A stretch of 64,000 nt of DNA from an uncultured Gammaproteobacteria bacterium (GTDB lineage Bacteria > Pseudomonadota > Gammaproteobacteria > Arenicellales > CAJQKF01): contig CAJQKF010000039.1 of assembly GCA_905478855.1 (NCBI GenBank), positions 4,934-68,933 on the forward strand. The letters run 5' to 3'. Under the pieces are notes generated by a model. The model was given only the letters and a program-made list of their open reading frames with translations, did no database searches and had not been told where the DNA came from. Of the stretch, positions 1-64,000 are shown piece after piece. Positions within the stretch are counted from its first letter, which is position 1. Each line of letters opens with the position of its first letter. The translations under genes were made by a program, and so were the position numbers.

Positions 1-357
1 ACATTTAAGGGCGTGGCAACAGACTTTAGTCAAGAAGATATGACACTTACCATGGGTTTTGAAACTGATTTACGCTTTTGTCATTCGGGCGATGTAGTTC
101 AAGGTGGTTTTATTTCGGGTATGCTCGACGGAGTTATGGCTTATGCGGTTATTGGTATGCCAGAATTATGTGATGCGGTGGCAACTCTAGAAATAAAGGT
201 GAGCTATATGCGAGTCGCACGAAACGGAATTTTTTCCGGCAGTGGTAGAGTTGTACATGCCGGCCGCAGTATTGCTTATCTCGATGGGCAGTTGTACCAA
301 GATGATAGGTTAGTTGCGGCTGCCACCTCTACGGTAAAGTTATTAAGATCAAAATAA
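1..357 (+). CDS. Hotdog-fold (PaaI-type) thioesterase, probably 5'-partial at the window edge
   Basis: The frame is open from base 1. The motif GDVVQGGFISGMLDGVMAYAV resembles the PaaI/4HBT thioesterase core. The listed ORF starts at a GTG at 13. Confidence 0.6.
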   Translation, partial: TFKGVATDFSQEDMTLTMGFETDLRFCHSGDVVQGGFISGMLDGVMAYAVIGMPELCDAVATLEIKVSYMRVARNGIFSGSGRVVHAGRSIAYLDGQLYQDDRLVAAATSTVKLLRSK

Positions 358-359
358 AA

Positions 360-929
360 CTAAAGGCTATTTAAGAATAATGATTGCGGTGGTATTCCGT
401 CTTTAGGATCTGCTGCAATTTCAAAGGTGTTTAATAACATAGCAAGACTTGAGAAATAGCCAAGTATGGAAACCAGTTCAACTAACTGTTCTATTCCAAT
501 TAACGCTTCTGTGTGTGTATAGGTTTCATTAGACACCTTTTTGTGGTCTAACAGTTCAAGACAAAACTTATAGACTAACTGTTGGTTATTACAAACGGTG
601 GTTGGCATGTTTTCTGTAAGGATTCCACTAATGCACGCCTCGGTTAATCCAGTATTTTGCCCAATCACCACATGGGCATTCCACTCAACCTCATTCCTCC
701 AGTGGCGCGCGGCGGTTAATATGGCAATCTCTCGGTAAGTGGCATTAAGTTTTGTATTAAAACGAAGAGCCGCTCCTAAAACTTGAGTTTCATTGGCAAT
801 ATCAGGTGCCTGAATGAGAGCATAGAAGGGTCCACCAAACTTTCCTCTTGGCCCCGAAATAATATCGTTATAGATTTTTTCTTGGCTCTTATTTAATTGA
901 TCTGGATTGAATGCTGGTAGTCGGGACAT
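360..929 (-). CDS. Carboxymuconolactone decarboxylase (AhpD-like) family protein
   Basis: 189 aa. The N-terminus (LNKSQEKIYNDIISGPRGKFGGPFYALIQAPDIA) and overall helical pattern are typical of CMD-family proteins. Confidence 0.65.
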   Translation of the reverse strand: MSRLPAFNPDQLNKSQEKIYNDIISGPRGKFGGPFYALIQAPDIANETQVLGAALRFNTKLNATYREIAILTAARHWRNEVEWNAHVVIGQNTGLTEACISGILTENMPTTVCNNQQLVYKFCLELLDHKKVSNETYTHTEALIGIEQLVELVSILGYFSSLAMLLNTFEIAADPKDGIPPQSLFLNSL

Positions 930-1015
930 GGCTCACTATTCCGGGTTGGTGATCTTCTTTGATATTCTTTTAAGATTGCTTATACTGGGTTTGAATAACT
1001 ACATTGTAAAGAGAT

Positions 1016-1948
1016 ATGAGTATGAAACCAGTCATAATTACCTGCGCTGTTACCGGCAGTATTCATACGCCAACGATGTCGGAATTTCTGCCTATAACAC
1101 CGGACGAAATCGCGACTCAGGCCATTGCTGCAGCCGATGCGGGTGCTGCCATTTTGCATCTTCATGCGCGGGATCCGGCGAACGGTCGTCCGACACCTGA
1201 TCCGGAAGTTTTTATGCAGTTTCTGCCGAAGATAAAGGAAGCAACTAATGCGGTGGTAAATATTTCCACCGGTGGTGGACCGGGCATGTCAGTAGATGAA
1301 CGGATCGCCGCCGCAATGCGTGCAAGCCCGGAAATGGCATCGCTTAACATGGGTTCAATGAACTTTGGCTTGTATCCATTGCTAGATAAGTATTCTGACT
1401 GGAAACACGATTGGGAGCCGAAGTTTCTAGATATGACTCGTGATTTTATTTTCAGAAATACTTTTCAGGATATTGAAACCATATTGCAGAAATTAGGTGA
1501 GGGCTGTGGCACACGTTTCGAGTTCGAATGTTACGATGTTGGTCACCTTTATAATCTTGCCCATTTTGTGGATCGTGGTTTGATAAAACCACCGTTCTTT
1601 GTGCAAACAATATTTGGTCTTCTTGGTGGAATTGGCGCGGATGAAGAGAACTTGATGCATATGCGTCGCATGGCATTAAAGTTGTTTGGAGATGATCACG
1701 AGTGGTCTGTACTGGCCGCAGGGCGCTTTCAAATGCCGTATGTAACCAGAGCAGGGACCATGGGTGGAAATGTACGTGTAGGCCTCGAAGATAGCCTTTA
1801 CCTGGGTAAGGGGGAGCTTGCGCAAACTAATGCCCAACAGGTAACCAAGATCCGCCGGATTCTGGAAGATCTTTCCATGACCATTGCAACACCGGATGAG
1901 GCTAGACAACGGCTGGCATTAAAAGGTGCAAACAACGTAGCATTTTAG
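1016..1948 (+). CDS. Beta-keto acid cleavage enzyme (BKACE/DUF849, 3-keto-5-aminohexanoate cleavage family)
   Basis: 310 aa. It carries the family hallmarks PVIITCAVTGS...HLHARDP...NISTGG and a C-terminal VRVGLEDSLY motif. Confidence 0.85.
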   Translation: MSMKPVIITCAVTGSIHTPTMSEFLPITPDEIATQAIAAADAGAAILHLHARDPANGRPTPDPEVFMQFLPKIKEATNAVVNISTGGGPGMSVDERIAAAMRASPEMASLNMGSMNFGLYPLLDKYSDWKHDWEPKFLDMTRDFIFRNTFQDIETILQKLGEGCGTRFEFECYDVGHLYNLAHFVDRGLIKPPFFVQTIFGLLGGIGADEENLMHMRRMALKLFGDDHEWSVLAAGRFQMPYVTRAGTMGGNVRVGLEDSLYLGKGELAQTNAQQVTKIRRILEDLSMTIATPDEARQRLALKGANNVAF

Positions 1949-1962
1949 AGTGAGAATAATTT

Positions 1963-2832
1963 ATGACCATTTTATACAAAGGAATGGATGCACAGACTCT
2001 GGAAGCAGAGTACAACTTGATAGCTCGTCGCGGAGATGATTTTCCTGAATTAGCGCAACGTTGGATAAAACGCAGCGCAGCACAACGGCAAGTAACGGGT
2101 GCCAGAATTGATTTGGCTTATGGCGAGGGCGATCGTGAAAAACTCGATTGGTTTTCAGGGGGAAACCCTGATGGCCCTATGTTGGTTTATATTCATGGTG
2201 GATATTGGCAACGTGGTGATAAAAGTTTGTACAGTTTTATTACCGAGTCATTTATAAAGCACGGGGTTTCGGTAGCCGTTTTGAATTACGATTTAACGCC
2301 AGCGGTACGAATGGGGCATATTCCTCCGCAGATTCGTAAGGCCATAGCCTGGTTGTGGCACCATGCAGCTGATCTCGGTTTTGCTAAAGAACAATTATTT
2401 GTATCCGGGCATTCTGCAGGTGGTCATTTAACTGCCATGATGATGGCAACTAACTGGCCTGAGTTTGATTCTGAATTACCACTGGATTTGATTCGTGCCG
2501 GCATCCCAATTTCTGGCTTATTCGAACTGGAACCACTGGTACATACGAGCATCAACGACGGCCCGCAAATGGATATTGCAGAGTCCCATGCCGAAAGCCC
2601 TTGCTTTCTTCCACCAACAACCAATGCACCGCAACTGGTAGTGGTCGGTGGAGGAGAGACAGCAGAGTTTTTGCGTCAGTCTGACGATTATGTGAAGCAA
2701 TACCAAACGGCGGAGAGATACATGGAGCGTTACGATGTTCCAACAGCCGATCATTTTGATGAGCTTGAACGACTAGCGGAGGACGATAGTGTTTTCTTTG
2801 AGAAATCGATGGAGTTGATTTTGAGTCGTTAG
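1963..2832 (+). CDS. Alpha/beta hydrolase, arylformamidase/esterase-like
   Basis: It has an HGGYW oxyanion motif and a GHSAGGH nucleophile elbow. It is a paralog of the CDS at 23669-24499. Confidence 0.7.
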   Translation: MTILYKGMDAQTLEAEYNLIARRGDDFPELAQRWIKRSAAQRQVTGARIDLAYGEGDREKLDWFSGGNPDGPMLVYIHGGYWQRGDKSLYSFITESFIKHGVSVAVLNYDLTPAVRMGHIPPQIRKAIAWLWHHAADLGFAKEQLFVSGHSAGGHLTAMMMATNWPEFDSELPLDLIRAGIPISGLFELEPLVHTSINDGPQMDIAESHAESPCFLPPTTNAPQLVVVGGGETAEFLRQSDDYVKQYQTAERYMERYDVPTADHFDELERLAEDDSVFFEKSMELILSR

Positions 2833-2873
2833 AATATTCAACTTAGATATCGTAAATTAAAATGTATTTCTTC

Positions 2874-2900
2874 CGAACCTTAACTGCTAAATAAGGTTCG
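2874..2900 (+). terminator. Stem-loop downstream of the hydrolase gene (9-bp perfect stem, no U-tract)
   Basis: CGAACCTTA-actgctaaa-TAAGGTTCG lies 42 nt after the stop at 2832. No T-run follows, so terminator function is uncertain. Confidence 0.3.
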
Positions 2901-3618
2901 TATGTAGGATAACAGGAAACAATCGGCAGAGCCGGATGAGCAAACTATCGAAGGAATTTTGTCTAAACAAGAGTTAGTACTAACCATAAACTTTATCGGT
3001 AAATATCCCTATCTGTATGACCATTCAGCGATTCGGTATTCTTAATGGGCTTTATATAAAACGGTTGACATAGATGATGGAGTGTTTGCGACTGCAAAGG
3101 TGGTTTTTAATTTCAGCGTATCTAGAAGTTACAAAAGTGTTGGCTTTGAAACTCAGATGCAGCCCCTTGTTGGGTATGCTTCGTTATTTCATTAATCATG
3201 TTATGTAGAAAGGTTGAAAATAGGTGGCAGTTAATCTTAAGATATATCTGGCTGACACTGAGGAGGAGCTCTACAAGTACTTAGTTGATTTGGCGAAAAG
3301 TGAGGTCAGATGTGTTCTTAAGTGAGTCGATCGTTGTATACTTACTGGTATCGGTTGAAAGCGTTATTTCCTTATTCTGCGGATATACGTTAAAGGATTT
3401 TCATCGCTAACGGAGTAGCGTCATCCAAAAGCGAAAGCTCCGTTCAACCTAATTATTCAGATAATAAAGTCGTTTACTTGCCTGCGGTTCTTAAATAACA
3501 TAATGTTTTTGTTATCTGTATCCAATCTCTCAGAGTGAAGTAATTTACACTGCAGCGCTAGTTTCACTCAATAATGTTCTACTCGATATAAAACGGTAGT
3601 GATTAATCAGCAATCAGT

Positions 3619-4962
3619 ATGCTAAGTCTCCATAAGTTCCTGTTGCGCTTAGATAATCAATTCGGATCGGCAAAAACTAATTTTTTAGTGAATGGACGTA
3701 AGGAACTTGCTAACATTCTTTGGCTTTATTCCAGCCGAGTATTTAAATTATTTGTCGGAGCAATAGTTGGTGTTTGGCTCGCGCGTTACTTAGGTCCTGA
3801 ATCTTACGGCCTCTTAAACTATGTTGTTGCTTTGGTAGGACTATTCTTATCATTTTCCTCACTAGGGTTAAAACCCATTGTGATTCAGAACCTTGTAAAA
3901 GACCCTGAATCAAAAGAAAAAACAATTGGCACTGCAACTCTTTTATTGTTTTTGGGAGCCATAATTGCATATTCTGCGCTATTGGTTTTGGTATTTTATC
4001 TGCATTCTGACAATGTATTTGAGCGACAGATTATCTGTGTTTTTGGTTTAATCATCTTTTTTCGTGTAAGTGATACTTGCCGATTCTGGTTTGAAGCTCA
4101 GCTGCAGTCAAAGAGAACAGTTATTACCGAAGGAATTGCATTCACTATTGTTTCGGTGCTGAAAGTAATATTTATACTCTCGGAGTCTACGTTAATATAT
4201 TTCGTTTTTCTTATTTTAGCGGAATCTGTTCTTGCTGCAATCCTAATAGTTCGAGTTTTTATAAAACAAAAAAATCAATTTGGAACCTTAAACGTCTCGT
4301 TCCCAATTGCAAAGTCGCTTATTGATAGATCATGGCCGTTGATTATATGGGTGCTTTCTGCAAGTGCGTTTAATCGAATTGATCAAATAATGATTGGTCA
4401 AATACTAGGGCAAACGCAACTAGGCTATTACAGTGCAGCTGTTTTGATTTCAGAAATGTGGTATTTCGTGGCACTTGCTACGACTGCATCTTTAATGCCA
4501 GCATTTCACAGGCTTTACGAACGTTCGGAAAAAGAATTTGATCTCAAGTTGCAAGTTTTATTTCGAGTAATGGTTATAATTTCGTTGCCTATAACCCTTT
4601 TAGTCGTGATATTTAGCGATTGGATAATATTAACAATATTTGGTGAAGCGTTTAATCTTTCAGCATCTGTGCTATCGATTCACGCACTCGCATCTGTTTT
4701 TGTTTTTTTAGGTCAAGCATCTTTCTGCTGGTTTATTGTAAAAAATAAGCAAAAGCTGGTAAGCGTCATGACTCTGATGGGTCTGATTCTAAATATTATG
4801 CTCAATGTTCTATTTATACCCGAGTACGGTATTTACGGTGCCGCCTGGGCGACGTTTCTTTCCAGAGTATTTGTAGCTCTTCTGGGAAATTTATTTTTTA
4901 GAGAAACACGAATCCTCTTCAAAATGATGATAAAAAGTCTTTTAGTTTTTGGTCGATCATAA
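3619..4962 (+). CDS. wzx: Oligosaccharide/polysaccharide flippase (Wzx, PST family)
   Basis: 447 aa and highly hydrophobic, with a multi-TM pattern. The N-terminal region resembles polysaccharide biosynthesis/flippase proteins. It sits next to GT genes. Confidence 0.75.
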   Translation: MLSLHKFLLRLDNQFGSAKTNFLVNGRKELANILWLYSSRVFKLFVGAIVGVWLARYLGPESYGLLNYVVALVGLFLSFSSLGLKPIVIQNLVKDPESKEKTIGTATLLLFLGAIIAYSALLVLVFYLHSDNVFERQIICVFGLIIFFRVSDTCRFWFEAQLQSKRTVITEGIAFTIVSVLKVIFILSESTLIYFVFLILAESVLAAILIVRVFIKQKNQFGTLNVSFPIAKSLIDRSWPLIIWVLSASAFNRIDQIMIGQILGQTQLGYYSAAVLISEMWYFVALATTASLMPAFHRLYERSEKEFDLKLQVLFRVMVIISLPITLLVVIFSDWIILTIFGEAFNLSASVLSIHALASVFVFLGQASFCWFIVKNKQKLVSVMTLMGLILNIMLNVLFIPEYGIYGAAWATFLSRVFVALLGNLFFRETRILFKMMIKSLLVFGRS

Positions 4963-4977
4963 TTTGGGAATATTCTT

Positions 4978-5637
4978 CTAATCTGTCGTTTGGCTTATTG
5001 TGTTTGAAAAAAAACAACTGACTCCTGCAGAGCCAATCACAATCATTACAAGAAGCCGATATGCGCCCGAGTATTCATTACCATAAGTTAAAAATATTAT
5101 TTCATGACTCCCACGTTTTGATAGAAGAGTTGTGAAAAGAAGTTCGAATAATGCTAGTTGTAAAAGTAGTTCAAGCTTGTTCATATCCTTACCTTGAGAC
5201 CGGCTAACTTCAAATGCGTCACAAATCATTGCGATTGTTTCTTGCGCTCCTACTTGCTCGTAATATGTGTGATTCATCTCGTCCGGTATCAAGAGATCGG
5301 TAGGCTGTTTTACCCCAAGAGCACCTTGTAATATAGATTTCTGCTGTTCCAAACGCATGACACGCACTTCCAGACCCTGGATATGCTGTTGGTCTGCTGT
5401 AAATGCTTTTTTGATCGGGGTGATACTTCTGCGTTCGAGTTGAAGTTGTTGAACCCAGCATTTTAGAGCTGTTTCACCAATTCCCAGTGAACGGCTGGCT
5501 AGGCTTATCGAATAACTTGAGCAACTGCCAAACAGGCTGTCTCGTTTGTAAATTTGGTCTAAAATGACCGACGTTGTCTTTTCATTGAGCACCTCTCTGG
5601 TGGTAATTTTATCGCCTATTTTAGTGTCTGGTGTCAT
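4978..5637 (-). mobile_element. Degenerate, truncated IS3-family transposase remnant (OrfA plus the start of OrfB, fused in one frame)
   Basis: SLGIGETALKCWVQQLQLERR followed by a leucine-zipper-like segment (LEVRVMRLEQQKSILQGALG) matches IS3/IS911 OrfA. ICDAFEVSRSQ matches the start of OrfB. No DDE catalytic region is present. Confidence 0.6.
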
Positions 5638-5683
5638 TAGGCCATGACACTTATTGTTTACTAAACACCAGAGTAATATATCT

Positions 5684-6862
5684 TTATGAGAGTTTTTTAG
5701 AAAAACTGTTCTCGGTTTCGGGGTGTCCAGTCACTTGCGTTCTTTGCGGTGACGTTAAAAGGCTGTGCCACTTTGCCATAATCGGGGTTATCGAGTATTT
5801 GCGGTGGGCATTTTTCAGGGCGTATTCGGAATATTTTTTCCTTAGTGACGTATCGGTAATTAGTATGTGTAATGCTTCCGCAATCTGTCGTGTTGCGCCG
5901 ATCTCTACTAAAAAGCCACTTTTTTCGTTATCTATTATCTCCGCTGGGCCAACTGGGCAATTTGTAGATACCACAGGTAACCCTAGTGATTGCGCTTCTA
6001 TAATCGCGTTGTTCGCTCCCTCCAATTTGCTTGTTAATACGAGTGCTTTGGCGATCTTCATAATTTGATGTACATCGTTCCTAAAACCTAAAAAGTGGAC
6101 TCGATTTTGTATGCCTAGGTTTCTTATCTGGGTTTCCATCTTCGAGCGTAGTGGACCGGCACCACAAATCCATAACTGTGCATCAGTCTGCTGCAGAAGA
6201 ATTTCGAATGCGGCGATAAAAACATCCGGACATTTTACCGAATTAAGCCTCCCTACAAAAAGGACCACAGGAATTGTTTGATCAGGTAGCTGGGCATTAC
6301 AAGCGTTAGTCTCAGAGGCTTGCGTTTCGATACAAATTGCATTTTCAATAACTGAAACTCGACCTTTTGCAAACGGGTATATTTTTATAAAATTTAACGC
6401 AAGTGCATTTGAATTAGCGATGAATAAGTCAACCTTTTGCAGAAATAAGCGATGCAATATCCAGATAAGAAATCTATCGGTATACTCTGGAGGTGATCCC
6501 ACCCTAACAATCCATTTATTTGGTTGATGGTTGGAGAATAGCCTGACGATACCCATAAAAAGTCCGGTAGAAACTATATTACATAGGATAATGTCTGGTT
6601 TCTCTTGATCTATCCATTTTGCTAAGCGGCGTGCAGCAGAGTAAGTTTTCCACTTATTCGTTTTATTCAACAAAATAACTGGAATGTCAGTTGGTAGCGG
6701 ATAATCAATTATCTTCCTAAATAAAACGAGAGTTGGTTTAATCAGGCTTAGATCGATATTTTGTAAAAGGGTGCTCGCAAATCTCTCTGCACCACCCTGT
6801 GCTAGTGTGACACTGAGAATCGCAACTTTAGTTTTTCTGGATGTACGTGGTTCTTTCAACAC
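5684..6862 (-). CDS. Glycosyltransferase family 4 (GT-B, Glycos_transf_1)
   Basis: 392 aa. The C-terminal EGANNAIIEAQSLGLPVVSTNCPVGPAEII matches the GT4 E-x7-E region. Confidence 0.85.
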   Translation of the reverse strand: MLKEPRTSRKTKVAILSVTLAQGGAERFASTLLQNIDLSLIKPTLVLFRKIIDYPLPTDIPVILLNKTNKWKTYSAARRLAKWIDQEKPDIILCNIVSTGLFMGIVRLFSNHQPNKWIVRVGSPPEYTDRFLIWILHRLFLQKVDLFIANSNALALNFIKIYPFAKGRVSVIENAICIETQASETNACNAQLPDQTIPVVLFVGRLNSVKCPDVFIAAFEILLQQTDAQLWICGAGPLRSKMETQIRNLGIQNRVHFLGFRNDVHQIMKIAKALVLTSKLEGANNAIIEAQSLGLPVVSTNCPVGPAEIIDNEKSGFLVEIGATRQIAEALHILITDTSLRKKYSEYALKNAHRKYSITPIMAKWHSLLTSPQRTQVTGHPETENSFSKKLS

Positions 6863-7253
6863 TAGAATTTCATACCTGAAACAATACTACGGTTGCGTCA
6901 AAGTTTAACTTTGCTTTCTAGGAAGTCTCGGACAAAGTCTTTACACATGGGGACCATTCCTATATTCAATAAACTATATCACATGCGAATCTATATTAGC
7001 TTAGAGGGCTTTTGGCACTATTGCTGAATCGCCTTGTAAAAATAATTTTCTAGTCTAGATCTTTGAACTGGTTTTTTAGACGGAATTAAGAAAAATAATG
7101 TTGTCTTACTGTTTGATAGCGCGTGCCTTAAGGTTCCATAGATGATGGTTTTAACAGATGATGCCGCAATAATTTAGAACCTCAAAAAATACTATGTTGC
7201 ACCAATGGTTGCAGATTATCAGCTGAAATCTTCAGTTAACACCACTATACTTC

Positions 7254-8351
7254 ATGCAATCACAATACTTAATGGTATGCATGCGTATTCTTGTTATTGC
7301 CGGCATGATTGATGCCAAGTTGACCTCGAAGATTTTACCTCTACAATCAATTTCTGAAGTTAACGAAATAGATCTAGTGCGCAGAGTTCATTATCAAGGA
7401 GAAAAAATAAACTGTCATACTCCACCAACTCTATTTCTTAAGTTTCTTCCTTTAGCGGAACTATGGCGCTTAGGAACACTTATGTTCCTAGCAATCTTTA
7501 AACGTCCTCAGGTCATTATAGCATTTGGCACGGTTCCGCACGGAGTATACGCTTGGTTGATTGGCAAGCTTACCAAGACCCCAGTTATTCAACATGTCAT
7601 GGGGAAAAATGACCTTCGTCTTACTTTTCCTGGGCAAATCGGTCGTGGGCTAACACTTCATGCCGTCCGTCACTCAAAAGCTATTGCAGTACGGGGCACG
7701 CAAATGGCTAGCTGGCTCACCCAGCAGGGGATCCCGTCTGAGCGGCTATTTTCGCCCCAGAATATTCATAACTTTGATCTCTTCTGTCCTGATGACATTA
7801 GGAAGCCGGAGTTCGACTTGATCTACGTAGGTTTACTTTCACCTTACAAGCGAGTTGATCTATTGCTTAATGCGTTTGCACAAAGTAGCGAGGTAATCCC
7901 TAACCTGACGCTACTTATTGTGGGCGATGGGTCTGAACGAACCAAGCTTGAAAAGTTAGCAGAAGCCTTGAAAGTTAGAGAGCAAGTCTGCTTTGCAGGT
8001 AAACAGTCTATAAGCCAATTGCCTAAGTTTTACCAAAACGCTAAGGTTTTCATCATGACATCTCAGGGTGATGGATTGCCAATGGCAATGATTGAAGCCA
8101 TGAGTTGTGGACTACCCGCTATTGTCCCAAATGATGCTGACTTCTGTGACGTGGCTAACCCAAAGAATGCACTCATAATTCGAAGTCATACTTCTGATGC
8201 CTTTTCGCAAGGAATTGTTAGTTTATTCTTGGATGAGCAAAAATTTCAGTCTCTCAAACATGCAACCCAACAATTACGGCAAGAGAACGAGATTTTTTAT
8301 TCTGTTAAATATCAAACTGCGCTATGGAGAAAATGGGTGCTGAAAAATTAG
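7254..8351 (+). CDS. Glycosyltransferase family 4. The more likely start is the ATG at 7281 (MRILVIAG)
   Basis: GDGLPMAMIEAMSCGLPAIVPN is a GT4 motif. An MRILVI-type N-terminus is typical of the family. Confidence 0.85.
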   Translation: MQSQYLMVCMRILVIAGMIDAKLTSKILPLQSISEVNEIDLVRRVHYQGEKINCHTPPTLFLKFLPLAELWRLGTLMFLAIFKRPQVIIAFGTVPHGVYAWLIGKLTKTPVIQHVMGKNDLRLTFPGQIGRGLTLHAVRHSKAIAVRGTQMASWLTQQGIPSERLFSPQNIHNFDLFCPDDIRKPEFDLIYVGLLSPYKRVDLLLNAFAQSSEVIPNLTLLIVGDGSERTKLEKLAEALKVREQVCFAGKQSISQLPKFYQNAKVFIMTSQGDGLPMAMIEAMSCGLPAIVPNDADFCDVANPKNALIIRSHTSDAFSQGIVSLFLDEQKFQSLKHATQQLRQENEIFYSVKYQTALWRKWVLKN

Positions 8352-9134
8352 CTGAAGGTGGATGATTGGCTTAAAAAATCTGTTTTTTCAAGCCCGAATT
8401 CAGGTCGAATTTGTAAAAATCGGTTAATTCTTCGGTGGGATATATTAAAAATTTATAAGAAGAAAACTTAATTTTCCCCATATGTCTATTCGTTATTATT
8501 GACTGGTTTAATTTTCCACTGAAGTAGTGAGCGATTCTAAAGATATTCAACTATTGATTGCCAACCATTTTTATGGTGAATCAATAAGGGACTTGGATTA
8601 AACCAGTAAGTGCAACGTTTGGATTGATACTTAAGAACACCTGATTAGGCGTTTTTATATAAAGGTATTTTAGGCTCGATTGTTTAATCGAGTCATAGCA
8701 GAATTAACTTCTTTCTGAGTGATCGTTGTAGTGTGATAAACGATACGGGGTTCATTTTTTCTTATCGACGTTCACCAGTCAGATACTGGCTTTTTTAGGT
8801 CTATAACCCATCAAATCACGGTTATGCTTTATTTCTCTGTTATTGAATCCACGTTTATATTGAATTTAGTTTTATTTATGAAAAAGTGTAAGTTAATTGT
8901 GTATATCTCATCTGCGTTACTCAACCAACAGTCGGCAAAAAATGGTCTATATTTGTTCACTAGTGACTTTTTTCATGGAAATTCAATTTTTTATCACTGA
9001 CGTTTAAAATTATGGTTTTATCACTTAGTCGACTGGGCCAATCTGCGGAAAAACCTTGAACATTTTGATCTGGGTTGATTCATGTCAAAATTTTGCAATA
9101 CATCCTGAACTAGAATAGAGTATCGGCCGGAGTG

Positions 9135-9163
9135 TTACATGTGGCATGTTTGCTGCTTATAAT
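9135..9163 (+). promoter_or_regulatory. Candidate sigma70 promoter for ugpB
   Basis: TTACAT-N17-TATAAT ends about 55 nt upstream of the ugpB ATG. A GGAG Shine-Dalgarno sits at 9205-9208. Confidence 0.35.
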
Positions 9164-9217
9164 GCTGGACTAAAAAACTAAAGAAAAAATTCCTGCTACA
9201 TAATTGGAGATATATTA

Positions 9218-10519
9218 ATGAAACTTTTGAATACAATTTTAGCTGTGGCCCTTTCGGGTTTTGCGGCATCTACAATGGCGGCTACGGAGGTGCAGTGGTG
9301 GCATGCCATGGGCGGTGTTAACGGCGAGCGAGTAAACAAGATCGCGGATGACTTTAACGCGTCCCAAGCGGATTACAAGATAGTACCCAGTTATAAAGGT
9401 AACTATACAGAAACCATGACTGCTGCAATCGCCGCATTTCGTGCGAAAGAGCAGCCACATATTGTGCAAGTATTTGAAGTGGGTACTGCGACTATGATGG
9501 CGGCCAAAGGTGCTGTGTACCCTGTTGAGCAAGTTATGAAAGATGCTGGTGAGCCGTTCGATAAGTCAATTTTTCTGCCAGCAGTGATTAGTTATTACCA
9601 AACTTCTGAAGGCGAATTATTGTCAATGCCTTTTAACAGTTCTACACCGGTTCTTTGGTATAACAACGATGCGTTTAAGAAGGCAGGCGTTGAGAGTCCA
9701 CCCAAAACGTGGGACGACATGAAGGATGCATCGGAAAAATTGGTTGCCGCGGGTTATAAATGCGGATTTTCGTTTGGTTGGCAGTCTTGGGTAATGATTG
9801 AAAACTACAGCTCTTGGCATGATCTGGCTGTAGGCACTAAAGAGAACGGTTTTACCGGTACAGATACCAACTTTACCTTTAACAATGATCATGTAAAAGC
9901 GCGTATTGGCAGTATTGCTGATTGGTCAAAAGACAATCTGTTTAAGTATGGTGGTCGACGTGGGGATAGCCTCTCAATGTATACCACTGGTGAGTGCGGT
10001 ATGTGGATGAACTCATCTGCTTATTACGGTTCTGTGAAGAAGCAGGCAGAGTTTGACTTCGGTCAAACCATGTTACCAGTTGATACGGATGTGAGAGCAG
10101 AAGCTCAAAACTCAATTATCGGTGGTGCGACACTTTGGGTGCTCAGAGGCGGCGAAGATAGCGAATATAAAGGCGTAGCTAAGTTTATGACCTATCTATC
10201 TTCCCCTGAGGTACAGGCGTGGTGGCATCAGGAAACTGGTTATGTGCCAATTACCACTCCAGCGTACGAACTTTCTAAGACTCAGGGTTTTTATGATGCA
10301 AATCCAGGCACGGATACGGCGATTAAACAACTTAGCCTGAATACACCAACGGCTAATTCTCGCGGCATTCGATTCGGAAATTTCGTGCAAATTCGTGATG
10401 TAATCAACGAAGAAATGGAGGCTATCTGGAACGGCAGTAAAACAGCTGCCCAAGGTCTGGATGACGCAGCTGAGCGTGGCGATACTCTATTGCGTAAATT
10501 CGACCGTGCTAATAAATAA
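9218..10519 (+). CDS. ugpB: sn-glycerol-3-phosphate ABC transporter substrate-binding protein
   Basis: 433 aa with a signal peptide. The start of the mature protein (EVQWWHAMGG) and the overall pattern are typical of UgpB. ugpAEC follow. Confidence 0.9.
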   Translation: MKLLNTILAVALSGFAASTMAATEVQWWHAMGGVNGERVNKIADDFNASQADYKIVPSYKGNYTETMTAAIAAFRAKEQPHIVQVFEVGTATMMAAKGAVYPVEQVMKDAGEPFDKSIFLPAVISYYQTSEGELLSMPFNSSTPVLWYNNDAFKKAGVESPPKTWDDMKDASEKLVAAGYKCGFSFGWQSWVMIENYSSWHDLAVGTKENGFTGTDTNFTFNNDHVKARIGSIADWSKDNLFKYGGRRGDSLSMYTTGECGMWMNSSAYYGSVKKQAEFDFGQTMLPVDTDVRAEAQNSIIGGATLWVLRGGEDSEYKGVAKFMTYLSSPEVQAWWHQETGYVPITTPAYELSKTQGFYDANPGTDTAIKQLSLNTPTANSRGIRFGNFVQIRDVINEEMEAIWNGSKTAAQGLDDAAERGDTLLRKFDRANK

Positions 10520-10536
10520 TTAGTGGTATACCTTGT

Positions 10537-10575
10537 GGTCACCCCAATGAAGACTTGGGGTGACTTTTTTTCTTT
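10537..10575 (+). terminator. Intra-operon stem-loop with T-run after ugpB (attenuator or mRNA stabiliser)
   Basis: GTCACCCCA-atgaagact-TGGGGTGAC is followed by TTTTTTTCTTTTT. It lies between the ugpB stop and the ugpA start. Confidence 0.55.
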
Positions 10576-10594
10576 TTGTTAAACGTATTTACTA

Positions 10595-11479
10595 ATGCTG
10601 AAGCAGGTTCATTTCGGCCCTTCCTATATTCCATATTTGCTGGTTACTCCGCAGATACTCATTACGCTTGTGTTTTTTATATGGCCGGCGGGTCATGCGC
10701 TTTACCAATCTTTATTAATTGAAGATGCATTTGGTTTGAGCTCCGAATTTGTCTGGTTTGAGAACTTCGAGGTATTGTTTGCGGATGAGCACTATTTAGG
10801 TACCTTCAAACGTACAATATTCTTTTCTGTTTTGGTTGCCAGTATATCAATGGGTTTTTCGCTGATACTTGCTGCCATGGCAGATCGTGTGATTAAAGCG
10901 GCTATGGTATATCGCACGCTGTTGATCTGGCCTTATGCCGTAGCGCCGGTGGTGGCCGGTGCATTATGGGTCTTTATGTTTGACCCAACCCTTGGTATTT
11001 TGACCTACGGCCTATCGATGTTTGGTTATGATTGGAACCATAAACTCAATGGAAACGAGGCCATGGCTCTGGTTATAATCGCTGCTGCCTGGAAACAGGT
11101 GGCCTATAACTTTTTGTTCTTTTTGGCAGCCATGCAGTCGATTCCGAAATCACTTATCGAGGCCGCGGCGATTGATGGTGCAGGTCCGGTGCGTCGTTTC
11201 GCAACGATTGTATTTCCGTTGATCTCACCCACAACCTTCTTTTTACTGGTCGTGAATATTGTGTATGCGTTTTTTGATACATTCGGCATTGTGCATACCA
11301 TTACCCAGGGTGGTCCAGCCAAGGCAACCGAGATTTTGGTGTACAAGGTATACAACGATGGTTTTGTTGGACTCGATTTAGGTGGTTCGGCCGCACAGTC
11401 GGTGGTGCTCATGGCGATCGTGATCGCGCTAACGGTGATTCAGTTTCGTTATATTGAGAAGACGGTTGAGTATTCATGA
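10595..11479 (+). CDS. ugpA: sn-glycerol-3-phosphate ABC transporter permease
   Basis: 294 aa MalF-type permease with an [17 protein letters not shown] loop. Operon position supports the call. Confidence 0.9.
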
Positions 11480-12324
11480 TTGAAAACCGGCCCTTTATTA
11501 CATTCCTAAGTCATGCCGTACTGATTCTTGGTATCGCTATTATTGCCTTCCCTATCTGGATAACCTTTGTTGCAGCGACTCATGATGCGGTGCGAATGGT
11601 GCAGGTCCCGCTGCCATTGTTGCCGGGTGACCAATTTTTTGCGAATCTGGATCAGGCGCTAAATAAGGGTATCAGTGGTGGCTCAAATAGCGGCGTTGGT
11701 ATGATGATCTTTAACAGCTTGGTAATGGCGCTAATGATAGCCATTGGTAAGATTGCCATATCGTTATTGTCTGCATTTGCTATCGTCTATTTCCGCTTTC
11801 CGTTTCGTATGGGATTCTTTTGGATGATCTTTATCACCTTAATGCTCCCGGTTGAAGTTAGAATTATCCCGACGTTCGAAGTCGTTGCGAATCTTAATAT
11901 GCTTAATAGCTACTGGGGTTTGAGTATTCCGTTAATAGCGTCGGCTACGGCGACCTTTATGTTTCGCCAAACATTTCTTACTATTCCTGATGAATTACTC
12001 GAGGCAGCACGTATTGATGGCGCAGGCGCAATGCGGTTTTTCTTTGACATTCTTTTACCAATGTCCCGCACCAACATTGCAGCCTTATTCGTGATTCTTT
12101 TTATATACGGTTGGAATCAATATCTATGGCCGTTACTGATTACTACAGATCAGAGCATGTTTACCGTCGTTATGTCGATTAAGCAGATGCTGGAGACGGC
12201 GGAGCAGGCGCCTGAATGGAACATTATTATGATGACTACGTTGCTGGCTATGTTGCCACCGGTTGTTGTAGTGGTATTTATGCAAAAATTATTTGTCAAA
12301 GGCCTCACCGAGACAGAGAAATAA
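11476..12324 (+). CDS. ugpE: sn-glycerol-3-phosphate ABC transporter permease
   Basis: 282 aa MalG-type permease with an [17 protein letters not shown] loop. It overlaps ugpA by 4 bp. Confidence 0.9.
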
Positions 12325-12333
12325 GAGAATCGT

Positions 12334-13419
12334 ATGGCTACAGTTCAACTAAATAATATTGGGAAGGTTTATCCAAACGGGTTTAAGGCCATTCACGATG
12401 TCAATGTGGAGATTGACGACGGTGAATTTATCGTTTTAGTCGGCCCCTCTGGCTGCGGTAAGTCCACTTTAATGCGGATGGTTGCGGGATTGGAGCAGGT
12501 TACCTCTGGAACTATTAGTATAGATGGCCAAGAAGTGAACAAATTGGAACCTGCAGATCGTAACATTGCCATGGTTTTCCAAAACTATGCTTTGTATCCG
12601 CATATGAGTGTGTATCAGAATATGGCGTACGGACTTAAAATCAGGGGCATACCAAAAGCCGAGATTAATGAGCGTGTAAATAAAGCTGCAGACATATTGG
12701 AACTGACAGCGGATCAACTGGTTCGAAAGCCTCGCCAGCTTAGTGGAGGGCAGCGTCAGCGTGTCGCAATGGGTCGGGCGATTGTTCGTGAACCCAGTGT
12801 TTTTCTTTTTGATGAGCCGCTTTCAAATTTAGATGCAAAATTACGTGTGCAAATGCGTATCGAAATCAAGCTATTGCAACAACAGCTTGGCACTACCAGC
12901 ATCTACGTAACACATGACCAAACAGAGGCGATGACACTCGGGCATCGTTTGGTGGTTTTAAATTTCGGACGCATTGAACAGCTTGGCACTCCTATTGAGC
13001 TTTATGAAAAACCGGCGTCACTTTTTGTAGCGGGATTTATCGGCTCACCAGCGATGAATTTTACAGACGCGAAAGTTAGCGCAGATGGTGATTCTGTGGA
13101 TCTTATCGGCGGGGTTTCATTCAAATTACCAGAAGGTATTTATAGATCGTTTGCGAATAAGGAAGTGGTTCTCGGTATGCGACCAGAAGATCTTGAGATT
13201 GCTAGTAGCGATGATGATAGACGAGACATGGTAACTCGATTGGTTGAGCAGTTGGGTGCCGATACATTAGTTCATGGCTCGTTTGGCGAGGCTAAGGCCG
13301 ACATGACCATACGTCTTTCTGGTATCCAAAACTTTAATCCCGGTGAAGTTCTTCCCGTACGCATCTCTCCAAATAAGATTCATTTATTCGATCCGCAGAC
13401 TGAAAAACGTCTAGATTGA
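12334..13419 (+). CDS. ugpC: sn-glycerol-3-phosphate ABC transporter ATP-binding protein
   Basis: It has Walker A (GPSGCGKST), the LSGGQRQR signature, Walker B (FLFDEPLS) and a MalK-like C-terminal regulatory domain. Confidence 0.9.
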
Positions 13420-14432
13420 TTGTAATGACTTTCTCGTTAAGCACCTTACAGGTGTGGGTAGTGGTATTGTCTGTAGCGCTGACTTTTAGCGCGAGCTCTG
13501 CGGTTGGTTTTGATTCTCAAGGGCATCGTGGGGCGCGGGGATTGATGCCTGAGAATACCTTGCCAGGTTTTTCAGCTGCACTTGGCATTGGTGTTGATAC
13601 ACTAGAAATGGATGTTGGACTCACCGTGGATAATCATGTGGTGTTATCACATAATCCCCGACTCGAACCGGAAATCGTGCGCAATGCTAATGGTCAGTGG
13701 TTGGTTGAGAGTAGTGCACCTATTTCAACAATGAATTTAAAAACCCTTAAGACATATGATGTGGGTCGAATTAATCCGGATAGCCGCTACGCGGAACGCT
13801 TTGGCACGCAGCAGTCGGTAGACGGCACACAAAGCCCCACTCTTGCAGACGTATTTGAGTTGGTAAGACGATCGGGAAATTCATCTGTTCGCTTTAATAT
13901 TGAACTTAAAATAAACCCGAATCATCCAGAGGAAACATTTTTACCGCCTGCGTTTGTAAGCGCAGTACTGAGTGAGATTAAAAATCATAAAGTCGAAGAA
14001 CGGGTGATTATTCAATCTTTTGATTGGCGTGTGCTTCAAGAAACTCAATCACAAATGCCTAAAATAAAAACCGCTTATTTAACAGCAAGCCAGAAATGGC
14101 TAAACAATTTACAGATCGGTGAGCCTGGCAAATCAGCTTGGTTAGCCGGTATCGATATTGATGAGTTTGAAGGAAGTGCGCCTCGTGCTATTAAGGCCGT
14201 TGGTGGTGACATCTGGTCCCCGTATCATAAGGAGGTTAGCAGCGAAAATATTCAACTGGCGCAGCAGCTGGGTTTGAGTGTGATCGTCTGGACTGTAAAC
14301 GATATGCCACGAATGCGTGAACTAATCAAAATGGGTGTCGACGGGATCATTAGCGATTATCCTGATCGATTGCGTTCAGTAATGGACGAATTGGATATGC
14401 CGTTGCCGATATCAACAGCTATTGCACAGTAG
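13416..14432 (+). CDS. Secreted glycerophosphodiester phosphodiesterase (GDPD family)
   Basis: It has an N-terminal signal sequence and the GDPD catalytic start [16 protein letters not shown]...LEMDV. It overlaps ugpC by 4 bp. Confidence 0.85.
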
Positions 14433-14528
14433 TTTACAATTAAAGTAAAATTTTTTTGCAGTGACAAATTATTAAGATTTGCCTCACGGTTTCAACAAAT
14501 CTTCTAGTTTATAACGACGAAGGCGAAC

Positions 14529-14963
14529 TCATTTATCAATAGTTTCTCTTCCTTCCCCGCCAAACATTGTTGCAAAGTAGCCGATAACTAAGCCGATAAT
14601 GGCTCCTTCAGCGGCGAACCAGAACGGGGAACTAAACAGGCCATTTTCTCCAAATACTCGCGCCATCATATCAAACATCACATCATAGGCAAAAAATACG
14701 AGTACGAAATTCATCCACGCGCCAATAAGTGGCGCGCGAAACCACCAAGGCATAGGTAGCTTTAGAATGGGATGATAGGTAAATACACCAAATACGCCGA
14801 TAATCGCCCCAACCGTAATGTACCAAAGCAAAATGCCCCAACGGGTTAGCGAAACAACCTCTGGCAGAAAATAAGGTAAACAAATAAACGCGGCCAATCC
14901 AACAACAAGGCCTAGTCCTTTCCCAATTGCAATACGTGTTATTAACGACGGATTTTTTAACAT
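14529..14963 (-). CDS. Small integral membrane protein of unknown function (about 4 TM helices)
   Basis: 144 aa with four hydrophobic stretches. I recognise no family motif. Confidence 0.45.
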   Translation of the reverse strand: MLKNPSLITRIAIGKGLGLVVGLAAFICLPYFLPEVVSLTRWGILLWYITVGAIIGVFGVFTYHPILKLPMPWWFRAPLIGAWMNFVLVFFAYDVMFDMMARVFGENGLFSSPFWFAAEGAIIGLVIGYFATMFGGEGRETIDK

Positions 14964-15196
14964 AGATTTCTTGACCTCACACCTATAACATGTGCGATAT
15001 ACTATAGGACTGATTAGTAGATTCTGAGTTGATCTAAATCAATTTTTATGCATAAAAATATGTCGCATAAATGTAAATAAGATTGGTGTGTGTTGTGCCA
15101 ATGATCAGAACTTTATAGACTATCTAGCCTCTTCAATAGAGCAGTGTGTAGTAGTAGATTTTAAATTTTGCGCTCGCTTTTCGTGAAAGTGAATTA

Positions 15197-15811
15197 TTGA
15201 CCCGTATGGTTGTTGCGATTAACGTATTACAATTGAAAAAAAGTTGGCTATTACTATTATTGATAGTATTGTCTGTCTTGACGTTACCGATGGGTTTCGC
15301 CATTGGATCAGATGACCATCATCTATGGACAGCATTAAAAAAGGGTGGTCATGTTGCATTACTTCGTCATGCACTAGCACCGGGTACTGGCGATCCCGCG
15401 AACTTTCAACTGGATGATTGCACTACGCAACGGAATTTATCTGAAGAGGGTCGGGCACAAGCTACAAGAATTGGGGAGCGCTTTCGCGAACACGGTATAT
15501 CATCAGCACTTGTGTATTCCAGTCAATGGTGCCGTTGTATAGATACGGCAACTCTTCTTGATTTTGGCAAAGCTCAGCCGTTTGAAGTACTCAATTCGTT
15601 TTATCAAAAATATGATCGCAAAGAAAAGCAAACAGCATTGTTGGAAAGGTGGATTAGGTCGGGGTCACTTGATAAGCCTCTAATTATCGTTACGCATCAA
15701 GTAAACATTACGGCACTAACGGGAGTTTTCCCGGCGTCCGGCGAGTTAGTGGTGGTTAATGTTCAGAAGGGTGAACCACTAGTAGTGGTTGGCACTGTAC
15801 TAACTAACTAA
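15197..15811 (+). CDS. Histidine phosphatase family protein (SixA/PGAM-like), secreted. An alternative start is the ATG at 15206
   Basis: It has the catalytic motif LLRHALAPGTGDP, then RNLSEEGRAQA. An N-terminal hydrophobic signal is present. Confidence 0.7.
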   Translation: MTRMVVAINVLQLKKSWLLLLLIVLSVLTLPMGFAIGSDDHHLWTALKKGGHVALLRHALAPGTGDPANFQLDDCTTQRNLSEEGRAQATRIGERFREHGISSALVYSSQWCRCIDTATLLDFGKAQPFEVLNSFYQKYDRKEKQTALLERWIRSGSLDKPLIIVTHQVNITALTGVFPASGELVVVNVQKGEPLVVVGTVLTN

Positions 15812-15825
15812 CTAACTAACGTAAC
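15801..15825. repeat. Tetranucleotide microsatellite (TAAC)5 plus one interrupted unit, spanning the stop codon
   Basis: The sequence taactaactaactaactaac g taac can be read directly. The stop codon of the preceding CDS (15809-15811) lies inside it. Confidence 0.9.
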
Positions 15826-16044
15826 AGCGTATTGCACACCTAGCCGCTTAAAATAAAAACCAGTTTTAAATAAGGAGACTGCATTCGATTCATTTGGCGC
15901 TATAGTATTGCAAAGATTTTCATATGCTAAGAATGGCAAAAATATTAGCGTTGGTTTCAGGGTTCTTTTTTTTACTTAATTAAGGTCCGACCTGTTTCAA
16001 CGAAGTAAGAACGAAAACTAATTGTAAAGTAGGTCAAGACGCTG

Positions 16045-16971
16045 ATGAAAAGTACTGATAAGGAAATATTGTTAACTGCTGTGGAATGGCTTGATGGTGG
16101 CTATGATGTGGAGTTGGTTACCCTGGTAAAGGCATGGGGATCATCACCTCGACCCGTTGGAGCGATGGCGATAGTAAGACAAGATGGGCAGTTATATGGA
16201 TCGGTGTCTGGAGGTTGTATAGAAAAACAAATTACGACTACTCTGCGTAACAATGATTCCTCGAAACTGCTTCAGTATGAAATAACTGCAGCGCAGGCAC
16301 TGCGGTTTGGACTAACCTGTGGCGGTACGTTACAGTTGGTTTTCGAGAAGCTAACCGATGTAGAGTCTTTGCGCTACATTATTAAACAACTGGAGCTTCG
16401 TCAACGTGTTAGTCGCAGGGTCAATCTTGAAGGATCAGAAGTAACCATTAGTTCGGCAGATCGGAATGCAGATTTCTCGTTTGATGGTACACACCTAACC
16501 AAAGTTTTCGGACCTGTGTGGAGACTCATACTTATTGGTGCCGGAGAATTATCTCGTAGGGTTGCCGATTTGGCTTTAACTCTCGACTATGAAGTATTGG
16601 TGTGTGAGCCTCGCCAAAGTTTAAATCCTAATTGGCGGATTCCAGAGGTTTTATTCGATAATCGTTCTCCGGATGACGTGGTGAAAACGTATTGCGATGA
16701 TTCGCGTTGCATCGTTTTGGCGTTAACCCACGATCCAAACCTGGATGATCTGGCAGTGATGGAAGCATTGGAGTTGGGAGTCTTTTATGTTGGGGCACTT
16801 GGTTCAAGAAAAAATAATACACTGCGTCGTAAGCGATTGTTGGCGTTGGGTATAGACAAGACACAGGTTGCCCGGTTTCATGGTCCTGTTGGCTTGAGAA
16901 TTGGCAGCAGAACTCCAGCAGAGATTGCGGTGTCTATTATGGCAGAGCTTATTACTTTGCGAGGTGGGTAG
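16045..16971 (+). CDS. XdhC/CoxI-family molybdoenzyme maturation protein
   Basis: WGSSPRPVGAMAIV...GSVSGGCIE is the N-terminal XdhC motif. A C-terminal Rossmann-like domain (LILIGAGELS) is present. Confidence 0.85.
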   Translation: MKSTDKEILLTAVEWLDGGYDVELVTLVKAWGSSPRPVGAMAIVRQDGQLYGSVSGGCIEKQITTTLRNNDSSKLLQYEITAAQALRFGLTCGGTLQLVFEKLTDVESLRYIIKQLELRQRVSRRVNLEGSEVTISSADRNADFSFDGTHLTKVFGPVWRLILIGAGELSRRVADLALTLDYEVLVCEPRQSLNPNWRIPEVLFDNRSPDDVVKTYCDDSRCIVLALTHDPNLDDLAVMEALELGVFYVGALGSRKNNTLRRKRLLALGIDKTQVARFHGPVGLRIGSRTPAEIAVSIMAELITLRGG

Positions 16972-17018
16972 GTTGATCCTCTGGCAATAGACGAGTCATA
17001 AGATTCTAATGGTTTGAA

Positions 17019-17594
17019 ATGAAGAAGACTTGTTTGATATTAGCCGCGGGTTCCAGCACTAGATACGGAACACAAAAATTAGTGCAAAACATGCACAATG
17101 GCAAACCAATGCTATTAACCACTATCGAATGTTATCGAAAGGTGTTTAAGGATATTGTTGTTGTAATAACACCGGGTGCCTCAACTCTGAATAATTTGCT
17201 AGAAAATCAGGATGTTAGGGTTCTTGAATGCACGCAAAGCAAGTTCGGTATGGGTCATAGTATTGCCTGTGGTATTGCTGAACAGTCTGAATCAGACGCT
17301 GTTCTTATTGCGCTGGGTGATATGCCAAGAGTTAATGTCAAAACAGTTGCTAAACTATATGAGAAGCTAGGTCCAAATAGCATCATAGCGCCAGTTTTCC
17401 AAGGTGTCCGCGGAAATCCCGTAGGCTTTGGGCGTAAGTATTTTAGTGAGTTATTAAATCTGCAAGGCGATACCGGTGGCCGTGCCATTATAAATAATAA
17501 TCTCGATGATTTTGTAGAGATAGCGGTAAATGATCAGGGTGTTCTCTTAGATATTGATACTCCGGATCAATTGGAATCGGTGTTGCTTAAATAG
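17019..17594 (+). CDS. MobA-like NTP transferase, probably a molybdenum cofactor cytidylyltransferase (MocA-like)
   Basis: 191 aa. The LILAAGSSTRYG nucleotide-binding start and an ALGDMP motif are present. It lies between XdhC and a Mo-hydroxylase operon. Confidence 0.75.
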   Translation: MKKTCLILAAGSSTRYGTQKLVQNMHNGKPMLLTTIECYRKVFKDIVVVITPGASTLNNLLENQDVRVLECTQSKFGMGHSIACGIAEQSESDAVLIALGDMPRVNVKTVAKLYEKLGPNSIIAPVFQGVRGNPVGFGRKYFSELLNLQGDTGGRAIINNNLDDFVEIAVNDQGVLLDIDTPDQLESVLLK

Positions 17595-17642
17595 ATTACA
17601 ACTGATTAATGGTACGTTAAGCAGTGTTAGAAACCAGCCGGT

Positions 17643-18233
17643 TTAGTTCCTCGTCTTAAGCCCCATCGCACATATCATGTAAGTCATCTGTTGAATACTA
17701 TCTGCGCTGTGGTCAACTGGTTTGCTGAGATTGTGACGTAAGCCTACACCATCAAATGCCAGCATTATAATGTTGGCAATGGATGTAAATTCTTCCTGGT
17801 TGCCTGTTGAGCCGGTCACACTTTCGGACAGTAGTTCAGCTATTTTTTTTTCAGTCCACTGCAGTAACTTTGGATTGTAGTTATCGCTCGGAGTGGCAGT
17901 AGAAAGTGCTTGCACCAATGTAGTGGTTAAGCCATTTTTATGCTTTGGAATGTTGTTCCACAAGCCTTCTAGCAGTTTCTTCACCTTAGCTTCCGGCATA
18001 TTTTGCCTACGTACGGTTCTAACTAGGTTATAAATTTGTGCTTTAAACCATGATTCGTAAACTGCCAGTGCAATATCAAGTTTACATTGGAAGTACACAT
18101 AAATATTTGACGACGATGTACCCGCACGTTCGGCTATTCTACCGATAGTCGATTTAACATAGCCATGTTCTGCGAATTCTGCAGTAGCAGATTGTAAAAT
18201 AGCATTGTATACCGACTGTTTTTTTACACGCAC
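17643..18233 (-). CDS. TetR/AcrR family transcriptional regulator
   Basis: The N-terminal helix-turn-helix is FAEHGYVKSTIGRIAERAGTSSSNIYVYF. It is divergent from the nicX-like operon. Confidence 0.85.
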   Translation of the reverse strand: MRVKKQSVYNAILQSATAEFAEHGYVKSTIGRIAERAGTSSSNIYVYFQCKLDIALAVYESWFKAQIYNLVRTVRRQNMPEAKVKKLLEGLWNNIPKHKNGLTTTLVQALSTATPSDNYNPKLLQWTEKKIAELLSESVTGSTGNQEEFTSIANIIMLAFDGVGLRHNLSKPVDHSADSIQQMTYMICAMGLKTRN

Positions 18234-18265
18234 TCTTAAGCTGACCTATTTATCAGAGTGGCATT

Positions 18266-18286
18266 ATAACGAATATCATTCGCTAT
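18266..18286. promoter_or_regulatory. Candidate TetR operator (imperfect 21-bp palindrome)
   Basis: ATAACGAAT-ATC-ATTCGCTAT has 8 of 9 arm positions complementary. It lies in the 111-bp divergent intergenic region. Confidence 0.3.
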
Positions 18287-18344
18287 TGACGACTTGCTCT
18301 AAGCTTGTTCTAATAATCTAAAATCATATACCTTTATTGAGAAT

Positions 18345-19427
18345 TTGCGTATGGAATCATCCATTCGGTCCATGGAAGTCAATCCGGCTAAACTGACCAT
18401 GTTGTTTAAACAGCAGTTTGAGCTGTGCAATGTCAAAGCGGGAGAGACAGTTGCTATTGTCTCGGATCTTGGCACACGTCGTGAGTATATTCAGTCGGCA
18501 TTTGCAGCAGCAGATGAGATGGGCGTGGATATTTACGAAATGTGCGTTAATATGATTCCAGGTTGGACCAAGGTTGGTGTGCCTACCGTTGGCAAATGTA
18601 AGGGTACGCTTGCGGCTCTGCTTGCCAGCGATATGATTCTAATTTTCCATGTTCCATTATTTGCATCTTGGCTACGTACCGTAATGCAGGCCGGTGTGCG
18701 GGTGCAGATGGTCATTGATGCGCCGGATGATCTGGAACAACTGCAATCTCCGCCTGGGTTAAAGCAAGCCGTATTGCATGCTCATGACATTTATCATAAT
18801 ACTAAAGAGATTCATGTAACTAGCAAGGCTGGCACTGATCTGTACTATAGTCGTGGCGAGTATCCGGTTATGAGTCAGTATGGGATGGCGGACGAACCAG
18901 GACGTTTTGATCATTGGGGCGTCGGTTTGATTCATACTTTTCCAAATGAAGGCAGTAGCCATGGCACGGTAGTCATTCAGCCGGGAGATGTGATTATTTT
19001 GCCGTACTGCAGATACGTCGTCGATCCGGTTCATCTGACCATAGAAGATGGACATATCACCACTATTGAAGGCGGTTTGGATGCTGCTCTAATGCGCGAA
19101 TGGCTTGCCGATGGTGAAGAATTCGAAGGTGACCGTGATCCATATGCGATATCTCATCTTGGATGGGGTATGAACCCCCAATGTCGTTGGGATTCAATCG
19201 CTTTATTTGGCGATGCTCCAGAGAGAAGCCGAGCTGCATCCCGATGTTTTCCCGGAAATTTCCTGTTTTCAACTGGACCTAACACTCAAGGTGGTGGTAA
19301 ACGGATAACTCGTGGTCATTATGATGTGCCAATGCGTGAATGCACGATATCACTAGATGGTAATGTAGTAGTGGACGAGGGTCGTCTGGTTGATCCTAAG
19401 ATGATTGTACCCCGTGTGCGCCGCTAA
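18345..19427 (+). CDS. NicX-like 2,5-dihydroxypyridine 5,6-dioxygenase (M29 aminopeptidase-like fold). An alternative start is the ATG at 18351
   Basis: Several long segments match my recollection of Pseudomonas putida NicX: SKAGTDL, YGMADEPGRFDHW, ISHLGWGM, NFLFSTGPNTQGGGKR and GHYDVPMREC. Confidence 0.8.
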   Translation: MRMESSIRSMEVNPAKLTMLFKQQFELCNVKAGETVAIVSDLGTRREYIQSAFAAADEMGVDIYEMCVNMIPGWTKVGVPTVGKCKGTLAALLASDMILIFHVPLFASWLRTVMQAGVRVQMVIDAPDDLEQLQSPPGLKQAVLHAHDIYHNTKEIHVTSKAGTDLYYSRGEYPVMSQYGMADEPGRFDHWGVGLIHTFPNEGSSHGTVVIQPGDVIILPYCRYVVDPVHLTIEDGHITTIEGGLDAALMREWLADGEEFEGDRDPYAISHLGWGMNPQCRWDSIALFGDAPERSRAASRCFPGNFLFSTGPNTQGGGKRITRGHYDVPMRECTISLDGNVVVDEGRLVDPKMIVPRVRR

Positions 19428-19450
19428 ACTTAACTATAGTCACTAGGCCA

Positions 19451-20857
19451 ATGCACTTAAACGGTAATTTTAAAGTTAATGCGTCTCGGCAACAGGTATG
19501 GCAGAGAATAACCAATCCTGGCTTGATGGCAGCCTGCATTCCCGGATGTGAAAGTATTGAGCAGATAGATGCAGCTACTTATCAGGCTGTTGTAGCAGTT
19601 GGTGTAGGGGTGGTTAAAGCCAAGTTCAATCTTCTCGTCGAGGTTGTTGAGGAAAATCCGCCGTTCGAGGTGCTTTCCAAAACCAGTGGTCTTGAGGGTG
19701 GTCGGACCAGCACCCTGACCGCGGAAAATCGTGTTTGGTTAACAGAGTTGGATGATGGGACGCGTGTTGACTACGAATCTGAAGTCAGTATTACCGGCCG
19801 ACTTGGTAAATTTGGCCTGGGCATCATGCGTAAACACGTCGAGAAGATGAGTGCAAAATTCGCAGTTAACTTTCAGAGTGGCATTCTGGAACAAGGCAGT
19901 CCTGCTGAGTTTTCCGCTATTGACGAAAAAGTAGAGAGCGAAAATTTAGCTACAACATCCGGGCAAGCGTATGCTCAAAAGATCGAAGAAGACTCTACGA
20001 ACACATCCGTGTCAACTCAAAATGCACTTCTCTGGCCAAAAACAGTAGATGAAGCGGTTGCTGTTCTCAGCAATACTTCAGGAAGCCAACCGCTCGCTGG
20101 TGGTGCTACATTAATCGCCATGAGAAATGCAGGTCTTATCGATGTTAAACAGTATGTTAGCTTGGAACGAGTAGACGGTATTCAGGGTATCACCATCCAG
20201 CCAGATGGTTCAATTCGTATTGGTGCAATGACTCGGCATCGTGATACAGCGGCTTGTGAAAATCTCACTGGTAATTTGGTTGTTCTCCGCCAAGCTGCAG
20301 GATCTATAGCGAGTATGCCAGTGCGCAATATGGGGACTATGGGTGGTTCGCTAGCCAATGCAGATCCGGCTGCTGATTATTTGGCAGCCTTGACTTGTGT
20401 GGATGCAAGCGTGGAAATTGTCGGACCAAGCGGCACGCGTAGTATTGGCATTAATGAGTTTATTACGGATTGGTACGAGACAGTTCTCGGTCATGGAGAA
20501 ATAATTACCGCAGTTATTTTACCGCCCTCCTGTGATGGCTATTCCTCTTACCGTAAGGTAGCGCGTGTGTCGGGAGACTATGCAGTTGCAAGCTGTGCCA
20601 TATCTACTAGCGCGGAAAAAACCATTCGGATCGCTATTGGTGGTTGCGGGCCTAGTCCTATAAGACTCAAGCATGCTGAATTCTCTCTTGGTAGGGGAAA
20701 TTTTTCTGATAATGAGATTGATAGTTATTCTGGTCAATTAACCCGTCTTGCAGACCCGGTGGACGACGTACGGGGTAGTGCGGAGTATCGTCGTAATTTA
20801 ATACCACAGCTTGTCCGCGATGCTTTCGCGGGGCTTGAAAAGAACAGGGGCATATGA
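19451..20857 (+). CDS. Fusion protein: CoxG-like SRPBCC domain joined to the FAD-binding medium subunit of a Mo hydroxylase
   Basis: About aa 1-145 are CoxG-like (NASRQQVWQRITNPGLMAACIPGCES). An acidic/Ser-Thr linker follows. From about aa 195 the protein is CoxM/XdhB-like (PLAGGATLIAMRN...GTMGGSLANADPAADY...RGSAEYRRNL). Confidence 0.85.
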   Translation: MHLNGNFKVNASRQQVWQRITNPGLMAACIPGCESIEQIDAATYQAVVAVGVGVVKAKFNLLVEVVEENPPFEVLSKTSGLEGGRTSTLTAENRVWLTELDDGTRVDYESEVSITGRLGKFGLGIMRKHVEKMSAKFAVNFQSGILEQGSPAEFSAIDEKVESENLATTSGQAYAQKIEEDSTNTSVSTQNALLWPKTVDEAVAVLSNTSGSQPLAGGATLIAMRNAGLIDVKQYVSLERVDGIQGITIQPDGSIRIGAMTRHRDTAACENLTGNLVVLRQAAGSIASMPVRNMGTMGGSLANADPAADYLAALTCVDASVEIVGPSGTRSIGINEFITDWYETVLGHGEIITAVILPPSCDGYSSYRKVARVSGDYAVASCAISTSAEKTIRIAIGGCGPSPIRLKHAEFSLGRGNFSDNEIDSYSGQLTRLADPVDDVRGSAEYRRNLIPQLVRDAFAGLEKNRGI

Positions 20858-21333
20858 TGGGCGAGAAGGCAATGATGTCGATCAATGTTAATAATAGATC
20901 CCAAGCACTCGAAACCGATGGCCATGACACGCTCTTGACAGTGCTTCGGGACGAATTAGGTATTACCAGTCCGAAAAGAGGTTGTAACCAGGGCGTATGC
21001 GGGTCGTGTACCGTAATGATTGACGGTACGCCACAACGCTCTTGTATTACCCTGTCTGCATCTTGTGAAAATAAGCAAGTACATACACTGGATTTTTATA
21101 AAGACGATCCTACTATGCAGGCATTACAAAATCAGTTCTATAACTGTGGAGCCGTGCAATGTGGGTTTTGCACAGCGGGTCTGCTGATTTCTGCTTATGC
21201 ACTGTTGAAAGACAATCCTGCTCCGAATCTTAAGGATGTGCAAAACGCGCTATCCGGGAATATTTGTCGGTGCACCGGGTATCGTAAAATTGTCGACGGT
21301 GTGATCGCAGCGTCGAAGGAATTATCATCATGA
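20854..21333 (+). CDS. (2Fe-2S)-binding small subunit of the Mo hydroxylase
   Basis: It carries the GCNQGVCGSCTV and CGFCTAG...CRCTGY cluster motifs. It overlaps the neighbouring genes by 4 bp at each end. Confidence 0.9.
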   Translation: MMGEKAMMSINVNNRSQALETDGHDTLLTVLRDELGITSPKRGCNQGVCGSCTVMIDGTPQRSCITLSASCENKQVHTLDFYKDDPTMQALQNQFYNCGAVQCGFCTAGLLISAYALLKDNPAPNLKDVQNALSGNICRCTGYRKIVDGVIAASKELSS

Positions 21334-23672
21334 GTAATACGGTTTCGAATACGCATGGGTTGGGTGTTGTTGGAAAATCTGTACCGAAGTTGGAGAACCG
21401 GGAAAAGGTGCTCGGTAAGGCTGAATATATTGCTGATATTTACCCGCCGCATATGGTTCATGGTGCGCTCCTGGCAAGTCCCCACGCTCATGCGCTTATT
21501 CTTGGATACGACGTAACTGAAGCGTTGGCAGCACCAGGTGTTGTCGCTGTACTGACCGGAGATGATGTTGGTGAAGGCCGTATGGGTGCGTTTATAAAGG
21601 ATGAACATGCCATTGCCAAACATCGTGTTAGATATGTTGGCGAGCCGGTGGCTGCGGTAGCGGCTGAGACAGAGCAACAGGCTCGCAAGGCAGCAGATTT
21701 AATCCGTATAGAGTACCAGACATTGGCGCCGGTATTAACGCCAGAGCAGGGTTTGGCGGCTGATGCACCGATCATACATCCGGATCTGGAAAGTTATTTT
21801 AAAGTATTTGATGCAGGCTCTGAGGCTAATCTTGCCTCACGCACTGTGTTTGATGAGGGTGATGTTGCCAGTGCATGGGAGCATTGTGACGTGATCGTTG
21901 AGGGTGAATTTACCACTCAGGCCCAAGCTCATGTATCCATAGAACCTTGTGGTGCCGTGGCACACATGGATGGTAATGGACGAATCAAATTGTGGTCTGC
22001 CAATCAATCGGTATTTCGGGTGCAGGCGAATGTTTGTGAGTCATTGGAATTGCCAATGTCTAGATTGCAATCCCTAACCCCACGTATCGGTGCGGGTTTT
22101 GGTAATAAAATGGAGCCCCACATACAACCTATCACGGTTGCTCTGGCAATGAAGTGTGGTCGTCCGGTAAAACTGATATTAAGCCGTGAAGAAGATTTCG
22201 AAATGGTGCGTGCTCGTCATCCTTATCGTATTCGTATGAAGACTGGCGCGAAGAAAGATGGAACTCTAGTTGCTCGTTCGTGTGAGGTTTTACTCGACTG
22301 CGGTGCCTATGTTGATGATAGCCCGGGTGTGCTGGGTTTTAGCCTGCTGATGGCCCGTGGCCCTTACAACATCCCCAATATGCACTCTGAAGGGAAATTG
22401 GTATACACCAATAAAATTCGTTTTGGTGCGTTTCGTGGATTCGGTAATCCTCAGGTTACTTTTGCTGGTGAACAACAGATAGACGAGATAGCACGGCAAT
22501 TGGAAATTGATCCTATCGATCTTCGCCGAAAGAATATTCTTAGTGAGGGCGATCCATGGTTTCTTGGGCAAAAGGTAGAGTCCGCCGGATTGGCACAATG
22601 TATTGATGCCGTTGAGAAAGCCAGTGAGTGGCGTGATCAAATCCGTTCGACTAAAACTCAAATTCCGGGTCGTCGAACCGGAATCGGCATGGCGATTACT
22701 GCACATATCTCCGGGTTGCTGTCTTCAGCCGCTATTGTAAGAATACTTGAGGACGGTTGTGTTGCTCTGAATACGGGTGCGGTTGATATCGGTCAGGGCT
22801 CTGACACAGTGTTAGCGCAAATATGTGCTGAAACCTTAAAGGTCGATTTAAAAAGTGTTTCAGTAGCAAGCCCGGATACGGATGGATCGCCCTATAATTG
22901 GGGTACCACTGCAAGTCGAGTGACTTACATGACCGGTCGGGCGGTAAAAAGCGCTGCAGAAAAAGCCGCAATTAAGATAAAGCAGCATGCTGCCGAGATG
23001 TTTGACTGTAATATTGAAGACGTTGAGCTTCGCGACGGCGGCGTGGTTGGCATTATAGGAACTGATAAAGTTTTGCCGTTTCTCGCCATCTCTGCACGAG
23101 CTCACTGGGCAGTAGGTGGGCCGATTATCGGTGAACATTCACTTGCATTTGAACGGGATACTTTGGATCCTAAGCGAGCCGTAGCTTTAGGTTTACCCTT
23201 TCCACGTATCGGGGTATTAAGTTTTGGGGCGTTGGTCGTCGAGGTCGAGGTGGATGAAGTGACCGGGCAGACGCGAATTCTAAAAGCTTGGTCCGCACTG
23301 GATGTAGGACGTGCGATTAATCCGCAACTGGTTGAAGTTCAGATTGAGGGCGCATTTGTGCAAGGCCTTGGTTATGCATTGTTTGAGGAGATGGTGTGGG
23401 ACGGTGGGAGACTTTCCAATCCGACACTGATGGATTACAAAGTGCCGACTATTGCCGATGTTCCGTACGACATCGAATCTATCATTATAGAATCACCTGA
23501 ACCCGATGGCCCCTATGGTGCGAAGGGTGCTGGTGAAATTGGGATTAATGCAGTGCCTGCGGCTATTGCGAATGCAGTTTTTGATGCCACCAGCTATCGA
23601 CATCGGCATTTGCCAATGACTTCTGAGCGGGTCTTTAACGGTCTTTACAACAGCCAACGAAAATATCAATGA
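21330..23672 (+). CDS. Molybdopterin-binding large subunit, xanthine dehydrogenase/aldehyde oxidase family
   Basis: 780 aa with GAFRGFGNPQVTFAGEQ and GQGSDTVLAQI motifs. The FRGFG motif is XDH-type, not a CO-dehydrogenase active-site loop. Confidence 0.9.
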   Translation: MSNTVSNTHGLGVVGKSVPKLENREKVLGKAEYIADIYPPHMVHGALLASPHAHALILGYDVTEALAAPGVVAVLTGDDVGEGRMGAFIKDEHAIAKHRVRYVGEPVAAVAAETEQQARKAADLIRIEYQTLAPVLTPEQGLAADAPIIHPDLESYFKVFDAGSEANLASRTVFDEGDVASAWEHCDVIVEGEFTTQAQAHVSIEPCGAVAHMDGNGRIKLWSANQSVFRVQANVCESLELPMSRLQSLTPRIGAGFGNKMEPHIQPITVALAMKCGRPVKLILSREEDFEMVRARHPYRIRMKTGAKKDGTLVARSCEVLLDCGAYVDDSPGVLGFSLLMARGPYNIPNMHSEGKLVYTNKIRFGAFRGFGNPQVTFAGEQQIDEIARQLEIDPIDLRRKNILSEGDPWFLGQKVESAGLAQCIDAVEKASEWRDQIRSTKTQIPGRRTGIGMAITAHISGLLSSAAIVRILEDGCVALNTGAVDIGQGSDTVLAQICAETLKVDLKSVSVASPDTDGSPYNWGTTASRVTYMTGRAVKSAAEKAAIKIKQHAAEMFDCNIEDVELRDGGVVGIIGTDKVLPFLAISARAHWAVGGPIIGEHSLAFERDTLDPKRAVALGLPFPRIGVLSFGALVVEVEVDEVTGQTRILKAWSALDVGRAINPQLVEVQIEGAFVQGLGYALFEEMVWDGGRLSNPTLMDYKVPTIADVPYDIESIIIESPEPDGPYGAKGAGEIGINAVPAAIANAVFDATSYRHRHLPMTSERVFNGLYNSQRKYQ

Positions 23673-24499
23673 ACATTGACGATTATCCTGAACAGGAGCC
23701 GTTTACAAAAATCGGCACTCTCTATCACGAAAAAGTTACCGCTATGGCCGGACATGTTGTTGGTCATGAGCTTTGTTACGGAGATGATCCCTATCAATCG
23801 TTGCTAATTTATCCAGCACAGAACCCAAACGGTAATGTTTTGTGTTTTATGCACGGCGGTGGTTGGACCAATGGCTATAAAGAATGGATGAGCTTTATGG
23901 CACCCGCTTTGAATCGTGTTGGTTGCACGTTTGTTAGTGTTGGATATCGACTGGCGCCGATACATTTGTATCCAGCAGGATTTGACGACTGTTGTGCCGC
24001 AATTGCACGGGTTTATCGGAGGATTGCGGAATTTGGTGGTGATCCGAATCGAATTTTTGTAGGAGGGCATTCTGCAGGAGGGCATTATGCCTCTTTACTG
24101 GGTTTGTGTCTGGCATGGGGAACTAAGGAATCGTTACCAGAAAATATCATTAAGGGAGTACTGCCGGTATCGGGAACATTTGAATTTGGAGAAAACTCTG
24201 GCTTGTCTATGCGACCCCGATTTCTGGGTGGTGAAGAACTTGGCAATGACGGCACTGCGTCACCCATCAACTACATACGGGCCGGGGCGCCACCGTTTTT
24301 GATATCCTATGGTGAGAATGATTTTCCGCATCTTATACGTCAGGCCGAGAGATTTACTGATACATTGCGTTTACAGGGTGTATCAGTAACTACTCAGCAG
24401 TTGGATGATTGTGATCACTTGGGTGCAAGTTATGCCTGTGGCGAGATAGATGGAACTTGGGTAAAAGCCGCAGAAGACTTTATGCAGAAAGTCTCCTGA
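23669..24499 (+). CDS. Alpha/beta hydrolase, arylformamidase-like (candidate N-formylmaleamate deformylase)
   Basis: It has HGGGW and GHSAGGH motifs. Its start overlaps the large-subunit stop (ATGA). The deformylase role is inferred from context only. Confidence 0.7.
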   Translation: MNIDDYPEQEPFTKIGTLYHEKVTAMAGHVVGHELCYGDDPYQSLLIYPAQNPNGNVLCFMHGGGWTNGYKEWMSFMAPALNRVGCTFVSVGYRLAPIHLYPAGFDDCCAAIARVYRRIAEFGGDPNRIFVGGHSAGGHYASLLGLCLAWGTKESLPENIIKGVLPVSGTFEFGENSGLSMRPRFLGGEELGNDGTASPINYIRAGAPPFLISYGENDFPHLIRQAERFTDTLRLQGVSVTTQQLDDCDHLGASYACGEIDGTWVKAAEDFMQKVS

Positions 24500-24612
24500 G
24501 GGAAATTTATTGATCGTCGAGATATACCTTCCGGATCGACGCTAACCCAACAATAATGCCATAGCAGTTTAACTACACGAATTGTTTTTATAATAATTAG
24601 GAGAAGTACAAG

Positions 24613-25776
24613 ATGAAAAAAATTGTTTCACTATTTACGTTGCTAGTAAGCGCATTTGGCGTTTTTGCAGCACAAGCTGCGGATCCGGTGCGTATCGGTT
24701 ATTCCATTGCCAATACGGGGCTGTTTGCGCAAGCGGCCCCTTCTCAGGTAACAGCCTATGAGCTATGGGCTAAGCAAGTAAACGATGCCGGTGGACTTGA
24801 TGTTGCGGGTGAACGTCGTCCGGTGGAGCTTGTTTGGTACGACGACGAATCGGATCCTGCCAAATCAGCGCAAATCTATGAGAAACTTATTTCTGACGAT
24901 AACGTTGATCTTTTGTTGGCTCCTTGGGGCACACCGCATCACCTGAATGTTGCAGGTGTAGTGGAGCGTCATGGCTTTCCAATGATAGGAAATACGGCGG
25001 CATCAGTTGCGGTTAGGGAAGTTCAGCCTGGCAATATCTGGTTTCCTACATCGGCGATTCCAGATCGAATCGGCGTGGAGTTGGCAGCTATGGCTGCTAA
25101 AGCTGGCGTGACGTCAGTCGCGATCATCGCCAATGTGTTGCCATTTTCCCAAGAAAACTTGCAGTTTTTAGTTCCTGCTTTGGAATCTGTAGGTATCGAG
25201 GTTGCGCTTAACGAAAGTTATCCGCCTGATATTTCCGATATGACCGGTTTATTAACGCAGATTAAGGCGGCAAATGTTGACGGTGTAATAGCACTTTCTT
25301 ATCCAGCTGATTCTTTTCTGTATATGGGACAATCTCAGGAAATCGGAATCGATGCGCCATTTCAATTTCTTTTAGTAGGCCCAACTATTTCTGCATTTTC
25401 TCAGGCTTTCGGGGAGCTAGCTGATGGCGTGGTTACGCTGGGTCACTGGAGTCCACATCAGGCTAATTGGAGTCGCGCTAAACCGTTTTTTGATGCGTAT
25501 GTAGAGGCTTATGACATGAAGCCGGATTATTTGGATACTGCATTGGCTTATATGTCATGTGAAATTTTGCAACAGGCCGTTGCTAAAGCTGGCTTAGATC
25601 ATGACAAACTACGTTCGGCTATATCTTCATCTACCTTCGATACTATAAATGGCGACGTAAAGTTTGATGGTGTTGAGAACTCTATTACCCCAACGGCATT
25701 TCTTCAGCTGCAAGGTGGCGACATGCATTTAGTGTGGCCTGAGAATATCGCTACCGCAGCCTATAAAGCGCGCTAA
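24613..25776 (+). CDS. Liv-type (branched-chain amino acid/amide family) ABC transporter substrate-binding protein
   Basis: 387 aa with a signal peptide. The PVRIGYSIANTGLFA start is typical of Peripla_BP_6 proteins. Confidence 0.8.
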   Translation: MKKIVSLFTLLVSAFGVFAAQAADPVRIGYSIANTGLFAQAAPSQVTAYELWAKQVNDAGGLDVAGERRPVELVWYDDESDPAKSAQIYEKLISDDNVDLLLAPWGTPHHLNVAGVVERHGFPMIGNTAASVAVREVQPGNIWFPTSAIPDRIGVELAAMAAKAGVTSVAIIANVLPFSQENLQFLVPALESVGIEVALNESYPPDISDMTGLLTQIKAANVDGVIALSYPADSFLYMGQSQEIGIDAPFQFLLVGPTISAFSQAFGELADGVVTLGHWSPHQANWSRAKPFFDAYVEAYDMKPDYLDTALAYMSCEILQQAVAKAGLDHDKLRSAISSSTFDTINGDVKFDGVENSITPTAFLQLQGGDMHLVWPENIATAAYKAR

Positions 25777-25871
25777 GTTTCCTCTACCCTTTAACTGGAA
25801 TACGTTTTGATCTGCTTGTTCAACTCAAATGTATTCCGGTTTATCCATCAGCAACTTGTAATTATGACGAA

Positions 25872-26765
25872 GTGCTGATGGATCTTCTGCTTTCTCCCCA
25901 GTTATTATTTTCGGCTTTAGTATTAGGTTCTACCTATGCTTTGGTGGCTCTTGGGTTGAATCTTGTTTATGGCACTATGCGCCTATTGAATATTGCACAT
26001 GGTGATTTAATAATGGTGGGCGCCTATGCGGCATTCTGGTTTTTTACATTAAGCGGGTTGTCACCGATTATCGGTTTGCCCTTAATTGCACTAATTTGCG
26101 CAGGTCTCGGCCTCATCCTCTATTTTGCTATCTTCCGTCATCAACTTGAAAATGTTCATCCCGTTGAACGGATTGAGGCCAACTCATTACTACTTTTTTT
26201 TGCCGTTTCGGTCATTGTGCAGAATGTTGTGGCATTATCATTTAGCGGATCACCACGTGCGTATCGTCATTTGGACGAGGTATATCATTTGTTAGGTGTA
26301 TCGATGACTGCCAATAGAATTGCTGCTTTGGTGGTCGCCGTAACACTACTATCTGCTGTAGTGTTATTTTTAAATCGAAGTCACTATGGTTTATCTATTT
26401 CTGCTTTAATTCAAAATAAGACAGCCGCCAAGATAGTTGGTATCAATGTTTCAAAAATACAAATTTTAAGCTTCACTATTGGTTTTGCTATAGCAGGTGT
26501 TGCTGGTGCATTAATAAGTATGACTGAGCAGATTTCGCCGTTTATGGGATTTCCGTTCACAATTGTCGCCTTTGTAGTCATAATTTTAGGCGGGCTGGGC
26601 AATATTAAAGGCGGAATCGCTGCTGGTCTGTTGCTTGGTTTCGTAGAGATTTATGTTGTTGTGCTTACGTCGGCAAATTTTCGCTCTATCTTAATCTACG
26701 GATTATTTGTTGGTGTGTTGTTATTACGACCCCAAGGACTGTTCGGAAAAACCAGAGCTTCCTGA
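25872..26765 (+). CDS. Branched-chain-type ABC transporter permease (LivH-like)
   Basis: 297 aa. The N-terminus (LGSTYALVALGLNLVYG) and C-terminus (PQGLFG) are typical of LivH. Confidence 0.85.
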   Translation: MLMDLLLSPQLLFSALVLGSTYALVALGLNLVYGTMRLLNIAHGDLIMVGAYAAFWFFTLSGLSPIIGLPLIALICAGLGLILYFAIFRHQLENVHPVERIEANSLLLFFAVSVIVQNVVALSFSGSPRAYRHLDEVYHLLGVSMTANRIAALVVAVTLLSAVVLFLNRSHYGLSISALIQNKTAAKIVGINVSKIQILSFTIGFAIAGVAGALISMTEQISPFMGFPFTIVAFVVIILGGLGNIKGGIAAGLLLGFVEIYVVVLTSANFRSILIYGLFVGVLLLRPQGLFGKTRAS

Positions 26766-26766
26766 A

Positions 26767-27696
26767 ATGACAGCACTTAATGGCATTTTAAAAGATCGTG
26801 TTTTACTTATCTTTTTAACATCTTTAGTACTAACGGTTTTTGTCCCAGACTTGTTTGGATCGTACTGGGCTATTGTTGCCTTGAATTTAATGATGTGGGT
26901 TTCCCTTACCCAGAGCTGGACATTGTTTTCAGGTATGACGGGTTATATCTCACTCGGTCATGTGGTTTTTTATGGCATTGGTGCGTACGTAGTGGCTTCA
27001 ACATTCAAAGTGTTGCCGTTGTGGGTTTCGATTCCGCTGGGTGGAGTCGTAGCCGGGGTTCTAGCTTTGCTAGTGGCGATACCGGTTTTGCGTGTGAGAG
27101 GGCCTTACTTTGTTATTCTCACATTCGGACTAGCAGAGCTGGTTAAATATATAGTTTTAAATGTAGAGACATCAATAGGAAAATCGAGTCGATTATTATT
27201 TGGAGCCCCTACTATTGAAACGTTGCTCTATATCATGATTGGACTCGCGGTAATTGCAACCCTTATGACCAAATTGGTAAGTCAATCACGTTTTGGTCGA
27301 GGACTCAGCGCAATTCGAGATGATGAAATAACGGCTGAAACCGTTGGCGTACCCGTTGTGAAATATAAAATAACAGCGTTTACTCTTTCTGCTGTAATAC
27401 CGGGCATGGTGGGTGGTGTTATAGCGCTAAAATCGACTTATTTTGAAGTCCTACAAGTGTTCAATCCGGTAATTTCGTTTACTGTAGTGACCATGGCGAT
27501 TATTGGCGGCAGTGGTGATGTGCGTGGGCCATTCATGGGTGCGGCGTTTTTGTTGTTATTGTCCGAATTGTTCTGGGCTACTATTCCTCAGATTTATATG
27601 ATTCTTGTTGGTTTATTTTTGATCGTTTTCGTTGTGTTCGCACCAAATGGCATTGCTGCAATATTATGGCCAGCACGATCAAGAGACTCTCAATGA
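26767..27696 (+). CDS. Branched-chain-type ABC transporter permease (LivM-like)
   Basis: It carries the LivM motif GYISLGHVVFYGIGAY. I prefer the ATG at 26767 over the listed ORF start at 26707, which overlaps livH by 59 nt. Confidence 0.85.
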   Translation: MTALNGILKDRVLLIFLTSLVLTVFVPDLFGSYWAIVALNLMMWVSLTQSWTLFSGMTGYISLGHVVFYGIGAYVVASTFKVLPLWVSIPLGGVVAGVLALLVAIPVLRVRGPYFVILTFGLAELVKYIVLNVETSIGKSSRLLFGAPTIETLLYIMIGLAVIATLMTKLVSQSRFGRGLSAIRDDEITAETVGVPVVKYKITAFTLSAVIPGMVGGVIALKSTYFEVLQVFNPVISFTVVTMAIIGGSGDVRGPFMGAAFLLLLSELFWATIPQIYMILVGLFLIVFVVFAPNGIAAILWPARSRDSQ

Positions 27697-28424
27697 ATCT
27701 GTTGGAAGTTGAAAATATCGGCAAGAACTTCGGCGGTGTTCGGGCGCTTGACGAAGTTAGTCTTATGGTTGACAAAGCGGAAACGTTGGGTTTGATGGGT
27801 GCTAATGGTGCCGGCAAGACAACCCTATTCAGCGTTATTGCCGGCCACTTAAAGCCAAGTAACGGTATCATCCGGCTAAAGGGAAAAACCATAACCGGCT
27901 ATCGACCGGATAAAGTGTGTCGTTTGGGCATTGCTAGAACCTTTCAGATTGTGCGACCCTTTATTGGGATGAGCGTAAGAGAGAATGTAGAGGTAGCTAT
28001 TCTATTCGGTAATTCTGGATATGATTCTGCATCATCCTTAGGGGATCGTGCCATGGATATCCTAGATGATGTTGGTTTACAGGGATTGTCGGAAACTTTC
28101 GCAGGTAAACTTACCCTTTCCGCACGTAAATGTCTTGAAGTAGCTCGTGCTCTGGCCACTGGGCCTGAGATATTGTTGTTGGACGAGGTTATGGCTGGTC
28201 TGACACCTCGAGAAGTGGATGACATGATTGAGATTATTCAGCGGATTAAGTTGCAACGTCGATTAACCATCGTTATTGTCGAACATGTCGTAAAGGCGTT
28301 AAATCAGCTTTCTGAACGTGTAGTAGTCCTGCATCACGGCAAGATTATTGCCACCGGCTCACCACAAGAAATTGCTCAGAATATTGATGTTCGTGAGGCT
28401 TATTTTGGAGCCTCCGATACATGA
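27693..28424 (+). CDS. ABC transporter ATP-binding protein (LivG-like)
   Basis: It has a Walker A (GANGAGKTT) and an LLLDEVMAGL Walker B. The ATG at 27693 forms an ATGA overlap with the livM stop. The listed ORF begins at 27666. Confidence 0.85.
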   Translation: MNLLEVENIGKNFGGVRALDEVSLMVDKAETLGLMGANGAGKTTLFSVIAGHLKPSNGIIRLKGKTITGYRPDKVCRLGIARTFQIVRPFIGMSVRENVEVAILFGNSGYDSASSLGDRAMDILDDVGLQGLSETFAGKLTLSARKCLEVARALATGPEILLLDEVMAGLTPREVDDMIEIIQRIKLQRRLTIVIVEHVVKALNQLSERVVVLHHGKIIATGSPQEIAQNIDVREAYFGASDT

Positions 28425-29143
28425 GCGATATTCTAAGCGTACACAAGGTAGAGTCTGGGTATGGTGAAGTGGGTGTATTGCACGGCATGGATTTACAATG
28501 CAGGACAAGCAAAGTCACAGCTTTAGTGGGCTCTAATGGGGCTGGAAAATCAACGTTAATGCGCACCATTGCAGGGCTTTTGCCAAATACCAAAGGGAGT
28601 ATTCATTTTGACGGGGAAGTCATTGATAAATTGCCTTCTCATGCACGAGTAGAAAAAGGTTTAATCATGGTTCCCGAAGGACGATTGGTATTTTCTGACC
28701 TTACGGTTGCAGATAATTTGCGCACCGGTTCGGTGAACGTGAGAGCTCGGGAGCATTGGCAGTCAACGATCACCGAGGTTTATGATCTGTTCCCCCGTTT
28801 ATACGAACGTCAGCGTCAACTGGCCGGCTCCTTATCAGGTGGTGAGCAACAAATGTTGGCATTGGGCAGGGGCTTAATGGGTTTGCCGAAGATGCTTTTA
28901 CTCGATGAGCCAACATTAGGACTAGCGCCCGCAATAGCAAAGCAGATATTTAAAGTCATGCCAGCATTGGTAGAGCGTGGAATATCAATATTTCTGGCTG
29001 AGCAAGATCTTTACCGAACTCTGGAAATTGCCGATTACGCTTTTGTAGTCGAAAATGGAAAGATTATTATGCATGATACCGGTAAAGTTTTAAAAAACGA
29101 CCCTAAGATTACTAACGCATATCTAGGGGATAGTAAGTCGTAA
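28421..29143 (+). CDS. ABC transporter ATP-binding protein (LivF-like)
   Basis: It has Walker A (GSNGAGKST), an LSGGEQQMLA signature and LLLDEPTLGLAP. Confidence 0.9.
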   Translation: MSDILSVHKVESGYGEVGVLHGMDLQCRTSKVTALVGSNGAGKSTLMRTIAGLLPNTKGSIHFDGEVIDKLPSHARVEKGLIMVPEGRLVFSDLTVADNLRTGSVNVRAREHWQSTITEVYDLFPRLYERQRQLAGSLSGGEQQMLALGRGLMGLPKMLLLDEPTLGLAPAIAKQIFKVMPALVERGISIFLAEQDLYRTLEIADYAFVVENGKIIMHDTGKVLKNDPKITNAYLGDSKS

Positions 29144-29200
29144 CGTAGATCGCTTTTTGGCGCATACTACAAAGTTTATATCTAAACTCTGATTACGCTC

Positions 29201-30376
29201 GTGAAAATACTCAAGTTCACAACGGGACTTTTATTGCTGGTTGCCATATCAGGCGTCGGTTGGCTCGTTTATGAACGGCTTAAAGAGCCAAATGGCCCGC
29301 AGAAAAAACGAAACTCCATATCGTTAATAGCTGCCGTTGAAGTTGCACCTGCAACAATACAGTCGATCCAACTCTTGCGACAATTTACCGGTACCCTGGA
29401 TTCAAAATCCGAATTCGTGGTGGCGCCTAAAGTGGCTGGGCGGATAGAAGAAATTTCGGTAGATTTAGGTGATACTGTTGAGCGGAGTGAGGTTGTGGTT
29501 CGGCTTGATAATGCAGAATATACACAGTCTTTGAAACTGTATCAGGCAGATCTGGCCGTTATCCGTGCGAATCTTGCCGAGGCTAAGAGTCAGCTCGAAA
29601 TTGCTAAGCGAGAGCTCGAACGAATCACCACTCTGCAGCAACGTGGCGTCAGTTCAGCCGCAGAAAACGATGCTGCTCGTGCAACTTATTCAGCTCGAAC
29701 CGCTCATGTTGAAGTGGCTAGAGCGCAAATACTTCGGGCACAAGCAGAGTTGGAAACCGCGCGAATTCGTCTGGGTTACAGTGAGGTGAGGGCGAATTGG
29801 AGGGGGGGGCGTAATTTTCGTGCGGTAGCTGAACGTTATGTAGACGAAGGGGAGACCGTTACGGCTAATCAGCCGTTATTGCGAATTGTTGATCTGGACC
29901 AACTAAACGGCGTGTTATCGGTTACTGAACGGGATTATGGCCAGTTACAGGTGGGACAAATTGTTATTCTGGATGTTGACGCATTTCCCGACGAAAAATT
30001 TAATGGACGTATTTCACGAGTATCACCGGTATTTGACGAAGCGACACGACAAGCTCGGGTCGAGGTAACTGTTGAGAACAAGGATCATCGGTTAAAGCCC
30101 GGTATGTTTATTCGGGCCAACGTAGAGCTTGAGGCCTCTGCTTCAGCGGTTACTGTACCAGAGCAAGCTTTAGTTACGCGAAATAATGAGTCTGGGGTGT
30201 TTGTGTTGAATGATGATGGTGTAACTGTGCAATGGAAACCGGTTCAACCAGGTATTCTGCAAAATGGACGGGTTCAACTTATTGATGGGAGTATTGATGG
30301 CTTGGTTGTAGTGTTGGGGCAGCAATTGCTTGATGATGGTAGTGCGGTCAATGTGGTAGGTGGAGAGCGACAATGA
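29201..30376 (+). CDS. RND efflux periplasmic adaptor subunit (MFP)
   Basis: 391 aa with an N-terminal anchor, a coiled-coil hairpin (LAEAKSQLEIAKRELERI...) and beta-barrel motifs. Its end overlaps the RND pump start. Confidence 0.85.
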   Translation: MKILKFTTGLLLLVAISGVGWLVYERLKEPNGPQKKRNSISLIAAVEVAPATIQSIQLLRQFTGTLDSKSEFVVAPKVAGRIEEISVDLGDTVERSEVVVRLDNAEYTQSLKLYQADLAVIRANLAEAKSQLEIAKRELERITTLQQRGVSSAAENDAARATYSARTAHVEVARAQILRAQAELETARIRLGYSEVRANWRGGRNFRAVAERYVDEGETVTANQPLLRIVDLDQLNGVLSVTERDYGQLQVGQIVILDVDAFPDEKFNGRISRVSPVFDEATRQARVEVTVENKDHRLKPGMFIRANVELEASASAVTVPEQALVTRNNESGVFVLNDDGVTVQWKPVQPGILQNGRVQLIDGSIDGLVVVLGQQLLDDGSAVNVVGGERQ

Positions 30377-33300
30377 GTCTGGCTAGCGCCAGCGTAAGTC
30401 GTCCAGTCTTTACACTGATGATTACACTAGCGGTGCTTGTTCTTGGGTCCGTTGCGTTAAGCCGTTTACAGATCGATCTGTTACCCAATATAGAGTTGCC
30501 GACGATTACGGTGCGTACGAGTTATGATGGCGCTGATCCGGTTGTTATGGAGCGACTTGTCACTACTATCGTTGAGGAGATTATTGCCACCGTTCCCGGT
30601 GTGGTGGAAATGACTTCAAGGTCCTATGAAGGTAATAGCCGTATACGCGTTAGCTTTGCCTGGGGCACGAATATCGATACAGTTGCACTTGATGTTCGTG
30701 CAACTATTGAAGATGAAATCAGCGAACTACCGGACGAGATAGGAAGTGTGCGGGTATCTAAGTTCGATATAGATACCTTTCCGGTGGTTATTCTTGGTGT
30801 GTCGAGCACGCTGGATCCAGTGGAGCTGACAGAAATTGTAGAAACTCAGATTCGTTACCGACTTTCACGTATTCCAGGTGTTGCACAGGTCGATCCCTGG
30901 GGAGGATTCAATCGAGAAATACGTATTGAACTAGATCCTACGCGCATCACTGCCTATGGTGTGCCAATGGACGACATTATCGATGCGGTAAGGGATGCCA
31001 ATCTAGATCTGCCCGCAGGAAAGATCGAATCTGGTCAACATCAAGTAACCCTGCGCGCTCCAGCAGAATTCTCTAGTCTCGAAGAAATAATGAATACTGT
31101 CGTCGGTCGCAAAGATGGTAGCCTAGTTACACTGCGTCAGGTTGCGGAGGTACGTGATACTCATGAAAGACTATCACGGATAGTGCGTGTTAACGGCAGT
31201 CAAGGACTCCGTTTGGCTATTCGTAAACAACCTGGCGAAAATACGGTAGATGTTGCCAATCGTGTGATTGCCGAGGCTGAAGCGATTAACGCTGCTTACC
31301 CGCAAGTCAGTGTAATCCCTGTGACTAATCAGGGAAATTTCATCGAACGAGCCATAGCAAATGTGTCAAATTCGATTCTCTACGGTGGATTTCTAGCATT
31401 AATTGTTTTGTTTATATTTCTTCGTGACTTACGTAGTACCTCAGTTATTGCAATTGCGATTCCAATTTCCGTGGTGGCAACATTCGCCTTGATGTACTTC
31501 AGTGGGTTTACCCTCAACCTTATGACACTGGGCGGATTGGCACTCGGGGTTGGCATGATGGTAGATAGCTCAGTAGTGGTGCTGGAAAACATATACCGCA
31601 GCCGAAGGGAATCCCACTTGTCGTCGGTTGATGCAGCTGTGAGCGGTACCAACGAAGTCACTTCTGCCGTTATAGCCGGAACCGTTACAACGTTGGTGAT
31701 ATTCCTGCCGTTAATCTTCGTACAAGGCGTAACTGGAGTCTTGTTTAAGGAACTGGCGTTTATAATTATGTTTTCCTTGAGTTGCGCTCTTCTCGTGGCG
31801 CTTAGTTTGGTGCCGGTGCTTAGTGCTCGTTTGATCTCCAACCCTGCTTCGAAAGACGCCTCGAATACCGCGTATGTCGGCGGATTTGCATTGGTCTATC
31901 GGGATTTTTTAAATGCAGTTCTCAAGGCACGATTTTTAACTCTTATCATGGTTGTAGGAATATTTGTTGCAAGTCTAGGGCTTGTTCCGTTGATTGGCAC
32001 CGAGTTCATGCCACCGAGTGATGAAGGTCAGGTGCGAATAAGTGGCACTATGGAAGTCGGCACCCGTATTGAATTACTTGATCGGCAAACACGTATGTTG
32101 GAGGCGTTGGTATTACCTGCTGTCCCTGAGGCTGTGTCTTCTGTAGTTAGTGTGACATCATCCGGAACCTATGGCCGATCAACTGCATCTGGCGAAATAC
32201 GCTTAACTCTTAAGTCAGCGGGAGATCGCGCACGTTCCAATTTAGATGTTGCACAAGATTTACGAAAATTGATAGAAGGTAAGGTGCCCGGAATGAAGAT
32301 TCGTGTAAGGGCTCCCCAGGGGCAATTCTTATTGGAGCGTATCTTGTCTACGACCGACGGTATTATTGTTGAAGTTCGGGGCTTTGATTTTCAAATTCTG
32401 GATGTTTTAGCGAAGCGTGTCGCGAAGCAAATTGAAGGGGTGGAGGGCATAACCGATATCGAATTAAGTCGTGAAACTGGAATCCCGCAAATCGAGATTC
32501 TTGTAGACAGAGCCAAGACCGCAGACCTAGGATTAAGCGTACGTGATATTTCGAGGGTTATTGAAACTTCCATTGCAGGATCAACAGCAGGCGAATACCG
32601 GGTTGGGGGTAATTCCTATCGCATTCTTCTGCGCCTTGCAAATGCAGAAAAGCGTTCTCTCGATGAAATCCTTGATCTAACTGTACGCACAACTGATGGG
32701 GGACGTGTAGCACTGCGTAATGTAGTTAGCACTCGATCAGGCACTGGACCCGTCACCATTGAACGAAAAGATCAGCAACGATTGATGACGATAACGGCCA
32801 ATGTGAGCGGACGCGATCTTGGCTCGGTAGCCGCTGATATTCAGCAACGTCTCAGTGATATACCCAAGCCGGTTGGCTACGATACGTTGATTGCCGGTAA
32901 TTTTGCCGAGCAAGAAAAATCATACAACGAATTGCTGATCTCTATCGTTCTGGCATTGTTGTTGGTCTATATGGTGTTGGCCTCACAATACGAGTCGTTT
33001 ATTGATCCACTGGTGGTTATGTTTGCAGTTCCATTTGCTGCTACCGGTGTAATCCTCACTCTGTTCCTGACCGAAACCACGCTGAATCTGCAATCCGGTG
33101 TGGGTTGCATAATGCTGGTTGGTATCGCGGTTAATAATGCAATTTTATTGGTTGACCAAACGAGCCGGCTTCGTGGAGCAGGTATGCCTGTAAACACGGC
33201 GTTGGCTGAGGCCGGAAGAAGACGTCTGCGACCCATCCTAATGACTACATTAACGACTATGCTGGCATTGCTTCCGTTAGCGCTAGGCGTTGGTGAGGGG

Positions 33301-33450
33301 GCCGATGCTCAGGCACCCATGGCACGAACAGTCATTGGTGGTTTGTTTGTATCAACTCTAGTTGCATTAATATTGATACCGGTGCTTTACTCCCTAGTTC
33401 ACCGAGGACACTCATTTTCGAATGAAGCGAATAGTAAAGTCTTGGGCTGA
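30373..33450 (+). CDS. RND family efflux permease (AcrB/HAE1-like)
   Basis: 1025 aa with the 12-TM, two-large-loop architecture and typical AcrB-family motifs throughout. Confidence 0.95.
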   Translation: MSLASASVSRPVFTLMITLAVLVLGSVALSRLQIDLLPNIELPTITVRTSYDGADPVVMERLVTTIVEEIIATVPGVVEMTSRSYEGNSRIRVSFAWGTNIDTVALDVRATIEDEISELPDEIGSVRVSKFDIDTFPVVILGVSSTLDPVELTEIVETQIRYRLSRIPGVAQVDPWGGFNREIRIELDPTRITAYGVPMDDIIDAVRDANLDLPAGKIESGQHQVTLRAPAEFSSLEEIMNTVVGRKDGSLVTLRQVAEVRDTHERLSRIVRVNGSQGLRLAIRKQPGENTVDVANRVIAEAEAINAAYPQVSVIPVTNQGNFIERAIANVSNSILYGGFLALIVLFIFLRDLRSTSVIAIAIPISVVATFALMYFSGFTLNLMTLGGLALGVGMMVDSSVVVLENIYRSRRESHLSSVDAAVSGTNEVTSAVIAGTVTTLVIFLPLIFVQGVTGVLFKELAFIIMFSLSCALLVALSLVPVLSARLISNPASKDASNTAYVGGFALVYRDFLNAVLKARFLTLIMVVGIFVASLGLVPLIGTEFMPPSDEGQVRISGTMEVGTRIELLDRQTRMLEALVLPAVPEAVSSVVSVTSSGTYGRSTASGEIRLTLKSAGDRARSNLDVAQDLRKLIEGKVPGMKIRVRAPQGQFLLERILSTTDGIIVEVRGFDFQILDVLAKRVAKQIEGVEGITDIELSRETGIPQIEILVDRAKTADLGLSVRDISRVIETSIAGSTAGEYRVGGNSYRILLRLANAEKRSLDEILDLTVRTTDGGRVALRNVVSTRSGTGPVTIERKDQQRLMTITANVSGRDLGSVAADIQQRLSDIPKPVGYDTLIAGNFAEQEKSYNELLISIVLALLLVYMVLASQYESFIDPLVVMFAVPFAATGVILTLFLTETTLNLQSGVGCIMLVGIAVNNAILLVDQTSRLRGAGMPVNTALAEAGRRRLRPILMTTLTTMLALLPLALGVGEGADAQAPMARTVIGGLFVSTLVALILIPVLYSLVHRGHSFSNEANSKVLG

Positions 33451-33521
33451 GAGTGATTTTGACTTATAAACTCTGAATGGCTTATTCTTTTTAGTGCTAT
33501 CAAATTATAAATCCATTCAGA

Positions 33522-34403
33522 GTGAAAATAATGAATATTAAGGCCTTAGTTGAAACCTATTTACACTCCTGGAATGTGCAGGATGTAGACGCGATTATTG
33601 CGTTGTTCTCGGAAGACGGGAAATATACTGATCCAAACTGTGCAGATGGACTATCAGGGGCGGCTTTGGCGGGTTACATCAATGGGTTGTATTCCGTATT
33701 TCCGGATCTTCACTTTGAAACCATACGTTTACTATCTGTAGATGAAAAAACTATGGTTGCCGAGTGGGTTATGCGCGGTACGAATAGCGGTTCACTCAAA
33801 GGATTACCGCCTACCGGCAAAGCTATTGCGCTCGATGGCATTGATGTATTTGATGTGGAGGACGGTCGAATCAAATCCGTTAAAGGATACTTCAATGGTG
33901 GCACTATGATGGAACAACTGGGTTTGCAGATAGACGTGCAACTGAAAAGCCTGGGTCCATTCTTTTTTGGAACTTCTGTTTACACCAATACACAAAGTAA
34001 GGCTTGTCCAAAAGTCTTTGCGATAACACAAATTCGTATAAAATCGGAAGAAGAACGCACGCAGTTACGTGACTTAACGAGAAATATGTTGCTGGAAATA
34101 TCCCAGGCACCAGGTTATATCGCCACAGTCACCTCACTTGCTAATAATATCGGCACCACCTTAACCGCGTGGGAAGACATGCAAGCTGCTCAGGCAGCCG
34201 TATCGGGTCCCACGCATAAAGAAGCGATGGCTGCAGCGTTTGCAAAGAATGGTCTCGGGGTAAGCGCATGGACGAGCTTCTGGAGCGAAGGGCAGATTAA
34301 TTCTCGCTGGCAGCGTTGCTTTACATGTGGTGCTTTCGCGAAATATACCCAGACGGGTAAATGTGGTTGTGGCGCTGAACTAGATGAGCCTGTGCATTTT
34401 TAG
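33522..34403 (+). CDS. Three-part protein: SnoaL-like/ester cyclase (NTF2 fold), an ABM-like domain and a C-terminal Cys4 zinc ribbon. An alternative start is the ATG at 33531
   Basis: The N-terminal part (LVETYLHSWNVQDVDAIIALFSEDGKYTDP...GLPPTGK...DGRI) is SnoaL-like. The middle part resembles a dimeric alpha-beta barrel. The C-terminus has CFTCG...CGCG. Confidence 0.55.
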   Translation: MKIMNIKALVETYLHSWNVQDVDAIIALFSEDGKYTDPNCADGLSGAALAGYINGLYSVFPDLHFETIRLLSVDEKTMVAEWVMRGTNSGSLKGLPPTGKAIALDGIDVFDVEDGRIKSVKGYFNGGTMMEQLGLQIDVQLKSLGPFFFGTSVYTNTQSKACPKVFAITQIRIKSEEERTQLRDLTRNMLLEISQAPGYIATVTSLANNIGTTLTAWEDMQAAQAAVSGPTHKEAMAAAFAKNGLGVSAWTSFWSEGQINSRWQRCFTCGAFAKYTQTGKCGCGAELDEPVHF

Positions 34404-34557
34404 ATGGCGTTTTAAAATCTAATTTATTACTTAAGCTGTAAATGCGGACTTTGTGGTAGAGTTGGGTTGTGTTCAATATAGGGTGGATAAGTTTTTGCCT
34501 AGCATTTGCACAGTTTCTTGCGACGTTAATTGAGACAACACAAAAGAAGTTTTCCGC

Positions 34558-35016
34558 TTAGCTTCGCGGTAGAGAATCTGTAAAACACTCAAGATCCAAA
34601 ATACTTTCAGAACAATGGACGTGTTTCTTTGGGCTCCAGACGTTACTCATGGCGATTTTTTGATCGTCAAATAGCGATGGGAATGTGCCGCATAGATCAA
34701 TATTATTGTTATCTCTACTGTAATGCATAAAGTTGTAAACCTTACTCCCGCATTGGCTGCAGAAATAGCGTCTGAAGTGATCTGTTACAGATTCATTGCG
34801 TGTATAGGTATTCAGTAAATCCTTACCGTCAGTAATGGAGAACTTTTCCTGATCCATATAGACATATTGGTAGACTGGGGCTGAGTGGGCTTGTCGACAG
34901 TCCTTACAGTGACAATACCCAGCTAGTAGTGGTTTTGTATCCGCGGCGATTGAAAACTTGACGGCACCACAATAGCAACGGCCATGAATATCATTTGTAG
35001 TTTCAGATAGTGTCAT
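34558..35016 (-). CDS. GFA (glutathione-dependent formaldehyde-activating/CENP-V) family protein
   Basis: Its Zn-binding cysteine pattern (CYCGAVKF...CHCKDCRQ...FCSQCGS) is diagnostic of the GFA fold. Confidence 0.8.
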   Translation of the reverse strand: MTLSETTNDIHGRCYCGAVKFSIAADTKPLLAGYCHCKDCRQAHSAPVYQYVYMDQEKFSITDGKDLLNTYTRNESVTDHFRRYFCSQCGSKVYNFMHYSRDNNNIDLCGTFPSLFDDQKIAMSNVWSPKKHVHCSESILDLECFTDSLPRS

Positions 35017-35166
35017 AATTAAATTCTAGTGATGGACAGGAAAACATAAAACTTGTTCAACAGGTAAAGTGTATGTTGTCCGGATTTAGATGTGATCTAG
35101 TATGATGTATATCAAAGGCGTGGGCTATAAGGTAAATTTAAACGTATCTAGCTCTATTTACAGATA

Positions 35167-36084
35167 TTAGTCCTTATAGAATTTTCTAGGTGTGAGCATG
35201 TAACGGAAATCCTGCAAGAGTTCTTTTCGGATCCGGTGGGTGGAAATTTTTTTAAAGACCACTCGAGTACACAGCATTTTTTCAGTGAAAGATATTTTGC
35301 TCTTGAGGATCCCTCTAAGTAGCATAGTGATGTAAGTTAGTCTTAAATAACAATTTTTTTTCTTGTTTCTTGTGTCTATCCAAATGCCAGCAGCTTTTCT
35401 GTCTTTATATGTAGAAGTAGAATAATTGTTTTTGTGCCGTCGAAATCGAAAAATCGACTCATCTGATTGTATAAAGTGTCCTCGTAAAACAATTTCAGCC
35501 AATAGGGCCTGATCAGATGCTTGGAATGTTCCATGGAGTTGGGATCCAACTAATGCCGAACGCCGAAATAATCCAAAGAAATAGAGCCAAAGCATGCCAT
35601 TATTAACCGCAGTTTTGTAGCGAACTGAGGGCTGTTCCGATGCAAAGGACGTCTTGTGGACTAGAATGGTTCGTTTCGGCGTACCGTTGGCCGAGACAAT
35701 TTCTGGGTTGAAGCCACAAAGCACAGCCTTGGGGTTGTTATCCAGTAACGTAACTGTTTCTATCAGAAAGTCATCTCGAATCATGTCGTCGTGCGCAGCC
35801 CATTTAAAATACTCACCGCGAGACTTGTGAAAGCATATGTCATAATTTCGACCAGCGCCGAGGTTTTCCGAGTTTCTGAAGTAGTGTATACGACTATCGA
35901 TAGCTATGAAGTATGCACATATTTCAGCTGTGTTGTCAGTTGATGCGTTGTCAGAAATAATTAATTCAAAGTCGGTATAGGTTTGTGCAAGGATAAGCTG
36001 GATGGCTTCTGCAATATAGTTCTCACCGTTATAAACAGGTAATCCAATGCTGACTTTGGGTGATGGTTTAGGGGATGAATGCAA
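35167..36084 (-). CDS. Glycosyltransferase family 2
   Basis: It has VSIGLPVYNGENYIAEAI...ISDNASTDNT and a downstream DxD (AHDDM) typical of GT2. Confidence 0.85.
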   Translation of the reverse strand: MHSSPKPSPKVSIGLPVYNGENYIAEAIQLILAQTYTDFELIISDNASTDNTAEICAYFIAIDSRIHYFRNSENLGAGRNYDICFHKSRGEYFKWAAHDDMIRDDFLIETVTLLDNNPKAVLCGFNPEIVSANGTPKRTILVHKTSFASEQPSVRYKTAVNNGMLWLYFFGLFRRSALVGSQLHGTFQASDQALLAEIVLRGHFIQSDESIFRFRRHKNNYSTSTYKDRKAAGIWIDTRNKKKNCYLRLTYITMLLRGILKSKISFTEKMLCTRVVFKKISTHRIRKELLQDFRYMLTPRKFYKD

Positions 36085-36096
36085 ACTTTTTTTCTC

Positions 36097-37275
36097 CTAG
36101 TTAAGAGACAGAATTCTTGGTAGTGGAATATTCATAGACGAGATTTGATTTTGTATCTCAATTTCGTAAATAGGATTCATGATAATCAGTAAGCCTATAT
36201 TGTTATTGATAAGGTAATCCACGTTTACTACCTTATGACCCGTGCCAGGTAAAAAAGTATTATGTTTCCTAGGGTTGATGTCTATTACGATATCTATCCA
36301 GGTAGGTTGATTCAGAATATTTAAAAGTGATACGGCCTTGGATCCACCACCCCACAGTGCAATAGATTCGCCATTTTGTTTTGATTCAGAAATTATATTG
36401 TTCATAGCCTCTCGTTTTTGAATCAAATTAGCTCCCCATGTCGCTAATGGTTGAGACGGATAGTTTGGTCTATATGCTATGTCGTTATCAGCTTTGGTTG
36501 TTGGTTCTGCTAGTAGCCCTAAATATTGCCCTTGATATCGTTGACTGATTTCTATTACTTTAAACCCTGTGTGAGAAAACAGCTGGCGTAGTGAGTTTTC
36601 GGTAAAATATGAGCAATGCTCGTAATATATATCGTGAAAGGCTCCTAAATTAAAAATACGTTCTGCGTTCGGTACCTGAAAATACAGCTTTGTAGCGGAA
36701 TCTCCGATCGAGGTGCGAATATCTGCGATAAGCTCTGTAATACGAAATACATGTTCTAGAGTCATAATGCAGCATACGAGGTCTGCATTCTCAAGAGACT
36801 CATTAGAATCGAACATGGTTTTCTTTACTACAACGTTGGTGGGTAATGAAATTCGGATGGGATCGAATACAGGATCGTAGCCGAGTCCGCGGTTGTTTCC
36901 TAGTGAGCAAATTGCATTAAGAAACTCGCCCTTTCCGCATCCGATTTCGACAACGTACTTATTACGAATATCACAGGTGGATATGAGCTCCTCGGCCAGG
37001 TCAGATTGATATTTTTGGAAAGTGGATGAAAAACCTTGAGGTTCTTCGTAGCTGTCGTCATAGGTAACTAGATCAGGGTCAAAATGTTGATTATTAACAA
37101 ATCCACATTGCTCGCAGCCAAACAGTTCAATATCCCCCTCGGGATATGATAGCGCGTGGTTTCTGTTTTCAATTACTACTACGCTATTTACTGGTACAGA
37201 ATCTTGCTTGTAAAAGCTCTTTAAATTGCAACTTCGACAGCATGGACATGTAACTTGAAAGTGGGACTGAAGCAT
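36097..37275 (-). CDS. Class I SAM-dependent methyltransferase with an N-terminal zinc ribbon and a C-methyltransferase-like C-terminal domain (paralog 2)
   Basis: It has paired cysteine motifs (CPCCRSC...CEQCGF) and a SAM motif (VVEIGCGKGEF). Its architecture parallels the adjacent gene. Confidence 0.7.
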   Translation of the reverse strand: MLQSHFQVTCPCCRSCNLKSFYKQDSVPVNSVVVIENRNHALSYPEGDIELFGCEQCGFVNNQHFDPDLVTYDDSYEEPQGFSSTFQKYQSDLAEELISTCDIRNKYVVEIGCGKGEFLNAICSLGNNRGLGYDPVFDPIRISLPTNVVVKKTMFDSNESLENADLVCCIMTLEHVFRITELIADIRTSIGDSATKLYFQVPNAERIFNLGAFHDIYYEHCSYFTENSLRQLFSHTGFKVIEISQRYQGQYLGLLAEPTTKADNDIAYRPNYPSQPLATWGANLIQKREAMNNIISESKQNGESIALWGGGSKAVSLLNILNQPTWIDIVIDINPRKHNTFLPGTGHKVVNVDYLINNNIGLLIIMNPIYEIEIQNQISSMNIPLPRILSLN

Positions 37276-38514
37276 TTAGATCATCGAAACCTTAGGTAAA
37301 GGAACTATGAATTTTCCTCCGTGCTGACAGTACTTGCTTTGCTCGGTCAGAATTTCTTCTTTTAGGTTCCAGGGAAGCAATAAACAGGCATCTGGCTGGT
37401 TGCTGACTAACCGACTAGGATGAAAGATTGGAATCCGACTACCAGGGAGAAGCTTGTTATGCTTTTTTTTATTCTTGTCCACAACAAAGGAAATTTTTTC
37501 CCAATTCAAATCACAATAAGCGAGCAATGTCGTACCCTTTGCCGCCGCACCATAGGCTGCAACAGTCTGTCTCTTCATTGTGAATTTATCGATAAGTTTG
37601 CATAACTGCTCTTTTACCTTCTTGGAGTCTTCAGCAATTTGTCGATAGTATCGTTCGTTAATAATGCCCAACGTAGATTCCTGTTCTAGTAAATCGGTAA
37701 CTGATTTACCTATATCTCGCTTGCGGCTAACAACAACACGTATGGATCCTCCATGCGTCGAGAGCCGCTGAACATCATTGATAAAAAGACCATGTTGATC
37801 TAACAATGCCTTAACGGAGTGAACACTGAAATAGCAAAGATGTTGATGATAGACAGTATCAAACGCGCAGCCATCAATTAGGTCTATGACATAGGGAAAT
37901 TCAATGATCCAACTACCATTTTCATTAAGAATTGTTTTTACGCCATTTACGAAATCGTGTAGTTCGTGAACATGAGCAAGAACATTGTTAGAAATTACTA
38001 AGTCAGCCGATATACCTTCGGTTTGAAGTTTCTCAGCAAGCGTAGAATCAAAAAATTCTGTTCGTGTGTTAATTCCATTTTGGATTGCTATATCTGCACA
38101 TATTGATGACGGTTCAATACCAAGTACGGGTATGTTGTGTTTCACAAAGTTACGCAATAAGTAGCCGTCATTACTCGCGAGTTCAACAACTGTAGAGTTC
38201 GAGTCTAACTTAAATGTTTTAATTAAAGACTCTACGTTATCGCGGCAGTGATTAAGCCATGTCGAGGAAATTGAGGATAAGTAGGGATACTTTGCATTGA
38301 ACAACAGATTTGGATTTGCCGTTTCGTGTAGTTGAAGCAATAAACAATCGCTACACCATACTAAAGTAAGTGGTATTAATAACTCTTGTTCCTTTGGAAG
38401 TGTTGAGTCTATTAGAACATCCGCGATGGGCATATCACCATATTCTAGTATTGAATGCAGATTACCTTTCCCACATACACGACAGCTGTCAGAAACTGAA
38501 TAAGTTGTATTCAT
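37276..38514 (-). CDS. NDP-hexose C-methyltransferase-like enzyme (TylCIII-type: zinc ribbon, SAM methyltransferase domain, C-terminal domain)
   Basis: CRVCG...LGDMPIAD...CSDCLLLQL...LFNAKYPYLSSISSTW is the characteristic N-terminal pattern of sugar C-methyltransferases. Confidence 0.75.
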   Translation of the reverse strand: MNTTYSVSDSCRVCGKGNLHSILEYGDMPIADVLIDSTLPKEQELLIPLTLVWCSDCLLLQLHETANPNLLFNAKYPYLSSISSTWLNHCRDNVESLIKTFKLDSNSTVVELASNDGYLLRNFVKHNIPVLGIEPSSICADIAIQNGINTRTEFFDSTLAEKLQTEGISADLVISNNVLAHVHELHDFVNGVKTILNENGSWIIEFPYVIDLIDGCAFDTVYHQHLCYFSVHSVKALLDQHGLFINDVQRLSTHGGSIRVVVSRKRDIGKSVTDLLEQESTLGIINERYYRQIAEDSKKVKEQLCKLIDKFTMKRQTVAAYGAAAKGTTLLAYCDLNWEKISFVVDKNKKKHNKLLPGSRIPIFHPSRLVSNQPDACLLLPWNLKEEILTEQSKYCQHGGKFIVPLPKVSMI

Positions 38515-38518
38515 GAGT

Positions 38519-39553
38519 CTATGTGCTATTACCTAGTTGATATAGGTCGGTATCTAGTATTCCCGTTTGTATTAAATGGTGGACATGTTCGATACGTGAA
38601 TAACGGCTTCCCTCAAAACCATCTGTTGCGTCGGGCGTGCGCATAAGCTGTGTGTATAACTCAGATATACCGCTTTCAAGGGTCCACTTAGGGCGTTGAA
38701 GTGATTTCAAACGATTTATTTTTTCACTGGATACGCGATAATTTCGTTTGTCGGGTTGTGCATCATTTGCGAAGACTATCTCGGAGTCGGGTATAACTTT
38801 TCTTACCGTTTCGGCAATTTGAATGATTCGGTGATTGGCTTTTTCTCCGCCTGCGTTGAAGGCTTGATTGTGTATTTCAACCCGGGGTGATTCGAGAAGA
38901 TCAACATACATTGCTGCTAGATCACGTACATGAATTAATGGTCTCCAGGCGTTGCCGTCACTTTTCAGGAAAATCTTGTTAGTGCTGCACGCCCATGCAG
39001 TTAGATTATTTGCAACTAAGTCAAATCGAATTCTTGGGGATACCCCGTATACTGTGCCTGCTCTAATAAATGTTGGCGAAAAAATTGAGTCCGCCATTTT
39101 CATTAGTGCTATTTCAGAATCCAGTTTGGAGCGCCCATAGGGTGTTACCGGGTTGGACGGGGATTGTTCATCAAGTAAGTTCTCACCGGACGCGCCATAT
39201 ATGCTACACGATGATGCAAATAAAAATCTTTTTGTGCCGGATTTTTTTGCCAAGTTAGCAAGCAGGATAGTTGCCTCACAGTTAATTTCGTTGGTAAGTT
39301 GAGAACAATAGCTACCAAGTGGGTCATTGCTGAGGCCCGCAAGATGAATCACCGCTTCAAACCCAGCTACCATTGACGGAGTTATATTGCGAATATCTGT
39401 TTTGAAATCTTCCACATCGATCATTTCACCATGAAACTCACAGGCCTCAAAAAGCCCAGTATCGCAACCTATAACTTCATGTCCGCGTTTAATTAATTCT
39501 GGAACAAGAACTGATCCGATATAGCCTCGGTGTCCAGTAACTAGAACTCTCAT
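38519..39553 (-). CDS. Extended SDR, NAD-dependent sugar epimerase/dehydratase family
   Basis: It has VLVTGHRGYIGS and a catalytic S...YGRSK. The active site reads SSCSIYG rather than the TDE of 4,6-dehydratases, so it looks epimerase- or reductase-like. Confidence 0.8.
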   Translation of the reverse strand: MRVLVTGHRGYIGSVLVPELIKRGHEVIGCDTGLFEACEFHGEMIDVEDFKTDIRNITPSMVAGFEAVIHLAGLSNDPLGSYCSQLTNEINCEATILLANLAKKSGTKRFLFASSCSIYGASGENLLDEQSPSNPVTPYGRSKLDSEIALMKMADSIFSPTFIRAGTVYGVSPRIRFDLVANNLTAWACSTNKIFLKSDGNAWRPLIHVRDLAAMYVDLLESPRVEIHNQAFNAGGEKANHRIIQIAETVRKVIPDSEIVFANDAQPDKRNYRVSSEKINRLKSLQRPKWTLESGISELYTQLMRTPDATDGFEGSRYSRIEHVHHLIQTGILDTDLYQLGNST

Positions 39554-40263
39554 GCGTTTGCCCCTTGCTGCAGTGGCAGTAGTTCTTCCTTCCAGTGCTG
39601 ATTGAGTAGCTCTAAATCATTAATTGTATCTACACATTGCCAGTACCCTTTGTGTTTAAACGCAGATAGTTGATTGTTCTGCGCTAGGTGGCTTAACACA
39701 TCATGTTCAAACTCGGTGTCGTCGTCTCTGAGTAGTCTAAGTACCTCAGGTTGTAGAACGAAATAACCACCGTTGATCCATTGATCGTCTAAAAGGGGTT
39801 TTTCTTCAAATTTCGTAACCTTATCTCCAGAAATCGTTAAATGCCCAAAGCGAGATGGGGGGTTAACGGCTGTAAGTGTGGCTAATTTTCCATGATCGTT
39901 GTGGAATGCCAATAGACGATTTAGGTCAACGTCACAGAATCCATCTGTCCATGTCATTAAAAATGGAGAATCTTTTTCAAGCAGATGTGCAATTCTACGA
40001 AGCCGGCCACCGTTGGATGTATGTAATCCCGTATCTACAACGTCTATACGGCGATCAAGTGTACAGTCATTAAAATAGGATTGGATTTGTTCGCCGAGAT
40101 ATCCAGTTAGAACAATAAATTCATGGAAACCACAGCTACGATAATGTTGGATAATATGCGAGACAAGAGGGAGCCCGCCCACTTTCGCGAGTGCTTTTGG
40201 AGTGTTATTTGTTACTTCGCGCAGCCGAAGACCTTTCCCGCCTGCCATGATGACAACTTTCAC
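39550..40263 (-). CDS. rfbF: Glucose-1-phosphate cytidylyltransferase-like (RfbF family). The start is set at the GTG giving (M)KVVIMAGGKGLRL
   Basis: It is colinear with RfbF: MAGGKGLRL, GGRLRR, INGGYFVL and GYWQCVDT. The listed ORF start at 40344 adds 27 basic residues that no homolog I know carries. Confidence 0.8.
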   Translation of the reverse strand: MKVVIMAGGKGLRLREVTNNTPKALAKVGGLPLVSHIIQHYRSCGFHEFIVLTGYLGEQIQSYFNDCTLDRRIDVVDTGLHTSNGGRLRRIAHLLEKDSPFLMTWTDGFCDVDLNRLLAFHNDHGKLATLTAVNPPSRFGHLTISGDKVTKFEEKPLLDDQWINGGYFVLQPEVLRLLRDDDTEFEHDVLSHLAQNNQLSAFKHKGYWQCVDTINDLELLNQHWKEELLPLQQGANA

Positions 40264-40477
40264 TTGATTTATACGCTTGATAGTTTGGTGTAGTGAATTA
40301 CGTCTTTTTCGTTGACTACGGTTCGAGTATCCGAAAAATCGCAATCAAAATAGCCTGTATCCACAAGCTGTCTGTGCAGCTTTTTCCGTAAAAACCCTAT
40401 TGAATAGTATAGTCTATTCATGATTTAGTACGAAACCACATTAGGTTGTTAAATAGTGAATAATCGTTTAATTCAGA

Positions 40478-42208
40478 ATGAATGAAAAATCAGAACAAAA
40501 AATTGCTAATCATCTGCTTGAAGAATTTAATAGCTTTTATCAGGAATTTCTAGAAATTCCTGATAAAGCTAAAGCTGCATTTGAATCCAGGTTACATCAA
40601 GAGTCCCTTCGGTTAAGTAGCCTTCGTTTAGGGCTCTATAGCGGCAGTATTAAGAAGGAAAGTAGCTTAATTACCGAAATGTTTTCTTATGTAAAAGAAG
40701 ATGAGAAGCGATGGATAGGGGTTGAGTTCTGTTTCAAAAAAATGGTTGAAGGTGAATATCATGCCGATTTGGCATTGGCTTATATTCATTCTGTACGCCG
40801 GAAAATATATGCGAGTGAGTGGCTTTCAGAGGATTATGCTTCTCGAGATATCCGACGTCTAGATGATTCGCAATATGACGAGTGCTTTTATCGTCGGGAT
40901 ATACAAGGGGTTGTGCCTCGAGACATGGTATTCCAAATTTTACAGTTGGAAAGTTTTTCAACGCATTTTCAGGATATCCGACGAGATGTTGAGCTTATCG
41001 TTAATCGTTTGGAAAAAAACATAAAGGCTTATGATCGACAAGGACCCGGGCCTATAAGTATTGAAGTATTTAAAGCCGGTTTTTATCGTAATAGAGGCGC
41101 CTATTTGGTGGGTCGATTTAATTATAAAGATGGGCGACACCGTCCGCTTATTATTGCACTGCTAAATGGCAAGGCGGGAATTTATGTGGATGCTGTCATT
41201 AATAGTTCGACTTATGCTCATAATATGTTTAGCTCAACGCTGGCTAACTTTCATGTGACAAATGATTATTACCATGAAGTTTGTTTGTTTTTAAAGAGTA
41301 TCATGCCAAAACGTCCTCTAGGTTTGCACTATTCGACAATCGGCTACAATCATCTGGGAAAAGTGGCTGTGATGAAAGAAATAGAGGATCAGATTTCATC
41401 ATCCGGCGAGCAGTTTGCAATATCGCCTGGTGCTAGGGGAACGGTTGCAATAGGGTTTTCTACACCGGGTTCAGCGTATCACGCCAAAGTTATTCGCAAT
41501 GTGCCAACAGATGGCTATAAGTGGGATGAGTATCACGGTGTTGACTGGGTGCTAAAGAAGTACACCAGAGTGCATGATATAAATCGTAGCGATAGTATGC
41601 TGGACAATATTATTTTCTATAAGATACGCTTACCGAAGTGCTGGTTCGATCAAGAACTATTGGATGAGCTTCTTGGTTTTGCAAACGAAAGTGTTTGGGA
41701 TGAAGGGGAGTTTCTTTTATTTCGTTATCTCATTGTCCAGCGTAAGATGACACCACTACCGGTATATCTTGAAACGGCATCGGAGAAACTCGCTGAGAAC
41801 GCGATGATTAATTTAGGCTATTGCATTAAGAATAATGCGGCCGCAAATATCTTTAACAAAGACTTGGATGCGAGAAATTACGGTGTAACCGCTTTTGCGA
41901 AGATCTATCTATATGATTATGACGCCATAGAGTCTCTGGGCGACGTAAAAATTAGAACGAATCTGGATCGGTTTGATGGCGAAGAGGACATACCAGATTG
42001 GTATTTTGAGGATGGCTATGTTTTCTTGCCGGAAGAGCTTCCGAGCGGGCTATGCTTACGCGACCAGAGACTGCGAAAAATTTTTGATCGAAAGCATAGT
42101 GAGCTTTTAGCCATGGATTATTGGGAGTCGGTACAGAATCGTTTGGCTGCTGGAAAAGTACCAAGGGTTAGCGTTTATCCGGATAGCGAACGGGTGTCGA
42201 GCATTTAG
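40478..42208 (+). CDS. aceK: Isocitrate dehydrogenase kinase/phosphatase (AceK) homolog
   Basis: 576 aa and colinear with E. coli AceK as I recall it: FYRNRGAYLVGRF, SPGARGTVAIGF...AKVIRN, RKMTPLP, AANIF...NYGVT...YLYDYDAI and DYWESVQNRL. Confidence 0.8.
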   Translation: MNEKSEQKIANHLLEEFNSFYQEFLEIPDKAKAAFESRLHQESLRLSSLRLGLYSGSIKKESSLITEMFSYVKEDEKRWIGVEFCFKKMVEGEYHADLALAYIHSVRRKIYASEWLSEDYASRDIRRLDDSQYDECFYRRDIQGVVPRDMVFQILQLESFSTHFQDIRRDVELIVNRLEKNIKAYDRQGPGPISIEVFKAGFYRNRGAYLVGRFNYKDGRHRPLIIALLNGKAGIYVDAVINSSTYAHNMFSSTLANFHVTNDYYHEVCLFLKSIMPKRPLGLHYSTIGYNHLGKVAVMKEIEDQISSSGEQFAISPGARGTVAIGFSTPGSAYHAKVIRNVPTDGYKWDEYHGVDWVLKKYTRVHDINRSDSMLDNIIFYKIRLPKCWFDQELLDELLGFANESVWDEGEFLLFRYLIVQRKMTPLPVYLETASEKLAENAMINLGYCIKNNAAANIFNKDLDARNYGVTAFAKIYLYDYDAIESLGDVKIRTNLDRFDGEEDIPDWYFEDGYVFLPEELPSGLCLRDQRLRKIFDRKHSELLAMDYWESVQNRLAAGKVPRVSVYPDSERVSSI

Positions 42209-42234
42209 GAGCGAACTGCATTAAGGATAAGATA

Positions 42235-42284
42235 GACGTTGTAGAACTATTCTCCAACGTCTGATTATCTCTACGATTTTTTTT
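42235..42284 (+). terminator. Stem-loop plus a distal T8 run after aceK
   Basis: AGACGTTG-13 nt-CAACGTCT lies at 42235-42262. A T8 run lies at 42277-42284, 14 nt after the stem, so this is not a canonical intrinsic terminator. Confidence 0.35.
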
Positions 42285-42340
42285 AGTAAATACGCACCAG
42301 CTTTTTGCGTGTTTGTTCTCTTGCGTAAACGTGAACTAAA

Positions 42341-43255
42341 TTACTGTCCACCTAGAACATCGCCGACTGATAAACCTTGTCCGCTGGCATACTCAATTGC
42401 AGAAACTTTACCGCCATCGCCACGTACGCGCTTTATCTGAACTGCATTTTGTCCCGCTGCGATAGTTATTCCACTGTCATCGATTGCTAACACTTCGCCG
42501 GGCTGACCATTATCCTCGGAAAGGCATGAGTCATAAATTTTAAGTTCTGCGTCATTATGTGTTGTCCATGCCCCGGGCTGTGGGTTACCTGCGCGGATTA
42601 TGTTGTAAATTTTGCTTGCTGAATCACTCCAATTAATTTGGGCTTGTTTTTTCCCGAACCATGATTCATAAGATCCGTTATCTAAGTTTTGAACTATTTT
42701 AGGAGCGTTGCCTTGTTTAACTAACTCAAGAGACTCGAGCATAGCGTCAACCCCCATCGGGAATAGTTTTTTGAAATAGATGTCCGCCAGTGTCTCCTCC
42801 GAGCCGATCTCGCAGGTTTTCTGCATTAGAATGGGTCCTTCATCCAATCCGTTATCAGGCCAGAAAATGCTTAGGCCAGTTTTGGTTGCCCCCATCGCGA
42901 TAGGCCAATTAATCGATGATGGTCCTCTGTGCATAGGCAATAGTGAGGGGTGGTACTGAAACGAACCATGTTTTGGGGCGTTTATTACTGCCTCTGGTAC
43001 AAATAACAATACGTAAGCCATCATGCAAATGTCGGCGTTGAATGATTGCATTAGAGTTAAAGATTCTTCTGTCTTCCATGACGCAGGTTGATGCACGGGA
43101 ATGCCCGATTCAACCGCTAGTTCTTTAAGTGTATCTACAGGTCGACCTTCCTTATCTGGCGCAGTGCAGACAGCAACAACATTTTCACCTTGCTCTAGTA
43201 ATTTTTCCAATACTGCGCGACCAAAGGCTTGTTGGCCGTGAACAACAATTCTCAT
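42341..43255 (-). CDS. Formyltransferase with Fmt-like C-terminal domain, closest to the N-terminal hydrolase domain of 10-formyl-THF dehydrogenase
   Basis: 304 aa. MRIVVHGQQAFGRAVLEKL...VCTAPDK...YHPSLLPMHRGPSSINWPI...GLSIFWPDNGLDEGPILMQK is colinear with the FDH N-terminal domain as I recall it. Confidence 0.75.
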   Translation of the reverse strand: MRIVVHGQQAFGRAVLEKLLEQGENVVAVCTAPDKEGRPVDTLKELAVESGIPVHQPASWKTEESLTLMQSFNADICMMAYVLLFVPEAVINAPKHGSFQYHPSLLPMHRGPSSINWPIAMGATKTGLSIFWPDNGLDEGPILMQKTCEIGSEETLADIYFKKLFPMGVDAMLESLELVKQGNAPKIVQNLDNGSYESWFGKKQAQINWSDSASKIYNIIRAGNPQPGAWTTHNDAELKIYDSCLSEDNGQPGEVLAIDDSGITIAAGQNAVQIKRVRGDGGKVSAIEYASGQGLSVGDVLGGQ

Positions 43256-43338
43256 ATTTTGCTCCTATTGCAGGTTAATGAGTCGATCGATATTGAATGT
43301 AGAGTATTAATAATACGATCGATCTACACGTCATTACG

Positions 43339-45075
43339 TTATTTATACATAGTTTGGGCTTTAGTTCCTGGTGCATACTCGTCAGGGTCAACCCATACGT
43401 TCACAACGGCACATTTTCCTGTGCTAGCAATAGCTTCTCTTGCTCTTTGAAAGGCAGGTTGAATATCTTTAGCTTCGTGGACTTCTTCTCCGTACCCACC
43501 AATCATTTCGCCGAACTTGCCGAACGGAATGTCTCCAAGTTTATTACCCACATTACCGCGCTCCGCGCCATATTTTGCTACTTGTCCGTATCGAATTTGG
43601 TTCATGTGCGAATTATTTCCAACAACCGCCAGATAAGGTGCACCGAATCGTTGGGCTGTCTCCATGTCAAATGCTGTCATACCAAAAGAGCCGTCACCAT
43701 ACAGACACATAACTTCTTTGTCAGGGTGGGCTAGCTTGGCAGCCATTGAAAAGCCTGTGCCTACGCCGAGTGAACCCAATGCACCTGGATCCATCCATTG
43801 CCCGGGATTTCGTGGCCTAACGGCTTGTGCGGAAATGGTTACGATATCGCCGCCATCGCCAATATAAATGGTATTTTCACCCAGAAATTCGTTTATTTCG
43901 TAGGCCAATCTATAAGGGTGTATAGGGTTTTGATCGGTAGTAAAAATGGGCATAAGCTTTTCAAGCTTGGTTGCTTCAATGGCACGAAGCTCCTTCATCC
44001 AAGATTGTCTTGCGCTGCGAGCGCCATTATCACTGCGGCCGGATGCCGCTTGTTCTACAGCTGCTAGAATTGCACCAGGATCACCGGTCAAGCCCAAACT
44101 AATGTCTCGGTTTTTACCTACAGTCGAGTAGCTTTGGTCAATTTGAATGAGCGTTGCGTCTTTGGATATCCGTTTTCCATATCCCATTCGGAAATCAAAA
44201 GGTGTTCCTACGATAAGAATTACATCAGCATTTTTAAACGCGTCTCCTCGGGTGCGATCGAAATGGTGTGGATCACCCTGAGGTAACATGCCACGACTCG
44301 CACCATTCATATAGGCCGGAATGTCTAGTGAGCGGATAAAGCTAATTGCCGCGTTATGCCCTTGTGATGCCCATACTTGTTGTCCTAATAGTACGGCAGG
44401 ACGTTCAGCGCTTACTAAAATATCGGCGAGCTTTTCAATATCTGCTGGATCACCAATGGAGGCTACTGAGGATCGATAGGCGCCGGGTTTTGGAATGATT
44501 GCGCTGTCGACAGGTATTTCACGATCGAGTACATCCCGAGGAATCTCTAAGTAAGATGGCCCGTAGGCTCCATTGAAGCATTCGCGAGCCGCCATTGAAA
44601 CCATATCTGCAACACGTTCTGTAGAATAGACACCGGAGGCGAACTTAGTTATTGGGCCCATCATGTCGACGTGAGGCAAGTCTTGTAGTGACCCCATCTT
44701 ATGTTGTGTCAATGAGCTTTGCCCACCGATATGAAGAATTGGACTCTCCGAGCGGAACGCTGTCGCCACGCCGGTAACGGCGTTGGTGCAACCTGGCCCT
44801 GCTGTTGTTACCACGCAACCCAACTTTCCGGTTTGCCGCGCGTATCCATCTGCTGCATGAGCAGCCGTTTGTTCATGACGTACATCTACAATACGTATTC
44901 CTTCATCGATGCATCCGTCATAAATATCGATAATATGGCCACCACAGAGTGTGAAAATAGTATCGACACCCTCATTTTTTAGTGCCTTCGCGACTAGATG
45001 TCCTCCTGAAATAACATCACCACTTTTATCCTTTCTCGCTAGGGTATCTGAGGCCGTATCTGTTGGTTTGTTCAT
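43339..45075 (-). CDS. Thiamine-diphosphate-dependent enzyme of the acetolactate synthase / oxalyl-CoA decarboxylase / 2-hydroxyacyl-CoA lyase superfamily
   Basis: 578 aa with RHEQTAAHAADGYAR, TAGPGCTNAVTG and the TPP-binding motif GDGSFGMTAFDMETA...VVGNN. I cannot assign a subfamily by eye. Confidence 0.85.
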   Translation of the reverse strand: MNKPTDTASDTLARKDKSGDVISGGHLVAKALKNEGVDTIFTLCGGHIIDIYDGCIDEGIRIVDVRHEQTAAHAADGYARQTGKLGCVVTTAGPGCTNAVTGVATAFRSESPILHIGGQSSLTQHKMGSLQDLPHVDMMGPITKFASGVYSTERVADMVSMAARECFNGAYGPSYLEIPRDVLDREIPVDSAIIPKPGAYRSSVASIGDPADIEKLADILVSAERPAVLLGQQVWASQGHNAAISFIRSLDIPAYMNGASRGMLPQGDPHHFDRTRGDAFKNADVILIVGTPFDFRMGYGKRISKDATLIQIDQSYSTVGKNRDISLGLTGDPGAILAAVEQAASGRSDNGARSARQSWMKELRAIEATKLEKLMPIFTTDQNPIHPYRLAYEINEFLGENTIYIGDGGDIVTISAQAVRPRNPGQWMDPGALGSLGVGTGFSMAAKLAHPDKEVMCLYGDGSFGMTAFDMETAQRFGAPYLAVVGNNSHMNQIRYGQVAKYGAERGNVGNKLGDIPFGKFGEMIGGYGEEVHEAKDIQPAFQRAREAIASTGKCAVVNVWVDPDEYAPGTKAQTMYK

Positions 45076-45596
45076 TTTCTAACTCCAAGCTACAATTATG
45101 TTGTGAATTGATTCTTATTAAATCAAATGAAGGGCGTATTGCTCTACATGATCAATCAGGTCTACTGCCTGTTTAAACCGAAATGTTCCTAAGTTTATGT
45201 TTTATAGGAGTGTTTCTATATTTTTATCATTCCTGAATTTAGATGTCTCATAAGTGTGAGTTATGGGTAAAGCAGAAATACTTTGGACAATTTAATCTGG
45301 TATACCATATACCACCCCTGCAGACTAACCCCTAGATAGTTAAAAGTAAAGCGTTAGCCTATCGCTCAATGCGAGGTTTTTTAGTCTTAGTAGAGCTTCA
45401 AAGTTACGAAAAACGGATTCACAATTTGTTCTGTTGTGAAGGTTTACAAATAAGTTTGAATTTGGCTCGATCCGCCTATTGAGACGATCTTATTCAGTTG
45501 CGATGACATGTTCGTTGATATTGCCGTTCGACACCCAGCTTAGCGTTCATCCCAACTAGTAAGGAGAAAAATAAGCAGGTTGCAGGCTAGGCGATT

Positions 45597-46250
45597 TTAC
45601 ATCTTACAAATCAAAACCATTTCGCGAACGCGATCTGCAAAATCCAATAGTTTTGAGCAGTGGTCTAGCACAGATGGGGAAACTCCTTTGCACGATGTGC
45701 CATCGAGTAAGCCCGTAATCACACAGTACACTTCAATATCGCAGATCATTAGCTCACTACCGCAAAAATAGGGTTCATCCCCTAGGAGGTTTTCTAGACG
45801 TGTGAACAGTTCGGGAAGTACTTCGCTATTTAACTTATTGCTGATCTCTGTTTTTTGATCAGAATTTAATGCCACTAATAATTGGCTTGTGACAGGGCTT
45901 CGCCCCAACGCATGCCCATACCACTGGGGAGCGAAATATTTTCTTATATCAACAACGGCGCCCAAAATCATATCGCAGCGCACTGCGAGCAATTCATCCT
46001 TAGGGTAATGGCCAGTTTTATTCCCGACCCAGCGTAAAATGGCTTCGGATTGGCTAAGACGAATCTCGCCAATTTCTAGTATGGGCAACTGCCCGGTAGG
46101 AAGGCTTCCATCCAATCGTAACTGCTCCATTTCCGACTGACTTACTCTATTGTCTTCGAAGTCAATTTTTCCAAGTCGTAAGGTTATGCGAATGCTTTCG
46201 GCTAATCCTGGGTAGTCAAAATAGGTAAGTTTAGGACGTGGGTCGGTCAT
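45597..46250 (-). CDS. Glutathione S-transferase family protein
   Basis: 217 aa. The N-terminal thioredoxin-like part (GQLPILEIGEIRLSQSEAILRW) and a helical C-terminal domain are present. Confidence 0.75.
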   Translation of the reverse strand: MTDPRPKLTYFDYPGLAESIRITLRLGKIDFEDNRVSQSEMEQLRLDGSLPTGQLPILEIGEIRLSQSEAILRWVGNKTGHYPKDELLAVRCDMILGAVVDIRKYFAPQWYGHALGRSPVTSQLLVALNSDQKTEISNKLNSEVLPELFTRLENLLGDEPYFCGSELMICDIEVYCVITGLLDGTSCKGVSPSVLDHCSKLLDFADRVREMVLICKM

Positions 46251-46414
46251 TGGGCTTTGTATGGAGCTTGATAGATTTTCGATATTATTTCACACAGTGC
46301 AGCATTATACTGTCAAATCCCCTTGAGACACCGACGTTGCCGAGTTTTGTTTTTTTTAATGCACTATCTTTCGGATGACGAGGCTGTCTGTTTTCTTTCT
46401 TATACGAGATTAAT

Positions 46415-47317
46415 TTGTCTAAACCTGAAGCGAATAAACGCTCATACGTTCAGAATTCTGTAACCGGCTTTTCCGCAATGGTTCTCAGTGTTTTGCTGTT
46501 TTCCCTAATGGACGCCTCAGTGAAATGGCTTGGCGGTACTTATCCTACACAGCAGATCATGTTCTCTCGGTGTTCAATTGCGATGATTCCATTGACCGTA
46601 ATCATCGCAATGCGGGGCGGCATTACAATTTTAAAGACCACCCAGGTTCAATTACATTTCTTTCGCAGTGTTCTGGGTATATCGGCCATGGCTTTAGCAT
46701 TTTATGCCTTCTCATTGATGCGTTTAGCTGATGCGATTTCTATATTGCATACCACTCCAATATTTATGACGGTTCTATCGATCTTTTTTCTAGGAGAAAA
46801 AGTCGGGCTTCATCGATGGTCTGCAATTATCATCGGTTTTATTGGCGTGTTGTTGGTAGTTAAACCCGGGCCGGGTATGATTGATAGCGGCAGTTTGTAC
46901 ATGCTTATCGCGGCGCTATTAATTAGCTGTACTACAATAATAATTCGTCACTTAAGCATATTGGATGATCCCGTGTGCATCGCTTTTTACTTTACGATGA
47001 CCGGTGTGCTGGTGAGCGGAGTAGGCATGATTTGGCTTGGCTGGAATACTACAACACCATTTGATCTTTTCTTGCTTATCGGTGTTGGACTATTTGGTGG
47101 TGTGGCTCAGTACATGATGACTTTGAGTTACAGACATGCAGAGATTGCAGTGGTGGCACCATTGAAGTACTTGACGATAATTTTTGGAGGTGTGTTTGGT
47201 TACTTATTGTGGTCTGAGCTGCCGGATCTGCAAAGCACAATAGGAATATGCATAATTGCTGCGGCGGGTTTGTATACATTACATCGAGAGCTTGTTAACG
47301 CTAGACGGTCAAAATGA
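46415..47317 (+). CDS. DMT superfamily (EamA-type) transporter
   Basis: 300 aa with ten hydrophobic segments in two EamA repeats. The listed start is TTG. Confidence 0.8.
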   Translation: MSKPEANKRSYVQNSVTGFSAMVLSVLLFSLMDASVKWLGGTYPTQQIMFSRCSIAMIPLTVIIAMRGGITILKTTQVQLHFFRSVLGISAMALAFYAFSLMRLADAISILHTTPIFMTVLSIFFLGEKVGLHRWSAIIIGFIGVLLVVKPGPGMIDSGSLYMLIAALLISCTTIIIRHLSILDDPVCIAFYFTMTGVLVSGVGMIWLGWNTTTPFDLFLLIGVGLFGGVAQYMMTLSYRHAEIAVVAPLKYLTIIFGGVFGYLLWSELPDLQSTIGICIIAAAGLYTLHRELVNARRSK

Positions 47318-47353
47318 TGGAAAGTTTGAGAGGCAACTAACGCCCAAAGATAA

Positions 47354-47551
47354 TTTATCCGGGGTGTATCACTAATAGGATACGGCCGTGCCGGTGTGTT
47401 TGTTAATCTCGTACCAGTTTTTGCATCCATTGTGGCCGTATCGTTTATCGGAAAAAGCTTTGAGGTTTATCATGCAGTGTCACTGGGATTAGTCCTCGGT
47501 GGTATTGCGCTATCTGAATTTGGAAAGGCAGCCGCTCCGGCTAGCGGATAG
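47354..47551 (+). pseudogene. C-terminal remnant of a second DMT/EamA transporter gene
   Basis: A 65-codon open frame without a start codon translates to ...GRAGVFVNLVPVFASIVAVSFIGKSFEVYHAVSLGLVLGGIALSE..., which matches the last two TM helices of EamA proteins. Confidence 0.55.
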
Positions 47552-47749
47552 GCTCAACGAGCTTACATATCAAGACGTGTTTAGTTTGAGCTACAATAAA
47601 ACATCGTAAGCATGTCATATCGTTTTTTTAAAACTTTTGATCCAAGATTTAATTAGGCTAATATACTGGATCCTTCTGTTCGTTAGGTTTTAGTCCGGAG
47701 TAAAAGAATCCGCAAATTACTAGTGGGTGTCGTTCGTTAATGTTGTAGG

Positions 47750-49243
47750 GTGATTAAATTGTCTGATTTTATTTTAAGTATTGATCAAGGTACTACCAGT
47801 TCTCGTGCCATGTTGTTTGACCACAATGGACGATCCGTGTTTACTGCGCAACAAGAGTTTACTCAGTTTTTCCCCCATGACGGTTGGGTCGAGCACGACG
47901 CCGAAGAGATTTGGAGCACAGTTTGTAAAGTCACTCGTGAGGCTATAACTGAAGCTCATAACCGTGGTGCTCGGATTGTTTCGATTGGCATTACCAATCA
48001 ACGAGAGACCACAGTAGTTTGGAACCGCAAAACGGGTAAGCCAATCTACAATGCCATAGTTTGGCAGGATCGACGAACCGCTCAAAAATGCCGGGAATTA
48101 AAAAAGGCCAATCATGAAAAAAGTGTTACTCAAAAAACCGGGCTATTACTCGACCCGTATTTTTCCGGTACAAAAATCCAATGGATTCTAGATCATGTGG
48201 AGGGAGCTAGAACACTTTCTGAACAAGGTGACCTAGCCTTTGGAACAATAGACTGCTTTCTTATTTGGCGACTTACCGGCGGCAAAGTGCATGCCACGGA
48301 TGCAACCAATGCGTCACGAACATTATGTTTCAATATTCATACCCAAAGCTGGGATCTTAATCTTCTGCGCTTGCTTGATGTCCCTGAATCGGTATTACCC
48401 GAAGTCCGCAATTGTGCTGATGATTTTGGAAATACTATTCCCGACTTATTTGGGCAGAAATTACCGATAAATGGAGTCGCTGGTGATCAACAAGCGGCAC
48501 TTATAGGGCAGGCGTGTTTCGAACCAGGAATGATTAAGAGTACTTATGGTACCGGTTGTTTTGTCATTTTAAACACAGGCAATGAGGCGGTTGAATCAAA
48601 GAATAAATTATTGACCACAGTAGGCTATAGACTTAATGGTGATACTACATACGCTATAGAGGGTTCGATTTTTGTCGCTGGTGCTGCGGTTCAATGGTTG
48701 CGAGATGGGCTGGGTATAATTAGTTCCGCAAGTGAAACAGAAGCACTGGTATCGAAATTGGGTTCTAATAACGGTGTATATATGGTGCCAGCATTTACCG
48801 GCTTGGGTGCCCCCCATTGGGATCCAGATGCTCGTGGTGCGATTTTCGGCTTAACTCGTGATACCGGTGTTGCCGAGATCGTGCGTGCGGCTCTTGAAGC
48901 TGTGTGCTATCAAACTTCGGATTTACTTGAGGCTATGGCCCAGGATGGTATATCACCTACTGGGTTGCGTGTTGACGGCGGCATGGTCAACAATAATTGG
49001 CTATGCAATTTTTTGGCAGACATCCTCAACGTATCAGTGGAACGTCCCATTGAAACAGAAACTACGGCATTAGGTGCAGCTTATCTTGCAGGACTTCAAT
49101 GCGGAATGTTTAGCTCGTTGGAAGAACTGCAATCAAAATGGCAGGCCGAAAAAGTATTTTCACCGAAAATGAAACCTGTTGATCGAACTCAATTAATTCA
49201 TGGGTGGCGAGCTGCAGTGAATCGAACGAAGTCAAAATCATAA
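47750..49243 (+). CDS. glpK: Glycerol kinase
   Basis: 497 aa with [29 protein letters not shown] and [10 protein letters not shown] motifs. The start is GTG. Confidence 0.95.
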
Positions 49244-49419
49244 TTGCATTTCTGAATATGTGGCGTAGTTAAGTAGGTGTTGTTAATACACGGAATAAAT
49301 ACCATTGTTTATAAATTCAAGAAAATAACTAACTGAGGCTGAAGTATATCTCAGGATCATGCAGAAACTTAACACCTAGCAAAATCTCTTATCCTAATTG
49401 GAAAGGCGTTGGATAAGTT

Positions 49420-49797
49420 TTGAAGTTTGAGCATAAAGATGCGCTTCACTTCTCGAAGACATGGAGTGGACAACGTTATCAACCATTGCCAGTTGATAAC
49501 GTTGGTATTGATGCGGTTGTGACCGAGCTCACTGAGTGCCTTATTTCAGATAGCTCGCCTATTCTCTGGCCTAGGTGCGCAGCACATATCACAACAAGTG
49601 CTACTACCGTCTCCACTATCGCCAGTGCTGCGGCGTTGATAGCTTCGCCCCAACGGTATGAGCGTACCGCATTTAATTTTCTAGAGGAACTATCTCTTAA
49701 TTGGATGTACGAAATGTTCGGTTTCTCAGATATAAAGGGGCTTTGCCGCAGCGGTGGGTCTGTGGCTAATTTAGTCGCGTTGGAAGAATCAGGCTAA
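49420..49797 (+). pseudogene. N-terminal remnant of a group II PLP-dependent decarboxylase
   Basis: The frame follows the family pattern up to ...FLEELSLNWMYEMFGF...GGSVANLVAL and then stops. The PLP-lysine core is absent. Confidence 0.55.
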
Positions 49798-49858
49798 AAA
49801 TAAAAAATCATGTCGGCTTTTAGTGCGCAAAAGCCAGCATTTTCTCAGTACAACTCGA

Positions 49859-49960
49859 GTAAATGGAAAGTTGGCTATTCGACCGTGTTTTGTAGGTGCT
49901 CGAACGCAAAAAATGCACGTTGATGATCGCATTGGCTCAGTTATTCGAATTGGACACTAA
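49859..49960 (+). pseudogene. Possible C-terminal remnant of the same decarboxylase
   Basis: A short frame (VNGKLAIRPCFVGARTQKMHVDDRIGSVIRIGH-stop) resembles the family C-terminus (LR...n..tt..di). The assignment is tentative. Confidence 0.3.
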
Positions 49961-50003
49961 CTGGTGAAAGATTATATGGGTTAGCTTAAGGTTGCCTGAA
50001 TCG

Positions 50004-50402
50004 TTAAGTGGAATATGACTGGGTAATTTTTTGAATTATTTTAGTTGTCTCGGTTAGCTTCGATCTTCCCACTATTTGCAATATTCCAAGGCGTTTTGCT
50101 ACCTCATAAAAACCTACCAACTGATCTCCCTGGCAATGAATATCGATGTCGAATGATTGATAGAAATCTTCCGTTTCTGTTTTTGGGCCGTGTATAACCT
50201 TATCGATATTCTTGATGCTTTGTAAAATTATTATCCGCTGTTCGTAAGGGATAATCGGTGTACGTTTGTAACTGGCGGTATCTACATCACTCATTACCCC
50301 GACGATAAGCGTATCGCCAAGCTTTCTTGCTCGTTCAAGAGCCTCTACGTGACCTGCATGAAACAGATCAAATACGCCTGATGTGTAAACAATTTTTCCC
50401 AC
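50004..50402 (-). CDS. Cytidylyltransferase-like protein (TagD/glycerol-3-phosphate cytidylyltransferase family)
   Basis: 132 aa with the HxGH motif SGVFDLFHAGHVEALERA. The start is GTG. Confidence 0.8.
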   Translation of the reverse strand: MGKIVYTSGVFDLFHAGHVEALERARKLGDTLIVGVMSDVDTASYKRTPIIPYEQRIIILQSIKNIDKVIHGPKTETEDFYQSFDIDIHCQGDQLVGFYEVAKRLGILQIVGRSKLTETTKIIQKITQSYST

Positions 50403-50474
50403 GTTGTTCTCGGCTTTTCGTTTACTTTCTGCTCGATGAATATGAGCTTAGAAGCTGGTCTGTTGGTTTATTAA

Positions 50475-51134
50475 TCACCAAACCGTGTTAATACTCCAGT
50501 CGGATTTTTTCTCTCGTTTATGATGCGTACTTTTTCTGAGTTGTCGCGCAGGATTGCCACCGACAACAGAATGGGGTGGAAGGTCTGATACAACCACTGC
50601 GCCCGCTCCAATAATGCAATCATTTCCAATTTCTATTCCTGGCTTAACTGACGCACCGACACCGATTAAGGTGCGGTCACCTACAGACACCTTACTTGCA
50701 ATAGCAGCGTTAGGGCCTATAGATACGAACTTTCCCACTTTACAATGGTGGCTAATAACGGCTCCTGATTGCAATAACAATCCGTCACCAATTGTTGCAC
50801 TTGTTCGAACAATAGAATACTCACCGAGAAAAGCATAATCACCAATGGAAGCACTGTTGCTTAAAATAGCGGTGGGGTGAATCGCAGATTCAGGTGTGCG
50901 AGAATTTGTAGTTAGGTTACGGGCAATATATTCTCTTATTGAATTATCTCCGATTGCTAGTAGAACATCAGAATTTTCAGGAAAATAATTTAACGTTTGC
51001 TGGTTTTCAGGGGGCTGAGGATCTACATAACCTACGACAATACGATCGTTCAATTCCATAATTTCTGTAATCACCTCGCTCATATACCAGGCGCCATAGA
51101 TTAAAATTCTATTTGGTGAATTATGTTCTGTCAC
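50475..51134 (-). CDS. NeuD/PglD-family sugar acetyltransferase (left-handed beta-helix)
   Basis: An N-terminal Rossmann-like part (ILIYGAW...VGYVD) is followed by hexapeptide repeats (IGDGLLLQSGAVISHHCKVGKFVSIGPNAAI...). Confidence 0.8.
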   Translation of the reverse strand: MTEHNSPNRILIYGAWYMSEVITEIMELNDRIVVGYVDPQPPENQQTLNYFPENSDVLLAIGDNSIREYIARNLTTNSRTPESAIHPTAILSNSASIGDYAFLGEYSIVRTSATIGDGLLLQSGAVISHHCKVGKFVSIGPNAAIASKVSVGDRTLIGVGASVKPGIEIGNDCIIGAGAVVVSDLPPHSVVGGNPARQLRKSTHHKREKKSDWSINTVW

Positions 51135-51389
51135 AAAGAATACTAGTTTCTACTAATGCGTTTTGAATCGGCCGATAAAATACCAATGACCCATATTCTG
51201 CTTCCATGGATTAATGGGTTGGTTTCGTCAGGTATCTAGGGATCTACCATCAACCTAACCAAAACATCAGTTTATCAAAGCACAGTTGATATGAGAATAA
51301 AAGTTTTGCCTGACGATGTTTTATTTTAAATTACAAATCGTTTATAGCACAGATTGCTTTCTTCGGTTTGCTGTCCTAGGGCAAGACAT

Positions 51390-52871
51390 TTAGGTGATTA
51401 CTTTTTTAGCACGCGTTAACATGTAAAACCTGATTGTGAGCAATGTTCCGGTTACGGTTAGCCCAGCTGTCATACCCCACCATAGGCCATCCGTTTCAAG
51501 ACCCATTGGGAATGCAAGTATCCAACCACCGGCAATACCGAATACCCAGTAGCCAACTGTCGCTAGCCACAGTGGTACAAGTGTATCTTTAAGGCCGCGT
51601 AAAGCCATTGATGCGATAACCTGCAACCCGTCGAAAACTTGGAAAAAGCCAGCCAAAATTAACAGTCGACTTGTAAGTTGTAGCACGGACTCAAAACCGG
51701 GATCGGATTCATCCAGAAACAGGCGTACTAAAGGTTCTGGAAAATTAATTGGAATCACCGATAATACTATAAGAAAACTGATCCCCATGGCAAAGGTAAT
51801 CATTCCCGAGCGTCGCGCGGCTTCTAAGTCAGCTCTTCCCATTGCGTTGGCAATTCGTACCATACTGGCTTCCGCAAGACCGTGTGCGAACATAAATGCC
51901 ATGCCAACCCATGCGATGATTACCTGGTAAGCTGCTAGTGGAATTGGGCCAAGTATGCCGGAAAAAATTGAGACGCCAGCAAATAACCCTGACTCTAGAA
52001 TAACCAACCCGCAAACCGGTATGCCGAGTATTAGAATATCTTTGCAAACCGATAAATCAATAGTAAATCTCCCGCGAAAAAGACCGTACCCACGAAAAAT
52101 AGGTGTTCGATAGGTGTAAATTAGAAGAGACGAAAACATGAATAAAACTACTATGGATTTTGCCCATCCGGCACCAGCAATGCCAAGTTGGGGTAACCCG
52201 AACCGGCCCATTGTTAAGCCAAGACATAAAACGTAGTTAACCGCTACAGCAGCGATAGAAATCATCATGACCGCTCCCGTTTTAGCCAATGACGCGACGA
52301 ACATGCGGAGCACAAAAAACCATAATAACGGTATTAAGGACAAGGCTACCGGCTTTAGATAAGGGCCCATTAGCGAAATGATTTCTGGGTCTTGTCCGGT
52401 GAACGATAATACATAGTCCAAATTCCATATCAACATACTGCCGGGTATGCCTAAGATTGTTGCCATAAAGAGTCCTTGTCTAGTCGCAATTCCCGCGTCT
52501 GGTTTACGGTCTGCACCGTCAGCTTGGGCAACAAAAACACCGACTACCGACAGCAAACCGGCGATAATAATGACAACTTCAATCATCATATCTCCTGCCA
52601 GTCCTATACTTGCCAGTTCTTGATAACCAAGGCGACCAACAATAATTTTGGTGGTCAGGGTCATCGCGTATTCCGCAAGATACGCGGCGATTAATGGTCC
52701 GGCAATAGACATAATATTGCGTGTTTCAAGACGCACTGCTGCAGAGGAAAAAGAAGTCAAATGAGTGAACCCAGAGTTTGAAGAATGATAGACAGCGCTA
52801 TCTCTAAGACGATACGACGTGTAGCGTAGCAGAGTATGTGAAAACCATACGAGACACAACTTTATCAACAA
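51390..52871 (-). CDS. MATE family efflux transporter. The true start is probably downstream of the listed TTG
   Basis: It has 12 hydrophobic segments, and the MATE N-terminal pattern begins near LETRNIMSIAGPLIAAYLAEYAM. The first 45 or so codons look non-homologous. Confidence 0.8.
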   Translation of the reverse strand: MLIKLCLVWFSHTLLRYTSYRLRDSAVYHSSNSGFTHLTSFSSAAVRLETRNIMSIAGPLIAAYLAEYAMTLTTKIIVGRLGYQELASIGLAGDMMIEVVIIIAGLLSVVGVFVAQADGADRKPDAGIATRQGLFMATILGIPGSMLIWNLDYVLSFTGQDPEIISLMGPYLKPVALSLIPLLWFFVLRMFVASLAKTGAVMMISIAAVAVNYVLCLGLTMGRFGLPQLGIAGAGWAKSIVVLFMFSSLLIYTYRTPIFRGYGLFRGRFTIDLSVCKDILILGIPVCGLVILESGLFAGVSIFSGILGPIPLAAYQVIIAWVGMAFMFAHGLAEASMVRIANAMGRADLEAARRSGMITFAMGISFLIVLSVIPINFPEPLVRLFLDESDPGFESVLQLTSRLLILAGFFQVFDGLQVIASMALRGLKDTLVPLWLATVGYWVFGIAGGWILAFPMGLETDGLWWGMTAGLTVTGTLLTIRFYMLTRAKKVIT

Positions 52872-53145
52872 GACTGGGATTCTAATGGAAGAGTACTACT
52901 TAACCCAAAAGGTTGCTGTGTAGATTTTGAATAAAATTGCATGGCTAAACCTGCGCATACTTTATGTGTGCCATCGTAATTTATAAAATATTACTTTCGT
53001 ATTTGTGAAACACTACTTTTGGATATAAGATGTGGCGTGTGTTTTAGAGAAAATAATTATTGTCGTTTTGTATCCTGCTTTGTGCAGATACCTATTCATG
53101 GGTCATATTCTTGATCCTCCCAATATCCAACAATGGAGATTACCA

Positions 53146-53976
53146 GTGAAAAGACTAGCCTTAACTGCAGCAACAACAGCGTTACTGATGACCAGTGCGA
53201 CTACTTATGCCGCGCAATGTACAAACGATACCTGGAACAAAGTGATGAGCCGAGGAAAGATGGTTGTTGGTGTTAAAGCCGATTACAAGCCATGGGGCTA
53301 TCGTAATAGTGATGGCGCTATTATAGGAATGGAAATTGATATGGCTCAACTCGCCGCTGATGCGATGGGTGTTGAGTTGGAAACTGTAGCGGTTCAATCA
53401 TCAAATCGTATGCAATTTCTTGAAAACGGTAAAATCGATATGATGGTTGCCACTATGTCTGACCGACCTGATCGCCGCACGATTGTTGGTATTACACAGC
53501 CCAATTATTACACCTCAGGTACTAATATAATGTCCCCGAAGGCGGTTGGTATTACTAAATGGGAAGACTTACGCGGTAAACCAGTTTGCGGAAAGCAAGG
53601 TGCGTTTTATAACAAAGTTGTAGCCGAGCGTTATGGTGCGGAAATTGTTGCCTTTACCGGAAACGCTGAAGCTAAACAGGCATTACGTGATAAAAAATGT
53701 ATCGCTTGGGTATACGATGACTCTTCCATAATGTCTGATCTTTCTTCAGGTAATTACGATGCAATGGAAATGCCACTTAATAGCGAAGATGATAATCCTT
53801 GGGGCTTGGCCGTACCTCTTGCAGAGAAAGATTGTATCTTTGGTAACTTCATGTCGGGCTTAACATATAATTTGCATCAGTCCGGTAAGTTAATTGAACT
53901 GGAACAAAAATGGGGTATTCAGGCAACTAAATACTTAGCGGACCAGAACGAACGTTTTGCTGATTGGATTCAATAA
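53146..53976 (+). CDS. Polar amino acid ABC transporter substrate-binding protein (SBP_bac_3)
   Basis: A GTG at 53146 is preceded by GGAG and gives a clean signal peptide (KRLALTAATTALLMTSATTYA). The listed ORF starts at 53032. Confidence 0.85.
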   Translation: MKRLALTAATTALLMTSATTYAAQCTNDTWNKVMSRGKMVVGVKADYKPWGYRNSDGAIIGMEIDMAQLAADAMGVELETVAVQSSNRMQFLENGKIDMMVATMSDRPDRRTIVGITQPNYYTSGTNIMSPKAVGITKWEDLRGKPVCGKQGAFYNKVVAERYGAEIVAFTGNAEAKQALRDKKCIAWVYDDSSIMSDLSSGNYDAMEMPLNSEDDNPWGLAVPLAEKDCIFGNFMSGLTYNLHQSGKLIELEQKWGIQATKYLADQNERFADWIQ

Positions 53977-53996
53977 GCATAATGGATTAGGTTCAA

Positions 53997-54028
53997 ATTA
54001 TCCGCCGGGTGTTAACCCGGCGGATAAT
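53997..54028 (+). terminator. 13-bp perfect stem-loop between the binding-protein and permease genes
   Basis: ATTATCCGCCGGG-tgttaa-CCCGGCGGATAAT. Only TT follows it, so it is more likely an attenuator or stabiliser than a full terminator. Confidence 0.5.
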
Positions 54029-54048
54029 TTGCAACTGAAAGGAATAGA

Positions 54049-54801
54049 ATGAACGGTTTCCAGCAATACTTTTATGATCTGGCTCAGGAATACCCCAGAT
54101 GGAACTTCATATTTTTTTATGATCCGACTCAATCTGATCGGGTAATACAAGGATTGTGGATGACATTGGAGCTTTCTGTTATCTGTGTGATTCTCAGTGT
54201 TGTTATCGGCATCCTAGGTGCCTGGTTACAGGGCGCACCCTCAAAAACTGTGCGTATTATTGTGCAGGGTTATATACAATTTTTTAGGAATACACCGCCA
54301 CTAGTGCAGTTGTTGTTTTTCTATTTTGCGTTAGGGCAATTTACACCAACCTATTCGCCAGATGGTTGGCTGGAAGTGCCGATTATTTCAAATGTCGGCT
54401 GGGCAATCATTTCTTTATCGTTTTTCGCTGGCGCCTTTAATGTTGAAATTTTTCGCGCAGGAATCGAATCCGTTCCGGAGTCGACTCAGGAAGCCGCCGA
54501 AGCGCTATGTATGAATCGTGCGCAAATATTTCGTTATGTGGTTTTCCCACTTGCCTTCCGAGTGAGTCTGCCAGCGCTGAATAATAATCTGGTTAATCTG
54601 GTAAAGACGACGACTCAAGCGCTTGCTATAGCCGTGCCCGAGCTTCTTTACCAGATGATTAGTATTTATAACGATTATTCAACGGCACAATACGCGTGTA
54701 TGTTGGTGTTATTTGTTGCTTATATCGTTCTCGTTGGCATCTTAGTATTCGGCATGAATCATTGGGAACGAAAAATTAAGGTGCCCGGTTATGGCAATTA
54801 A
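54049..54801 (+). CDS. Amino acid ABC transporter permease (His/Glu/Gln/Arg/opine family)
   Basis: 250 aa with the conserved loop EAAEALCMNRAQIFRYVVFP. Confidence 0.9.
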   Translation: MNGFQQYFYDLAQEYPRWNFIFFYDPTQSDRVIQGLWMTLELSVICVILSVVIGILGAWLQGAPSKTVRIIVQGYIQFFRNTPPLVQLLFFYFALGQFTPTYSPDGWLEVPIISNVGWAIISLSFFAGAFNVEIFRAGIESVPESTQEAAEALCMNRAQIFRYVVFPLAFRVSLPALNNNLVNLVKTTTQALAIAVPELLYQMISIYNDYSTAQYACMLVLFVAYIVLVGILVFGMNHWERKIKVPGYGN

Positions 54802-55672
54802 GCTCGATAATAGCCAGACAGACTTACCGGTATTAAAGCCATTTAATTATAGTCCTGCCGGCCAGCCTGGAGATTTACAGTTCAGTCGTTGGTTGGCTGA
54901 AGTACCTCCACATGGGTTTATCGGTTTGCTTCTATTGGCATGTTTGTGGCCGGTTATTGCGGCGGCACAGTCGAATTTTACAACGACACAGGCATTTGAA
55001 GCATTGTGGCGCTGGATGCCCTTTTTATTGACTAAGGGTTTTTTGCTTAATGTTGTTGTCAGTTTCTTAACCATGTTAATTGGCACAATAGCGGGAATAC
55101 TGCTTGGTCTCGGACAGATTTCCCCGATAAATTGGCTGAGGCGAAGTTGCTGGTTTATTACCCAGTTATTCCGAAATTCGCCGTGGCTGGTTTTGTTGTT
55201 TATCGTAATGCTTGCCTTTCCTTTCGAGATTCAGATAGGCGACACCATTATTCCTATACCGGATTGGATGAAGGCTGTGTTTGGGTTGTCCTTACCAATT
55301 ATGGCTAATATTGCCGAAGTTGTGCGTGGCGGTGTTCAATCGGTTTCAACGGGTCAATGGGAAGCTGCCGAATCACTAGCGTATACACGCCAGCAAACAT
55401 TATGGATGATCATTTTACCGCAATGTTTCAAAAGAATGATTCCACCGTGGATGAACTGGTACGCCATTCTTACGATGGCAACACCTTTGATATCATTGCT
55501 TGGCGTTGAAGAAATCATAACGCTGTCGCGTCAGGCTATGGAGTCTGAAGATAACCATCCGGAATTACTGATGCCGTTTTTCGGTTTCTCCTTGGTTATA
55601 TTTTTTATTTACTGCTATCCAATCGCGCGTTTAACCATGAAGCTGGAAAAGCGCTTTAACGTAAAAGGGTAA
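54791..55672 (+). CDS. Amino acid ABC transporter permease (second subunit)
   Basis: 293 aa with the conserved loop EAAESLAYTRQQTLWMIILPQ. It overlaps the upstream permease gene. Confidence 0.85.
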   Translation: MAIKLDNSQTDLPVLKPFNYSPAGQPGDLQFSRWLAEVPPHGFIGLLLLACLWPVIAAAQSNFTTTQAFEALWRWMPFLLTKGFLLNVVVSFLTMLIGTIAGILLGLGQISPINWLRRSCWFITQLFRNSPWLVLLFIVMLAFPFEIQIGDTIIPIPDWMKAVFGLSLPIMANIAEVVRGGVQSVSTGQWEAAESLAYTRQQTLWMIILPQCFKRMIPPWMNWYAILTMATPLISLLGVEEIITLSRQAMESEDNHPELLMPFFGFSLVIFFIYCYPIARLTMKLEKRFNVKG

Positions 55673-55687
55673 ACCCAGGAAATCATA

Positions 55688-56443
55688 ATGACAACTCATA
55701 ACTGGACCCCGGATCAACCCCTCATATCGATTCGCGATGTGCACAAATCATTTGGTGATTTGGAAGTTCTAAAAGGTATTACTCTAGATGTGAGGCAAGG
55801 TGAGGTAATTTGTATTATTGGTCCGTCGGGCTCGGGTAAATCCACATTGATTCGCTGTATTAATGCACTCAACCCTATCAACAGTGGCTCAATCAAAGTT
55901 GAAGGTCAAGAAGTGAACGACCCTAAATTGGATAAGTTAGCACTGCGAAAAAAGGTCGGTATGGTCTTTCAGCAATATAATTTATTCCCGCACAAGACCG
56001 CTCTTGAAAATATAATGATGGCTCCTGTTAAAGTGCTAAATGAGCCGGTTGATGAGGTGGAGCAGAGAGCACGGAAATTGATGAAGCGGGTAAATTTAAT
56101 AGGCAAGGAAGATGCCTATCCAGGAGAATTATCCGGTGGACAACAACAACGTGTTGCAATTGCGCGTTCGTTGGCAATGAATCCTGATGTTATTCTTTTT
56201 GATGAGGTGACCGCAGCCCTTGATCCGGAGACCGTCAATGAAGTACTGCTTGCAATAAAGGACCTCGCTCAGGATGGCATGACCTGTATTTTGGTGACTC
56301 ACGAAATGGGTTTTGCGCGAGAAGTCGCAGATCATATTTACTTTACCGATCGTGGTGTGATTGTTGAGCATGGACCGCCAGCCACTTTCTTTACCGAAGC
56401 TTCAGACCCTCGCACTCAAGAGTTCCTAAGCCAAATACTATAA
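55688..56443 (+). CDS. Amino acid ABC transporter ATP-binding protein (GlnQ-like)
   Basis: It has Walker A (GPSGSGKST), an LSGGQQQRVAIAR signature and ILFDEVTAALDPE. Confidence 0.9.
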   Translation: MTTHNWTPDQPLISIRDVHKSFGDLEVLKGITLDVRQGEVICIIGPSGSGKSTLIRCINALNPINSGSIKVEGQEVNDPKLDKLALRKKVGMVFQQYNLFPHKTALENIMMAPVKVLNEPVDEVEQRARKLMKRVNLIGKEDAYPGELSGGQQQRVAIARSLAMNPDVILFDEVTAALDPETVNEVLLAIKDLAQDGMTCILVTHEMGFAREVADHIYFTDRGVIVEHGPPATFFTEASDPRTQEFLSQIL

Positions 56444-56455
56444 GGTTTTCATTGT

Positions 56456-58846
56456 ATGTCTTTACCTTCACACGCCTCGGTCGTTGTTATCGGTGGTGGT
56501 ATTATGGGTTGCTCTACCCTGTATCACTTGGCAAAAATGGGTGTTAGTGATGCTGTTCTTTTGGAAAGAAATAAACTTACTAGTGGGACTACTTGGCATT
56601 CCGCAGCTCAGGTGCGGGCATTAAGAAGTTCGCGTAATCTGACCAGAATGATCCAGTATTCGGTGGATTTATACTCGAAGCTCGAACGGGAAACAGGGCA
56701 AGCCGTTGGGTGGATTCAAAAAGGTTCATTGTCCATCGCAACCTCCCCAGATCGAATGGATCATATCAAACGGCAAGAGGCGCTCGCTCATGCCTATGGC
56801 GTAGAGGCTCGCTCGATCGCCGCAGGTGAAGCAAAGGAGCGTTGGCCATTAATGAATGCAGACGATGTGATTGGTGCGGTATGGTCTCCAGATGACGGAC
56901 GAGTTAGTCCATCGGACGTGTGCGCGGCATTGATTAAGTCGGCAAAACTGCTGGGTACTCGTATTTTTGAGAATACTGGCGTGACCGGAATTCTAACTGA
57001 CAATGGTCGTGTAAAAGGTGTAGAGACGACCCAAGGTACAGTAATGTGTGATGCAATCGCACTTTGTTCTGGTCTGTGGTCTCGTGAACTGGGTGCGATG
57101 GCCGGAGCTGAGGTTCCGGCACTTGCGTGTGAGCATTTTTATTTATTAACCAAGCCCATAGATGGTATAGCAGGAAATATGCCTACGCTTTCCGATCATG
57201 ATAGTCATCTTTATATACGTGATGACAGTGGCGGCTTACTAGTCGGTTGCTTTGAGCCCCTCGGTAAGCCCATCGCGCCCGGTATTTTGGATGAGAAATT
57301 TGAGTTCAGTTTGCTACCTGAAGATTGGGATCACTTCGAACCGATGATGGTAAATGCGCTTCACCGACTGCCTGCTTTGGAAACGGCCGAAGTAAAAATG
57401 CTATTGAACGGGCCCGAAAGTTTTACCCCTGATGGAACGTTTATGCTGGGAGAAACCGCAGAAACCAAAGGATTGTTTCTTGGTTGTGGAATGAATTCGG
57501 TAGGTATGGCATCTGGTGGCGGTGCGGGTATGAATCTCGCTCATTGTATTGTTCATGGTCGTACTGCCTACGATTTAAGTGAGGCAGATGCTAAACGGTT
57601 TGCTCCGGTATACAACAATCTGGATCATCTAATGGCACGTGCTCCGGAAATTCTTGGAACACATTACGAAATTTCTTACCCTGGGCGACAATTAAATACG
57701 GCGCGTGGTTTAAGGACTTTGCCGTTACACGCTGAGTATTGTGAAGCGGGCGCTCATTTTGGGCAATTTTACGGATGGGAGCGACCGCTGTATTTCAATA
57801 AACAGTTGGAGCCGGCTTTATCGTTCGGTAAGCTAGATTGGTTTGAGAATGTAAAACAAGAAGTAATGGCTGCTCAACAAAAGGCGGCTATTTTTGATGC
57901 ATCGTCATTCGGTAAAATTGAAGTAGAAGGTCCACAGGCCGAGTCGTTTATGCAGCATGTCTGTGCGGCAAATATGGCACGCCTACCAAATACCGCAATT
58001 TACACGGCTGTGCTTAATGAAAGAGGAACCTATGAGAGCGATGTAACTGCCCATCGTATATCGGAGTGTCATTATCGGGTTTTTACCGGAACTAATGCCA
58101 TTAAACGAGATCTCGCATGGTTTCATCTTCATGCAGAGGGTTTTGATGTCACATTGCGTGATAGTACTGAGGAATACTCGGTGCTGGGTTTGATGGGGCC
58201 TGAAGCCTCTAGAATTATTTCGGCGGTTGGTGCATCTGAACTAAACGAAGTAGGTTACTTTAAGATTGGCGAAGCTCGTATTGTTGGTAAGCATGTACGT
58301 GCTGTACGTATGTCTTATGTGGGTGAGGCGGGTTGGGAAATTACAGTGAACGCTACAGATGTTATATCCGTATATAAGGCTCTTGTTGCAGAGGGTGCTG
58401 TTCCTGCTGGTTTATATGCACAAACGTCGATGCGTATTGAAAAAGGTTTCGCCGCAATGGGGCACGAACTTGATAGCGATATTACTCCTGTTGAGTGTGG
58501 CCTTGATGGTATGGTTTCAAAACAAAAGGAATTTATCGGATCGGCGGCGCTCCACGATCGGAGAGATAGTTCAAAGCGCTCTTTAGTGACTGTGATTATT
58601 GATGATGAAAATGCCGTTCCGCTTGGTCATGAACCCATTTATTACGATGGAAACATTGTCGGACAGACTACCTCAGCGTCTTTTGGTTATCGTGTTGGCC
58701 GACCTATCGCTCTGGCTCATGTGCACATTGATAAGCCAGATGAATTGAGATGCGAAATAGATATAACCGGTAGGCGCTTTAAGGCGTTTATGCAGTTTGC
58801 ACCCATATTTGATCCTCTAGGGTTGAGAATGAGGAAAATATTTTGA
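56456..58846 (+). CDS. FAD-dependent oxidoreductase fused to a GcvT-like folate-binding domain (dimethylglycine/sarcosine dehydrogenase family)
   Basis: 796 aa. The N-terminal VVVIGGGIMGCSTLYHL...SGTTWHSAAQV is DAO-type. The C-terminal half is aminomethyltransferase-like. Confidence 0.85.
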   Translation: MSLPSHASVVVIGGGIMGCSTLYHLAKMGVSDAVLLERNKLTSGTTWHSAAQVRALRSSRNLTRMIQYSVDLYSKLERETGQAVGWIQKGSLSIATSPDRMDHIKRQEALAHAYGVEARSIAAGEAKERWPLMNADDVIGAVWSPDDGRVSPSDVCAALIKSAKLLGTRIFENTGVTGILTDNGRVKGVETTQGTVMCDAIALCSGLWSRELGAMAGAEVPALACEHFYLLTKPIDGIAGNMPTLSDHDSHLYIRDDSGGLLVGCFEPLGKPIAPGILDEKFEFSLLPEDWDHFEPMMVNALHRLPALETAEVKMLLNGPESFTPDGTFMLGETAETKGLFLGCGMNSVGMASGGGAGMNLAHCIVHGRTAYDLSEADAKRFAPVYNNLDHLMARAPEILGTHYEISYPGRQLNTARGLRTLPLHAEYCEAGAHFGQFYGWERPLYFNKQLEPALSFGKLDWFENVKQEVMAAQQKAAIFDASSFGKIEVEGPQAESFMQHVCAANMARLPNTAIYTAVLNERGTYESDVTAHRISECHYRVFTGTNAIKRDLAWFHLHAEGFDVTLRDSTEEYSVLGLMGPEASRIISAVGASELNEVGYFKIGEARIVGKHVRAVRMSYVGEAGWEITVNATDVISVYKALVAEGAVPAGLYAQTSMRIEKGFAAMGHELDSDITPVECGLDGMVSKQKEFIGSAALHDRRDSSKRSLVTVIIDDENAVPLGHEPIYYDGNIVGQTTSASFGYRVGRPIALAHVHIDKPDELRCEIDITGRRFKAFMQFAPIFDPLGLRMRKIF

Positions 58847-59369
58847 GGGATTGAAGCGAAACGACCGCTTTCACTCTGTGCATCACCGCAACATCACTAT
58901 CGATCCCTAGCCCAGCTTTTCAATGCATACTGTTGAACACTCGATGTGTTTAATCTTACTGTTTGTAATGTTGATGGTGCGTTCATATCCCATGCATATG
59001 TTGTTCCTGACTTATTGGGTGATCCTAGCAGTCGTTACTTCGCACGCCGGGTACTAGGAACTGACTACGGGTCATCGTCGAACGACGATTTCGAGTTTTT
59101 TCCATCAGTTGCATCATCGCTATTACAAATGCAATTACGGTAATGCTGATATGCCACCGAATCGATGGCTTGGATCGTTCAATGATGGAACATCAGTTGA
59201 GACGAAGCGATTACTCAGGCGAGTTAGATAGCAAAATTCTGGTCCTGTCCTGTATGCCGGTGTGGTTCATTCTAACGAATGATAGAATGGGGTCCGTTCA
59301 CGATATTTATTGACATCCTAACCTAAAAAATTAGGTTCCAAATCTTCTTATGTACAAAACACAACGACC

Positions 59370-60329
59370 ATGAGCATCCCTAAATCCCGTCGCCTCGATT
59401 TCACTGAAATCCCCGTCATCGACTTGGCATCCCTGGTGGCCGGGGAAGAGGACCCAGCCACTGTGGCGGCCATCGGCCAGGCATGTCGCGACGTCGGTTT
59501 CATCTACATTAAAAATCATGGTATCCCACTATCATTGATCGAAGATATTCTCGCAGCAGCCCGGGAGTTTTTTACTCGCTCGATGGAGGAAAAGAAACAA
59601 ATAATTTTGAGTGATCGCATACGCGGTTACCTGCCATTGCGGTATAGCTCGTATAAAGGTGAAGCTATCGAAGCCGTTAGTAACCAGGAAGGCTTCTGGA
59701 TTGGTGAAGATCGCCCGATCGACCCGAACAATAGACTCGATGGCCCAAATCTTTGGCCTGAAAACGGCGAAGCCCTGAAACAGGCCATGGAATCCTATTA
59801 CACTGCCACCACCGATTTGTCACTGGTGTTGCAACGTGCCTTTGCCCTTGCTCTCCGTCAACCGGCCGAGTTCTTTCAAGATCTTTTTCAACGCCAGTCT
59901 TCGCTGTTAAAGATCAACCACTACCCGCCGCAGGATAATCCACAAACGGTCAGTAATATTGGTGTCGTACCGCACAGCGATGAAATTGGTTTCACGATAC
60001 TCTGGCAGGACGACAACGGTGGCCTCGAAATAGAAAGTAAGAGTGGCGAATGGGTAGAAGCGCCGCCCATACCCGGAACATTTGTTATTAATCTTGGCGA
60101 TCTAATGCAAATATGGTCCGATGGTGAGTTCTCATCGACTCCCCATCGGGTCATAAACCGATCCGGCGTCGATCGCTATTCCATTCCTTTTTTTGCTAAT
60201 CCACGCTGGGATGTACCGGTTAAACCTTTAATTGGTGATTCAGATTCAGAAGGAAATGGAGAGAGCTATGAGCAATACCAGGTCAGGAACTGGCGTCGAA
60301 TTTTCCCGATTGCTGGCGTTTCGGAGTAA
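59370..60329 (+). CDS. 2-oxoglutarate/Fe(II)-dependent oxygenase (isopenicillin N synthase family)
   Basis: 319 aa with the family N-terminus IPVIDLASL and a facial triad context (VVPHSDEIGFTILWQD...STPHRV). Confidence 0.85.
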   Translation: MSIPKSRRLDFTEIPVIDLASLVAGEEDPATVAAIGQACRDVGFIYIKNHGIPLSLIEDILAAAREFFTRSMEEKKQIILSDRIRGYLPLRYSSYKGEAIEAVSNQEGFWIGEDRPIDPNNRLDGPNLWPENGEALKQAMESYYTATTDLSLVLQRAFALALRQPAEFFQDLFQRQSSLLKINHYPPQDNPQTVSNIGVVPHSDEIGFTILWQDDNGGLEIESKSGEWVEAPPIPGTFVINLGDLMQIWSDGEFSSTPHRVINRSGVDRYSIPFFANPRWDVPVKPLIGDSDSEGNGESYEQYQVRNWRRIFPIAGVSE

Positions 60330-60387
60330 TCCGAAAAGGTATCGAAGCTGCCGTTAACCACGCCTTACAGGTCGATCATCGAATTGA

Positions 60388-62760
60388 CTACTGTTTCGTT
60401 TTGGCAGACGCAAAGGCCATTGCAAACGCATTATTAACTGCAGGCTCCTGTTTTTTATTCGAGTGTGCGGATTTGTTATCTTTAGTAGGTTTAGATTGCT
60501 TATTAAAATTCTTATTAGGACTTTGTCTATCCGATCGGGGTTTTTGTTTTTCTTCCGCACTTGGGGTTGACGCTGAATCATCAAGTCGCATGCTTAATGC
60601 AATACGCTTTCGTTTGACGTCGACCTCCATCACCTTAACTTTCACAATATCCCCTGTTTTAACGACTTCTCGGGGGTCTTTTACGAATTTATTTGCCAAT
60701 GCGGAAATATGTACTAAACCGTCTTGATGCACACCGATATCGATAAAAGCACCAAAGTTGGTTACATTGGTAACATTTCCTTCGAGGATCATATCAGGGG
60801 ATAGATCCGACATTTTTTCGATTCCATCTTTGAACACTACGGCCTTAAACTCTGGCCGAGGATCACGTCCCGGTTTGTCTAATTCGGCGATAATATCTTG
60901 AACGGTTGGTAGACCGAATTCGCCACTTACGAATTCATTGGCATCTACGCAGCAAAGTAGTTCTGTATTGCCAACCAGGTTTACAATGTCACACTTATTC
61001 GTCGATGCAATTTTTTCGACAAGTGAATACGATTCAGGATGAACAGCTGATGCATCCAGTGCAACATCGCCATTCTGAATTCGAAGGAAGCCGGCAGCTT
61101 GCTCAAATGCCTTTGCGCCTAAACGAGGGACTTTTTTAAGCTGCTCACGATTGGTGATGCGGCCATTAGCATTGCGCCATTCAACAATATTGGTAGCTTG
61201 AGTTTCGTTTAATCCAGATACTCTGTTAAGTAGGGCAATAGATGCGGTGTTCACTTCGACGCCAACTGCATTTACACAATCTTCAACAACAGCATCAAGG
61301 GATTTTGAAAGTTTAAATTGGCTCACGTCGTGTTGGTACTGACCGACACCAATCGATTGTGGGTCTATTTTTACAAGCTCGGCTAACGGGTCCTGTAAGC
61401 GTCGTGCTATAGAAATTGCACCACGCACCGTTACATCCAACTCTGGAAACTCTGCTGAAGCGAACTCAGATGCGGAATAAATAGACGCCCCTGCCTCATT
61501 AACTACAACTTTTGTGATTTTTAATTCAGGGTGTTTCTTAATCAGTTCAGCGGCGAGTTTCTCGGTTTCTCTCGATGCGGTACCGTTACCGATTGCGATT
61601 AGTTCGGCATTATATTTTTTGGCAAGGCGTGCCACAATCGCAATGGATTCGTCCCACTTTTTCTGCGGTGCATGTGGGTAAATCGCTGTGTTATCAACGT
61701 ACTGTCCGGTGTTATCGATTACTGCAACTTTTACGCCGGTTCTGTATCCTGGGTCTAACCCGATGGTTGCGCGTTGTCCAGCAGGTGATGCCAACAGCAC
61801 ATCTTTGAGATTATCTGCAAATACTTTGATTGCCTCTGCTTCTGCAGTCTCCCGCAGGTTGCCGAGTAGGTCGGTTTCTATTTGTAGTAAAAGTTTTATT
61901 CGCCATGTCCAACGAACAACTTCCGTGAGCCATTTAGCGGCCGCAGGTTTAGCGGAGAAATCACTACCGGGGTAGTAAGGTGTATTAAAAGTTCTCGCAA
62001 TCTCCACTTCACAGGGATGGGAGTCGGTTGTTTGTAAATCTGGTATATCCAGCTTAAGCATTAGCACACCTTCTTTTCGACCGCGAAATAGTGCTAATGC
62101 GCGATGTGGCGGTACCTTGGTAATGGGTTCGCGATAATCGAAATAATCCCGAAATTTTTCCCCTGATTCTTCCTTATCCTTTCCAACCGTACTGATTACC
62201 ATGCCTTTTTCAGAAATAATTAAGCGTAATCGAGCCAGTAAATCGGCGTGCTCGGCGAATCGCTCCATAAGAATAAATTTGGCACCTTCCAGAGCAGACT
62301 TGCTATCGGATATTTTATGATCCTCATTGATATATTGTGTTGCCAGGGAATCGGGATCGACAGTTATATCACTTAAAATCGCATCTGCCAGAGGTTGGAG
62401 ACCGGCTTCTATAGCAATCTGTCCTTTAGTTCGACGTTTTTTCTTATAGGGTAGATACAGATCTTCAAGCCGAGTCTTTGTATCAGCCTGCTCAATTGAT
62501 TTTCGAAGATTGGGGTTTAGTTTCCCTTGTTCTTCAATACTGGCTAAAACGGTTTGCTTTCGGTCACCCAGATCACGTAGATAGCTCAACCTATCGCTTA
62601 GTTGTCTTAATTGAATATCGTCCAACCCACCTGTTGCTTCCTTTCGATACCGGGAAATAAATGGAACTGTGGAACCTTCGTCGAGCATTTGTATCGAAGC
62701 ATCTACTTGGGCAGGGTTAACATTAAGTTCATTTGCGATGGTTTGGGAAATTGGTAGCAT
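60388..62760 (-). CDS. tex: Tex-like transcription accessory protein (YqgF/HhH/S1 domains)
   Basis: 790 aa. It has [15 protein letters not shown] at the N-terminus and an S1 domain ([26 protein letters not shown]) near the C-terminus, followed by a Lys/Ser/Asn-rich basic tail. Confidence 0.95.
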
Positions 62761-63119
62761 AGGGCGTTTTTGGTGACTGATATGAAATTGTCTGAATCGT
62801 TGAGCGTGCTCGGACGATAAGAACGAAACTGAGATGGCGGTGTTTGTTACTGTCTTAACTTTCGGATTATAACTGCTCTAAACTCGCGGGATATGTCCTT
62901 TTTTAACAATACTTGGAATTATCTTGTTGAATTAGTATCTTTCCTTGATAGTGATATTATTCAACTTTTAGTGAAATTTTGACCGAGTTTGAATGACTTA
63001 CGGGCTTTCTCAACCAGGCGGATATTGCTCGATAACTGTGATGTCGAATTTTTACTGATATAATTGACCGACTTTAAAAAACAGTCCTTTCTCTCAGTCT
63101 AACTTCTGAAAAATATTAA

Positions 63120-63800
63120 ATGACCTGTGTTGCATTAATACCTGCTCGTGGAAATTCCAAAGGGATTCCGAAGAAAAATATCAAGGAAATTGCAGATAAG
63201 CCTTTGATCGCTTGGAGTATTGAACAGGCTTTGTCGGCAAGCGAAGTCGATGGTGTTTATGTTTCAACTGACTCCCAAGAAATTGCCGAAATAGCAATAA
63301 AATATGGTGCGCAAGTGCCTTTCATCAGACCCGATGAAATTTCAGATGATTTTGCTAGTACAGAGTCTGTAATGCTTCATTTTGTTGAATGGCTGGAAGA
63401 TCAGGGTAAGGAATTTACAATATTGGCTCTGTTGCAGGCAACGTCTCCAGTTAGACTTCCGACGTCACTTGATAATGCTATTGAATATTTCAAATCGACT
63501 GAATCAGATAGTATGGTAACGACTGTGCCAAATCATCGGTTCTTTTGGAAATGCCAGCCTATCGTAGAAGCAACCTATGATTTTCGTAACAGACCGCGTC
63601 GCCAAGATATTAAAGAGTCGGATCGATTGTTTATGGAGACTGGGTCTTTCTACTTAACGAAAATTGAGAAACTAAAGGAATCGCGAAACAGGCTGTGTGG
63701 AAAGATATGTTCTTTTGAGCTAGATGAAATTGAATCGTATGAAATTGATTCATTAGCAGATTTTACGATCTGTGAAGCGTTGTTAAGGAAGTATTTATAG
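63120..63800 (+). CDS. Acylneuraminate (nonulosonate) cytidylyltransferase family protein
   Basis: The start ALIPARGNSKGIPKKNIKEIADKPLIAWSIEQAL is the CMP-NeuAc-synthetase-family N-terminus. Confidence 0.85.
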   Translation: MTCVALIPARGNSKGIPKKNIKEIADKPLIAWSIEQALSASEVDGVYVSTDSQEIAEIAIKYGAQVPFIRPDEISDDFASTESVMLHFVEWLEDQGKEFTILALLQATSPVRLPTSLDNAIEYFKSTESDSMVTTVPNHRFFWKCQPIVEATYDFRNRPRRQDIKESDRLFMETGSFYLTKIEKLKESRNRLCGKICSFELDEIESYEIDSLADFTICEALLRKYL

Positions 63801-63802
63801 AA

Positions 63803-64000
63803 ATGTATATAACGAACTGTATAAAACCTTTTATCGTTTTTATTGAAGATAGTATTTCAACAGCGCTTGGGAAAATTGAAGATAACAAAGAACGGGTAGT
63901 TTTCGTTGTTTCAGAGCATGGAAAACTTGCCGGAACATTGTCTGATGGGGATATTCGGCGTTGGTTAACTCGGAATCAATCTATTGATCTGGATTCTGAA
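63803..64000 (+). CDS. 3'-partial CDS, probably a CBS-domain protein of a nonulosonic acid/glycan locus
   Basis: An ATG at 63803 opens a frame that runs to the window end (66 codons). ...VVFVVSEHGKLAGTLSDGDIRRWL is a typical CBS-pair segment. It is absent from the ORF track because it has no stop. Confidence 0.5.
   Translation, partial: MYITNCIKPFIVFIEDSISTALGKIEDNKERVVFVVSEHGKLAGTLSDGDIRRWLTRNQSIDLDSE

Follow-up and report, generated by a model that had tools for sequence, protein, structure and literature searches.

A conserved gene cluster with a NicX-family dioxygenase, a molybdenum hydroxylase and an ABC importer, and its possible role in hydroxypyridine-type N-heterocycle catabolism

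Organization of the locus

The cluster lies in a 64-kb window (the whole stretch of DNA analysed) and comprises the following genes and features:

16045-16971, + strand: XdhC-family molybdenum cofactor insertion chaperone, 308 aa (PF02625, PF13478)
17019-17594, + strand: MocA-like molybdenum cofactor cytidylyltransferase, 191 aa (PF12804)
17643-18233, - strand: TetR-family regulator, divergent, 196 aa (PF00440)
18267-18285, no strand: candidate TetR operator, near-perfect palindrome TAACGAATATCATTCGCTA, in the TetR/NicX divergent promoter region
18351-19427, + strand: NicX-family Fe(II) ring-cleavage dioxygenase, 358 aa (PF26233; ORF from 18345)
19451-20857, + strand: Mo hydroxylase medium subunit, SRPBCC/CoxG::FAD, 468 aa (PF06240, PF00941, PF03450)
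20854-21333, + strand: Mo hydroxylase small subunit, two [2Fe-2S] clusters, 159 aa (PF00111, PF01799)
21330-23672, + strand: Mo hydroxylase large molybdopterin-binding subunit, 780 aa (PF01315, PF02738, PF20256)
23669-24499, + strand: HSL-family alpha/beta hydrolase, 276 aa (PF07859)
24613-25776, + strand: HAAT/Liv-type ABC importer periplasmic binding protein, 387 aa (PF13458)
25878-26765, + strand: ABC permease 1, 295 aa (PF02653, as called in L001)
26767-27696, + strand: ABC permease 2, 309 aa (PF02653, as called in L001)
27693-28424, + strand: ABC ATPase 1, 243 aa (PF00005, PF12399)
28421-29143, + strand: ABC ATPase 2, 240 aa (PF00005)

The original prediction of a tightly packed plus-strand unit was correct as to genes, gaps and overlaps. 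A check of the window found every ORF in place; the NicX-like and medium subunit genes are separated by 23 nt, three 4-nt overlaps follow (the 2Fe-2S small subunit gene overlapping both of its neighbours), and the hydrolase and binding-protein genes lie 113 nt apart, all of these values being exact. Pfam and NCBIfam agreed on the domain assignments of the operon proteins, as did the precomputed PF26233:NicX assignment. The NicX-like protein almost certainly starts at the ATG at 18351, rather than at 18345, since metagenome gene calls use that ATG and sequence conservation at the N-terminus begins with its Met.

A divergent TetR gene was found 100-600 nt upstream of NicX at 49/73 loci, together with a conserved palindromic candidate operator, TAACGAAT-N3-ATTCGCTA. 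The core of this palindrome, CGAAT-N3-ATTCG (at most one mismatch), occurred within 260 nt upstream of NicX at 40/78 loci, spanning three proteobacterial classes, vs. about 0.4 sites expected from a background of 0.02 sites per kb. The predicted regulator and its candidate operator go with the cluster in most loci.

The NicX-like protein defines a separate clade of the NicX family

The assignment of the first gene of the operon to the dioxygenases, rather than to the M29 aminopeptidases, was borne out. The protein aligned with P. putida NicX (PDB 7CN3) across its full length (E=7.7e-64) and retains all four iron ligands (His265, Ser302, His318 and Asp320), as well as Arg293, Leu104 and His189. 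An M29 aminopeptidase could be ruled out: there was no match to Peptidase_M29, and 7CN3 was the sole real PDB match, the remaining low-scoring matches being antibody Fab chains. Judged from its sequence, the protein is a true NicX-family dioxygenase in a separate clade, about 35% identical to NicX.

Two residues that contact the substrate in NicX are changed (His105 to Phe and Glu177 to Gln). It is possible, if rather doubtful, that the cluster keeps the architecture of a ring-cleavage pathway but performs other chemistry, with this clade cleaving some ring other than 2,5-dihydroxypyridine; examples would be a substituted dihydroxypyridine, or a hydroxylated diazine that the Mo enzyme produces from a widespread natural heterocycle. 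Consistent with this idea, the clade is deep-branching (its nearest other NicX-family clades are about 50% identical to it) and unusually conserved internally (73-93% identity across alpha-, beta- and gammaproteobacteria), both of the above changes and Glu308 to Gln are invariant within it, and nearly all of the approximately 160 clusters of the NicX family at 50% identity are uncharacterised. Pusillimonas caeni, moreover, has a member of the clade alongside a canonical hpdBCD set; however, a genome with paralogous dioxygenases for 2,5-dihydroxypyridine is not without precedent, Alcaligenes faecalis JQ135 having a second such enzyme in a separate hpa cluster. Phe105 and Gln177 are also widespread in the family, including close relatives of NicX, and 2,5-dihydroxypyridine is the substrate of every characterised member (PMC7910607). 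The H105F mutant of NicX remains active (PMC7910607).

The molybdenum hydroxylase is intact but is probably not an HpdA ortholog

The three-subunit Mo hydroxylase of the original prediction proved to be an intact enzyme of the XDH family, with every cofactor and catalytic motif present, and genome neighbourhood comparison identified NicX as its conserved neighbour. The medium subunit consists of an N-terminal, fused SRPBCC/CoxG domain (PF06240, residues 5-143), an acidic/Ser-Thr linker and an FAD domain (PF00941 and PF03450, residues 193-459) with the motifs AGGATL and TMGGS; this fusion was seen in 8/61 loci, the others having two separate genes. The large subunit contains the motifs GAGFGNK, FRGFG and the catalytic-Glu motif GAGE, and reached no equivalog cut-off in NCBIfam.

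A 3-hydroxypyridine dehydrogenase with an SRPBCC component, mentioned alongside the original prediction, does exist: it is a four-component Mo hydroxylase that converts 3-hydroxypyridine to 2,5-dihydroxypyridine (bioRxiv 10.1101/2020.01.08.898148). The characterised 3hpd cluster differs from the window cluster in its gene order, regulator (GntR vs. TetR) and accessory genes, since HpdA requires two PEP-utilising proteins that the window cluster lacks, and we therefore rejected an identity between the two. HpdA is reportedly similar to the Ndh and Qor enzymes. The large subunit is probably not an HpdA ortholog, since 4-hydroxybenzoyl-CoA reductase (1RM6_A, the best PDB match at 8e-114), XdhA-type enzymes and the Eubacterium barkeri nicotinate dehydrogenase all outscore the Qor- and Kdh-type enzymes (near 1e-78).

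Summed over the two parts of the split E. barkeri enzyme, the scores of the large subunit (245 + 160 bits) equal that of its best single hit, as might be expected if the locus were one piece of a pathway for nicotinate or picolinate, in which the Mo enzyme would produce 6-hydroxynicotinate or 6-hydroxypicolinate and NicC, or PicB and PicC, would be encoded elsewhere in the genome. TetR-type control would also fit, the nicotinate hydroxylase of P. putida being controlled by NicS. PicA-type enzymes likewise have an SRPBCC domain (10.1101/530550). We nevertheless consider this scheme improbable: no NicC-, PicB- or PicC-type gene was found in the 64-kb window or within 10 kb of the complete units (46/56 genomes), and the Mo genes are translationally coupled between NicX and the hydrolase, which suggests that consecutive steps are encoded together.

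The predicted cofactor genes, XdhC and a MocA-type cytidylyltransferase, do adjoin the Mo hydroxylase unit according to Pfam and NCBIfam. The best NCBIfam matches of XdhC were XdhC-type maturation factors, under their cut-offs, and that of the MocA-like protein was TIGR03310 MocA/YgfJ (133 bits vs. a 186-bit cut-off); a cytidylyltransferase of this type implies a cytosine dinucleotide cofactor. The idea that the cluster has its own maturation genes holds for the window's lineage, but not elsewhere: an upstream MocA homolog was seen only in L010 (67%) and L016 (34%), and none of the other loci in the genome scan had XdhC beside the cluster. This adjacency is lineage-specific.

The hydrolase and the importer

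The alpha/beta hydrolase accompanies the NicX-like clade always, and is its direct neighbour where the Mo genes are absent. Its motifs HGGGW and GHSAG and its Ser135/Asp218/His250 triad are invariant or almost so. It is an HSL-type enzyme and not a NicD ortholog. Its description as formamidase-like draws on the motifs and on the name arylformamidase given to its orthologs by JGI and NCBI; a fold search (AF2 model, pLDDT 92.5) returned generic esterases without singling out formamidases. The obligate pairing with the NicX-like clade, together with the motifs, leads us to infer a deformylase acting on an N-formylamide, N-formylmaleamate.

The dedicated Liv/HAAT-type importer proved to belong to the conserved unit. 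Its binding protein is 53-82% identical among orthologous clusters and has only distant PDB relatives; both permeases are collinear in 46/56 loci.

A short gene set is conserved, with informative variants

Among the 56 genomes with enough flanking DNA to test (alpha-, beta- and gammaproteobacteria), 46 carry collinear NicX, SRPBCC/FAD, FeS, Mo, hydrolase and five ABC genes. This collinearity goes far beyond what chance would give, and no other genes recur within 10 kb of the cluster. About 70 ORFs of the 64-kb window, almost every one with at least 120 aa, were scanned with Pfam and yielded no NicC, NicF or NicE homolog and none of the corresponding FAD_binding_3 monooxygenase, isochorismatase or Asp/Glu-racemase-type isomerase domains, as anticipated. 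NicC, NicF and NicE were equally missing from all of the related-locus neighbourhoods. "Incompleteness" is thus a conserved design; its reading as decay does not stand, the same short set being kept in 46/56 genomes. The consistent lack of NicF and NicE would also fit a pathway cleaving a different ring, in which the hydrolase products enter central metabolism directly and these enzymes are never needed.

The Mo subunit lies between NicX and the hydrolase at 49/60 loci; at 8/60 the Mo genes are absent and NicX and the hydrolase are adjacent. A VanA-like Rieske oxygenase is found near two of these pairs (L066 and L069), and a PicC-family Amidohydro_2 protein and a TonB receptor near a third (L043). 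Such varied funnel-type enzymes are the pattern expected around a central intermediate such as 2,5-dihydroxypyridine, which NicX and the hydrolase would process as a common lower module. The PicC-family decarboxylase-type protein would itself yield 2,5-dihydroxypyridine, which argues against a different ring.

In two Mo-less variants (L069 and L086), the orthologous ABC system is retained together with TetR, NicX and the hydrolase. Since importer and TetR persist without Mo genes in Pusillimonas, the imported compound may differ from the Mo enzyme substrate. One could go further and suppose that NicX acts directly on the imported compound and that the Mo enzyme then oxidises the cleavage product at its formyl or aldehyde group; NicX heads the operon, and the XDH family includes aldehyde oxidoreductases. 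This order of events seems highly improbable, as the ever-present deformylase-type hydrolase would be redundant, we know of no precedent for N-formyl amide oxidation by XDH-family enzymes, and 2,5-dihydroxypyridine, which autoxidises readily, is an unlikely environmental substrate. Pigment formation has been noted for this compound.

Proposed function of the cluster

We consider it reasonably probable that the cluster is a TetR-controlled catabolic operon for the uptake and upper breakdown of a hydroxypyridine-type N-heterocycle. The most likely substrate would be a hydroxypyridine, 3-hydroxypyridine in the simplest case. To our knowledge, 3-hydroxypyridine has not been reported as an abundant natural aquatic metabolite. 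The TetR repressor would bind the palindrome at 18267-18285 and be freed by the substrate or an intermediate, and the five-component ABC system would bring the compound in, a role suggested by its strict collinearity. The Mo hydroxylase, loaded with its cytosine-dinucleotide cofactor by XdhC and MocA, would place a water-derived hydroxyl on the ring carbon beside the nitrogen, its electrons being sent towards the membrane; 3-hydroxypyridine to 2,5-dihydroxypyridine would be the simplest one-step route to the NicX substrate. The NicX-clade Fe(II) dioxygenase would then open the ring to N-formylmaleamate, and the arylformamidase-like hydrolase would release maleamate and formate. The predicted sequence of hydroxylation, cleavage and deformylation agrees with the protein families, intact motifs and conserved gene order.

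Maleamate would be passed on to enzymes whose genes lie elsewhere, or to non-orthologous ones, with precedents in the amidase of the Aquibium variant and in the distant picG of Alcaligenes, where maleamate-pathway genes may sit far from the cluster (10.1101/530550). The same study assigns 2,5-dihydroxypyridine dioxygenase activity to the picD product of A. faecalis JQ135 and counts 5-hydroxypicolinate (hpa cluster) among the routes via this compound (10.1101/530550). The Aquibium variant also has NMT1/THI5-type binding proteins, a feature more in keeping with a different ring, and in Comamonas-type loci a formate-THF ligase adjoins the cluster. For the hydroxypyridine reading, we list the Aquibium amidase, the Comamonas-type ligase and the arylformamidase names as supporting points; listed against it are the HpdA differences, the large-subunit scores, the lack of reports of abundant aquatic 3-hydroxypyridine, the His105/Glu177 changes, the Mo-less Pusillimonas clusters, the NicF/NicE absence and the fold search.

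Distribution and exchange of the cluster

The cluster is carried, almost unchanged, by numerous marine, freshwater and soil bacteria. Orthologous clusters occur mostly in soil and freshwater Burkholderiales and Alphaproteobacteria, contrary to the suggestion of a marine-specific pathway. Alphaproteobacterial copies share 86-87% identity with the window NicX-like protein, whereas for the housekeeping protein Tex the figure is only 77% even with the closest relatives beyond the window's own population, these being gammaproteobacterial MAGs. We propose from this comparison that alpha-, beta- and gammaproteobacteria have exchanged the unit by horizontal transfer.

Organization of the operon

The original prediction placed an incomplete NicX-type island for the catabolism of N-heteroaromatic compounds at 16045-29143. 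Our ORF list reproduced every one of its gene coordinates, together with the spacing it described: in the coupled block, 23 nt separate the first gene from the second, and three 4-nt overlaps follow. The XdhC and MocA-like genes that it had noticed are also both present, 1.4-2.3 kb upstream.

Features of the operon and its upstream genes (window positions)
16045-16971, plus strand: XdhC (XdhC domains in Pfam and NCBIfam)
17019-17594, plus strand: MocA-like protein (MobA-like nucleotidyltransferase; top NCBIfam model MocA/YgfJ)
17643-18233, minus strand: divergent TetR (TetR_N)
18345-24499, plus strand: coupled block, from the NicX-like gene to the hydrolase gene
18351-19427, plus strand: NicX-like protein, 358 aa (PF26233; match to PDB 7CN3)
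19451-23672, plus strand: genes for the Mo enzyme subunits
23669-24499, plus strand: hydrolase (Abhydrolase_3)
24613-25776, plus strand: ABC binding protein (Peripla_BP_6)
from 113 nt after the block to 29143, plus strand: five ABC genes

The ABC set consists of a binding protein, two permeases and two ATPases. As predicted, no NicC, NicF or NicE homolog was found among the ~70 ORFs scanned in the window, nor were genes of these types seen within ~6 kb and 3 kb past its ends. No tRNAs were found in the window, and a scan of its whole length at Rfam gathering thresholds gave zero RNA-family matches, indicating that it contains no known riboswitch. Composition along the window showed no sharp island boundary.

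On the same strand, 57 nt past the ABC genes, lie an RND efflux pair (a membrane fusion protein and a 1025-aa ACR_tran pump) and a gene for a 290-aa double SnoaL-like protein (29201-34403). We rejected these genes as members of the operon, since no population other than that of the window has them beside it.

The NicX-like protein retains the iron ligands of NicX

Metagenome gene calls and N-terminal conservation place the start of the NicX-like protein at the ATG at 18351. The protein matches Pseudomonas putida NicX (PDB 7CN3) over its full length (E=7.7e-64, residues 10-352) and carries the precomputed family PF26233:NicX, while our local copy of Pfam gave no match at E<=10, Peptidase_M29 included. 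The possibility that it groups with the M29 aminopeptidases, raised alongside the original prediction, was rejected in view of this full-length homology; no M29 peptidase occurs among its PDB matches at E<=1.

In NicX, the iron ligands are His265, Ser302, His318 and Asp320, and the substrate is contacted by Leu104, His105, Glu177 and His189 (PMC7910607). All four Fe(II) ligands align in the NicX-like protein (H269, S307, H323 and D325) and are invariant within its clade, which answers the concern that they might have been lost. Arg293, Leu104 and His189 (NicX numbering) are also kept. Three replacements, His105 to Phe, Glu177 to Gln and Glu308 to Gln, are likewise invariant within the clade. 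Since Phe or Tyr at position 105 and Gln at position 177 are both common among the ~160 NicX family clusters, variants at these positions are not diagnostic and we dropped them as a substrate signature; the H105F mutant of NicX also stays active (PMC7910607).

The NicX-like protein is only ~35% identical to NicX. Other NicX-family proteins, ~33% identical to that of the window and annotated as leucyl aminopeptidases, occur on many plasmids of Rhizobium, Agrobacterium, Pseudosulfitobacter, Roseomonas and Paracoccus; their annotation is probably wrong, and they would represent further NicX clades.

A Mo hydroxylase with a fused SRPBCC domain

All four expected modules of the hydroxylase (Mo, 2Fe-2S, FAD and SRPBCC) are encoded in the window. 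According to Pfam, the FAD (medium) subunit consists of an N-terminal CoxG/SRPBCC domain (residues 5-143) fused to an FAD domain (193-459) with intact FAD motifs, the small subunit carries two 2Fe-2S clusters, and the large subunit has the hammerhead and both MoCo-binding domains. The large subunit also keeps the motifs GAGFGNK and FRGFG and the catalytic Glu in GAGE.

Assignment to a characterized enzyme was less straightforward. No NCBIfam equivalog reaches its cut-off with the large subunit, the models covering xanthine dehydrogenase, 4-hydroxybenzoyl-CoA reductase, CO dehydrogenase and aldehyde oxidoreductase; HcrA, the 4-hydroxybenzoyl-CoA reductase alpha subunit, scores 563 vs. 995 bits and XdhA 533 vs. 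780. The top solved relative is again 4-hydroxybenzoyl-CoA reductase alpha (1RM6_A; 8e-114, 384 bits), with quinoline oxidoreductase (Qor, 272 bits) and 6-hydroxypseudooxynicotine dehydrogenase (Kdh, 265 bits) at ~1e-78; the two halves of the Eubacterium barkeri nicotinate dehydrogenase, when summed, approximately equal the top score. The FAD subunit is nearest to CutM-type flavoproteins. Its match to the 4-hydroxybenzoyl-CoA reductase beta model is weak and partial (99.6 bits in two stretches, for a cut-off of 404.55), and it scores 59.8 bits with the beta subunit structure 1RM6_B. We therefore rejected 4-hydroxybenzoyl-CoA reductase as the identity of the Mo enzyme, given a large subunit far under the equivalog cut-offs and this poor beta match.

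The MocA-like protein scores 133 bits with the MocA/YgfJ cytidylyltransferase model, under its cut-off of 186 bits. By their sequences and position, the XdhC chaperone and the MocA-like cytidylyltransferase are probably dedicated to the Mo enzyme, and a cytosine dinucleotide cofactor is predicted. Among the best 80 of 145 loci described below, MocA adjacency was seen outside the window at two loci only (L010 and L016), and XdhC was adjacent to the cluster at no other locus.

The hydrolase is a candidate deformylase of the HSL type

The last gene of the block encodes an Abhydrolase_3/HSL-type hydrolase (PF07859, 93.9 bits; PF12697 falls under its cut-off) with invariant HGGGW and GHSAG motifs and a Ser135/Asp218/His250 triad. 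HGGxW and GxSxG motifs typify arylformamidases. The earlier description of this protein as formamidase-like holds as far as these motifs and the name arylformamidase given to its orthologs by the JGI and NCBI pipelines are concerned; the fold search with its structural model (pLDDT 92.5), on the other hand, matched generic HSL-family esterases only. The hydrolase thus shares the HGGGW oxyanion motif, the GHSAG nucleophile motif and the Ser-Asp-His triad of eukaryote-type kynurenine formamidases (arylformamidases), but neither its sequence nor its fold matched a solved one directly. Nor does it belong to the NicD-type (Abhydrolase_1/6) N-formylmaleamate deformylases, and it is at best functionally analogous to NicD. 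As for its substrate, the surrounding genes favour an N-formyl amide produced by ring cleavage over N-formylkynurenine.

The operon is conserved across three classes of proteobacteria

To follow the operon in other genomes, we scanned one genome per species. The scan gave 145 stretches encoding a relative of the NicX-like protein, and the window proteins were mapped onto the best 80 of these (70-93% identity), with denominators counting the loci that have enough sequence. The large subunit gene lies 2-4.5 kb downstream of NicX in 49/60 loci, and the full collinear set (NicX, SRPBCC, FAD, FeS, Mo, hydrolase, binding protein, two permeases and two ATPases) was present in 46 of 56; a divergent TetR gene was found in 49 of 73. 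The SRPBCC::FAD fusion is a minority arrangement (8/61 loci), most loci having a separate SRPBCC gene, as do the annotated loci of Variovorax and Pacificispira, which contain the same eleven genes. The carriers include Burkholderiales (Variovorax, Rubrivivax, Comamonas, Hydrogenophaga and Limnohabitans-type members), Pacificispira and other Rhodospirillales, the roseobacters Planktomarina, Aestuariivita and Ruegeria lacuscaerulensis, and gammaproteobacterial MAGs. The same DNA is present in coastal marine metagenomes, for example from the SOLA station.

No NicC-, NicF- or NicE-type gene recurred within 10 kb of the cluster in these best 80 of 145 loci, and clustering of their flanking ORFs over the same distance turned up, as further recurrent genes, only antisense ORF artefacts in high-GC genomes. 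This short gene set, retained across loci, is therefore a stable design and not a decayed nic cluster. The original label "incomplete" is accordingly right about the absence of NicC, NicF and NicE, but the shortness is itself conserved and does not reflect decay.

The NicX-like protein of the window is 86-87% identical to alphaproteobacterial copies, and the binding protein ~80%. The housekeeping protein Tex, once own-population matches (99-100%) are left out, has its closest relatives, at only 77% identity, in MAGs labelled Gammaproteobacteria or Ca. Azotimanducaceae, and is 64% identical to that of Porticoccaceae; the source organism can be placed as far as an uncultured marine gammaproteobacterium near Ca. 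Azotimanducaceae. By these identities, the cluster has clearly moved between bacterial classes. None of the plasmids in PLSDB carries this NicX clade, or a large-subunit relative of >37% identity.

A candidate operator links TetR to the operon

The intergenic region between TetR and NicX contains a near-perfect palindrome, TAACGAATATCATTCGCTA, at 18267-18285. Its core, CGAAT-N3-ATTCG, occurs within 260 nt upstream of NicX without mismatch in 8/78 loci and with exactly one mismatch in a further 32. Sites with at most one mismatch are thus found in 40 of the 78 loci, in all three classes, vs. ~0.4 expected from a background of 0.02 one-mismatch core sites per kb. The palindrome is a strong candidate for the operator that would link the TetR gene to the operon.

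Comparison with characterized pyridine pathways

The system nearest to the operon in its logic is the 3hpd cluster. The original prediction had mentioned a 3-hydroxypyridine dehydrogenase with an SRPBCC component, and this enzyme does exist: HpdA1A2A3A4 of Ensifer adhaerens HP1, a Mo dehydrogenase of four components in which SRPBCC is a subunit of its own, converts 3-hydroxypyridine stoichiometrically to 2,5-dihydroxypyridine, and HpdBCDE take over from there (10.1101/2020.01.08.898148). Both systems combine an XDH-family Mo hydroxylase with Mo, 2Fe-2S, FAD and SRPBCC modules, a NicX-type dioxygenase and a deformylase (in the operon a candidate one), and have an ABC transporter nearby. They would also follow the same logic, in which a single hydroxylation yields 2,5-dihydroxypyridine and the ring is then cleaved. 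They differ, however, in gene order (Mo-FeS-SRPBCC-FAD for hpdA1-A2-A3-A4 vs. SRPBCC-FAD-FeS-Mo), in the regulator (GntR vs. TetR), and in the SRPBCC domain, which is fused to FAD in the window. The 3hpd cluster also encodes a full maleamate pathway, with the hpdD amidase and hpdE isomerase genes, neither of which occurs in the operon, and genes for a PEP-utilising protein and a pyruvate-phosphate-dikinase-like protein (orf9 and orf10) that are essential in 3hpd but absent from the window and from the annotated orthologous neighbourhoods.

On these grounds of architecture (order, regulator and accessory genes), we rejected the idea that the operon is a 3hpd cluster. HpdA is reported to be closest to Ndh- and Qor-type enzymes (10.1101/2020.01.08.898148), whereas the large subunit of the operon scores higher with HcrA/XdhA types; this indirect evidence, in which HpdA is represented by its published description only, suggests that the large subunit is not orthologous to HpdA1. 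In Pusillimonas caeni, a window-type NicX copy coexists with a 3hpd cluster that lies on another contig and includes hpdBCD of its own, so the two systems are distinct.

The nic pathway of P. putida KT2440 resembles the operon in having a hydroxylase upstream, NicX-family cleavage with the same Fe ligands and then hydrolytic deformylation. NicAB, the nic hydroxylase, is a two-component, cytochrome-c-containing enzyme, in contrast to the three-subunit, FAD-containing XDH type with SRPBCC in the operon. The nic genes further include NicC, NicF and NicE, all three missing from the operon, and a hydrolase of the NicD type in place of Abhydrolase_3 (HSL type). Uptake by an ABC importer is an additional difference.

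In the pic cluster of Alcaligenes faecalis JQ135 (PicA1A2A3, PicB, PicC and PicDEFG), a three-component Mo dehydrogenase with SRPBCC acts first, and 2,5-dihydroxypyridine is later cleaved and deformylated (10.1101/530550). The operon lacks the Rieske protein PicB, the PicC decarboxylase and PicF; without PicB and PicC, conversion of 6-hydroxypicolinate to 2,5-dihydroxypyridine is impossible with the genes of the unit. Thus nic needs NicC, and pic both PicB and PicC, to make 2,5-dihydroxypyridine, and the operon has none of these. The Alcaligenes maleate isomerase is encoded far from the pic cluster (10.1101/530550), suggesting that lower-pathway functions may sit elsewhere.

Catabolism of homarine (N-methylpicolinate) was rejected. 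The published hom operon is unrelated in content, with flavin-type HomAB, a peptidase-like protein and an aldehyde dehydrogenase, but no Mo enzyme and no NicX (PMC13236597). Our literature search, marine contexts included, found no description of the unit analyzed here.

Variant loci suggest a separable lower module

In 8/60 loci, there are no Mo genes and the hydrolase gene comes immediately after NicX. These loci belong to Pusillimonas and other Alcaligenaceae, some Burkholderiales, a Steroidobacteraceae MAG and some sphingomonads. Two of them (L069 and L086) retain the orthologous ABC system, with binding proteins 62-67% identical to those of the Mo-containing Comamonadaceae clusters. Several of the eight have other funnel-type enzymes close by: a VanA-like Rieske oxygenase in L066 and L069, a PicC-family Amidohydro_2 protein, an M20 peptidase and a TonB receptor in L043, and an intradiol dioxygenase and a bicupin in L064 (Pusillimonas sp. 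T2). In L064, a gene for a beta-keto acid cleavage enzyme (BKACE) is found as well, 2 kb downstream of the NicX-hydrolase pair. In Aquibium, the Liv-type system is replaced by NMT1-type binding proteins, CoxG is fused to an ABC ATPase and an amidase-signature enzyme is added; this amidase suggests that an amide product needs handling. NicX and the hydrolase thus act like a lower module that is supplied by interchangeable upper enzymes, which is what a central intermediate such as 2,5-dihydroxypyridine would lead one to expect.

The fusion in Aquibium sp. A9E412 (L090:15684-16994) is a single gene encoding CoxG/SRPBCC and an ABC-transporter ATPase domain; the gene for the Mo large subunit directly precedes it, and those for a permease and an NMT1-type binding protein come next. 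This arrangement hints that the SRPBCC module physically ties the hydroxylase to the membrane or the transporter. In a Comamonas-type locus (L056:6402-8938) and three related ones, genes for formate-THF ligase, 5-formyl-THF cyclo-ligase and glycine dehydrogenase (GcvP) lie directly upstream of TetR; the ligase might fit release of formate by the hydrolase or might be a coincidence, the four loci being non-independent. Just upstream of TetR in Pacificispira (L008:6655-8823) is a gene for a protein of 722 aa that contains PF20254, the N,N-dimethylformamidase large subunit C-terminal domain, beside an SBP_bac_1-type ABC system.

A proposed pathway and its alternatives

Starting from the gene set, its intact catalytic residues, its conservation and the operator sequence, all of which are observed, we infer every substrate and product of the following scheme. 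TetR would control expression of the operon, and the ABC system would import a hydroxypyridine-type compound. The Mo enzyme would hydroxylate this compound next to the ring nitrogen to give 2,5-dihydroxypyridine, of which 3-hydroxypyridine would be the sole simple one-step precursor. The NicX-like protein would then open the ring to yield N-formylmaleamate, and the hydrolase would deformylate it to maleamate and formate.

We consider it probable that the operon serves, in this general way, to cleave the ring of an N-heterocycle. The five-step scheme as written could equally well prove right or wrong, and 3-hydroxypyridine specifically is a tentative and somewhat doubtful choice of substrate. 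What the original prediction had observed was confirmed, and its interpretation, direct hydroxylation to 2,5-dihydroxypyridine followed by cleavage and deformylation, is supported only in part.

As the main alternative, the deep NicX clade and its Mo partner may act on a different ring. This seems unlikely to us, but would explain the constant absence of NicF and NicE. A bolder version, to which we give slightly less credence still, is that the operon represents a widespread route in proteobacteria of water and soil for using some common natural N-heterocycle other than the known precursors of 2,5-dihydroxypyridine. A new NicX clade would cleave a different hydroxylated ring, the product of a new lineage of SRPBCC-linked Mo hydroxylases, and the formamidase-type hydrolase would feed the products directly to central metabolism, the maleamate amidase and isomerase steps being bypassed entirely.

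Pyridine-ring catabolism has so far been described mostly from soil isolates growing on pollutants or nicotine. The operon presents similar chemistry as a compact, regulated and transporter-linked unit, in near-identical gene order in dozens of genomes of coastal gammaproteobacteria, roseobacters (Planktomarina and Ruegeria) and freshwater and soil Burkholderiales. The presence of a high-affinity ABC importer, taken with the tight conservation, implies a substrate that is natural, dilute and recurrent. The operon joins a short, widespread and horizontally mobile form of the upper hydroxypyridine/maleamate pathway to three distinctive components: a separate NicX clade, a separate Mo hydroxylase lineage and a non-orthologous deformylase candidate. 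The architecture will not surprise a specialist; the breadth of conservation and the experimental handles are the points to note. The predicted TetR operator and the cultured carriers (Variovorax spp., Ruegeria lacuscaerulensis and Aquibium) make the question directly testable, and the substrate, once found, would define a sink for dissolved organic nitrogen heterocycles and provide a function for the deep NicX clade, the Mo hydroxylase lineage and the non-orthologous deformylase.

Other genes in the window

Three ORFs gave no Pfam match: 360-929 (minus strand, 189 aa), 4978-5637 (minus strand, 219 aa) and 14529-14963 (minus strand, 144 aa). The last of these is membrane-protein-like; every metagenome copy conserves it beside a histidine-phosphatase gene, a short way upstream of XdhC. 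Surface-glycan genes are scattered over 3619-8351, 35167-40344, 50004-51134 and 63120-63800; they encode a flippase, GT1/GT2/GT4 glycosyltransferases, two C-methyltransferases, an epimerase/dehydratase, nucleotidyltransferases, a hexapeptide acyltransferase and a CMP-sugar-type cytidylyltransferase, with NeuB just past the window end.

Two further regions have a catabolic character. A BKACE gene followed by a second Abhydrolase_3 hydrolase gene (1016-2832) looks like part of a separate small catabolic cluster, which on the longer contig has genes for an aldehyde dehydrogenase, a GMC oxidoreductase, an FAD amine-oxidase-like protein and a thioesterase upstream. At 53032-60329, the genes for a polar amino-acid-type ABC transporter precede those for a 796-aa DAO-FAO_M-GCV_T protein, which is dimethylglycine/sarcosine-dehydrogenase-like, and a 2OG-Fe(II) oxygenase; this is probably a catabolic unit of the methylated-amine or betaine type.

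Follow-up and report, generated by a model that had tools for sequence, protein, structure and literature searches.

Cj1427 of Campylobacter is a C4-dehydrogenase: it converts a sugar nucleotide to the 4-keto form by oxidation at C4 and then releases it; its tightly bound NADH is recycled by an external oxidant in a ping-pong mechanism (PMC10680097). The enzyme uses a GDP-heptose, needs alpha-ketoglutarate to re-oxidise the bound NADH, and supplies its free 4-keto product to tailoring enzymes further along the pathway, which are epimerases and reductases, not methyltransferases. A non-deoxy C-methyl hexose is also known in nature, namely 3-C-methyl-D-mannose in a Helicobacter pylori O-antigen (PMC12961483).

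In conventional CDP-hexose C-methyl loci, e.g., on Desulfolutivibrio plasmid p1 and S. meliloti pSymB (SMb21416-18), the gene order is rfbF-rfbG-rmlC-like-C-methyltransferase-reductase, with rfbF and rfbG adjacent. Such loci hold one methyltransferase of the TylC3 type. The enzymes TcaB9, KijD1, MtmC, and TylC3 are dTDP-sugar C3-methyltransferases of antibiotic pathways, encoded in actinomycete secondary-metabolite clusters, and their substrates are dTDP-4-keto-2,6- or 6-deoxy sugars. To our knowledge, all characterised TylC3-type enzymes act on 4-keto-6-deoxy sugars, and we know of no O-methyltransferase of this architecture.

A five-gene sugar-nucleotide operon

The window (the whole 64-kb stretch of DNA that was analysed) contains five tightly packed ORFs, all on the minus strand, that encode an RfbF-like nucleotidyltransferase (NT), an extended SDR, two methyltransferases (MT1 and MT2), and a family 2 glycosyltransferase (GT2; Table 1). 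The NT and SDR genes share 4 nt, a gap of 4 nt separates SDR from MT1, MT1 and MT2 abut, and 12 nt lie between MT2 and GT2; this tight spacing fits an operon. An earlier note, made from the letters of the DNA, had described the same five-gene operon, and the ORFs, their spacing, and the Pfam/NCBIfam assignments confirm it. The same note took the AT-richness of the locus as consistent with horizontal exchange. We consider this argument weak: the locus has 40.9% GC versus 43.6% for the whole window, but 13% of stretches of that size have a GC content as low or lower, and the neighbouring housekeeping gene aceK has 41.1% GC.

Table 1. Coordinates of the five genes in the window
Gene	Position	Strand	Assignment
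NT	39550..40263 (longest ORF to 40344)	-	RfbF-like sugar-1-phosphate nucleotidyltransferase
SDR	38519..39553	-	Extended SDR, predicted Cj1427 (NDP-sugar C4-dehydrogenase) lineage
MT1	37276..38514	-	Predicted NDP-hexose C-methyltransferase, TylC3/TcaB9/KijD1/MtmC type
MT2 (MT2a clade)	36097..37275	-	Divergent MT1 paralog, same three-domain architecture
GT2	35167..36084	-	Family 2 glycosyltransferase, Pfam Glycos_transf_2

Sequence comparisons suggest that NT is probably a glucose-1-phosphate cytidylyltransferase. It contains the Pfam NTP_transferase domain (1.2e-23), RfbF (1TZF) is its top PDB match by far (2.3e-52), and it is 37% identical to annotated RfbF in an alignment that begins at 40263. 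The start codon is most likely the GTG at this position (MKVVIMAGG...) rather than the TTG at 40344. The top NCBIfam family is TIGR02623 (glucose-1-phosphate cytidylyltransferase), matched in two stretches at 236.8 bits, under the cutoff of 300.25. The low score goes together with a deletion of ~22 aa, a hairpin that is present in RfbF and in 71 of 72 NT homologs from related gene cassettes. Because NT scores under the RfbF family cutoff and is without this conserved hairpin, CDP-glucose is not certain as its product. PGAP names the NT homolog of the Leisingera cassette rfbF.

At the other end of the operon, the Pfam GT-A domain of GT2 (Glycos_transf_2, PF00535) was recovered at 4.3e-29 (102 bits versus a cutoff of 23.3), and GT2 is presumed to be the transferase for the modified sugar.

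The SDR and its relation to Cj1427

The SDR is a member of the Pfam Epimerase family with the sequence SSCSIYG at residues 114-120. Both this sequence and the catalytic motif, S115-C116-S117 ... Y139-x3-K143, are invariant across 32 homologs. We compared the S-C-S position with enzymes of known function and found T-D-E in RmlB, T-S-E in Gmd, S-D-K in RfbG, and T-N-S in Cj1427. In this alignment, the acid/base pair of the dehydratases (Asp-Lys in RfbG, Asp-Glu in RmlB, and Ser-Glu in Gmd) is absent from the SDR, as it is from Cj1427. Searches with profile models gave 26.8 bits against TIGR02622 (CDP-glucose 4,6-dehydratase; cutoff 278.45) and 44 bits against the dTDP-glucose dehydratase model (cutoff 365), and blastp against annotated RfbG returned 22% identity with an E value of 0.05. 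With scores so far under the cutoffs and S-C-S in place of the acid/base pair, we rejected a 4,6-dehydratase function for the SDR. A tblastn search of the 64-kb window with RfbG returned no match at 1e-3.

By sequence and predicted fold, the SDR is related to Cj1427, its closest solved relative. The best PDB match is Cj1427 (6vo6; 7.6e-38, 134 bits), with the runner-up entry at 73 bits, and blastp aligned the two proteins with 34% identity over 304 aa (8e-45). An AlphaFold2 model of the SDR (pLDDT 90) was searched with Foldseek, and Cj1427 took ranks 1-6 (TM 0.78/0.88, E 9e-26); the 5,6-dehydratase TunA was the second-best fold match, at 20-21% identity. Like Cj1427, the SDR is of the extended type and has a Ser/Thr-Tyr-Lys triad, an NAD-type Asp after strand 2, and an SPRxRxDL loop. 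In full, this loop reads G[IV]SPR[MI]R[LF]DL in the two proteins and is absent from RmlB, Gmd, GalE, Fcl, and RfbG. The motif after strand 4 sets them apart: it is T-N-S in Cj1427 but an invariant S-C-S in the SDR and its homologs.

The earlier note had already judged from SSCSIYG that the SDR does not look like a 4,6-dehydratase, in agreement with the profile scores and the alignment; it went on to propose an epimerase or a reductase and missed the specific relation to Cj1427. The reductases RmlD and Fcl score 36 and 37 bits, respectively, against 134 bits for Cj1427. GalE is the top NCBIfam model but reaches only 94 bits versus a cutoff of 262. Other close structural neighbours of the SDR (4-epimerases, TunA, decarboxylases, and dehydratases) all begin with NAD+-based oxidation of C4, and reductases score far lower than these C4-oxidising enzymes. 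We propose that the putative role of the SDR is to generate the keto group of the sugar. Since an enzyme of the Cj1427 type can yield a keto group without a dehydratase, the operon itself may hold an answer to the paradox of the missing dehydratase.

Two divergent methyltransferases in a widespread cassette

MT1 and MT2 both have the full-length architecture of TylC3/TcaB9-type sugar C-methyltransferases, i.e., a Cys4 zinc domain, a SAM domain, and a C-terminal nucleotide-binding domain. All three Pfam families (Methyltransf_13, Methyltransf_23, and Methyltransf_14) were above cutoff in MT1, and its PDB matches aligned over the full length (MtmC, 3.6e-73; TcaB9 and KijD1, about 1e-62). MT1 is 37-38% identical to known dTDP-sugar C3-methyltransferases and clusters with the sugar enzymes MtmC and KijD1. 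MtmC, its top solved match, combines 3-C-methyltransferase and 4-ketoreductase functions (PMC10269268). For MT2, Pfam returned Methyltransf_23 and a partial Methyltransf_14 (41 bits, cutoff 23.5) and did not detect the Methyltransf_13 zinc ribbon. However, four cysteines that line up with those binding zinc in KijD1 (C10, C13, C54, and C57) are invariant in the MT2 family. The likeness of MT2 to the known enzymes is at the fold level: against MtmC, TcaB9, and KijD1, its AlphaFold2 model (pLDDT 92) gave full-length matches (TM 0.78-0.84, E about 1e-24 to 1e-27), and the next fold matches covered the SAM domain alone (TM <0.4). Hence, the three domains that the earlier note had read into both proteins were recovered, by Pfam in MT1 and by aligned cysteines and full-length fold in MT2.

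The catalytic residues point the same way. The equivalents of TcaB9 Y76, H181, Y222, E224, and H225 are all kept in MT2 (Y, H, Y, E, and H) and are Y, H, Y, Q, and H in MT1, which also keeps the Cys4 zinc site. Among relatives there are three methyltransferase clades (MT1, MT2a, and MT2b), and all three keep Y76, H181, E224, and H225, residues targeted by TcaB9 C-methylation mutants, the E224 equivalent being E or Q throughout the MT1 clade. MT2a and MT2b are separate clades, about 21% identical to known C-methyltransferases. MT1 and MT2 do lie side by side as a pair, as the earlier note reported, but with just 23% identity between them they are ancient paralogs and not the product of a recent tandem duplication. 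That note's idea of two methylations of a nucleotide-activated hexose seems reasonable to us, and we propose a second methylation as the putative role of MT2.

The arrangement turned out not to be peculiar to this genome, a point that the earlier note had missed. It is a cassette found in several hundred bacterial species of many phyla, mostly with three methyltransferases. Of 53 well-flanked species loci, which span at least nine phyla, about 90% keep the order NT–SDR–MT1–MT2a(–MT2b), often with GT2. NT was counted in 49 of these loci, MT1 in 48, MT2a in 45, MT2b in 32, and GT2 in 23, and the 53 loci contain no further conserved family. The GT2 homologs (31-47% identity) adjoin the cassette, often directly after MT2a. 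Leisingera aquaemixtae encodes SDR and MT1 as a single 780-aa fusion protein. The sister lineage L092 retains MT1-MT2-GT2 at 62-68% identity with different flanks, and some copies of the cassette are plasmid-borne; both observations suggest that the cassette is mobile, and they fit a unit able to work alone. Our literature searches turned up no biochemical work on the cassette.

With conventional loci the cassette shares an RfbF-type first enzyme, and their C-methyltransferase is 42-45% identical to MT1. Unlike them, the cassette in the window has no true CDP-glucose 4,6-dehydratase, 3,5-epimerase, or separate reductase, and it has two TylC3-type methyltransferases instead of one. It also differs from the setting of TcaB9, KijD1, MtmC, and TylC3 in its RfbF-like partner and its spread over many phyla. 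Only 1 of 80 cassette loci has a true rfbG within 10 kb. On S. meliloti pSymB, a true rfbG and the cassette are on the same replicon about 650 kb apart, and this rfbG is part of a complete, separate conventional pathway. S. meliloti is thereby an example of the case, named in the earlier note as one that would count against its claim, in which a dehydratase is encoded at another site of the genome.

A proposed route and its alternatives

The analysis shows which genes are present, to which family each protein belongs, that the residues of a dehydratase are absent, and that the cassette is conserved, whereas the nucleotide and sugar, the oxidised and methylated positions, the source of the final reduction, and the acceptor are inferred. 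Our preferred reading, to which we give a little less than an even chance, is that the operon by itself encodes the whole route to a nucleotide-activated hexose with two C-methyl branches that retains its 6-hydroxyl. NT would make a CDP-hexose, most likely CDP-glucose. The SDR would oxidise C4 with NAD+ and stop there, leaving a 4-keto sugar with O6 in place. MT1 would then methylate the adjacent C3 through an enolate, as TcaB9, KijD1, and MtmC do, and MT2, which has the same fold and catalytic residues, might add the second methyl, most likely to C5, which flanks the keto group on the other side. The keto group could be reduced again either in a redox-neutral cycle that draws on NADH retained by the SDR or by MT1 acting as a ketoreductase like MtmC, and GT2 would move the finished sugar onto a glycan or other acceptor. 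Several points count against this scheme. The operon has no dedicated reductase, which makes the reduction step speculative; identity to Cj1427 is only 34%, with the difference in motif noted above and a heptose as its substrate. Moreover, a single keto group is flanked by just two carbons, which leaves the simple scheme incomplete where a cassette has three methyltransferases, as most do. A bolder version, which we regard as rather doubtful, is an undescribed class of 6-hydroxy CDP-hexose with two C-methyl groups (three in most relatives), made in a redox-neutral cycle: the Cj1427-like SDR would oxidise C4, pass the keto sugar to a relay of TylC3-type methyltransferases, and finally accept the methylated product and reduce it with its retained NADH. 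If this were true, the display of this uncharacterised sugar would extend to several hundred species in at least nine phyla.

The pathway might instead be conventional. An unlinked CDP-glucose 4,6-dehydratase would supply CDP-4-keto-6-deoxyglucose for MT1 and MT2 to methylate, and the SDR would be the final 4-ketoreductase or epimerase. This would give the methyltransferases the kind of substrate that, judged also by PDB titles, all characterised TylC3-type enzymes use, and it would fill the place of a reductase that the operon otherwise lacks. Our search for rfbG covered 64 kb of the genome, and S. meliloti does have a distant rfbG on the cassette's replicon. We nevertheless think it unlikely. 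rfbG is almost never close to the cassette, conventional loci pair it with rfbF and bring their own reductase and epimerase, and the S. meliloti gene belongs to such a pathway. The cassette brings an NT with it and shifts from one replicon or genomic context to another, and the SDR resembles NAD+-retaining C4 oxidisers, not reductases.

Less probable still is a dehydratase of a non-canonical kind, either 4,6- or TunA-like 5,6-, with Cys116 as the acid and a deoxy or unsaturated keto sugar as the product. The invariant Cys116 does sit where Asp of RmlB/RfbG protonates the leaving 6-OH, and the fold match to TunA ranks high, but the +2 position is Ser and offers no base (Glu in RmlB/Gmd, Lys in RfbG), identity to TunA is low, and every dehydratase model falls far under its cutoff; we rate this reading as very improbable. 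Slightly better, though still improbable, are the prospects of a plain epimerase, e.g., a CDP-hexose 4-epimerase, whose product the methyltransferases would modify at hydroxyls to give an O-methylated hexose. The GalE model, the many 4-epimerases among the fold neighbours, and a Ser-Tyr-Lys triad that matches GalE fit such a role, the His base could serve O-methylation too, and a set of three methyltransferases is more readily accounted for by hydroxyls than by carbons. Against it, the SDR is well under the GalE cutoff and clearly closer to Cj1427, the C-methylation residues of TcaB9 are kept in all three clades, and no O-methyltransferase of this architecture is known to us. The fusion of SDR and MT1 in L. 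aquaemixtae likewise favours the C-methylation route, since it suggests the hand-over of an unstable intermediate.

The operon and its SDR

The five minus-strand ORFs that the earlier note had assigned to one operon were all recovered at their coordinates, and their packing is operon-like: the genes for the RfbF-like nucleotidyltransferase (NT) and the extended short-chain dehydrogenase (SDR) overlap by 4 nt, 4 nt separate SDR from the first C-methyltransferase gene (MT1), MT1 and the second (MT2) abut, and a 12-nt gap precedes the final gene, assigned by Pfam to the glycosyltransferase family GT2. The flanks are unrelated housekeeping and efflux genes (an RND pump, a SnoaL/ABM protein, GFA, aceK, a formyltransferase-like gene, and a ThDP enzyme). 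No tRNA gene was found in the window, hence no tRNA-linked island boundary, and scans for promoters and terminators returned site numbers below or no higher than in shuffled sequence.

Coordinates of the operon genes and other features, in the window or in retrieved comparison loci (L-numbers)
Feature	Location	Strand	Description
NT	window 39550-40263	minus	RfbF-like nucleotidyltransferase; Pfam NTP_transferase; best family TIGR02623
SDR	window 38519-39553	minus	extended SDR; Pfam Epimerase family
MT1	window 37276-38514	minus	C-methyltransferase
MT2	window 36097-37275	minus	C-methyltransferase
GT2	window 35167-36084	minus	glycosyltransferase
ThDP/formyltransferase pair	window 42341-45075		578-aa ThDP enzyme (oxalyl-CoA decarboxylase-like architecture) adjoining a 304-aa Formyl_trans_N/C protein; same strand, 83 nt between
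SnoaL-ABM fusion	window 33522-34403		SnoaL-like and ABM monooxygenase domains; C-terminal Cys-rich tail CFTCGAF...GKCGCG
Most AT-rich part	window 2001-10178		GC 0.39-0.40; minimum near 3901-9078
MT2a-GT2 pair	window 35167-37275; L008 17484-19304; L013, L026, L032, L018, L092		adjacent genes
MT2b	L010-L089, e.g. L093 11195-12361		third methyltransferase clade
SDR-MT1 fusion	L009 9001-11343		WP_338092693.1, plasmid NZ_CP081054.1
Adhesin-type genes	L007 17270-21056; L009 17496-19017 and 4034-6379; L093 15042-21179		beside the cassette
Split ORFs	L001 7290-9076; L003 3064-4795, 6768-8006		aceK, MT1, SDR

The best NCBIfam match of NT is glucose-1-phosphate cytidylyltransferase (236.8 bits; cutoff, 300.25). 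Its start is most likely the GTG at 40263, which yields a canonical MKVVIMAGG N terminus. NT lacks a ~22-aa hairpin (RfbF residues ~72-95) that is kept in RfbF and in 71 of 72 cassette homologs, and its GGxGTRL signature appears as GGKGLRL; these two features account for the sub-cutoff score.

The proposed absence of a 4,6-dehydratase from the operon was borne out. SDR scored 26.8 bits with the CDP-glucose dehydratase model (cutoff 278) and 44 bits with the dTDP-glucose dehydratase model (cutoff 365), and RfbG, the annotated CDP-glucose 4,6-dehydratase of a conventional locus, matched it at 22% identity with an E value of 0.05. We aligned its active site with those of E. coli RmlB, Gmd, GalE, Fcl, and RmlD, Desulfolutivibrio RfbG, and Cj1427, a Campylobacter NDP-sugar C4-dehydrogenase, and compared the three residues from the catalytic Ser/Thr onward. 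These read T-D-E in RmlB, T-S-E in Gmd, S-D-K in RfbG, S-A-T in GalE, S-S-C in Fcl, and T-N-S in Cj1427; the window SDR has S-C-S and so lacks the dehydratase residues, while its Tyr-x3-Lys element is intact. SSCSxYG, Y139, and K143 do not vary among 32 homologs (~55% identity). Directly after the catalytic Ser lies C116, invariant in the SDR subfamily, where RmlB and RfbG have their acid Asp and Cj1427 an Asn.

Cj1427 (PDB 6VO6/6VO8, by their titles) is the nearest solved protein (7.6e-38, 134 bits; runner-up PDB entry, 73 bits), with 34% identity across 304 residues by blastp. It is also the top fold match of the SDR AlphaFold model (pLDDT 90; E 9e-26, TM 0.78/0.88), followed by TunA and then many 4-epimerases. 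A loop, G[IV]SPR[MI]R[LF]DL, is common to Cj1427 and the window SDR and absent from the other aligned references. Cj1427 oxidizes GDP-D-glycero-D-manno-heptose at C4 and releases the 4-keto sugar; its NADH stays tightly bound, and alpha-ketoglutarate recycles the enzyme (PMC10680097). An enzyme of this type would be a source of keto sugar for the methyltransferases without any dehydration.

The methyltransferases

The earlier note had ascribed a sugar C-methyltransferase architecture to both MT1 and MT2, and we could confirm it, for MT1 by sequence and for MT2 by fold. MT1 carries Pfam domains Methyltransf_13, _23, and _14 and aligns over its full length with the known sugar C-methyltransferases MtmC (3.6e-73), TcaB9, and KijD1 (both ~1e-62). 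MT2, with Methyltransf_23 and a partial Methyltransf_14, matches these three only weakly by sequence (~1e-12), but its model (pLDDT 92) superposes on them over all three domains (TM 0.78-0.84); beyond them, fold matches cover the SAM domain alone (TM <0.4). The tandem genes are indeed paralogs, but not from a recent duplication, since an identity of 23% makes the duplication ancient.

An alignment of 161 cassette methyltransferases with MtmC and KijD1 resolved three clades: MT1, which holds MtmC and KijD1 (37-38% identity), and MT2a and MT2b, which are ~21% identical to MT1 and 36% to each other. The window MT2 is of the MT2a type (37% identity versus 32% to MT2b). We compared the catalytic positions that are mutated in TcaB9 PDB structures. 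The four zinc Cys and the equivalents of TcaB9 Y76, H181, and H225 are kept in every clade; that of E224 is E or Q in the MT1 clade (Q in the window MT1), and MT2b keeps H181, E224, and H225 but always has Ile in place of Y222. Because the zinc Cys and the catalytic residues are retained, the window MT1 and MT2 look like competent sugar C-methyltransferases. The wider C-methyltransferase family includes 5-C-methyltransferases, e.g., NovU.

Distribution, variants, and mobility of the cassette

SDR belongs to a very large subfamily: of 8,000 candidates scored, 7,989 had an E value of 1e-20 or better. Two peptides of this subfamily were matched by at least 589 loci among the GTDB species genomes. 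Among the best 80 of these loci, the order NT-SDR-MT1-MT2a-MT2b, which we call the cassette, recurs in Pseudomonadota, Chloroflexota, Cyanobacteria, Planctomycetota, Verrucomicrobiota, Fibrobacterota, Gemmatimonadota, Desulfobacterota, Acidobacteriota, and others. In 53 loci with sufficient flank, we counted NT in 49, MT1 in 48, MT2a in 45, MT2b in 32, and GT2 in 23; three methyltransferases were present in 31 loci and two in 13. All-against-all clustering of neighboring ORFs revealed no further conserved family beside the cassette genes, once spurious families from antisense shadow ORFs in high-GC loci had been discarded. The window copy is an unremarkable, somewhat reduced representative of a large cassette family. 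MT2b, present in most cassettes, is absent from it. The proteins of the window organism were found solely on contigs from marine metagenomes; among GTDB species representatives, SDR identity does not exceed 56%.

Several variants were seen. SDR and MT1 form a single 780-aa protein with no internal stop, whose zinc ribbon is preceded by a Pro/Ala-rich linker; this fusion is annotated on three Leisingera aquaemixtae plasmids, and the genes are separate in L. caerulea. Other long SDR-MT ORFs in high-GC loci proved to be upstream extensions in the MT1 frame, leaving the L. aquaemixtae fusion as the only real one. MT2a and GT2 travel as an adjacent pair, which in rhizobia (Sinorhizobium, Mesorhizobium, and Oricola) is detached from NT-SDR-MT1-MT2b, inverted, and a few kb off. 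A polysaccharide export locus of Parahaliea mediterranea contains the cassette together with a 305-aa GT2 and a Wzx-type flippase. In three unrelated genomes, the cassette adjoins very large genes of the Ig-like, cadherin-like, or calcium-binding adhesin type, either a coincidence or perhaps a sign that the acceptor is a protein.

The locus had also been described as AT-rich. Its GC content (40.9%) is indeed below that of the window (43.6%), but the difference is weak: 13% of same-size windows are equal or lower, and neighboring aceK has 41.1%. The most AT-rich part of the window, lower in GC than the cassette locus, lies elsewhere. Composition is therefore a weak argument for horizontal transfer; better evidence for mobility comes from plasmid-borne copies and changed flanks, as in a sister lineage that keeps MT1-MT2-GT2 at 62-68% identity beside different flanking genes. 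Some metagenome contigs of the window organism have aceK, MT1, and SDR split into two ORFs, and on a 110-kb contig the SDR pieces measure 158 and 130 aa. Either the assembly is at fault or the genes are decaying in a fraction of the population.

A possible pathway and its alternatives

We tentatively favor a scheme of C4 oxidation of a CDP-hexose without dehydration, double C-methylation, reduction, and transfer, for which we infer the substrate identity, the regiochemistry, the reduction step, and the acceptor. The RfbF-like enzyme would make the CDP-hexose, SDR would oxidize its C4 without dehydration, MT1 would methylate C3, and MT2 would methylate C5, the other alpha carbon. Either NADH retained on SDR or MT1 itself might then reduce the keto group, the latter in the manner of the bifunctional MtmC (PMC10269268), before transfer of the sugar by GT2. 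The three methyltransferases of most relatives do not fit one keto group with two neighboring carbons, so the scheme is incomplete for the full cassette.

The keto sugar might instead come from an unlinked RfbG, with SDR acting as a reductase. A true-RfbG homolog (≥40% identity) lies within 10 kb in 1 of the 80 loci and an RmlC-like gene in 4, and there is no second extended SDR within the 64-kb window. Conventional loci are built differently, that of Desulfolutivibrio plasmid p1 reading rfbF-rfbG-rmlC-like-methyltransferase-acyltransferase-reductase. Sinorhizobium meliloti illustrates that a cassette-bearing genome can carry a true dehydratase elsewhere: in strain 1021 (L008), its pSymB has the cassette at ~0.69 Mb (locus 683-708 kb; SDR and MT1 region, ~693-696 kb) and, ~650 kb away at ~1.35 Mb, a conventional rfbF-rfbG-MT locus, whose genes SMb21416-18 are given as ddhA, ddhB, and a 3-C-methyltransferase (PMC4053727). 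In S. meliloti strain RCAM1750, rfbF of the conventional locus appears frameshifted. We rejected the idea that SMb21416-18 are a cassette with a misannotated SDR; pSymB has two separate loci. That dehydratase, however, belongs to its own complete pathway, and we regard an unlinked RfbG as an unlikely source. Still less probable is that SDR is a plain epimerase and that the methyltransferases act on oxygen. A non-canonical dehydratase working through the invariant Cys116 would draw on the placement of this residue at the dehydratase Asp position; given the model scores far below the dehydratase cutoffs, we consider it very improbable.

Each cassette component is a member of a known enzyme class. 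The combination, a C4-dehydrogenase-type SDR replacing the dehydratase and a relay of two to three TylC3-type methyltransferases without a dedicated epimerase or reductase, appears uncharacterized in the searchable literature, full-text searches having found no characterization of such a cassette. Textbook routes to branched-chain sugars begin with a 4,6-dehydratase, and known C-methyl sugars are therefore nearly all 6-deoxy. Combined with two or three sugar C-methyltransferases, an SDR of the C4-dehydrogenase type would open a second way into such chemistry and would explain the origin of non-deoxy C-methyl hexoses, e.g., 3-C-methyl-mannose. The gene set, found in rhizobia, roseobacters, cyanobacteria, Chloroflexota, Planctomycetota, and others, points to an unrecognized surface sugar of many environmental and symbiotic bacteria. 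Four soluble proteins and commercial substrates would suffice for a direct test of the hypothesis, and cultured hosts include S. meliloti, Mesorhizobium, Leisingera, P. mediterranea, and Desulfosarcina variabilis.
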